A stretch of DNA of 32,000 bases from the NCBI GenBank assembly GCA_021650915.1, contig CP091279.1, positions 1,830,001 to 1,862,000 on the forward strand, read 5' to 3'. The DNA comes from Candidatus Brocadia sp. (GTDB lineage Bacteria; Planctomycetota; Brocadiia; Brocadiales; Brocadiaceae). The notes beneath the pieces are model-generated. The model saw only the letters and a list, made by a program, of their open reading frames with translations, made no database searches and was not told the origin of the DNA. The position numbers and the translations under genes are program-made. Numbering within the stretch: the stretch's first letter is position 1; every line of letters starts with the position of its first letter. Shown here piece after piece: positions 1 to 32,000 of the stretch.

Positions 1-438
1 ACTACCCTGGCAGGTTCCGCTATCTGTATCAATATTCCAAAAGTGAAAGGGCATTATGCTGATTTACTGGGATTCACCAAAGGGATTACCTTATTTTTCT
101 GGTCATTTGGAACGTGGTGGATACCCTTTTTGATCATTGTTGGAATATGGAAATACCTTTTTCATAAAACTCAGTTTAAATATAACCCTCTTTACTGGGC
201 CATGGTCTTCCCCTTAGGAATGTACACGGCAAGCACAATGCGACTTTCGCAGGCTATTCGGATTCCCTTTATCGCTCATATATCAAAATACTTTATCTAT
301 GCAGCTTACATAGCATGGATCTTTATCTTCATCCAGATGATCATTTCTATAATAAAAGCGGCTACAGCAAAAGAAGCCCCAAAAATGAAGGAAGAAAAGG
401 CATTGCAACCTCAGATGGCGGGTATTGCCAAAGACTAA
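1..438 (+). CDS. TDT-family (TehA/Mae1/SLAC1-type) membrane transporter, C-terminal part; 5' end lies outside the window
   Basis: Frame 1 is open from base 1, and the listed Met at 43 is internal. The TM-rich tail GITLFFWSFGTWWIPFL...YWAMVFPLGMY is paralogous to the C-terminal TM region of ORF 934-2223. Family assignment is from remembered motifs only. Confidence 0.6.
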   Translation, partial: TTLAGSAICINIPKVKGHYADLLGFTKGITLFFWSFGTWWIPFLIIVGIWKYLFHKTQFKYNPLYWAMVFPLGMYTASTMRLSQAIRIPFIAHISKYFIYAAYIAWIFIFIQMIISIIKAATAKEAPKMKEEKALQPQMAGIAKD

Positions 439-933
439 AGGGTCGCAGAAAAAGATGGGATAACAAAAAATTGATGTGATGTTTGTTTTCGACGCATTGG
501 ATAAAACCATATCCGAATTCGCCGTCTCTTTCATTTTACCCTTTAGCTAATTTCAGAACTCCCGCAATAAATTCCGGGAGTAAATCATACTCTGGCCATC
601 CGCAATGCCGGTGAATATTTGTCACCATTTTCTGCTTTGGATGAATTCATTCGAAGACATTTAGGGCTACTGAATCTGCCAGAAACAAGTTTGAAGTTTT
701 TACATGAACGCTTACTTCGGATTTTGGATGGGTCTTTTTCCGGTAACCCGTAGAATACTACGGTATAAAATCTTTTTTTTCCAAGTTTTTACAACCGCCT
801 CCCCCCTCACCTCCCTGAGTGCCGGGGTTGATTGTGGCCTATATCTCCGTATGATGTATAGTATTACTCTATAAAAACTCTTTTTTTCTGTAATCTTTTC
901 TTTGTGATCTTTGTGTAAAACTTTGCGTTCTTT

Positions 934-2223
934 GTGGTTGAACTTTTTTGGTTGCGGCTGTGCTGCGTTATGAGTATCTTTAAGATAGCAACGTATTCAT
1001 TGGATATCCGCTGGTTTACTGCCTCCATGGCCACCATGATGATTGCATCAGTCTCTCACGTGTATGGCCTCGAGGCGATTGTCCCATACTTCTTTATTAC
1101 AAGCCTCGTCATCTTCCTCTCTATCCTTGTCTTTCAAGCAATACGGCTTATCGTATTCTATAAAGACTCCGTGAGCGAATTGCTCAATCCTGAAAAAAGC
1201 CTTTATTTTTTTACCTTCGTCGCAGCAATCAATCTTCTTGGCGGTTGCTTATCCAAAATATTTCATTTCCACACAACGGCTAGTATCTTTTGGTACGTGG
1301 CCATTACTTTTTGGCTGGGTATTTCTCTCGCCTCGTTTAGCATCTTGTTCTTATATCAGAAATCTCAGGACAGGAAGATAGAGATACTCCACGGTGGCTG
1401 GTTCTTCGCTACCGTGGGCACTCAGTCTACGGCCTTCCTTGGGATAATTGTTGCCGAACATGCAACACAATATGTAACTTGTATTCATTTGTTTTCATTT
1501 GCCTTATGGTCTATTGGCGCAAGCTTATACCTCATCATTGCGGTGTTCATTGTCTTAAGACTGGTTTTTTATCCGTTCAGCAATGACACACCCCTGTCGC
1601 CGTACTGGATGAATACCGGAGCGGCGGCGCTCACGGCGCTCACGGGAACTGTATTGTACCAGCATATTCATATCGTAAACGGCCCCTTTGTGGATTTTCT
1701 TCCCTTTTTAAAAGGGATTTCCCTGTTTTTTTTATCTGTAGGTCTATGGTGGTTGCCATTCCTGGTGGTTTTGGCCATTAGAAGACATATCTCTCGTAAC
1801 GATAGCCTGGTATTTTCGGTCGGCTACTGGGAAATCGCCTTTGCCCTGGGTATATGTGCTTACAGCACGATACACATGGTTCGTTTATTTGGGGGACAAT
1901 ACCTTGTCGTAGCCTCAGTCTGTTTTTACATTTCCTGCATCATCCTTTGGTGTTTTTCATCGGTATTTACGGTTGTCCATCTTGCCAGATCATCGGTATG
2001 GGTGCCCGTCAACGATCTGACCATTAATTATGTGGTTCCCTCTAGTTTTAAGCTGCGTGGAAGTGTTTTTGAGGTAAAAAAGATTGTCAATGAATGGCTG
2101 GATCAGACTGTTCAGGGGGTATTAAGGAAACGATATTGCGTCGTTATCAACAACAATCTCACCTGCCTCATTTCCTACGACATGCTGGCAAAAAAGTGGT
2201 ACTTTGATCAGATCAAGGACTGA
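934..2223 (+). CDS. TDT-family multi-TM transporter paralog with a ~70-aa soluble C-terminal extension
   Basis: 429-aa ORF with about 10 hydrophobic segments. Motifs SPYWMNTGAAALTALTG and GISLFFLSVGLWWLPFL...YWEIAFALGICAY parallel ORF 1-438. The true start may be ATG 970 (MSIFKIA) rather than GTG 934. The tail from about residue 355 is hydrophilic. Confidence 0.6.
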   Translation: MVELFWLRLCCVMSIFKIATYSLDIRWFTASMATMMIASVSHVYGLEAIVPYFFITSLVIFLSILVFQAIRLIVFYKDSVSELLNPEKSLYFFTFVAAINLLGGCLSKIFHFHTTASIFWYVAITFWLGISLASFSILFLYQKSQDRKIEILHGGWFFATVGTQSTAFLGIIVAEHATQYVTCIHLFSFALWSIGASLYLIIAVFIVLRLVFYPFSNDTPLSPYWMNTGAAALTALTGTVLYQHIHIVNGPFVDFLPFLKGISLFFLSVGLWWLPFLVVLAIRRHISRNDSLVFSVGYWEIAFALGICAYSTIHMVRLFGGQYLVVASVCFYISCIILWCFSSVFTVVHLARSSVWVPVNDLTINYVVPSSFKLRGSVFEVKKIVNEWLDQTVQGVLRKRYCVVINNNLTCLISYDMLAKKWYFDQIKD

Positions 2224-2303
2224 TCGTTCACCACGCCATCCTTTTTTGAAAAGCACCAGGACAATTTTCCTTTCACGAAAATCCCTTCTTACATCAGACA
2301 TTC

Positions 2304-2353
2304 GGAGACCTTCTCAATGGAGAGCGACGAGACTCGTCGCCCTACAACCGCAA
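2304..2353 (-). repeat. ~50-nt hairpin-containing repeat, inverted partner of 4942-4989
   Basis: The reverse complement (gttgcggttgtagGgcgacgagTCtcgtcgctctccatTgagaaggtc) matches 4942-4989 with a few mismatches. Its core is the palindrome GAGCGACGA-nnn-TCGTCGCTC. Confidence 0.75.
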
Positions 2354-2559
2354 CATTGAAGTTCCTTAACATTACCTTCGGCTGGGGTTTTAAAAGAAGA
2401 AAACCCAACGACTTGTAGATACGCGGCAAATATCCGTCAAAAACACCCCCCTTGCCCCCCGGCTTCCCTAAAAATGGGAATCTCCTCGTCTCTCGCATGA
2501 CTAATTCTTGCCGCTCATCCTCCCTCCTTGTGAGACAAGATTGGCCCGTTACAATTCTG

Positions 2560-2613
2560 TTGACAACTTTTTGAAAATCTGATATTTTCCGACGTATGGC
2601 ACAACGTATGGCA
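2560..2613 (+). promoter_or_regulatory. Candidate sigma70-type promoter (TTGACA-17-TATTTT) followed by a tandem 10-bp direct repeat ACGTATGGCA x2
   Basis: TTGACA lies at 2560-2565, followed by a 17-nt spacer and TATTTT at 2583-2588. ACGTATGGCA occurs at 2592-2601 and again at 2604-2613. The site is about 220 nt upstream of the 2805 start. Pattern match only. Confidence 0.3.
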
Positions 2614-2804
2614 ATAATCCCCCTTCCGAAAACCCCGCAGGAAACACTTGCCAAAAAGGACGTTGATGCCTCTGTTGGAATCCTTATTAAATCGATGCTC
2701 ATCCTCCAGGCAGGCAAGGCAATCTCGGTTAGCGCTATCATTCGCCTTCCTTAAAGTGAGCAACACAACCTTTTTGAGATTTTTCATAAAACAAAGAGAT
2801 AACG

Positions 2805-4478
2805 ATGGCAAATCATGGCAAATATCTTGTGATCATCGGCGGCGTGGCGGCAGGGATGAAGGCGGCGGCAAAGGCGCGGCGTGAATCACCGGCTCTGAAG
2901 ATTACGGTGGTAACGGACGAACCTTTCATTTCCTATGCAGGCTGCGGCATGCCCTATTTTATTGGAGATATCATCAAGGACCAGAAAAAGCTCATCCTCC
3001 GGGAACCACCCTATTTTAAAGGCATGCATAACATCGACGTCCTTACCCGGCATCAGGCAACAGCCATAGATATAAAATCCCGACAGGTGAAAGTCCGGGA
3101 TCTTGAGAAGGAGAGAGACCTTACCCTTCCGTACGACAAACTCATCATCGCCACGGGTGCGCAACCTATCGTACCTCCACTCCCAGGGATTTCTTTGGAA
3201 AATATCTTCACCCTCAGAACGATCAACGATGTCTTAAAGATACGGGCATCGGTAGATAGCGGAAAGATGCGAACCGCCGTAATCGTGGGCGGCGGGCTTA
3301 TAGGCATGGAAATGGCAGAGAATCTGACCCTGCGGGGCATCAAGGTGACCGTCGTTGAACTCCTCGACCAGATCCTGCCCCCCCTGGATAAGGATATGGC
3401 GCTGATCGTCCAAAAACACGTAATGGAAAAGGGTGTCGAGATCATTACATCAGATGGGGTACAGGCATTTGAAGGAAACAGCAGCGGCGCTGTGACAACC
3501 GTATTTACCAGCAAACGACAGCTACCAGCGGATATGGTCATCCTCTCCATTGGGATCAGACCTAATACGAAACTGGCGCAGGATGCTGGTATTGCAACCA
3601 GCACTAGCCGCGCTATCAAGGTAAATGAACGGATGGAAACGAACGCCCCGGATGTATACGCCGTTGGTGATTGCGCCGAGAGCGTCCATCTGGTAACGGG
3701 AAAACCCGCATGGATAGCCCTGGGTTCAACGGCAGCCAAGATGGGCAGGGTTGCTGCCATAAATGCCACGGGCGGCAACGATGCCTTTCCGGGCGTGGTG
3801 GGAACGCTGATCGTAAAGGTCTTTGAACTCAATGTTGGAAAGGTGGGCATCTCCGAGCAAGAAGCGCTGAAGGAAGGGTTTCCGATTGAATCGACTATTG
3901 TCCCGGCGGGAGACAAGTCACATTACTATCCTGGCGCCAGGGATATTCTTATCAAACTCATTGCCGACAAGAACACAAGAAAACTCCTGGGCGCAGAGAT
4001 CGTCGGCGAGGGTGTGGCCGACAAGCGCATCGATATTATTGCAACGGCCCTGACCTTTGGCGCAACGGTGGATCAGATAGCAAAGCTCGATCTGGCCTAT
4101 GCCCCGCCCTATGCCATGGCCATGGATGCCATCATAGTGGCAGCAAATGTTTTGGGCAATAAACTCTCAGGAAAGACCGTGGGTATTCTTCCCTATGAGG
4201 TTGCAGAACGCCTGGATCGGGGCGAGCGCTTTGTATTGCTTGACGTCAGGACGGAATCTGAATATAAGAATGGACATATCAAGGGATGCAAACACATTCC
4301 CCTGGACAAGCTGGCTTCACGAACCCACGAACTCAATCGTTCCCAGGAGATCATCACGTACTGTCGCGCGGGCCTGCGCGCCGCCAACGCCTATCACATC
4401 CTGAAAAATGCAGGATTTCACAACGTGAAATACATGGATGGCAGCATCCTGGCGTGGACGCATGGGTTAGAAAAATAG
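2805..4478 (+). CDS. CoA-disulfide reductase family pyridine-nucleotide disulfide oxidoreductase fused to a C-terminal rhodanese domain (CoADR-RHD / persulfide-polysulfide reductase type)
   Basis: The N-terminus has the FAD fold VIIGGVAAGMKAA and the redox-Cys motif SYAGCGMPYF. A second dinucleotide fold is VIVGGGLIGMEMA, followed by AVGDCA. The C-terminal ~100 aa carry a rhodanese active-site loop, YCRAGLRAANA. Confidence 0.85.
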   Translation: MANHGKYLVIIGGVAAGMKAAAKARRESPALKITVVTDEPFISYAGCGMPYFIGDIIKDQKKLILREPPYFKGMHNIDVLTRHQATAIDIKSRQVKVRDLEKERDLTLPYDKLIIATGAQPIVPPLPGISLENIFTLRTINDVLKIRASVDSGKMRTAVIVGGGLIGMEMAENLTLRGIKVTVVELLDQILPPLDKDMALIVQKHVMEKGVEIITSDGVQAFEGNSSGAVTTVFTSKRQLPADMVILSIGIRPNTKLAQDAGIATSTSRAIKVNERMETNAPDVYAVGDCAESVHLVTGKPAWIALGSTAAKMGRVAAINATGGNDAFPGVVGTLIVKVFELNVGKVGISEQEALKEGFPIESTIVPAGDKSHYYPGARDILIKLIADKNTRKLLGAEIVGEGVADKRIDIIATALTFGATVDQIAKLDLAYAPPYAMAMDAIIVAANVLGNKLSGKTVGILPYEVAERLDRGERFVLLDVRTESEYKNGHIKGCKHIPLDKLASRTHELNRSQEIITYCRAGLRAANAYHILKNAGFHNVKYMDGSILAWTHGLEK

Positions 4479-4655
4479 GGAATCATTGAATGGTAAAAAA
4501 CCGCACAGTTTCTGCCTCTGCCTTGCACACCCCCCGTTCGACTGCGCTCACGACGAAGTCTCAGGTAGGAACGAAAGAAGTCCCCTCCTGGGAGGGAATT
4601 CAGGGGTGGGTTTTATCGTATGATAAAAAATCGCCAGGGTCTAATTCAAGGTATA

Positions 4656-4938
4656 GAAATTTCGTAACGCTTTAGTTTTTTGAAAAATCCCGAAGGGATG
4701 ACATGATTATAGAAAAAACGCACCACCATATTCAACCCCGTAGGGGTGAAATATCGAAACAATAGCGATACTATGCCACCCCTACGGGGTTAACCATAAT
4801 TGCATAACACTATGCTATAATCATGTCATCCCTTCGGGATTACAGAATCACTATTTTGTTCACTCGTAGTGATTGTGAGCGAAAGTACGCTGAATAGATA
4901 CGAGAATTTTTCAAAAAGCTAAAGTGTTACGAAATTTC
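4656..4938. repeat. Nested inverted-repeat (multi-hairpin) element with GTAACRCTTTAG-TTTTTGAAAAA-type termini
   Basis: Outer arms 4656-4688 and 4906-4938 match at 31/33. Middle arms 4687-4712 and 4815-4840 are a perfect 26 bp. Inner arms 4734-4748 and 4778-4792 are a perfect 15 bp. An extra hairpin, AATCACTA...TAGTGATT, lies near 4846-4875. The termini are shared with element 13327-13477. Confidence 0.8.
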
Positions 4939-4941
4939 AAA

Positions 4942-4989
4942 GTTGCGGTTGTAGAGCGACGAGGATCGTCGCTCTCCATGGAGAAGGTC
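4942..4989 (+). repeat. ~50-nt hairpin-containing repeat, inverted partner of 2304-2353
   Basis: Sequence gttgcggttgtagagcgacgaggatcgtcgctctccatggagaaggtc has the internal palindrome GAGCGACGA-gga-TCGTCGCTC. Confidence 0.75.
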
Positions 4990-5027
4990 GCCAAAGGCCT
5001 CATTTATAAGGGAAAATTATCATTATT

Positions 5028-5552
5028 ATGGACAAGAAAAAATTGTTTCAGGTATATCAGGAAATCTATGCAACCAATTTTGGTTTCATGTCATGCATAG
5101 AAAAGTGTGACGGCAGGTGTGAACAAAAGCCGTTGTCCGTGCTCTTACCGTATGAAGATGAATTTATCTTCTCGCGAAGCGGAAAACATCTCGGTAACGA
5201 AAGGCTTATCTTGCCGGGAGGCGCCCTCGAGATTATTGGTAATACCTGCAATTTCACCGACGGCGTACAATGCTTTATCCATCCGCACCGCCCCATTGCC
5301 TGCCGTTTGTATCCCTTCTACCCGAATCTGACCGTTGCAGGCGAACTCGAACTGCTCATCGATGATTACTGTCCGCTCACGGAATCCCTGGTAAAGGACA
5401 CGACCTACGTGTCGAACATCGTATCATCATTACACAAGCTCATTCCACTCATCGACAGAAATTACTGGCAGATGCTCAATGAAATACCATCACACCTCTG
5501 GGATGACACCTGCACGGCAAGGCGGGTATGCGTATTGGCAGAGGACTTGTAA
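5028..5552 (+). CDS. YkgJ-family Cys-cluster (putative Zn/Fe-chelating, CxxCxxCC-like) protein
   Basis: N-terminal Cys cluster SCIEKCDGRC plus C-x-F-x(n)-C-x-IH-x-HRP-x-ACRLYPF, the pattern I associate with the YkgJ/UPF0153 family. Confidence 0.6.
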   Translation: MDKKKLFQVYQEIYATNFGFMSCIEKCDGRCEQKPLSVLLPYEDEFIFSRSGKHLGNERLILPGGALEIIGNTCNFTDGVQCFIHPHRPIACRLYPFYPNLTVAGELELLIDDYCPLTESLVKDTTYVSNIVSSLHKLIPLIDRNYWQMLNEIPSHLWDDTCTARRVCVLAEDL

Positions 5553-5628
5553 CGAGCGGTTTCCGTCATACCTTCCAGACCAGCGCAAGGGCTGAAATTA
5601 TCCCTGACAGGGCTGGCTCTCTTCCGGG

Positions 5629-6951
5629 TCAGGGAGAAGAGGCCTGATAGCAAACAACGCCGGAAATCATTGTAAATATATTTTTCGATCCGGCATCGAA
5701 AAGCTGGCCATAAACACCCCTTGTATCGCCATCCGGCAGCCTGATGCCGCAAAGATCAGCCTCAAAACCCTCCCTGATCCGCCCCACCCGTAATTCCCAG
5801 CCGAGCGCCTTTGCCCCGTTTATCGTGGCCATAGAGATCAACGTCTTTGGTGAAATAGCATCGTGCAAAAAAAGAAATTTCATCTCATCCAGAATACTCA
5901 AAGTATCATTGCTGGCCAGGCTATCCGTACCCAGTCCAACATTGACCCCGCAGCCTAACAGCCTCGGCAGGGGGTGGTTTGTGTGGCCAAAAAACCGATG
6001 GCTCCTGGGACAGAATGCAACACTTGCCCCGGACGAACGAATCAGGGAAATTTCCGCATCGGTAATATAATTGCAATGAATGAGGAGAGGATGGTTTTCC
6101 AAAATCCCCGTTTCCTTCAGATAGTGTATGGGGGTAAGCCCCGGCGGTTGCCAGTCAGGAGGCATTGCGCGTAACTGTCGCAAAAAGGTGGGGAAATTGC
6201 CCGCACCCTTTGTCAGGAATTCAATTTCATCCCGTGTCTCAGCAATGTGCGTGCAGAGCGGCAGGCCTTTCTGACGGGCAAATTGAGCAACCAGCCGATA
6301 CAGTTCCTTCGACACGGAATAGGGTGCATGGGGTGAAAGCCCCACACAAAACAGATCATGCCGGCCGCGGATCTCACCCGCATCATCCCCCGGTTTACCG
6401 GGGGACACCGGGGGGTCGTTGATACCCACTGGCACTGCACCATCATAACCAAAACCAGCCAGTTCAGATTGTGCCTTCGCAAGAACGTCCTCTGCATGAT
6501 CAGGGTTCAGGTCGATAACCTCCTTAAACACAACCTTTCGCAAAGGACTCTTCCTTAACACCGAAAACGAATATTCCGTATTGGCAATATCGGCAACCGT
6601 TGTCGTGCCCGCCTCCACAGAGCAGCGAATCCCCTTTTCTATTGATGCGGTATAATCCGCCTCCTTCCAGCGTATCCTTGCGCCCAGCAACTGAAAGACC
6701 CAGTGGGTAAAATTACTCGTGGGTTTAATGCGGTTGTGCAGGTGGGTCAAATCGAGGTGGGTATGAATATTGATAAGCCCTGGCAGGATTACTGCGTTTC
6801 CCAGATCAATGATGGCATCGACATCAGGAAGCGTCTTGATCTCATCAAACGTCCCAACACGGTGTATCCTGGCATCCTCTACGGCAACCGCCCCGTTTTC
6901 AATACACCGTTCCGGTTCCGGAATAAGATATTTTGCCCGTATCATTTTCAT
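5629..6951 (-). CDS. Amidohydrolase-superfamily protein (chlorohydrolase / nucleoside-deaminase-like, MtaD/SsnA/aminofutalosine-deaminase group)
   Basis: 440 aa. It has the HxH metal motif (LINIHTHLDLTH), then SPHAPYS, HIAET and GLGTDS motifs in the order typical of this superfamily. Substrate cannot be assigned. Confidence 0.75.
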   Translation of the reverse strand: MKMIRAKYLIPEPERCIENGAVAVEDARIHRVGTFDEIKTLPDVDAIIDLGNAVILPGLINIHTHLDLTHLHNRIKPTSNFTHWVFQLLGARIRWKEADYTASIEKGIRCSVEAGTTTVADIANTEYSFSVLRKSPLRKVVFKEVIDLNPDHAEDVLAKAQSELAGFGYDGAVPVGINDPPVSPGKPGDDAGEIRGRHDLFCVGLSPHAPYSVSKELYRLVAQFARQKGLPLCTHIAETRDEIEFLTKGAGNFPTFLRQLRAMPPDWQPPGLTPIHYLKETGILENHPLLIHCNYITDAEISLIRSSGASVAFCPRSHRFFGHTNHPLPRLLGCGVNVGLGTDSLASNDTLSILDEMKFLFLHDAISPKTLISMATINGAKALGWELRVGRIREGFEADLCGIRLPDGDTRGVYGQLFDAGSKNIFTMISGVVCYQASSP

Positions 6952-7050
6952 AAAACACCTTTTTCCCGCTCAGGCTGAGTGATCTGCGCCGTTATCCGTG
7001 TAGGCATGTCGAGACGACGGACGAGAGACGAAGGGACGAGGGACGAGAAA

Positions 7051-7413
7051 TCAGACGGCTTTGCAGAATGTGTCAGCTTTTCGTTCCATCGTAATAAGCT
7101 TTGCAAAAATATGCTCATACTTTTCGTCCAGCATTTTAAACATCTCGTTGTTAATATATTTGCACCTTAACGTAAACTCCAACCATGTTTGAGTTTCTGC
7201 CGCTTCTTGCTCGGCATCTGTTAATTTATTCACAAATACAGCCTTATATCTCCGTCTTCTCCAGCCTTCTGCGAGGTTAACACATACTGATCTTGACGAC
7301 CTGCGTATTTGGTCGGTTAAGGAATAAATCTCTTCCTTCGGAAAACCTCTTGAAATCTCAAATATCTCCATTGCAGCTTCGAGCGCCAACTGATAAACCT
7401 CCAAATCCCTCAC
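7051..7413 (-). CDS. Four-helix-bundle protein (23S rRNA intervening-sequence protein family)
   Basis: 120 aa with LEVYQLALEAAMEIFEISRGFPKEE..SLTDQIRRSSRSVCVNLAEG, characteristic of this family. It is flanked by imperfect inverted GGGACGAG-rich arms at about 7000-7050 and 7420-7470. Confidence 0.8.
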   Translation of the reverse strand: MRDLEVYQLALEAAMEIFEISRGFPKEEIYSLTDQIRRSSRSVCVNLAEGWRRRRYKAVFVNKLTDAEQEAAETQTWLEFTLRCKYINNEMFKMLDEKYEHIFAKLITMERKADTFCKAV

Positions 7414-7653
7414 CCTATTAATCCTTCTCGTTTCATTCCCTTTGTCCCTCGTCCTTCATCCCTCGTTTTTTAAGTCGCAATCCCTTATTCATCAAGCCAA
7501 CAAGGCAATGTTCAATTATCAATGAAGAATTATCAGTTACTTTACTGTCGCTTTTGATTTTTTCCCGATCGAGAACAAAATCTTAACAATCTCTTTTGCT
7601 TCCGAGGTAATGTTTTTTATAAGTTCCGCTTTTACTTGTCCACTATCTTTTCA

Positions 7654-8969
7654 GGTTCTTCTCCCAATTAGTTTGCAAAAGCTTGTATAATTTTTAATGA
7701 AAAGTACCGTTCGTCATGAAATCCATAAGCTTTTCTTTTGATAACTTTGATCTTATTATTAACCCCTTCGAGTTTACTGGTATGAATTTTATAATCACAG
7801 TGATTCAAGATTCCGTAGCGGTATTTTGTAAGCATATTTGCAAACGTATTCACGACAGAATAGTTGAGCGTTTTCGCTAAGAGGCTCCATTCATCAATGG
7901 CTTTTCTCGCCCACGTCCGTGAGGTATAGGTCCAAATATGTTTGAGCTTATCTTTAAGAATCAGAACGGTATTTATGGTTTCATTAAGCGACAAGAGCTG
8001 TTTGAGATGTTCTCGATGTTTTTTCCTGCGAATATTTCGTTTGTTTTTTAACAAAAGATATTTTGAACTCTTTTTGGTATTCAGCATTTCGCACCTTGTC
8101 AATAACTTTACCAAAACTTGAAACCACATGAAACAGGTCAAAGACTATCTTAACATGAGGCACGTGCTTTTTTACTGCATGAATATAAGGATCCCACATA
8201 TCCATGGCAATGGCCTCAAGCGCCTGCCTTTGTTCCTCTGTCATACCCGCAAAGAAGGTTCCCAGCGTTTCTTTTGTTCTTTCCTTTCCCACCCAGACTA
8301 CGCGGCCACTCAGATAGTCCAGAACAACAGTCAAATAGCGCTGTCCCTTCTTAACAGAGATTTCGTCTACTGCCAGTATGCGAAGATTCTGATAATCTGT
8401 CTGCGCGTATTGTCGTTCCAGAAAAAACTTGTCGATGGTTTTTACGGTTTTCCAGTTAATTCCAAAATGTTTTGCAACTTCGGTTACGGTTAACACTTTA
8501 CACAATTCGTGAATATACGCTGCTAAACGATGCGTAACACGACTGTAGGGTTGAAAAAACCCCAAGCCTTCAACTACAATTCGATTGCACGGCTCACAGG
8601 CAATCTTACGATACGAACAATGTATCCATACGCGAACTGAACCAGGATTCAGATCCCGCAAAGATCGTTTGTCATGACGGTAAATGCGCTGTGCTTTGCT
8701 GCCACACGCATGACATATTGGACGAAATCGTTCATCGGGCACGGCAGTAAGCTGAGATATCTCAGCATCAGGAAAAACAGTTTGCTTCGTAATTCTTACC
8801 CGCTGAAAAGGAAAATATGGTAATATACTTAATGGGGACATTGCTGGTCTCCTGTAAATAGTTTCTATAACGGTATATATCTATCTATAGGAAACACCAA
8901 ATGTCCACTCTTTTCAATGATTTAAAGGATTTTCTTCTCAATTCTTATTGACTAATTGGGAGAAGAATC
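7654..8969 (-). mobile_element. ISL3-family insertion sequence
   Basis: Terminal inverted repeats are GGTTCTTCTCCCAATTAGT (7654-7672) and ACTAATTGGGAGAAGAATC (8951-8969). They enclose an ISL3-type transposase. No clear target duplication was seen. Confidence 0.8.
7668..8841 (-). pseudogene. ISL3-family transposase split by a frameshift (ORFs 7984-8841 and 7668-8141)
   Basis: The N-terminal ORF has the zinc-finger CHACGS...CEPC and AVDEISVKKGQRYLTVV. The C-terminal ORF has LLLKN...LEGVNNKIKVIKRKAYGF. The frames change near the A-run CCAAAAAGAG at about 8060-8075. Confidence 0.8.
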
Positions 8970-8981
8970 AGAAATAAAGAT

Positions 8982-9203
8982 TTGAGAAACTCTTTATATG
9001 GCCCTGTGAAAACTGAAACAGAAGCAAAGAAACTCGGCGCAAAAATAACCCGGATAATAAGAAAACTTATGGCTCATAAACTTATTGCGAAGATACCGCG
9101 TTCAAGTAGATATAAAGTCACCAAAAAGGGATATCGAATTTTAGAGGTCTCTCTCAAACTCAAAAAGAAAGACTTCCCGCTACTTCTGAAAAAGGTTGCC
9201 TAA
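8982..9203 (+). pseudogene. C-terminal fragment of a transposase-like gene apparently interrupted by the ISL3 element
   Basis: The reading frame is open right up to the ISL3 end. The motif LIAKIPRSSRYKVTKKGYRI resembles C-termini of transposase-like proteins I recall. No search was done. Confidence 0.3.
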
Positions 9204-9237
9204 AAACTTCCTAAAAAAAGAAGTTTTTATGGAGTAA

Positions 9238-9444
9238 TACTATAACGCGTCTTATCTTGAGAATGCCAGGCCTGATATGTTTACGGCGATAGAAAAGAGG
9301 CTCAATGGTAAAACGACAAGTAAAGTAGAGCGCGTCATGCGTACGGTTAACCTGCGGGTGAATGTGAGCAAATGGAGTGTTACTGGGGCGCTGAACGTTA
9401 CCAAAATTCGGCTTGCCTATTACTACAACAGCTTTGATGCGTGA
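9238..9444 (+). pseudogene. Short C-terminal transposase remnant
   Basis: The frame reads ...MFTAIEKRLNGKTTSKVERVMRTVNLRVNVSKWSVTGALNVTKIRLAYYYNSFDA*, which resembles the conserved tail of several DDE transposase families. It is too short to assign. Confidence 0.3.
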
Positions 9445-9726
9445 CAACTATACATTGGAGGACTTTTCTCAGGTCTCCACTTGACAACGCTACTAAAAAA
9501 TTATGGCGTGCGCAGAAGGGTAACTCCAGTCGTCATGCGGGCTCCTTCCGTTCCCTTCTGCACACTGTTATTAATAAATTAATGCATTTAAATATTAACA
9601 AAGAATGGTCTTGACAAACCCGTCCACTTTACTTGTATATAATCCAATGGTCAGGATTCCACTTTAAAAAATCGAATATACACTATTGGAGGACGGTTTT
9701 AAAGCTTCGGTTGAGGCAGAGCCGCT

Positions 9727-11637
9727 CTAGGATGTCTGATTGACATTCGGGGGAAGTGCACCGCGATAATCTCCATAATCCTGACCTGGCCAATCCGTCG
9801 GTAGAGGTACAGCGCCGTCCGCGGCAGGGCCGTTAGGGTCAGGATAATAATTGCCGTCCAGATGAGGATCTGCTTCTACACCGGCGTCCTCAAAGCCACG
9901 GGAATAGTATTCCTTACTATCAGTAAAGCATTGTGATGCGCTAAACTCCGAAAGACTCCTAAAATTGCTCGTACTATTTCCATCTTCCCACAATCTGAGA
10001 AAATAATTTTGAGGATTCGCAGACTGACGATAGTAAATATTTCCATCATGGATTTGAGATCCATCTGATACTCTTACCCCTCTTGCGAGCCAATGATCCA
10101 TCGTTTGTATGATGATGTTGTTATAGACTTCCTGGGGATTATCGGGGTAAAAAGAACTCTCGGTATATTCATGCCCCGCACCTGCGTTATTCAACTCTTT
10201 ACCAAAGACAATGGTATTATTGTATATCTTCCAGGGATCACCTGTCCCATAGCCATTACCTTCATGCCTTGAAAAGGGACGTGCCCATACCATCCCGTCA
10301 CCATTCGGCCCATGATATTTCCTATTCAGTAAGTTGTTTGGATCATTCCTGCCACCTAACATCGACTTGCTACAATCAATAATGTTATGATGAATGTACT
10401 TTGTCCCAGGTTTAAGAGATGAGCCAGTTCCATGTCTGGAAGGGCCTTTTGAAACGAAGAGCATTTTGTTGTGATTTATTTCAATATCATAACACGCAGA
10501 CCCTAATTGAACCACATCATCCCTTGTTCCTTCAAACGTATTATGATGAATATGTAAATTAAATGCATTCCCTGCAACAATTCCATCCCAGGTTTTTCTA
10601 AATAGGCAATTTCTAACTTCGATATTGTTTGCTAAATTCTGAAAGTTTAGTGGCCCTCCTTGAAAACTCCCTCCAGGGCAGTTACCTATTTTCACATCGC
10701 TGTAAGCAATCCACGGTGGAACGTTATCGTTGACACTAATACCATCAAAAACAAGATCGTGAACATTGTCATGGATATAAACTGCTGCCCTACCACATGT
10801 TATACTAGAATTCGTTATGGAGATGTGATGTGACCCTGTTCTAAATTCAAGGGCGTTATTCTGATATCTTAAGTTAATGCCTACCATATCGACATAAGAA
10901 CATCCTTCTCCAAAAGTGATAACCTCATGACATGGGAAAATATACATCACTACAGAGCGGGGATCCATGTTTGATGGAATATTATAACCCATCGAAATCG
11001 CTTGACTACTGGGTTTTAAACGTATGTATATCCTTTCGTCAGTGCTATTCCAGAATATACCTGGGCCGATATAAATATCGCCAACGTTCGTATAATCTTC
11101 GTTATTGGCGCCAAGGTCATTGTATCGCCTGTAAGAAACAAGGCGATAATTACCGTCTTGTCTTCCAAAATATCCATGCACACCCATTGCATTATGATAA
11201 GTACGTACCGATCTATAGATACTTTTGCTAGAGTCGTATACCTCCCAATGTTTATTAGATGTTCTTCGAAAGTCCCTAAAACCACCATCAATAACAGGCA
11301 CCTCACTTTGATAATTCTTTATGAGAATTCTATTTGATGGAGTTCCCGAAACATTAATAGCAATCTGACTCTCATAGTAAGTTCCACCCCTGAGATAGAG
11401 TGTGTCTCCAGGCCGTAATTTAGCGATGCTCGTTTCTATAGTCCTCCAGGGAGAAGATAAGCTCCCGTTGTTTCGATCATTGCCGTTTGTTGCAACATAA
11501 TAGGTTGCTCCAAAGCATCTTTCGCCTGTCAATAAAAGAAGCGTTGCGGTTAAAGCTGCCAAAGAGATAAAAATGGTGGGAGTGGAAAGCGGAAAGTGTG
11601 GTTTTTTAAATATTTTTGAAATATGAGATAATAACAT
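9727..11637 (-). CDS. Secreted right-handed parallel beta-helix (pectate-lyase-fold) protein, paralog 1
   Basis: 636 aa. A signal-like hydrophobic N-terminus is followed by ATYYVATNGND..G....PWRTI...KLRPGDTLYLRGGTYY, then many beta-helix-like repeats (ITNSSI, VRNCLF, IHHNTF, INHNKM, IHHNII). It is near-identical to ORF 13964-15856. Confidence 0.8.
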   Translation of the reverse strand: MLLSHISKIFKKPHFPLSTPTIFISLAALTATLLLLTGERCFGATYYVATNGNDRNNGSLSSPWRTIETSIAKLRPGDTLYLRGGTYYESQIAINVSGTPSNRILIKNYQSEVPVIDGGFRDFRRTSNKHWEVYDSSKSIYRSVRTYHNAMGVHGYFGRQDGNYRLVSYRRYNDLGANNEDYTNVGDIYIGPGIFWNSTDERIYIRLKPSSQAISMGYNIPSNMDPRSVVMYIFPCHEVITFGEGCSYVDMVGINLRYQNNALEFRTGSHHISITNSSITCGRAAVYIHDNVHDLVFDGISVNDNVPPWIAYSDVKIGNCPGGSFQGGPLNFQNLANNIEVRNCLFRKTWDGIVAGNAFNLHIHHNTFEGTRDDVVQLGSACYDIEINHNKMLFVSKGPSRHGTGSSLKPGTKYIHHNIIDCSKSMLGGRNDPNNLLNRKYHGPNGDGMVWARPFSRHEGNGYGTGDPWKIYNNTIVFGKELNNAGAGHEYTESSFYPDNPQEVYNNIIIQTMDHWLARGVRVSDGSQIHDGNIYYRQSANPQNYFLRLWEDGNSTSNFRSLSEFSASQCFTDSKEYYSRGFEDAGVEADPHLDGNYYPDPNGPAADGAVPLPTDWPGQDYGDYRGALPPNVNQTS

Positions 11638-11699
11638 AACAGCACCTCCTTATAAAATTTGGCCGTAACAAACACCAGACCAACAAAGTGCTGTATTTG

Positions 11700-11785
11700 T
11701 CCGGCAACCCTGCGACCATGTCCTAAACAGGATTTAGGCCAGTAGCTTTGCGTCCCATCCTTTCGAATGGTTTGCCTTTTTCGGT
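11700..11785 (-). promoter_or_regulatory. c-di-GMP-I (GEMM-I) riboswitch aptamer in the leader of beta-helix paralog 1
   Basis: The minus-strand RNA is GGCAAACCAUUCGAAAGGAUGGGACGCAAAGCUACUGGCCUAAAUCCUGUUUAGGACAUGGUCGCAGGGUUGCC. It aligns almost block for block with the V. cholerae Vc2 aptamer (GGCAAACCAUUCGAAAGAGUGGGACGCAAAGCCUCCGGCC...GGUAGCGGGGUUACC). It lies about 60 nt upstream of the SD and ATG. Confidence 0.8.
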
Positions 11786-12000
11786 TTTTTATATGAACTT
11801 ATTTAATACATTTAAATCACATGTTAGTTAAGACATTCTAATACCTCCTTTCCAAAAAAAGACCCAAGTAAGAGTCAGCAACCACCCGCATAGCGGGTGG
11901 CTTGATTAGCCCCAAAAGGGTATTGTTACTGGCTCCCCTTAAGGGGTTACTTTTTAATTTTTCATGAACTTAATATACGCCTTTTCGATTTACAGCTTTA

Positions 12001-12312
12001 AATCTTTTCAACGTTCCTAAATTTCACCTTTAAACTATTGCCTTATAAGAATATTCTCTGCATCTTTGAGTACTTGTTCTTTGGTTTTATTGCAGACCTT
12101 TCCATAGCTCTTATCTGATTTTTGCTTTTTTTAATACCTATTTTTCAGAACTCCATACTCTTGAAATATTTTCGTACTTTTTTGAAACTTGTTTGCAAAA
12201 TCGATTCATACGAATAGCTTCTTTTGACTATATGACTTCTTCGATGATTTGTCGTATTAAATTGCTAAATACTACCGCATAACGGATGGTTTAGCTCAGG
12301 AATTAGTTTCTG
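12001..12312 (+). repeat. Non-coding repeat R, copy 1 (direct repeat of 13478-13807)
   Basis: About 310 nt align colinearly on the same strand with 13478-13807, with scattered substitutions and one ~24-nt indel. Only tiny ORFs are present, and they carry non-synonymous differences between the copies. Confidence 0.85.
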
Positions 12313-12340
12313 ACGCTTAGGTTTTGGTTAAACATCTATC

Positions 12341-12412
12341 ACATAACTTGGTAGCCCGGCAATCTTCTTTCAGAAGACCCATGACTTTGCGTCACAACCT
12401 CATGATTGGTTT
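12341..12412 (-). promoter_or_regulatory. Divergent orphan c-di-GMP-I-like aptamer
   Basis: The minus-strand RNA is GGUAAACCAAUCAUGAGGUUGUGACGCAAAGUCAUGGGUCUUCUGAAAGAAGAUUGCCGGGCUACC. It keeps the GACGCAAAG core and the GCCGGGCUACC 3' block. The first hairpin loop is not GNRA, and no ORF follows. Confidence 0.5.
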
Positions 12413-12747
12413 ACCTTTTTTCAAGTTTTTGTCTTATCAAAATTATAAATTTATATCACTAATAATTACGTTGTAGCCAATCTGCATCTCTGAACATCGG
12501 CGCTATTGTGAAATAGTTTAATATACATTGATTGATTTAGCCTCAAAAATTACTTTTTATTTAATTTCTCGTTTGTTTTGGAATAAAAAAGTTGTTTTTT
12601 ATTTTTTTTGTGTCTATTAATAGAAAGATCTCCGCCTTTCCCAAGACTACGTCTGTGAAAGGCGGCCATAAAGGGCAGTTGATTTTCTAAATGATTTCTC
12701 ATTATACTGGTATCAATATTTCGAGCACAACAATAGGGAGAAGTCAG

Positions 12748-13320
12748 ATGATAATACAGGACGAATTTTGTAAATACTACAAAGAGTCTCTTGAGGGCAC
12801 CTATGATTGTGTAGATCATATGATTCTCAATGCCTATTTTCCCTTGGCATAATCCAATGGTGGTTTTCGTACGTGATGGCGCATACTGATGCAAAACGAT
12901 GATACTCTTGACAACACCCATTTGATACGATTTGCTGGGAGATTTAGCCGAAGGATTCATGCCTATGCTAAAAAGAACGGTATCCCTCTGATTCATTGTC
13001 AACGTGACGAGTGTAAACATGAAATTGCCGAGCAGTATATTCCAGCAGAACCAACCTTTTGTAGTATATTTTGTATTCTGGTTGGTCGTGCGCCTGTATT
13101 TGAGGTAAAACGTTTTGCCAACGGTGGAATGGATATTACCAAAAAACCCCCATTCCTATGTGAATCAGTATTCGTTCCATATCATGGATCATGAATGGTG
13201 ACATCTGGTAATCAAACTCTGTCCGCATCCTCCGTTCACAGCGCAGATCATGTTGAATGGGCACGAGCACATGGCAATCCAGGCAAGGAAGGAGGTATTT
13301 CTTTCACCAAAGGAGCTAAA
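12748..13320 (+). pseudogene. Degenerate transposase-like gene remnant with multiple stops and frameshifts
   Basis: Pieced frames read MIIQDEFCKYYKESLEGTYDCVDHMILNAYFPLA*..GGFR.*W..DDTLDNTHLIRFAGRFSRRIHAYAKKNGIPLIHCQRDECKHEIAEQY...FHIMDHEW*HLVIKLCPHPPFTAQIMLNGHEHMAIQARKEGISFTKE. This resembles an N-terminal region of a transposase-like family I recall. It is truncated at the hairpin element. Confidence 0.45.
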
Positions 13321-13326
13321 GTAATA

Positions 13327-13477
13327 GTAACACTTTAGTTTTTTGAAAAATTACCATAATAACGATGTTGCCGCACGGTGTAGGGGCGAAGCATTTGCCA
13401 TACATTGGCATAAAGGTATTCACACCCCAAGCAGGCAAATGCTTCGCCCCTACCTTTTCAAAAAACTAAAGTGTTAC
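13327..13477. repeat. Nested inverted-repeat hairpin element, same family as 4656-4938
   Basis: Outer arms are GTAACACTTTAGTTTTTTGAAAA (13327-13349) and its reverse complement (13455-13477). Inner arms 13380-13399 and 13434-13453 are a perfect 20 bp. Confidence 0.85.
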
Positions 13478-13807
13478 AATCTTTTTAAAGTTCCTGAATT
13501 TCGCCTTTAAACTATTGCCTTATGAGAATATTCTCTGCATCTTTAAGTACTTGTTCTTTGGCTTTATTGCATACCTTTCCATCGTTCTTGTCTGATTTTG
13601 GCTTTTTTTAATACCTATTTTTCAGAATTCCATACTCTTGAAATATTTTCGTACTTTTTTGATGCTTGTTTGCAAAATCGATTCATACGAATAGCTTCTT
13701 TTGACTATATAACTTCTTCGATTATTTATCGTATTACATTGCTAAATACTGCAGCATAGCTTTTGCTATTCTCACCCGCATAGCGGGTAGTTTAGCTCAG
13801 GAATTAA
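13478..13807 (+). repeat. Non-coding repeat R, copy 2, directly upstream of the riboswitch of paralog 2
   Basis: It aligns with 12001-12312 on the same strand. It contains TTGACT (13701-13706), a 16-nt spacer and TATTTA as a possible rightward promoter. It ends with the hairpin CACCCGCATAGCGGGT plus AGTTTAGCTCAGGAATTA. Confidence 0.85.
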
Positions 13808-13814
13808 TCATCAA

Positions 13815-13905
13815 AACCCGAAAAGGCAAACCATCCGAAAGGGTGGGACGCAAAGCTACCGGCCTAAATCCTGTCTTAGGACATGGTAGCAGGGCTGCTG
13901 AGCAA
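13815..13905 (+). promoter_or_regulatory. c-di-GMP-I (GEMM-I) riboswitch aptamer in the leader of beta-helix paralog 2
   Basis: The RNA is GGCAAACCAUCCGAAAGGGUGGGACGCAAAGCUACCGGCCUAAAUCCUGUCUUAGGACAUGGUAGCAGGGCUGC. It has a GAAA tetraloop hairpin, the GACGCAAAGC core and an AGCAGGGCUGC 3' block as in Vc2. A weak hairpin plus U-run (UGCUGAGCAAAUCAGCACUUUUU) follows, then SD AAGGAGG and GTG 13964. Confidence 0.85.
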
Positions 13906-13963
13906 ATCAGCACTTTTTAGGCCTCGTGTTTGTTACGGTCAAATTTTATAAGGAGGTGTTATT

Positions 13964-15856
13964 GTGTTATTATCTCGTATTTCAAAAATATTTAAAAAAC
14001 CATACTTTTCACTTTCCACCATTTTTATCTCTTGGGCAGTTTTAGCCTCAACGCTTCTTCTATCAATAAGTGAAAAATGTTTCGGAGCAACCTATTATGT
14101 TGCAACAAATGGCAATGATCAAAACAGCGGGAGCTTATCTTCTCCCTGGAGGACTATAGAAACGAGCATCGCTAAATTACGGCCTGGAGACACACTCTAT
14201 CTCAGGGGTGGAACTTACTATGAGAGTCAGATTGCTATTAATGTTTCGGGAACTCCATCAAATAGAATTCTCATACAAAATTATTCAAATGAGGTACCTA
14301 CAATTGATGGTGGTTATATGGAATTCAGGGAGATACTCAATTCCGATTGGGAGTTGTATGATTCTACGAGAGGTATCTATAGATCAGTACGTACTTATTC
14401 TAATGCCGTGAGTGTGGATGGATATTTTGGGAGCCAAAACGGTAATTATCGCCTTGTTCCTTATGCAAGATACAGTAATCTTAGTTCGAGCAACGAGAAT
14501 TATACCCGGTCAGGTAGCATCTATATCGGCCCCGGTATATTCTGGAATAGCACTAACGAAAGGATATACATACGTTTAAAACCCAGTAGTCAAGCGATTT
14601 CGATGGGTTATAATATTCCATCAAACATGGATCCCCGTTCTGTAGTGATGTATATTTTCTCAAGTCACGAGGTTGTCACTTTTGGAGAAGGATGTTCTTA
14701 TGTCGATATGGTAGGCATTAATTTAAGATATCAGAATAACGCCCTTGAATTTAGAAATGGGTCACATCACATCTCTATAACGAATTCTAGTATAACATGT
14801 GGTAAGACAGCGATTTATACCCACAACAATGTTCACGATCTTGTTTTTGATGGTATTAGTGTCAATGATAACATCCCACCGTGGATTGCTTACAGCGATG
14901 TGAAAATAGGTAACTGCCCTGGAGGGAGTTTTCAAGGAGGGCCACTAAACTTTCAGAATTTAGCAAACAATATCGAAGTTAGAAATTGCCTATTTAGAAA
15001 AACCTGGGATGGAATTGTTGCAGGGAATGCATTTAATTTACATATTCATCATAATACGTTTGAAGGAACAAGGGATGATGTGGTTCAATTAGGGTCTGCG
15101 TGTTATGATATTGAAATAAATCACAACAAAATGCTCTTCGTTTCAAAAGGCCCTTCCAGACATGGAACTGGCTCATCTCTTAAACCTGGGACAAAGTACA
15201 TTCATCATAACATTATTGATTGTAGCAAGTCGATGTTAGGTGGCAGGAATGATCCAAACAACTTACTGAATAGGAAATATCATGGGCCGAATGGTGACGG
15301 GATGGTATGGGCACGTCCCTTTTCAAGGCATGAAGGTAATGGCTATGGGACAGCTGATCCCTGGAAGATATACAATAATACTATTGTCTTTGGTAAAGAG
15401 TTGAATAACGCAGGTGCGGGGCATGAATATACCGAGAGATCTTTTTACCCCAATAATCCCCAGGAAGTCTATAACAACATCATCATACAAACGATGGATC
15501 ATTGGCTTGCAAGAGGGATAAGAGTATCAGATGGATCCCAAATCCATGATGGAAATATTTACTATCGCCAGTTTGCGAATCCTCGAAATTATTTTCTCAG
15601 ATTGTGGGAAGATGGAAATAGTACGAGCAATTTTAGGAGTCTTTCGGAGTTTAGCGCATCGCAATGCTTTACTGATAGTAAGGAATACTATTCCCGTGGC
15701 TTTGAGGACGCCGGTGTAGAAGCAGATCCTCATCTGGACGGCAATTATTATCCTGACCCTAACGGCCCTGCCGCGGACGGCGCTGTACCTCTACCGACGG
15801 ATTGGCCAGGTCAGGATTATGGGGATTATCGTGGTGCATTACCTCCTCTAAACTAA
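13964..15856 (+). CDS. Secreted right-handed parallel beta-helix (pectate-lyase-fold) protein, paralog 2
   Basis: 630 aa with the same architecture as 9727-11637. The C-terminal two thirds are nearly identical at nucleotide level. A divergent patch lies at about residues 105-190. Confidence 0.8.
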   Translation: MLLSRISKIFKKPYFSLSTIFISWAVLASTLLLSISEKCFGATYYVATNGNDQNSGSLSSPWRTIETSIAKLRPGDTLYLRGGTYYESQIAINVSGTPSNRILIQNYSNEVPTIDGGYMEFREILNSDWELYDSTRGIYRSVRTYSNAVSVDGYFGSQNGNYRLVPYARYSNLSSSNENYTRSGSIYIGPGIFWNSTNERIYIRLKPSSQAISMGYNIPSNMDPRSVVMYIFSSHEVVTFGEGCSYVDMVGINLRYQNNALEFRNGSHHISITNSSITCGKTAIYTHNNVHDLVFDGISVNDNIPPWIAYSDVKIGNCPGGSFQGGPLNFQNLANNIEVRNCLFRKTWDGIVAGNAFNLHIHHNTFEGTRDDVVQLGSACYDIEINHNKMLFVSKGPSRHGTGSSLKPGTKYIHHNIIDCSKSMLGGRNDPNNLLNRKYHGPNGDGMVWARPFSRHEGNGYGTADPWKIYNNTIVFGKELNNAGAGHEYTERSFYPNNPQEVYNNIIIQTMDHWLARGIRVSDGSQIHDGNIYYRQFANPRNYFLRLWEDGNSTSNFRSLSEFSASQCFTDSKEYYSRGFEDAGVEADPHLDGNYYPDPNGPAADGAVPLPTDWPGQDYGDYRGALPPLN

Positions 15857-15931
15857 CCCGACTTTCGCAATTCGAGGAGTATGCAACCGGCTGAGCCAGG
15901 AAAATCAAGGGGTCATGTAAAAAGGTCGGCA

Positions 15932-16352
15932 CTACAGGCCGACCTGTCCGGATGCGTAAACCTTGGGCGGCGGTTGTTCAGGAAGCGTTAGTCCCAGCTG
16001 CGCCAAAAGGAGGGCAACATCCTTCTCCGGCTGGGTATAACGGCTCATGACAATATGACGGCCATCCGTGGTCGGTAAATGAACGTCTATCATTTGAATG
16101 CCCGGCAGTTTTTTCAAAATCGCTTCCGACGTCAGCCCGACGGCTCTCCCCCGCGCAAGATTGCGCAACGTCGTGTGGAGACAAAAAACCAAAAAGGAAA
16201 TAAAGATATGGGCTTCAATTCTCCGTTCCAGTTGGTGCCATAGGGGGCGGAGGGAAAGCGATCCTTTCAAGTCCTTAAATGCCTGTTCTGTCCGCGTCAA
16301 CAGCAAATAATTTTCCCAGACGGTTTCTGGCGCGGCGGCCTGCATGTTGGAG
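15932..16352 (-). pseudogene. C-terminal fragment of IS1634/IS4-like transposase X, interrupted by element 16353-24503
   Basis: Sequence ..SNMQAAAPETVWENYLLLTRTEQAFKDLKGSLSLRPLWHQLERRIEAHIFISFLVFCLH..TDGRHIVMSRYTQPEKD carries the Y..R...E......K-type C-terminal DDE motif region. The first residues of the listed ORF come from the inserted element's end. Confidence 0.7.
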
Positions 16353-16489
16353 CGGATGTTCACCCCAAGCAAAACACGTAAGTATTTAATATATTGGTAG
16401 TTAGTGTGGTTTTGTCGGCAATTATGTAGTCACTAATATATTGTTATTATTCAATAATATGCTTGAAATGTTGAATAATATAGTATATT

Positions 16490-17430
16490 ATGGTGGACAT
16501 GCATATTGTGGAAAATAAATCAAAATCCGGTAAAAAAATCTATCGCTCCATTCTTTTGCGGGAATCGTATCGGGAAGGCGGAAAGGTCAGGAAGCGTACC
16601 ATTGCAAATCTGTCGAACTGCACATCGCAGGAGATAGAAGCGATAAAGCTTGCCCTTAGCCATAAAGAGGATCTCGGTGCATTGGGCGCACTCTCAGAGG
16701 TGGAACTCCAGGAGGGGATGTCCGTGGGGGCGATCTGGGGTGTGTATCAGGTGGCAAAGGAATTAGGGATAGAGGAGGCGTTGGGGAAGGATTTTCAGGG
16801 GAGACTGGCGCTGTGGCAGGTAATGGCGCGGGTGATAAATCAGGGGTCAAGACTCTCGGCGGTAAGGCTGGCGCAGGTGCATGCGGCGGGTGATGTGCTG
16901 GGTATGAAGCGGGGGTTCGACGAAAATGATCTCTACGATAATTTATCGTGGTTATCGGAGCATCAGGCAAAGATAGAGCGAACGTTGTTTGATGCAAGAC
17001 GGGCAGGCAAAAAGCCGAAGCTGTTTCTGTATGACGTGACGAGCAGTTATGTGGAGGGGGAGTTAAATCATTTTGGTGAGTACGGGTATAATCGTGACGG
17101 CAAGAAGGGGAAGAAGCAGATCGTGATTGGTATGCTGTGTGATGAATTTGGGGAGCCGGTGTCCACGGAGGTATTTCGGGGCAATACCCAGGACCCAAAG
17201 ACCTTTGAGTCTCAGGTAAAGAAGACGGCAGAACGGTTTGGGTGCACCGGGGTGACCATGGTAGGTGATCGGGGGATGATCAAGACGATGCAAATCGAAT
17301 GTTTGCCGGAAGGATTTCATTACATAACGGCGATAACCAAGCCGCAGATCGAGTCGTTGATAAAACAAGGGATTCTGCAGTTAGGGCTGTTTGAAGAAAA
17401 GCTCTGCGAGATAAAGAGTGAGGGGATTCG
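16490..17430 (+). pseudogene. IS1634-family transposase, N-terminal ~314 aa, cut by IS 17431-19490
   Basis: Motifs are KSGKKIYRSILLRESYREGGKVRKRTIANLS and the first DDE region LFLYDVTSSYVEGE. The region NRDGKKGKKQIVIGML..MVGDRGM follows. The listed ORF tail (YRACA*) is IS-derived. Confidence 0.7.
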
Positions 17431-19490
17431 CTATAGAGCCTGCGCATAAACTAAAAAACAAGCCATGAAAAGGCGGAACTGCATCATGTGTGCATTGACA
17501 GAGAAACGGATTTCACTCAAAAGCGAGGTCAAAGAGAGAGAGAAAAACGATTCGTCAGAGGACACCAGACCAAATAAGCCGAATTCCAGACGTACCATCC
17601 CTCCACACGACGACTCTTTTACGCTGAAAACCAGATTTAGTTTCTTAACAAGACATGAAACGCAATCATGGTTTTATCCAGGTATGCCTGGAACGAATCG
17701 TTTCCCCGCTTCGTGAGCCGATCATCCCCAAAGTCACACTTCAACCGTTTTATCATCCTTTCCACCGCAGGACGACGGGACATGATGGCCTTGTACCTCT
17801 TCGCCATCGGAGGGTCTTTGGGGTCTATGTGTGGCAAGAGATCAAACGAGATATTGATTATCCTGCCACCGGTAGCGTTTGGGCAACAATCCTCGCGATG
17901 ATAACAAGCGCGACATACCGGCGCATTGTCTGAATCCTTTGGCGCTTGATAGATAAACTTCTCATGTTCGTATCTCATCCCCCTGATATTCCATCTCGTA
18001 TCCCGCCTTACACACCGGAATACCATACGGTGTAATCTTGTCTATTCCTCGTGGCAAATCTTCCGTGATCTCCTTTTTCCTTCTTGGATTGAAAGACACC
18101 TTTACCTCTATACCCAGATCCTCCCTGAATTTCTTCTTGATTTCATCACTGTCGCCTGCGCTATCATACAATACCCTTTCTACCGACGGTTGAATCTCCG
18201 GATACATCTCAAAGACTTCCTTCACGTGCGGGTATAAGGTCATTCCATCAAAGGTCGCCGCATCCTTTATCGCACGCGCATCTAAGGGTATCCCTTGACG
18301 GGGATACCCAAGCACACTTGCCTTGTGACCCCAATACATCTTTCCCCCGGATTTTACGATTGTCCCCGCCCCATCATCACTCAATCCCCACGAATGACTG
18401 CACCCCTGCTTATCTTCGCAACCACACCTCTTGGTTACCTTTGACTGCGATTTCTTCTGCTCTTTGCCACTCGCATCTTTATATACTACGGTCTCAAAGC
18501 CCGAATACGCGTAATAATGGGTCGTGTCTCCCACCAACTCATTTTCCTTTCTTATGATCCCACTCGTTATGTTCGCTTTCACCTCTTCCACTTTTATCCT
18601 CGCCCATATCCCGCTTTCTCTCATGATCTGGTCAAACTGCTCCAGCTTCCGAAGGCTTGGTATGTGCTCACTGCAATACTCGTCCCTGACGTGTCTGGGA
18701 ATAAATCCACATACCCGCGCAAAACTGGGATTGCTCTTCAATAACCGGTACACCTTTTCCGGCTCGGCGGGAAACCCCATTATCGTTGCACCGATAAAAC
18801 TCTTCAGCAAAGCAAAAAAACACTTCGGCTTTTTCCCCCCAAATCGAAATGGCACCTTGCCAGGCGCTATACTCTCCGGAGATACCCCCGATAGCGACAA
18901 ATCTTCTCTTTTTACCTCGAATAAAACCCCTTCTCCTCTCTCACCCTCTGCCTGCATGGTTACCCGTGAAAAGAGCAATCTCTGCCGCGCTTCCTCCTTG
19001 GTCTCCCTCGCATCTTTCTCCCCCTCAACTCCTCGCTCTTCTCGCTCCCTGGCCTGCTTCTGGTTAAATTCATGCAGCGCATTATAATAGTCTACTCCAA
19101 ACCCCACATATCTTTCGTATCGAAAATGGTACAATACCTGAAACCACTCCGCATCATCGGTATTCAGCAAATATCTGTCGTCTTCATGAATGATATGGAA
19201 TAATGGTTTTTGCTGGCTTGTGTTCCTCAATAATGGTATCATTTCACTGTGCCCTCCCTTGTATGGTATTTCGAATAGTTTGCCTGATTTATTATACAAG
19301 ATGGGCACGACTATTTTGTAATTTTTCCCCTCTTTTCTTCAAATATTTTTTCATCTCCCCTGAAAAACAAGCCTTTTCATGCTGCCGTTCTTGATATCTT
19401 TTTGTAGACTTTACAAAATTATTACCCCGTCCTATCGCCTCTTCTCCCTGATTTACAACGAATCTTTTCGCTTATGCGCCAGCTCTATAG
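17431..19490 (-). mobile_element. IS4/IS5-superfamily insertion sequence, family not assigned
   Basis: The terminal inverted repeats are CTATAGAGCCTGCGCATAA (17431-17449) and TTATGCGCCAGCTCTATAG (19472-19490), matching at 17/19. The flanks (..ggattcg / tctttat..) show no target duplication. Confidence 0.75.
17637..19308 (-). pseudogene. DDE transposase of IS 17431-19490, split by one frameshift (448-aa and 129-aa ORFs)
   Basis: Motifs are GDTTHYYAY, LYDSAGDSDE and RPAVERMIKRLKCDFG..L..RG, with a Cys-rich insert CRACYHREDCC. The two ORFs overlap at 17962-18026 (..GYEMEYQG / MRYEHEKFIYQAP..). Confidence 0.7.
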
Positions 19491-19666
19491 TCTTTATGGA
19501 ATTGGTGAACCTCCTTTTCGGTGTTTTTGTTCTTAAAATACCTTGAAACCCCTGGAGATTCTACCATTTTTAACCTAATCCTGCAACAAGGCTTTGCATT
19601 GTCTGCAGGATTTAGGTGATATAAATCCTTTAGGCTTGTAATAACTTGTAATAATTAGAAGGCAAT

Positions 19667-20170
19667 ATGGAACAAGAAACCATACAGCGATCAGGTGACA
19701 ATATATGGAAAATAGTGCTCGCTCTTATTTGTATAGGGATACTGGGCTATGGGATCTTCTATTCAAAATATCTGATCGGTTTTAACCTTCCGCTTGCTCT
19801 GATTATATGGGGCATATTTTACACAGCTGTAGCCAGAAAACGGGGAGTAAAAATCGGAGGCTTTTCATTTTTAGCCATATTCATTTGCATGATACAAGGT
19901 GGCTTGATCAGGTATTTTCAGGAGATACAAGAAGCAATACATCAGCAGAAGCAGGAAGCAAAACAGATGCTATTAGAAATACATAATCAATATTCCAAAA
20001 TGATCGAGGCGGCCACTGACTCACAAGGGTTACCAAAGCGTATAGAAAAACCAATTAATACTACTCCTAAGGAACGTGGGGAATTGGGAGGAATTGAAAG
20101 ATTCGTGAAGGACTTCATGGCTCAAATGACGTTACAGAGAAATGCGTGCCTTGAAGTATGGGATACCTAA
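19667..20170 (+). CDS. Hypothetical small membrane / coiled-coil protein, 3' end replaced by group II intron sequence from 20144
   Basis: Two or three hydrophobic segments are followed by a Q/E/K-rich helix. The last 8 codons (ACLEVWDT*) are intron sequence also present at 21148 onward. No family was recognised. Confidence 0.4.
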   Translation: MEQETIQRSGDNIWKIVLALICIGILGYGIFYSKYLIGFNLPLALIIWGIFYTAVARKRGVKIGGFSFLAIFICMIQGGLIRYFQEIQEAIHQQKQEAKQMLLEIHNQYSKMIEAATDSQGLPKRIEKPINTTPKERGELGGIERFVKDFMAQMTLQRNACLEVWDT

Positions 20171-20831
20171 GTGGTTGAAAATATCACCTCTGCGAGCCTA
20201 AATCCTCGTAGAGAAGTTTGTACCTATGCGTATACAAAGGAACAATCCGTATGCGGAGAAGGATAGCGTATTCCCGTGAGGGGTATGACGGAGTACGAGG
20301 TACAGACGACCTTTTGGGGTGTATGAGTATGGCGTGTTAGTTCGTGCCAACTGCCCTTTCTCAGTGAAGCACTGACAATGTCCTTGTTGGAGATGTCAAA
20401 AGAGACCTGGTGAAAACATCTCTGGATAATGCGTTTGAACATACATCACGAAGGGAAAAGGGGTAATCCATATGACCGGGGGAGGACTTACGTCTTGGGA
20501 AGAAATTTCCTAACAGCGAGGTATAAGGGAAATCCGAAATCCAAGCTGTATGAGATGGTGACGGACGACTGGCTCTCACAGGTCTGTCTTTGAAGTCGTC
20601 AGCATTGCTCATAATAGTTTCTGGTGTAAGCCAGGAATGAAGGGGCATAACCGTAGTGGAGTTGATGAAACGTGGTAGATTGAATACGTTCCATGAGAAA
20701 AGAGACTCTTTGCATGGGCAAGTAATAGCAAGAGCCTCTCTTGTTTTGCCTCTGTCAGGAGGAATCTCGACTCAGGAAACACGATTGACAAGTCTATTAT
20801 CCGGAATCAATCAAAAGGAACATATCGGGAG

Positions 20832-21147
20832 ATGCTTAAGTATCATTCTTTAAGAGACAAGGTATTCAGTCTGAGAAACCTTTATGCGGCTTTTGGGCAC
20901 GTAAAGAAGAATAAAGGCAAGGCTGGTCTCGACAGGGTAAGTATTAAGCAGTTTGAAAGTGACCTTGAGAATAATCTACAAGCTATTCACAAGGAACTGA
21001 AAACCGCCATATACAACCCTGCGCCCGTCTTAAGGGTCTACATTCCCAAAGGCAGGCATGACAAGAGACCTCTTGGCATTCCCATTGTCAAGGACAGGGT
21101 AGTACAGCAAGCGTTCAGACAAATCATAGAGCCAATATTCGAGAAAG
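20832..21147 (+). pseudogene. Outer-intron RT/maturase, N-terminal part
   Basis: It matches residues 1-105 of the intact RT except for a few substitutions (..IFEK), then runs into the 5' end of the inner intron. Confidence 0.85.
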
Positions 21148-23160
21148 GCGTGCCTTGAAGTATGGGATACCTAAGTGGTTGAAAATATCACCTCTGCGAG
21201 CCTAAATCCTCGTAGAGAAGTTTGTACCTATGCGTATACAAAGGAACAATCCGTATGCGTAGAAGGATAGCGTATTCCCGTGAGGGGTATGACGGAGTTA
21301 CGAGGTACAGACGACCTTTTGGGGTGTATGAGTATGGCGTGTTAGTTCGTGCCAACTGCCCTTTCTCAGTGAAGCACTGACAATGTCCTTGTTGGAGATG
21401 TCAAAAGAGACCTGGTGAAAACATCTCTGGATAATGCGTTTGAACATACATCACGAAGGGAAAAGGGGTAATTCATATGACCGGGGGAGGACTTACGTCT
21501 TGGGAAGAAATTCCCTAACAGCGAGGTATAAGGGAAATCTGAAATCCAAGCTGTATGAGATGGTGACGGACGACTGGCTCTCACAGGTCTGTCTTTGAAG
21601 TCGTCAGCATTGCTCATAATAGTTTCTGGTGTGTACCAGGAATGAAGGGGCATAACCGTAGTGGAGTTGATGAAACGTGGTAGATTGAATACGTTCCATG
21701 AGAAAAGAGACTCTTTGCATGGGCAAGTAGTAGCAAGAGCCTCTCTTGTTTTGCCTCTGTCAGGAGGAATCTCGACTCAGGAAACACGATTGACAAGTCT
21801 ATTATCCGGAATCAATCAAAAGGAACATATCGGGAGATGCTTAAGCATCATTCTTTAAGAGACAAGGTATTCAGTCTGAGAAACCTTTATGCGGCTTTTG
21901 GGCACGTAAAGAAGAATAAAGGCAAGGCTGGTCTCGACAGGGTAAGTATTAAGCAGTTTGAAAGTGACCTTGAGAATAATCTACAAGCTGTTCACAAGGA
22001 ACTGAAAACCGCCATATACAACCCTGCGCCCGTCCTAAGGGTCTACATTCCCAAAGGCAGGCATGACAAGAGACCTCTTGGCATTCCCATTGTCAAGGAC
22101 AGGGTAGTACAGCAAGCGGTCAGACAAATCATAGAGCCAATATTCGAGAAAGAATTCTCGGATAACAGCTTTGGATTTCGTCCAAACAGATGCTGTCATG
22201 ATGCTATCAAACGGATTGAACAGTATAAGCAGCAAGGGTATCGGAACATTTTGGACGCCGATATAAAGGCGTTCTATGACACCATACCTCACAAGCTTAT
22301 CATGAACTCCTTGCGTGAGAAAATCGCTGACGGATGGGTGTTGAACAGTATCGAGAACATGCTCAAGGCAGGGGTCATGGAGAACGGCATCGTGCACGAG
22401 ACAAATCAAGGCACTCCGCAAGGAGGCGTCATATCTCCCTTGCTTGCAAACCTTATCGGTGACATCATCGACAAGGAGCTTGAAAAGGCAGGATATAAAT
22501 TTGTCCGCTATGCCGATGACTTCGTTGTCATGACTAAAACAAAAGAAGAACTCCCTACCGCCCTTCAGTACGTCAAAGAAATCATCGAAGGGAAACTTGA
22601 AATGAAGCTGAGCGAGGATAAAACCAGGCTCACCAACTTCAAACGAGGCTTCCGGTTTCTCGGATATAATTTCATGGGCAAGAACAAGGGTGTAAGCATG
22701 AAATCCCTGGACAAACTCAAGGACGCCGTCAGAGACATCACCAAACGCACACAAGGCGTCAACCTGCAAGCCGTCATTGATACATTAAATCCTGTCATAA
22801 GGGGACATGTCAACTATTTTCGGCTGGGCAATGTACAAACGGTATATCGCTCGTTAGACTGCTGGGTACGCATGAGACTGAGAAGTTTCAAGTTTTCGAG
22901 AAAATGGAAAACTGACAACAAACGTTTCCCGGTACACCGATTCTTTAAGATGGGGTTACTCTCATTTGAAAGAGAATTTCTTAAGGCACGTGCGAAGGCA
23001 CGATAGTTTACTTTTCTCTGCTCCAGAGCAACACTATGGGGTCGCTAACTACGGGAAAGCCGTATGGTTTAAAAGGATGCTTTGGTACGTTGTTCAAAGT
23101 ATCTGGCGACGATTGGGGGTTGGAGGCGATTCGCCTCCTTCCTACCAGCTAATTCTCGGA
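21148..23160 (+). mobile_element. Group II intron, inner copy, complete (~2.0 kb)
   Basis: Boundaries come from comparing the filled and empty site: host gagaaag|GCGTGCC...TACCAGCT|aattctcgg. The RT ORF sits in the expected domain IV position. DV/DVI-like hairpins lie at about 23070-23160 (GCCGUAUGG...GGUACGUU; GGAGGCGAUUCGCCUCC). Confidence 0.8.
21837..23006 (+). CDS. Group II intron reverse transcriptase/maturase, no endonuclease domain
   Basis: 389 aa. RT motifs are RPLGIPIVKDRVVQQA, FGFRPNR, LDADIKAFYDTIPH, GTPQGGVISPLLANL and YADDFVV. Then FLGY and a maturase X-like tail. Confidence 0.9.
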   Translation: MLKHHSLRDKVFSLRNLYAAFGHVKKNKGKAGLDRVSIKQFESDLENNLQAVHKELKTAIYNPAPVLRVYIPKGRHDKRPLGIPIVKDRVVQQAVRQIIEPIFEKEFSDNSFGFRPNRCCHDAIKRIEQYKQQGYRNILDADIKAFYDTIPHKLIMNSLREKIADGWVLNSIENMLKAGVMENGIVHETNQGTPQGGVISPLLANLIGDIIDKELEKAGYKFVRYADDFVVMTKTKEELPTALQYVKEIIEGKLEMKLSEDKTRLTNFKRGFRFLGYNFMGKNKGVSMKSLDKLKDAVRDITKRTQGVNLQAVIDTLNPVIRGHVNYFRLGNVQTVYRSLDCWVRMRLRSFKFSRKWKTDNKRFPVHRFFKMGLLSFEREFLKARAKAR

Positions 23161-24001
23161 TAACAGCTTTGGATTTCGTCCAAACAGATGCTGTCATGAT
23201 GCTATCAAACGGATTGAACAGTATAAGCAGCAAGGGTATCGGAACATTTTGGACGCCGATATAAAGGCGTTCTATGACACCATACCTCACAAGCTTATCA
23301 TGAACTCCTTGCGTGAGAAAATCGCTGACGGATGGGTTTTGAACAGTATCGAGAACATGCTCAAGGCAGGGGTCATGGAGAACGGCATCGTGCACGAGAC
23401 AAATCAAGGCACTCCGCAAGGAGGCGTCATATCCCCCTTGCTTGCAAACCTTATCGGTGACATCATCGACAAGGAGCTTGAAAAGGCAGGATATAAATTT
23501 GTCCGCTATGCCGATGACTTCGTTGTCATGACTAAAACGAAAGAAGAACTCCCTGCCGCCCTTCAGTACGTCAAGGAAATCATCGAAGGGAAACTTGAAA
23601 TGAAGCTGAGCGAGGATAAAACCAGGCTCACCAACTTCAAACGAGGCTTCCGGTTTCTCGGATATAATTTCATGGGCAAGAACAAGGGTATAAGCATGAA
23701 ATCCCTGGACAAACTCAAGGACGCCGTCAGGGACATCACCAAACGCACACAAGGCGTCAACCTGCAAGCCGTCATTGATACATTAAATCCTGTCATAAGG
23801 GGACATGTCAACTATTTTCGGCTGGGCAATGTACAAACGGTATATCGTTCGTCAGACTGCTGGGTATGCATGAGACTGAGAAGTTTCAAGTTTTCGAGAA
23901 AATGGAAAACTGACAACAAACGTTTCCCGGTACACCGATTCTTTAAGATGGGGTTACTCTCATTTGAAAGAGAATTTCTTAAGGCACGTGCGAAGGCATG
24001 A
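23161..24001 (+). pseudogene. Outer-intron RT/maturase, C-terminal part
   Basis: It continues EFSDNSFGFRPNR... in frame with 20832-21147 once the inner intron is removed. It shows a few substitutions relative to the inner copy and stops one codon early. Confidence 0.85.
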
Positions 24002-24150
24002 TAGTTTACTTTTCTCTGCTCCAGAGCAACACTATGGGGTCGCTAACTACGGGAAAGCCGTATGGTTTAAAAGGATACTTTGTCACGTTGTCCAAAGTAT
24101 CTGGCGACGATTGGGGGTTGGAGGCGATTCGCCTCCTTCCTACCAGCTAA

Positions 24151-24453
24151 GAGAGTACAAAAGGGCATGTGTTTGTGGTAATGCTTGCGTACCTGATAAT
24201 CCGAAGGTTACGTGATGCGTGGAAGGGTTTTGATCTGACGGTAGAGGAAGGACTCAAACAATTGACTACCATTTGTTCCGTGGAAGTGAAGGTGAAGGGT
24301 CAAAAGGCGCATTGCCAGAAGATACCACGTCCACGGCAACAATCACGTGAATTGTTAGAGGCATTGCAGGTAAAGCTGCCGGAGGCATTGCCAAGCCGGA
24401 ACCTACGGGTAGTCCCGAGAAAAAAACTTACCAGGCAACAAATAAGCCAGTAA
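24151..24453 (+). pseudogene. IS1634-family transposase, C-terminal ~100 aa (3' flank of the outer intron)
   Basis: Sequence ESTKGHVFVVMLAYLIIRRLRDAWKGFDLTVEEGLKQLTTICSVEV...IPRPRQQSRELLEALQVKLPEALP ends 50 nt before the element's right IR. Confidence 0.65.
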
Positions 24454-24503
24454 AATTAAGGCTTTCGCAGCCTTTTTGTTTTTTGCCTTGAGGTGAACAT
24501 CCG

Positions 24504-24736
24504 TTGGAGTGAAGCAAATAACGCCCCTTGCGCCGATACGCCTGCCTCAGACGTTCCCGATCCAAACTGAACCGGAACGTATTCTCATTGACCGGCTCCT
24601 GCGGTTTGGGAATGGAGATCGTGACCAGCCTGAAGTCTCGTCCGACCTCTTTCTTTAACGCGCCAAGATGCATGAGCAGGTCATTGCGCGTGAGCGTCTT
24701 TCGATTGCGAAGTTCCCCCTCTGTGTCAATAATAGT
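24504..24736 (-). pseudogene. Middle fragment of transposase X, between the IS1634-like and IS3 insertions
   Basis: The minus frame reads TIIDTEGELRNRKTLTRNDLLMHLGALKKEVGRDFRLVTISIPKPQEPVNENTFRFSLDRERLRQAYRRKGRYLLHSN. It joins in frame to 16346 and below after removal of the insertion. A further degenerate upstream piece lies at about 28035-28190. Confidence 0.7.
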
Positions 24737-24786
24737 TGGACACTTTACCCCATATAGTTTAGTGTAGGGCGTAAAGGAGAAAAACT

Positions 24787-25278
24787 ATGAAAAACAGGAG
24801 TACAATAAGTTTGAAGACAAATAACACGCCAGGGGAAACGGAAGGAGCCCGTAGGGCGACTGGAGTTTCCCCTGGCGGCGCAATTCAAAGCGATCATTTT
24901 CCTGACCCTGAGGTAACCGAGAAGGCTGTTCGGAGGAAATTCACCGCGAAATACAAACTCCGCATCCTTCAAGAGGCGGAAGTCTGTGCCACACAGGGTC
25001 AAATGGGGGCGCTTTTACGCCGTGAAGGACTCTATTCGTCCAACCTCACTACATGGCGTCGTCAACAGAAGAAAGGCGCCCTGGAAACGCTTTCCCCAAA
25101 ACATCGCGGCCCAAAGGCGAAAAATATCACTCCCTCCGATCGTCGTATTGCTGAACTGGAAAAGGAAAACTGTCAGCTGAAAGAGAAACTCAAACAGGCA
25201 GAAACCATTATTGACGTCCAAAAAAAACTCTCGGAAATACTTCGGATACCGCTCGATCCAACCGGAGAGAAAATATGA
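24787..25278 (+). CDS. IS3-family transposase OrfA (HTH plus leucine-zipper region)
   Basis: 163 aa. The tail has heptad Leu/Ile spacing (IAELEKENCQLKEKLKQAETIIDVQKKL). Its stop overlaps the orfB ATG. Confidence 0.75.
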   Translation: MKNRSTISLKTNNTPGETEGARRATGVSPGGAIQSDHFPDPEVTEKAVRRKFTAKYKLRILQEAEVCATQGQMGALLRREGLYSSNLTTWRRQQKKGALETLSPKHRGPKAKNITPSDRRIAELEKENCQLKEKLKQAETIIDVQKKLSEILRIPLDPTGEKI

Positions 25279-26276
25279 TGCGTGCCGCTGAATCTCTTGC
25301 TCAACAGGTGCGTATCAAAAAGGCCTGCAAGGCGCTGGGTATCCCAAGAGCGACTTACTATTACTACCAGAAAGGGAAACATGACCTCGTGGGAAAAAGA
25401 GGTTATTCGACTCCTCCACTGGCATTATCTGAGCAAGAACAGCAAGCGGTACTTGATATCTTACATAGTGAACGCTTTATGGATAAGGCCCCGCATGAGA
25501 TTTATGCAACGTTGCTTGATGAAGGAACCTACCTGTGCTCCACAAGAACCATGTACCGGATCCTTGAAAAACATGGTGAAGTGCATGAAAGAAGAAACCT
25601 GGTGCTCAGACCCCATTACCAGAAACCGGAGCTCCTGGCAACGGCCTCCAATCAGGTATGGTCATGGGATATTACAAAACTCAAGGGGCCTGCAAAGTGG
25701 ACATATTTCTATCTCTATGTCATTCTCGACATCTTCAGCCGTTATGTCGTCGGATGGATGGTTGCATACCGTGAACTGGCCGCATTGGCGCAACGACTTA
25801 TCGTGGATAGCTGTCAAAAACAGACTATCAGGCCTGAACAACTGGTAATCCACGCTGATCGTGGATCAAGTATGACATCCAAGCCTGTGGCGTTTCTTCT
25901 GTCTGATCTGGGAATAACAAAAAGTCATTCTCGTCCTTACGTCAGTAACGACAACCCTTATTCGGAGGCACAGTTTAAAACCCTCAAGTACAGGCCGGAT
26001 TTCCCGGATACTTTCGGCTCAATTGAGGATGCCAGGGTCTTCTGTAAGAGCTTCTTCACCTGGTACAATACAGAACATCGTCATTCCGGCATCGGTCTCT
26101 TGAAACCAGAAGACGTCCACTATGGACGTACGCATCAAATTGTGAAAGAATGAAGTCTTGTCTTAAAAACCGCCTTTGAAAATCACCCTGAACGATTCAA
26201 AGAAATTCCCCCTAAACCATCAAGTGCGCCTGTGGCTGCTTGGATTAATAAACCAAAAACGGAATTTACTCTGTGA
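25275..26276 (+). pseudogene. IS3-family transposase OrfB (DDE integrase core) with an in-frame TGA at 26151-26153
   Basis: The DDE region reads VWSWDITK...IHADRGSSMTS...YSEAQFKTLK. After the TGA the same frame continues SLVLKTAFENHPERFKEIPPKPSSAPVAAWINKP, the conserved IS3 tail, up to 26276. Confidence 0.75.
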
Positions 26277-26280
26277 TTAG

Positions 26281-27999
26281 GTAACTATTCAGCGAAAATA
26301 TTTTAGAATTTAGTTGACAGTCAACATGAGAAAAGGGGGCCGTAGAATTGGTTGGTAGAATAAATGGCTGTGGAGGATGCCACTGTAGCCCATCGGAGGT
26401 TTTTGCAAAGAGAGGTGTGGGGTATGTTCGGCCAGAGAATTACAGAGTTTTGTAGGGCGGTAGAGGGTGAAAAAAATGGGTGAAAAAGCCTGTGGTATAA
26501 TAGCCGCAGGAGATGATTTCAGGCTATTAATACCGGTGCCATCCATTGACGATAGAGAATATAGATATAGATGCAACGCTGCGGAAAGTAGAAAAGCTGC
26601 TTTCAGAGGAAAAATGTCTGTCGCCTGCCATAAGGTCAATGATAGAGTTGTTGGTGTTAGTGATAACGCTGCTGGTAGGACGTCTGAACCGGAACAGTCG
26701 CAACAGTAGTAAGCCGCCCGCAAGCGATCCGAATCGCACGAGAAAGAGCAGGGCGAAAGGAGAGAGGAAGGCAGGTGGGCAAGAGGGTCATGATGGAGTA
26801 ACGCTGAAAAAGGTAGCCAATCCTGATAAGGTGGAAGTAATAAAAGTAGACCGGAGGAAGTATCCGAGCGGCAAATACAGGTTGATCGGTTATGAGTTGC
26901 GTCAGGTGTTTGATATGAAGATTTCAAGGGTGGTAACGGAGTATCGGGCAGAGATAGTTGAGGATGCGGAGGGAAGTAGGTTTGTAGCGTCATTTCCGGA
27001 AGGGGTGACAAAGGCAGTGCAGTATGGGCCGGATTTGAAAGCGCACGCAGTATATATGTCACAGTATCAATTGATACCCTATAAGAGGATCCAGGAGTAT
27101 TTTGAGGAGCAGATGGGGATACCGCTGAGCGAAGGCTCTCTTTACAACTTTAACAAGGATGCCTACGAATCTCTGGAAGCCTTCGAGGGGAAAACCAAGG
27201 AAGAACTTGTCAAATCAGAGGTATTGCAGGCAGATGAAACGAGCATCAACAAGAACGGAGACAGGTATTGGCTGCATAGTGCATCCAATAGTTTGTGGAC
27301 ACACTTTTTCCCTCACGAAAGACGTGGGACGGAAGCGATGGATAGTATCGGGATACTGCCCCAGTTTCGGGGGATTCTTTGTCACGACCATTTGAAGGCG
27401 TATTACACCTACACCCGCTGTACACATGCGCTCTGTAATGCACACCATCTGAGGGAATTGGAAGGGGTGTGGGAAGAGGATAAGAAGCAACCGTGGGCGA
27501 AAGAGATGAAAGCCCTGCTCGAAGAGATAAACCGTGCGGTAAAGGATGCGGGGGGTTTGTTGGAAAACGGCGAGTCTGAGAAATACCGGCAAAGGTACCG
27601 GGGGATATTACAAAACGCAGAAGCTGAAAGCCCGCCCCCTGATGAAACGAACCGCAAGGGGAAAAGAGGGCGGGTAAAAAGGACAAAAGCACGGAATCTC
27701 CTGGAACGATTACGGGAGTATGAGGGTGATGTGCTCAGATTTATGGACAATAAAAACGTCCCCTTCACGAATAACCTGGCCGAAAACGATATCAGGATGA
27801 CGAAGGTTCAGCAGAAGATATCGGGCTGTTTTCGTTCTCTGGACGGAGCGAAGATCTTCTGCCTCATCCGTAGTTATCTCTCGACTTGTCGAAAACAAGG
27901 GGTAAATTTAAGTCAGGCATTACGGATGGTATTTCGCGGCAAATTGCCTGATTTTGCCAGCTCGTAACGATAGGGGGCGATATTACGCTGAATAGTTAC
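26281..27999 (+). mobile_element. IS66-family element (single-ORF type) with an 8-bp target duplication
   Basis: The IRs are GTAACTATTCAGCG (26281-26294) and CGCTGAATAGTTAC (27986-27999). GTGATTAG is duplicated at 26273-26280 and 28000-28007. Confidence 0.9.
26546..27967 (+). CDS. IS66-family transposase
   Basis: 473 aa. It has an N-terminal coiled-coil/leucine zipper, then LQADETSINKNG, HDHLKAYY and CNAHHLREL, followed by VPFTNNLAENDIRMTKVQQKISGCFRS. These are typical IS66 motifs. Confidence 0.85.
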   Translation: MTIENIDIDATLRKVEKLLSEEKCLSPAIRSMIELLVLVITLLVGRLNRNSRNSSKPPASDPNRTRKSRAKGERKAGGQEGHDGVTLKKVANPDKVEVIKVDRRKYPSGKYRLIGYELRQVFDMKISRVVTEYRAEIVEDAEGSRFVASFPEGVTKAVQYGPDLKAHAVYMSQYQLIPYKRIQEYFEEQMGIPLSEGSLYNFNKDAYESLEAFEGKTKEELVKSEVLQADETSINKNGDRYWLHSASNSLWTHFFPHERRGTEAMDSIGILPQFRGILCHDHLKAYYTYTRCTHALCNAHHLRELEGVWEEDKKQPWAKEMKALLEEINRAVKDAGGLLENGESEKYRQRYRGILQNAEAESPPPDETNRKGKRGRVKRTKARNLLERLREYEGDVLRFMDNKNVPFTNNLAENDIRMTKVQQKISGCFRSLDGAKIFCLIRSYLSTCRKQGVNLSQALRMVFRGKLPDFASS

Positions 28000-28192
28000 G
28001 TGATTAGAGTCTAAATTATTTTTCAAAGTGTCTAATTTCCATTGACATATTCCGGAATATCTTCGCCTAAAAATCCTGACCTGTATGCTTCCGGAGATAT
28101 AAAGAAGCAAATTTCACCCACTCGTTTCCACGATGACCCAAAAAGGGAAGGACTTAAACTTTTGCCAATTATTCTGGACAAAACCTGGTTTT

Positions 28193-29608
28193 TTACTTTC
28201 TTTTTTTAAATAAATTGATTATTCCTTCTTGTACATAACTTGATAAGTCATTAAGGCTTTTAATGTTTTTTAGTTGATAATAAATTATTTTAGGCCTAAG
28301 ATAAAATTCTTTAAATGCTTTTTTTTGAGCATCAAGAATTTCTTCAGCAGTAAGATTTGAATGTTTGCTTACGGGCTTACCTTTTAAATTATATTGATTC
28401 CAATCCGTAGTCAAAACAAGATTATAATTCAGAGAATAATCCCAAAGCCTTGAACCTGGGAAGGGTGTTACCGTAGTAAAGCCCGCAGTATGTAACTTTA
28501 GACTTTTTGCAAAGTTTATTGTGTCGCGCATTGTTTCTTTCGTTTCACCAGGCAAACCAAACATAAAAAAACCATGTGGTTCTATTCCAACCTTATGCGT
28601 AAGACCAACAACTTGTCTAATATCCTCCTTTTTCAATTCTTTAAATTGGGACAGAATCTGTTCGTTTCCAGACTCTATACCATAAAATATAGATTTGCAA
28701 CCAGCTTTCTTCATCCATGTTAAAAGTTCTAAATTAACTTCGTTAATCCTAGCATTGCAGTTCCACGTTATTTTTAATTTTTTTTCTACAATTCCTTTAC
28801 ATATATCTATCAGCCTTCTTCTGTGGAGAGTGGCTATTGAATCTCTAAAAGAAATAAAATTAACGCCAAAATTATTATTTAAATACTCAATTTCATTTAT
28901 CACATTTTCAGCACTTCGATATCGATACTTCCTACCCCAATTCCTAGTTACAGAACAAAAAGAACAATCATACGGGCATCCACGGCTGGTAATAATAGAA
29001 GCAAATTTCCCCTTCTTACCCCAATGTGGTGGAGGATTGTAATCTTTAAAATTTGGTAACAAATGATATGCTGGAAATGGTATATTATTTAGTTCGTCGT
29101 ATTTAGTTCTGCTATTAGTTTTAACAATAGTACCATTTGATTTAAAAACTATCCCACCTATATTGTTAAGGTCATTTCTCTTTTTTTCAAAATTTTCGCA
29201 TATTTCCAACATGCTAAATTCGCCCTCACCTAATACTGCAATATCAATATCCCTTGAGTTAAGAGCTTCGTCATGCATTGCTGTAACATGCGGTCCACCC
29301 ATTACAATTGCCGTTTCATGGTTTATTTGTTTTATTACTTTAGCAACTGCATAAGCATCGTTAGCACTGGGTGTTGTGGCAGAAATTCCTACTATATCGG
29401 GCATAAAATCTATTATCGTTTTTTTGATTTCGTCTAGGCTTTTGCAAAAATTTAGAGCATCCAAGATTTTCACGTTATACCTATACTTTTCCAGTACACT
29501 TGCAATATATAGCAACCCTAATGGGTGTACCTGAAATTTTGGAACTTCTACATGTCCAGTCGACAGACCCTGCGGAGGACTTAGTAACAAAATTTTTGTT
29601 TTTTTCAT
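28193..29608 (-). CDS. B12-binding-domain radical SAM protein (class B rSAM)
   Basis: 471 aa. The N-terminus is a cobalamin-binding-like Rossmann segment (ILLLSPP...VGISATT...VMGGPHVT). The radical SAM cluster motif is GCPYDCSFC. The gene is visibly more AT-rich than its neighbours. Substrate is unknown. Confidence 0.8.
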   Translation of the reverse strand: MKKTKILLLSPPQGLSTGHVEVPKFQVHPLGLLYIASVLEKYRYNVKILDALNFCKSLDEIKKTIIDFMPDIVGISATTPSANDAYAVAKVIKQINHETAIVMGGPHVTAMHDEALNSRDIDIAVLGEGEFSMLEICENFEKKRNDLNNIGGIVFKSNGTIVKTNSRTKYDELNNIPFPAYHLLPNFKDYNPPPHWGKKGKFASIITSRGCPYDCSFCSVTRNWGRKYRYRSAENVINEIEYLNNNFGVNFISFRDSIATLHRRRLIDICKGIVEKKLKITWNCNARINEVNLELLTWMKKAGCKSIFYGIESGNEQILSQFKELKKEDIRQVVGLTHKVGIEPHGFFMFGLPGETKETMRDTINFAKSLKLHTAGFTTVTPFPGSRLWDYSLNYNLVLTTDWNQYNLKGKPVSKHSNLTAEEILDAQKKAFKEFYLRPKIIYYQLKNIKSLNDLSSYVQEGIINLFKKRK

Positions 29609-29644
29609 AAAACACCCTTTCTCTCATTTACATTAACAGACCTA

Positions 29645-30805
29645 GTATTATAACAAATTAATTACGAAACATAGTGCCTTGACAGCTTTTGATCAGCATC
29701 TTGCCGTGTAAACTTCCAATCTATTGTTGATTTGGCCTGGTTGCGTCGGTCAGTCCACGCAGCGACTTCCGACCGAAGGGTTTGTTCGTTTGGTATTCGG
29801 CACCCAGTACACTGCCGATCCATGATGCCGATTTCAATTTCAGCCATATTAAGCCAACTGGCATGCTTGGGAGTATAATGAAATTCTACTCGTTCCAACA
29901 TCTGGGTTGCTTCTTCAACACCCAATATTTCTTCAAAACTACTGCGAAAATGAGTATTAAGATTGTCCAACACCAGATGAATCTTGAGCGCCCTTACATA
30001 GACTTTTTTTACCAAATGGCCGATGAACTGGACAAAATCTCTCTTGGTACGACGGGTTGTCACTTCAACCTGTCTACAACCACCCTTAGGTTCAACTGCC
30101 ATGAAAATATTACGGGTGCCGGCACGTTTATACTCGCAGTCCTCTTTGACAGGATTGCCCGGACTGGCAGGAATTGGGAGGCGCGGTTGTTCCAAAAGCT
30201 GCTTACTCTTCTCGTCTACGCAAATCACTGGCTCGTCCTCACAATAAGACCTCGTGTAGAGTTCCAGCAAATCATACATCCTTTGGCGGTATTCCTCAGT
30301 CAATTTACCAATACACCACATCAATTTCCGCCACGGCTTACAGTCGTTTTTTTTAGAAAGAGACGGATACTTTCACGACTAATCTTTCTAAGTTTTAGCT
30401 GTTGCCTTATTGCTTCAGTCAACAGGGCGATTGTCCAGCGCCTGGCACCCTTCGGTGGTGCACTACATGCCAAAGCTACGACTTCGGCTTGTTGGTTGGT
30501 TCCGTATTTTACCGGCTGACCGGGTCTGACAACATCGTGAAGTGCATAATCCAAGCCCTTCTCAAGATATGCAGAGCGTGTCCGCCAAATGGCAGTGCGG
30601 CCAACACCCAGAACAGACAGAATATGTTTTTCAGGCACATTTTGGTCTAAAGCCGATAATATATGCGCACGATTGACTTCTCTTGTCATGTGCTGCCCCT
30701 TGGAGCGAAATGACTTCAAGGCTGCTCGTTCTTCCTCGGTAAGTTGAATTTTTGCTTGTCTCATGAAGCACAGCATAATGTATTGTAATTAATTTGTCAA
30801 CACAC
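29645..30805 (-). mobile_element. IS630/Tc1-mariner-family insertion sequence flanked by TA
   Basis: The IRs are GTATTATAACAAATTAATTAC (29645-) and GTAATTAATTTGTCAACACAC (-30805). TA lies at 29643-29644 and 30806-30807. Confidence 0.8.
29662..30776 (-). CDS. IS630-family transposase in two frames joined at an A8 run (HTH ORF 30321-30776, DDE ORF 29662-30324)
   Basis: The upstream ORF ends ..LFLKKTTVSRGGN*. Shifting at the AAAAAAAA run (about 30343-30350) gives LKKNDCKPWRKLMWCIGKLTEEY, the conserved IS630 junction. The DDE part has VDEKS...VLDNLNTH...LNMAEIE. Confidence 0.8.
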
Positions 30806-30838
30806 TAGTATAACGTTTCACAAAAACATTGACAAATA

Positions 30839-31978
30839 CTATGTTAGTAGATCGAATTTTTTCCAGCGATGAATAACGGGGGCTTCATTAATTTCAGATA
30901 TTCCTTTTAATATTCTATTTCGCAATTCGACAACAGAATCAACCCTAATGTGCTTTAAGAAGGTTCGGGCCATTTTACCAAATAGTGTTTCCACCAGATT
31001 AAGCCAGGAGCCGTGCTTTGGAGTATGAACATAAACGAATCTATTTGGCCGGCTTGATAGATATCGCAAGGTCTCTTTTGAAATATGCGCAGAATGATTG
31101 TCTAAAACAATTCGTATCGTATATGCTGATGGATAAAAGGCATCCAGTTCTTTTAAAAGCTCGATAAATTCTTTGCTTCTGTGACGTTCATGAACCTGGG
31201 CTATTACATGCCCTGTATGCAAATCTAAAGCGGCTAATATGCTCACGGTTCCCAAGCGTTTATATTCATAATCTCGGAGAACCTGAGGACATTTACCAGC
31301 TATAGGTTTTAAGTCTGGTGCAATATTTTTTATTGCCTGAACACCGGGCTTTTCATCTACGGAAACGGTAATCGTTCGATTGCCAGAAATTTTTTCTGAA
31401 GCATCTTGTTTGTTTTGCAGGTTAACCTCTTGGTAAACCATAAGGACGTCTTCCATTTTACGCTTAAATTCTGGATCCCGTTTCTCTAAATAATAGCGTA
31501 TCTTATGTGGTTGTACGGGATGTTCTTTTAATATTCTATGAATCGTGGCTTTTGAGGCCTTTGAAAGACACGCATATCCCTCCTGGGGGGCATATTTTCT
31601 TGTGTGTTTTGCTAAAAGGCTTTGCGTCCACAGTTCTGCTGCATATCCATGGTCTTTGGGTTTTGTGCATGCAATATTTACAACCCACATCTTTGCATTC
31701 TCGGTAATTGTGGGCTCTTTGGGCCGATGATATTTATCTCTTAGCGCTTCTTCCGGGCCTAACGCCAATGCCTTTTCAATGTATTTATAAATGGTTTCCC
31801 TGCTTAGCCCTATCGATTTTTGAATTGCTGTTATAGATTCTTCTTGATACTTCTTAAGAAGCACTTATGCTCTCTTTACTTCCCGAAGAGGAGCAGTGCG
31901 AGATCGAGCAGTGTTTTCTAATTTGCATAACTGTTCCGGACTAAGAGATAATTTTGGCTTTTTACTAATTCCCGACAC
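30839..31978 (-). pseudogene. Second IS630-family transposase with an in-frame TAA near the N-terminus
   Basis: SD AAGGAGG and GTG 31978 open 37 codons (VSGISKKPKLSLSPEQLCKLENTARSRTAPLREVKRA). An in-frame TAA follows at 31865-31867. The 341-aa ORF then carries VDEKPGVQA...VLDNHSAH...LNLVETLF. Element ends were not determined; the right end is probably outside the window. Confidence 0.7.
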
Positions 31979-32000
31979 CTTGGCCTCCTTTTTTAAGGCC

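What the first reader, a model, noticed from the sequence alone, without database searches (positions are those of the whole stretch)
11700..13905. Two c-di-GMP-I (GEMM-I) riboswitch aptamers head a divergent pair of secreted beta-helix genes
The leaders of both paralogs (11700-11785 minus, 13815-13905 plus) contain GGCAAACC-hairpin(GAAA)-GGGACGCAAAGC-...-GGUAGCAGGGCUGC. This matches the Vc2 c-di-GMP-I aptamer nearly block for block, and each sits about 60 nt upstream of a strong SD and start codon. It would put two extracellular pectate-lyase-fold proteins, plausibly matrix or polysaccharide-acting enzymes or adhesins, directly under second-messenger control. The sequences downstream of the two aptamers differ. 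Copy 2 has a hairpin plus U-run and copy 1 does not, so the two copies could respond differently to the same ligand.
Basis: partly seen in the sequence, partly recalled or inferred. Interest (0 to 1): 0.75.

Follow-up and report, generated by a model that had tools for sequence, protein, structure and literature searches.

The report
c-di-GMP riboswitches on Brocadia glycan-enzyme genes
Two, in fact three, textbook cyclic-di-GMP class I riboswitch aptamers sit between a mirror-image pair of secreted beta-helix sugar-polymer enzyme genes in an anammox bacterium (Candidatus Brocadia); this is a new example of a well-known kind of RNA switch.

Summary
Rfam RF01051 (c-di-GMP-I) matches 11700-11786(-) at 87.8 bits and 13815-13902(+) at 79.3 bits (gathering score 35). 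All three keep G20, C44, A47, G83 and C92.

The two genes (636 and 630 aa) with their leaders are one inverted duplication. The organism is Candidatus Brocadia. The proteins have an N-terminal hydrophobic helix and a confident right-handed beta-helix. Their relatives lie in Wzy/GT4/priming-transferase exopolysaccharide clusters.

The riboswitch and its 60-nt expression platform are conserved in Jettenia orthologues, but are absent from paralogues inside operons.

The platform has two competing structures. A hairpin (S1) uses the aptamer's 3' tail, including C92. An anti-SD:SD helix (S2) is kept by two compensatory changes in a paralogue that lacks the aptamer.

I infer a translational OFF switch, at about 55-60%: bound c-di-GMP locks the tail, S1 fails and S2 hides the ribosome site. 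Copy 2 instead pairs the tail directly with the anti-SD (6 bp plus U5). In two sister strains its aptamer carries two damaging substitutions.

This is a new member of a known kind, of moderate to low interest.

The parts
11700..11786 (-). c-di-GMP-I aptamer 1. G20 = 11776, C44 = 11752, A47 = 11749, G83 = 11713, C92 = 11704. It has a GAAA tetraloop and a tetraloop receptor. P1 is CCG (11784-11782) paired with CGG (11703-11701).
   Evidence: RF01051 at 87.8 bits, E 2.5e-16, model 1-87. The sequence is 100% identical in three other assemblies of the species.
11638..11705 (-). Expression platform 1. Hairpin S1 pairs 11705-11693 (aptamer tail GCCGG plus ACAAAUAC) with 11675-11662 (GUGUUUGUUACGGC). 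The anti-SD ACAGCACUUU is at 11694-11685. The SD strand GAGGUGCUGU is at 11648-11639, with GGAGG at 11649-11645.
   Evidence: Folding. Near-invariance against the Jettenia leaders. The RBS-opening cost is 5.6 kcal/mol in the apo-like state and 11.8 in the holo-like state, and 0 of 150 shuffles reach that difference. S2 shows covariation.
9727..11637 (-). Gene 1: a 636-aa protein with an N-terminal hydrophobic helix (residues 18-35) followed by a Pel9A-like right-handed beta-helix.
   Evidence: AlphaFold pLDDT 92.8. Foldseek PDB matches.
13815..13902 (+). c-di-GMP-I aptamer 2. G20 = 13825, C44 = 13849, A47 = 13852, G83 = 13889, C92 = 13898. P1 is weakened because the tail reads GCUGAG.
   Evidence: RF01051 at 79.3 bits. 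In strains L003 and L077 it carries GAAA>AAAA and ACGC>ACAC, and scores 68.8 bits in L003.
13896..13918 (+). Copy-2-specific hairpin T, UGCUGA-GCAAA-UCAGCA, followed by CUUUUU. It pairs the aptamer tail (including C92) directly with the first bases of the anti-SD.
   Evidence: Terminator-like site. -7.8 kcal/mol, z = -2.5.
13903..13963 (+). Expression platform 2. The anti-SD CAGCACUUUUU is at 13908-13918 and the SD GGAGG at 13952-13956.
   Evidence: 8 of 10 S2 pairs are kept.
13964..15856 (+). Gene 2: a 630-aa paralogue with a GTG start, 89% identical to gene 1. It is identical to UJS22289.1 of Candidatus Brocadia sp.
   Evidence: Gene-conversion mosaic.
12347..12425 (-). Third c-di-GMP-I aptamer. 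All five signature nucleotides are present. P1 is CUUG/CAAG. There is no tetraloop receptor. The loop reads AUGA here and GUGA in two sister strains. No ORF follows it.
   Evidence: RF01051 at 51.9 bits, E 1.4e-7, and 55.5 bits in L003. ORF list. Polymorphism.
9749..11788 (.). Left arm of the inverted duplication (gene 1 plus leader 1). The right arm is 13813-15846.
   Evidence: the repeat finder pairs I1-I5 and I7, 78-97% complementary.
13813..15846 (.). Right arm of the inverted duplication (leader 2 plus gene 2). It ends 2 nt upstream of the aptamer, so the promoter region of copy 1 was not duplicated.
12001..12305 (+). Direct repeat D1/D2, copy a. Copy b is 13478-13806, 93% identical, and lies immediately upstream of aptamer 2. 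It is non-coding and its role is unknown.
   Evidence: No Rfam match.

Best explanation
These are real c-di-GMP class I (GEMM-I) riboswitches in Candidatus Brocadia. Aptamers 1 and 2 each head a monocistronic mRNA for one of two paralogous exported beta-helix enzymes. These enzymes probably cut or modify the cell's own exopolysaccharide.

Control is most likely at translation initiation and of the OFF type. Without ligand, the aptamer's 3' tail (C92 plus the 3' strand of P1) pairs downstream. In copy 1 and in Jettenia this forms the long hairpin S1. In copy 2 it forms the short hairpin T, which pairs directly with the anti-SD. Either structure traps the conserved anti-SD sequence ACAGCACUUU, so the Shine-Dalgarno site is open.

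When c-di-GMP is bound, the tail is locked into the pocket and P1. S1 or T then cannot form, the anti-SD pairs with GGAGGUGCUGU (helix S2), and ribosome binding is blocked. High c-di-GMP (the aggregated, matrix-building state) would therefore shut the enzymes off, and low c-di-GMP would release them.

Shown: aptamer identity, the signature nucleotides, conservation of the platform, covariation in S2, and the protein fold and gene context. Inferred: ligand binding, the direction of the switch, and the enzyme's substrate.

Copy 2 has a weakened P1 and, in sister strains, a damaged aptamer, so it is probably less responsive or unresponsive. Aptamer 3 is an orphan.
For: Identity: RF01051 scores of 87.8, 79.3 and 51.9 bits against a gathering score of 35. 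G20, A47, C92 and the C44-G83 pair are present in all three; their roles are taken from PMC4744006 and PMC5888326.

Conservation: the same aptamer and platform precede the orthologues in Jettenia ecosi (71.9 bits) and J. caeni (86.9 bits). The leader is about 90% identical while the proteins are 61-65% identical.

S2 is real. In the aptamer-less J. ecosi paralogue, 9 of 10 S2 pairs survive through two double compensatory changes (C:G>U:A and G:C>A:U) and one U.G>C:G change. In the same sequence 7 of 13 S1 pairs are broken. S1 therefore travels with the aptamer, and S2 does not.

S1 and T both use the tail that contains C92.

In silico, blocking the aptamer tails raises the cost of opening the RBS in all four leaders: +6.2, +2.4, +2.6 and +1.3 kcal/mol. 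For copy 1, 0 of 150 linker shuffles reach the observed value.

Protein: beta-helix at pLDDT 92.8. The fold matches GH120, GH136, PL9, PL6, capsule depolymerases and the biofilm lyase RbmB. Homologues lie beside Wzy_C, GT4 and Bac_transf genes.
Against: No binding or expression data exist. Equilibrium folding does not change the probability that the SD is unpaired between states. The RBS-cost shift is individually non-significant for three of the four leaders (11-24 of 150 shuffles reach it). The four leaders are closely related, and the covariation rests on one hand-aligned paralogue. J. ecosi has an A.C mismatch in the middle of S2. Hairpin T in copy 2 looks like an intrinsic terminator, which would make that copy an ON switch at the level of transcription. 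Enzymes encoded in EPS clusters are often co-expressed with synthesis, which would favour ON. No promoter or transcription start is mapped.
Confidence: 0.6

Rival explanations
1. ON-type riboswitches. S1 (copy 1 and Jettenia) and T plus its U-run (copy 2) would be the repressing elements, acting as terminators or as blocks that form without ligand. c-di-GMP binding would prevent them and switch the enzymes on together with matrix synthesis.
For: S1 and T share the aptamer tail, which is the classic two-element ON design. T is a 6-bp GC-containing hairpin followed by U5 and is flagged as terminator-like. Three or four copy-2-specific substitutions all act to create it. The homologues are embedded in EPS biosynthesis clusters, and c-di-GMP correlates with more EPS in anammox sludge (PMC11224092).
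Against: S1 is followed by CAAAUUUUAU, not by an adjacent U-tract, and the terminator scan did not call it. If S1 or T is prevented, the anti-SD becomes free to pair with the SD, and S2 is supported by covariation, so read-through mRNA would still be blocked. The modelled RBS cost goes up, not down, in the holo-like state in all four leaders.
Confidence: 0.3
2. The aptamers sense a different cyclic dinucleotide, such as 3'3'-cGAMP as in the Geobacter GEMM-Ib RNAs, or another variant ligand.
For: RF01051 belongs to a clan with variant-specificity families, and lower-scoring clan matches overlapped here.
Against: RF01051 was the best clan member for all three. The position equivalent to G20 is G, not A, and C92 and A47 are kept (alignments; roles). 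That an A at position 20 marks cGAMP-selective GEMM-Ib RNAs comes from my own recall and was not checked here.
Confidence: 0.03
3. Only leader 1 is a working switch. Aptamer 2 would be drifting out of use and aptamer 3 would be a relic stranded by rearrangements, so the 'differential response' would simply be decay.
For: In two sister strains aptamer 2 has GAAA>AAAA and a change that breaks the C13-G36 pair, dropping the score from 79.3 to 68.8 bits in L003. Its P1 is reduced to about 2 pairs. Aptamer 3 has a non-GNRA loop in this window, no receptor and no downstream ORF. The spacer holds a dead transposase, a MITE and duplications.
Against: In this window aptamer 2 is intact at every signature position and scores 79 bits. 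Aptamer 3 still scores well above the gathering score, keeps all five signature nucleotides and a clean 4-bp P1, and is conserved in four assemblies.
Confidence: 0.25

Closest known systems
Vc2 and Vc1 c-di-GMP-I riboswitches of Vibrio cholerae (Rfam RF01051)
   Same: They share the same two-helix aptamer with a GAAA tetraloop and receptor, the G20/A47/C92 ligand contacts and the C44-G83 interhelical pair. They lie in the 5' leaders of genes for extracellular or surface functions. Vc1 controls the secreted protein GbpA (PMC4744006).
   Different: The phylum differs (Planctomycetota, Brocadiaceae). The downstream gene family differs (an EPS-cluster beta-helix enzyme). The platform is built from the S1 and S2 helices described here, and the direction is probably OFF, whereas Vc1 is reported to enhance expression.
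Bc1 c-di-GMP-I riboswitch of Bacillus thuringiensis (PMC11218506); also Cd1 of Clostridioides difficile, which I cite from my own recall only
   Same: Both belong to class I aptamers that govern cell-surface, adhesion or motility genes. I recall Cd1 as an OFF switch. Bc1 shows that long, multi-element platforms occur (abstract seen).
   Different: Bc1 acts through rho-independent terminators (abstract), and I recall the same for Cd1. Here the conserved element is an SD-sequestering helix, and only copy 2 has a terminator-like hairpin.
Matrix glycanases encoded with exopolysaccharide genes, such as the V. cholerae VPS lyase RbmB (PDB 9ozd/9ozl)
   Same: Both have a right-handed beta-helix fold (Foldseek E about 1e-4). 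Both are linked to a polysaccharide-matrix locus and have a plausible role in matrix turnover or dispersal.
   Different: Identity is only about 10% and TM-scores are low. The best structural matches are GH120, GH136 and BT_1002 hydrolases. No catalytic residues were assigned, and the substrate is unknown.

Membership tests
c-di-GMP-I riboswitch (GEMM-I, RF01051) | Covariance-model score at or above the curated gathering score (35 bits) over the full model | tested here: met
   87.8, 79.3 and 51.9 bits, all covering model 1-87. The orthologous leaders score 71.9 and 86.9 bits.
c-di-GMP-I riboswitch (GEMM-I, RF01051) | Ligand-contacting nucleotides G20, A47 and C92, and the interhelical C44-G83 pair | tested here: met
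   Read from the cmscan alignments at model positions 11, 38, 83, 35 and 74. All are present in aptamers 1, 2 and 3. Their roles are taken from PMC4744006 and PMC5888326.
c-di-GMP-I riboswitch (GEMM-I, RF01051) | GNRA tetraloop docking into a receptor in the other helix (type 1 architecture) | tested here: met
   Aptamers 1 and 2 have GAAA plus the CCUAAA...AUGG receptor columns. The feature is not met by aptamer 3: its loop is AUGA here and GUGA in L003 and L042, and the receptor columns are deleted.
c-di-GMP-I riboswitch (GEMM-I, RF01051) | Position in a 5' leader, with a platform that overlaps the aptamer's 3' end | tested here: met
   Aptamers 1 and 2 lie 61-62 nt before the start codons, and S1 and T both use the tail that contains C92. 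This is not met by aptamer 3, which has no ORF within about 560 nt.
c-di-GMP-I riboswitch (GEMM-I, RF01051) | Selective binding of c-di-GMP and ligand-dependent gene control | not testable with these tools
   This needs in-line probing or ITC, and reporter assays.
cGAMP-selective GEMM-Ib variant | An A at the position equivalent to G20 (my own recall of the Geobacter work; not checked in a paper here) | tested here: not met
   G is at model position 11 in all three aptamers.
PL9 pectate lyase / Pel9A-like beta-helix (PF22842, NF041899) | Profile score above the curated cut-off | tested here: not met
   PF22842 does not appear in my own scans of the window protein, even at E up to 10. Precomputed hits on record list it for these genes. 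The J. caeni homologue P0002 scores 19 bits against a cut-off of 25.2. PelN scores 50 bits against 740, over the N-terminal cap only.
Right-handed parallel beta-helix carbohydrate-active enzyme fold | Predicted structure is a right-handed beta-helix that matches solved hydrolases and lyases of this fold | tested here: met
   pLDDT 92.8 and pTM 0.90. Foldseek PDB E-values run from 2.8e-13 (3vst, GH120) to about 1e-4 (PL6, PL9, RbmB), with 53 hits at E <= 0.001. TM-scores are only 0.2-0.5, so the match is at fold level, not family level.

The most novel reading that the evidence does not exclude
The locus could be a three-input c-di-GMP device for remodelling anammox granule matrix. Two paralogous matrix glycanases would be shut off by c-di-GMP with different sensitivities, copy 1 tight and copy 2 leaky through its tail:anti-SD hairpin. 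The orphan third aptamer would gate a roughly 560-nt non-coding RNA that is 93% complementary over 281 nt to the D1b segment directly upstream of aptamer 2. That RNA would act as a riboswitch-controlled antisense regulator of the second paralogue.
Probability: 0.07. Interest if true: 0.65.

Novelty: new member of a known kind. Interest (0 to 1): 0.33.

Why it matters
Anammox bacteria do their work in wastewater plants as dense granules held together by exopolysaccharide and glycoprotein. c-di-GMP levels correlate with EPS content in such sludge (PMC11224092). My full-text searches found no paper that links a c-di-GMP receptor to a specific anammox matrix gene.

These leaders give a direct, testable RNA link between the messenger and an exported glycan-acting enzyme family in Brocadia and Jettenia. 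They also give a natural pair of paralogues with different platforms for studying how a riboswitch is retuned or lost after duplication.

For riboswitch biology this is another instance of a thoroughly characterised class. A genome annotated against Rfam would probably pick it up, although I could not check any record.

Tried and rejected
1. I scanned the metagenome collection with an aptamer pattern shared by the four leaders, hoping for diverse homologous platforms. It returned 94 loci. Only L042 and L077 carry the beta-helix gene, and both are the same species at 92-98% protein identity (97-99% DNA identity). The rest precede flagellar rod genes, cheW, Fn3/InlB-repeat secreted proteins, a protease and similar genes from other sources. 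The scan therefore gave no extra covariation, only confirmation that this aptamer type is widespread.

2. Equilibrium probabilities that the SD is unpaired are the same with and without aptamer constraints. I dropped this measure in favour of the free-energy cost of opening the RBS, with a shuffle control.

4. The MAFFT alignment of the aptamer-less paralogue misplaced a 2-nt gap. I realigned it by hand before counting pairs.

5. The paralogues and homologues in L002, L005, L006, L008, L010, L011 and L012 have no RF01051 match, even at E up to 0.5 for L002, L011 and L012.

7. The sigma-70 scan found no promoter upstream of any aptamer. The hexamers I saw by eye (TTAACT-17-TATTAA before aptamer 1, TATAAT at 12447-12442 before aptamer 3) are unverified.

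8. No tRNA is present, although the D2 repeat contains a tRNA-like GTTTAGCTCAGG string.

9. dN/dS on gene 2 was abandoned because gene conversion between the copies dominates the differences.
Full report
**Observation.** A covariance-model scan of the whole 32-kb window against Rfam 15 returns three matches, all to RF01051 (c-di-GMP-I) and all covering model positions 1-87 (repeated with permissive filters). They are 11700-11786(-) at 87.8 bits (E 2.5e-16), 13815-13902(+) at 79.3 bits (E 3e-14) and 12347-12425(-) at 51.9 bits (E 1.4e-7). The gathering score is 35.

The third was not reported. The aptamer ends lie 62 and 61 nt upstream of the starts of ORFs 9727-11637(-) (ATG, 636 aa) and 13964-15856(+) (GTG, 630 aa). 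Each ORF is preceded by AAGGAGG.

The terminator scan flags TGCTGAGCAAATCAGCA + CTTTTT at 13896-13918. It folds at -7.8 kcal/mol with z = -2.5, whereas the same stretch of copy 1 does not fold better than shuffles.

**Aptamer anatomy.** Papers on Vc1 and Vc2 give G20, A47 and C92 as the ligand contacts and a universally conserved interhelical C-G pair (PMC4744006, PMC5888326). In the Rfam alignment these correspond to model positions 11, 38, 83 and to the pair 35/74.

All five are present in all three aptamers. In aptamer 1 they are G11776, A11749, C11704 and C11752/G11713. In aptamer 2 they are G13825, A13852, C13898 and C13849/G13889.

Aptamers 1 and 2 have a GAAA tetraloop and the receptor columns. 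Aptamer 3 lacks the receptor. Its loop reads AUGA here and GUGA in two sister assemblies. The position-20 base is G, which speaks against the cGAMP-type variant.

P1 directly follows C92. It is CCG/CGG in aptamer 1 and CUUG/CAAG in aptamer 3. In aptamer 2 it is reduced to about two pairs, because the tail reads GCUGAG.

**Origin and context.** The exact gene-2 protein is UJS22289.1 from a 4.05-Mb Candidatus Brocadia sp. MAG. Cluster mates come from B. fulgida, UTAMX2 and AMX3.

Genes plus leaders are one inverted duplication, 9749-11788 against 13813-15846, at 78-97% identity. It ends 2 nt before aptamer 2, so copy 2 did not inherit copy 1's promoter region. The two genes exchange sequence by gene conversion, and the mosaics differ between strains.

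The 2-kb spacer holds:
- a direct repeat, 12001-12305 and 13478-13806;
- a dead transposase-like gene;
- a 151-nt MITE;
- aptamer 3.

Three other assemblies of the species carry the same locus: L003, L042 and L077. In L003 the DNA to the right of gene 2 is an exopolysaccharide cluster with a methyltransferase, GT4, Wzy_C and AsnB. In this window that position holds IS1634 debris followed by more mobile elements.

**The proteins.** Profile matches are all below their cut-offs: DUF1565, Beta_helix, and the N-terminal cap of PelN. With a 51-sequence alignment AlphaFold gives pLDDT 92.8 and pTM 0.90. The model has an N-terminal helix (residues 18-35; hydrophobic in the translation) and a long right-handed beta-helix.

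Foldseek against the PDB finds beta-helix glycoside hydrolases: GH120 XylC at E 2.8e-13, BT_1002 and GH136. It also finds polysaccharide lyases: PL9 Pel9A, K1 capsule lyase, PL6 and the V. cholerae VPS lyase RbmB. TM-scores are only 0.2-0.5.

Homologues across metagenomes sit next to Wzy_C, GT4, GT2 and Bac_transf genes. J. caeni has four paralogues within 10 kb. The best reading is an exported enzyme that acts on the cell's own exopolysaccharide. The chemistry, whether hydrolase, lyase or epimerase, is unknown.

**Conservation of the riboswitch.** One paralogue in J. ecosi (L001, 71.9 bits) and one in J. caeni (L004, 86.9 bits) carry the same aptamer at the same distance from the start. The whole leader down to the start codon is nearly invariant between Brocadia and Jettenia, although the proteins are only 61-65% identical. 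That indicates selection on the platform itself.

Paralogues and homologues inside operons have no aptamer.

Within the species, leader 1 is identical in all four assemblies. Aptamer 2 in L003 and L077 carries GAAA>AAAA and ACGC>ACAC, and scores 68.8 bits in L003. Both changes hit conserved features.

**Mechanism.** Two mutually exclusive structures follow the aptamer.

S1 pairs the aptamer tail plus the next bases (GCCGGACAAAUAC, 11705-11693) with GUGUUUGUUACGGC (11675-11662). It therefore competes with C92 and P1.

S2 pairs ACAGCACUUU (11694-11685) with GAGGUGCUGU (11648-11639). This covers the SD and the spacer up to the start codon.

The J. ecosi paralogue that lost the aptamer keeps 9 of 10 S2 pairs. 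It does so through two double compensatory changes and one U.G>C:G change. In the same sequence S1 has 7 of 13 pairs broken (hand-corrected alignment). S2 is therefore a selected SD-sequestering helix, and S1 exists only together with the aptamer. This is the pattern expected of an anti-sequestor.

I modelled the ligand-bound state by blocking the junction and tail nucleotides. This raises the free-energy cost of opening the RBS in all four leaders:
- Copy 1: from 5.6 to 11.8 kcal/mol, a difference that 0 of 150 linker shuffles reach.
- Copy 2: +2.4 kcal/mol, reached by 14 of 150 shuffles.
- J. ecosi: +2.6 kcal/mol, reached by 11 of 150 shuffles.
- J. caeni: +1.3 kcal/mol, reached by 24 of 150 shuffles.

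I therefore favour a translational OFF switch. This is an inference, at about 55-60% for direction.

In copy 2, three or four substitutions turn the tail and the first bases of the anti-SD into hairpin T. The same logic then runs through a direct tail:anti-SD pairing. P1 is weaker in this copy, so a shift towards the open, ligand-insensitive state is expected.

The rival is that S1 and T are the repressing elements, giving an ON switch. For copy 2, T plus U5 may also act as a terminator. I give this rival about 30%.

**Aptamer 3.** It is a distinct type-2-like member of the class, not a copy of aptamers 1 or 2. It has a perfect TATAAT 16 nt upstream. No ORF of 25 aa or more follows it before aptamer 1. 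A terminator-like hairpin with U7 lies at 11876-11861(-).

Its downstream RNA would be the reverse complement of repeat D1a. It would therefore be 93% complementary to D1b, which lies upstream of aptamer 2. Whether it is a relic, a riboswitch-led non-coding RNA or an antisense regulator is unresolved.

**Comparison and novelty.** By every sequence-level criterion that could be tested, aptamers 1 and 2 are members of RF01051. Ligand binding could not be tested.

GEMM-I leaders in front of secreted or surface proteins are the rule. The metagenome scan illustrates this: the same aptamer type precedes flagellar, chemotaxis and secreted-repeat-protein genes.

What is specific here is the host (anammox Brocadiaceae), the target family (an EPS-cluster beta-helix enzyme), the S1/S2 platform and the diverging duplicate. 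Full-text searches found no paper connecting c-di-GMP riboswitches with anammox bacteria.

Verdict: the finding is correct. It is a new member of a known kind, of moderate to low interest.

Noticed in passing
12347-12425 (-): A third c-di-GMP-I aptamer (51.9 bits) with no ORF behind it. A perfect TATAAT lies at 12447-12442(-), and a terminator-like hairpin plus U7 lies at 11876-11861(-), about 560 nt downstream.
   Followed up: partly
13327-13477 and 4664-4930: Two copies of a MITE with 23-nt terminal inverted repeats, GTAACACTTTAGTTTTTTGAAAA. In sister strain L003 the first copy is flanked by an 8-bp duplication, AATCTTTT. The window has a roughly 350-nt deletion next to it relative to L003.
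   Followed up: yes
12700-13330 (+): A transposase-like gene broken by stops and frameshifts (fragments of 53, 101 and 47 aa), with no profile match. In L003 its right end carries the same terminal motif (CTAAAGTGTTAC) as the MITE, so it may be the decayed autonomous parent.
   Followed up: partly
12001-12305 and 13478-13806: A 93%-identical direct repeat that is non-coding, AT-rich and has no Rfam match. One copy lies between aptamers 3 and 1. The other abuts the 5' side of aptamer 2 and must contain or follow that gene's promoter.
   Followed up: partly
11884-11898 and 13774-13788: The perfect palindrome ACCCGCATAGCGGGT occurs exactly twice in 32 kb, 98 nt upstream of aptamer 1 and 27 nt upstream of aptamer 2. 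Across all six matches found at up to 3 mismatches, chance expectation is 0.33. It could be an operator or part of a repeat module.
   Followed up: partly
11828-11849 (-): A strong SD (AAGGAGG) followed by ATG-TCT-TAA, a two-codon mini-ORF about 45 nt upstream of aptamer 1. It may be the stump of an older gene start.
   Followed up: no
9727-11637 vs 13964-15856; L003, L077: Gene conversion between the inverted paralogues. Codons 130-200 are only 77% identical between the two copies here and in L077. In L003, gene 2 matches gene 1 at 99.5-100% across codons 60-400.
   Followed up: yes
7668-8841, 15932-17449, 21837-23006, 24787-27967, 29662-31864: The locus is embedded in mobile DNA: ISL3 fragments, split IS1634 transposase pieces directly after gene 2, a group II intron reverse transcriptase, and IS3-, IS66- and IS630-like transposases. 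In strain L003 an EPS biosynthesis cluster follows gene 2 instead.
   Followed up: partly
L002:2928-3006 (Jettenia ecosi paralogue): A paralogue leader that has lost the aptamer and hairpin S1 but keeps the anti-SD:SD helix through two compensatory base-pair changes. This suggests constitutive damping of translation.
   Followed up: yes
7051-7413 (-): A 120-aa four-helix-bundle protein (TIGR02436, E 7e-29; weak Avd-like match), next to the ISL3 debris.
   Followed up: no
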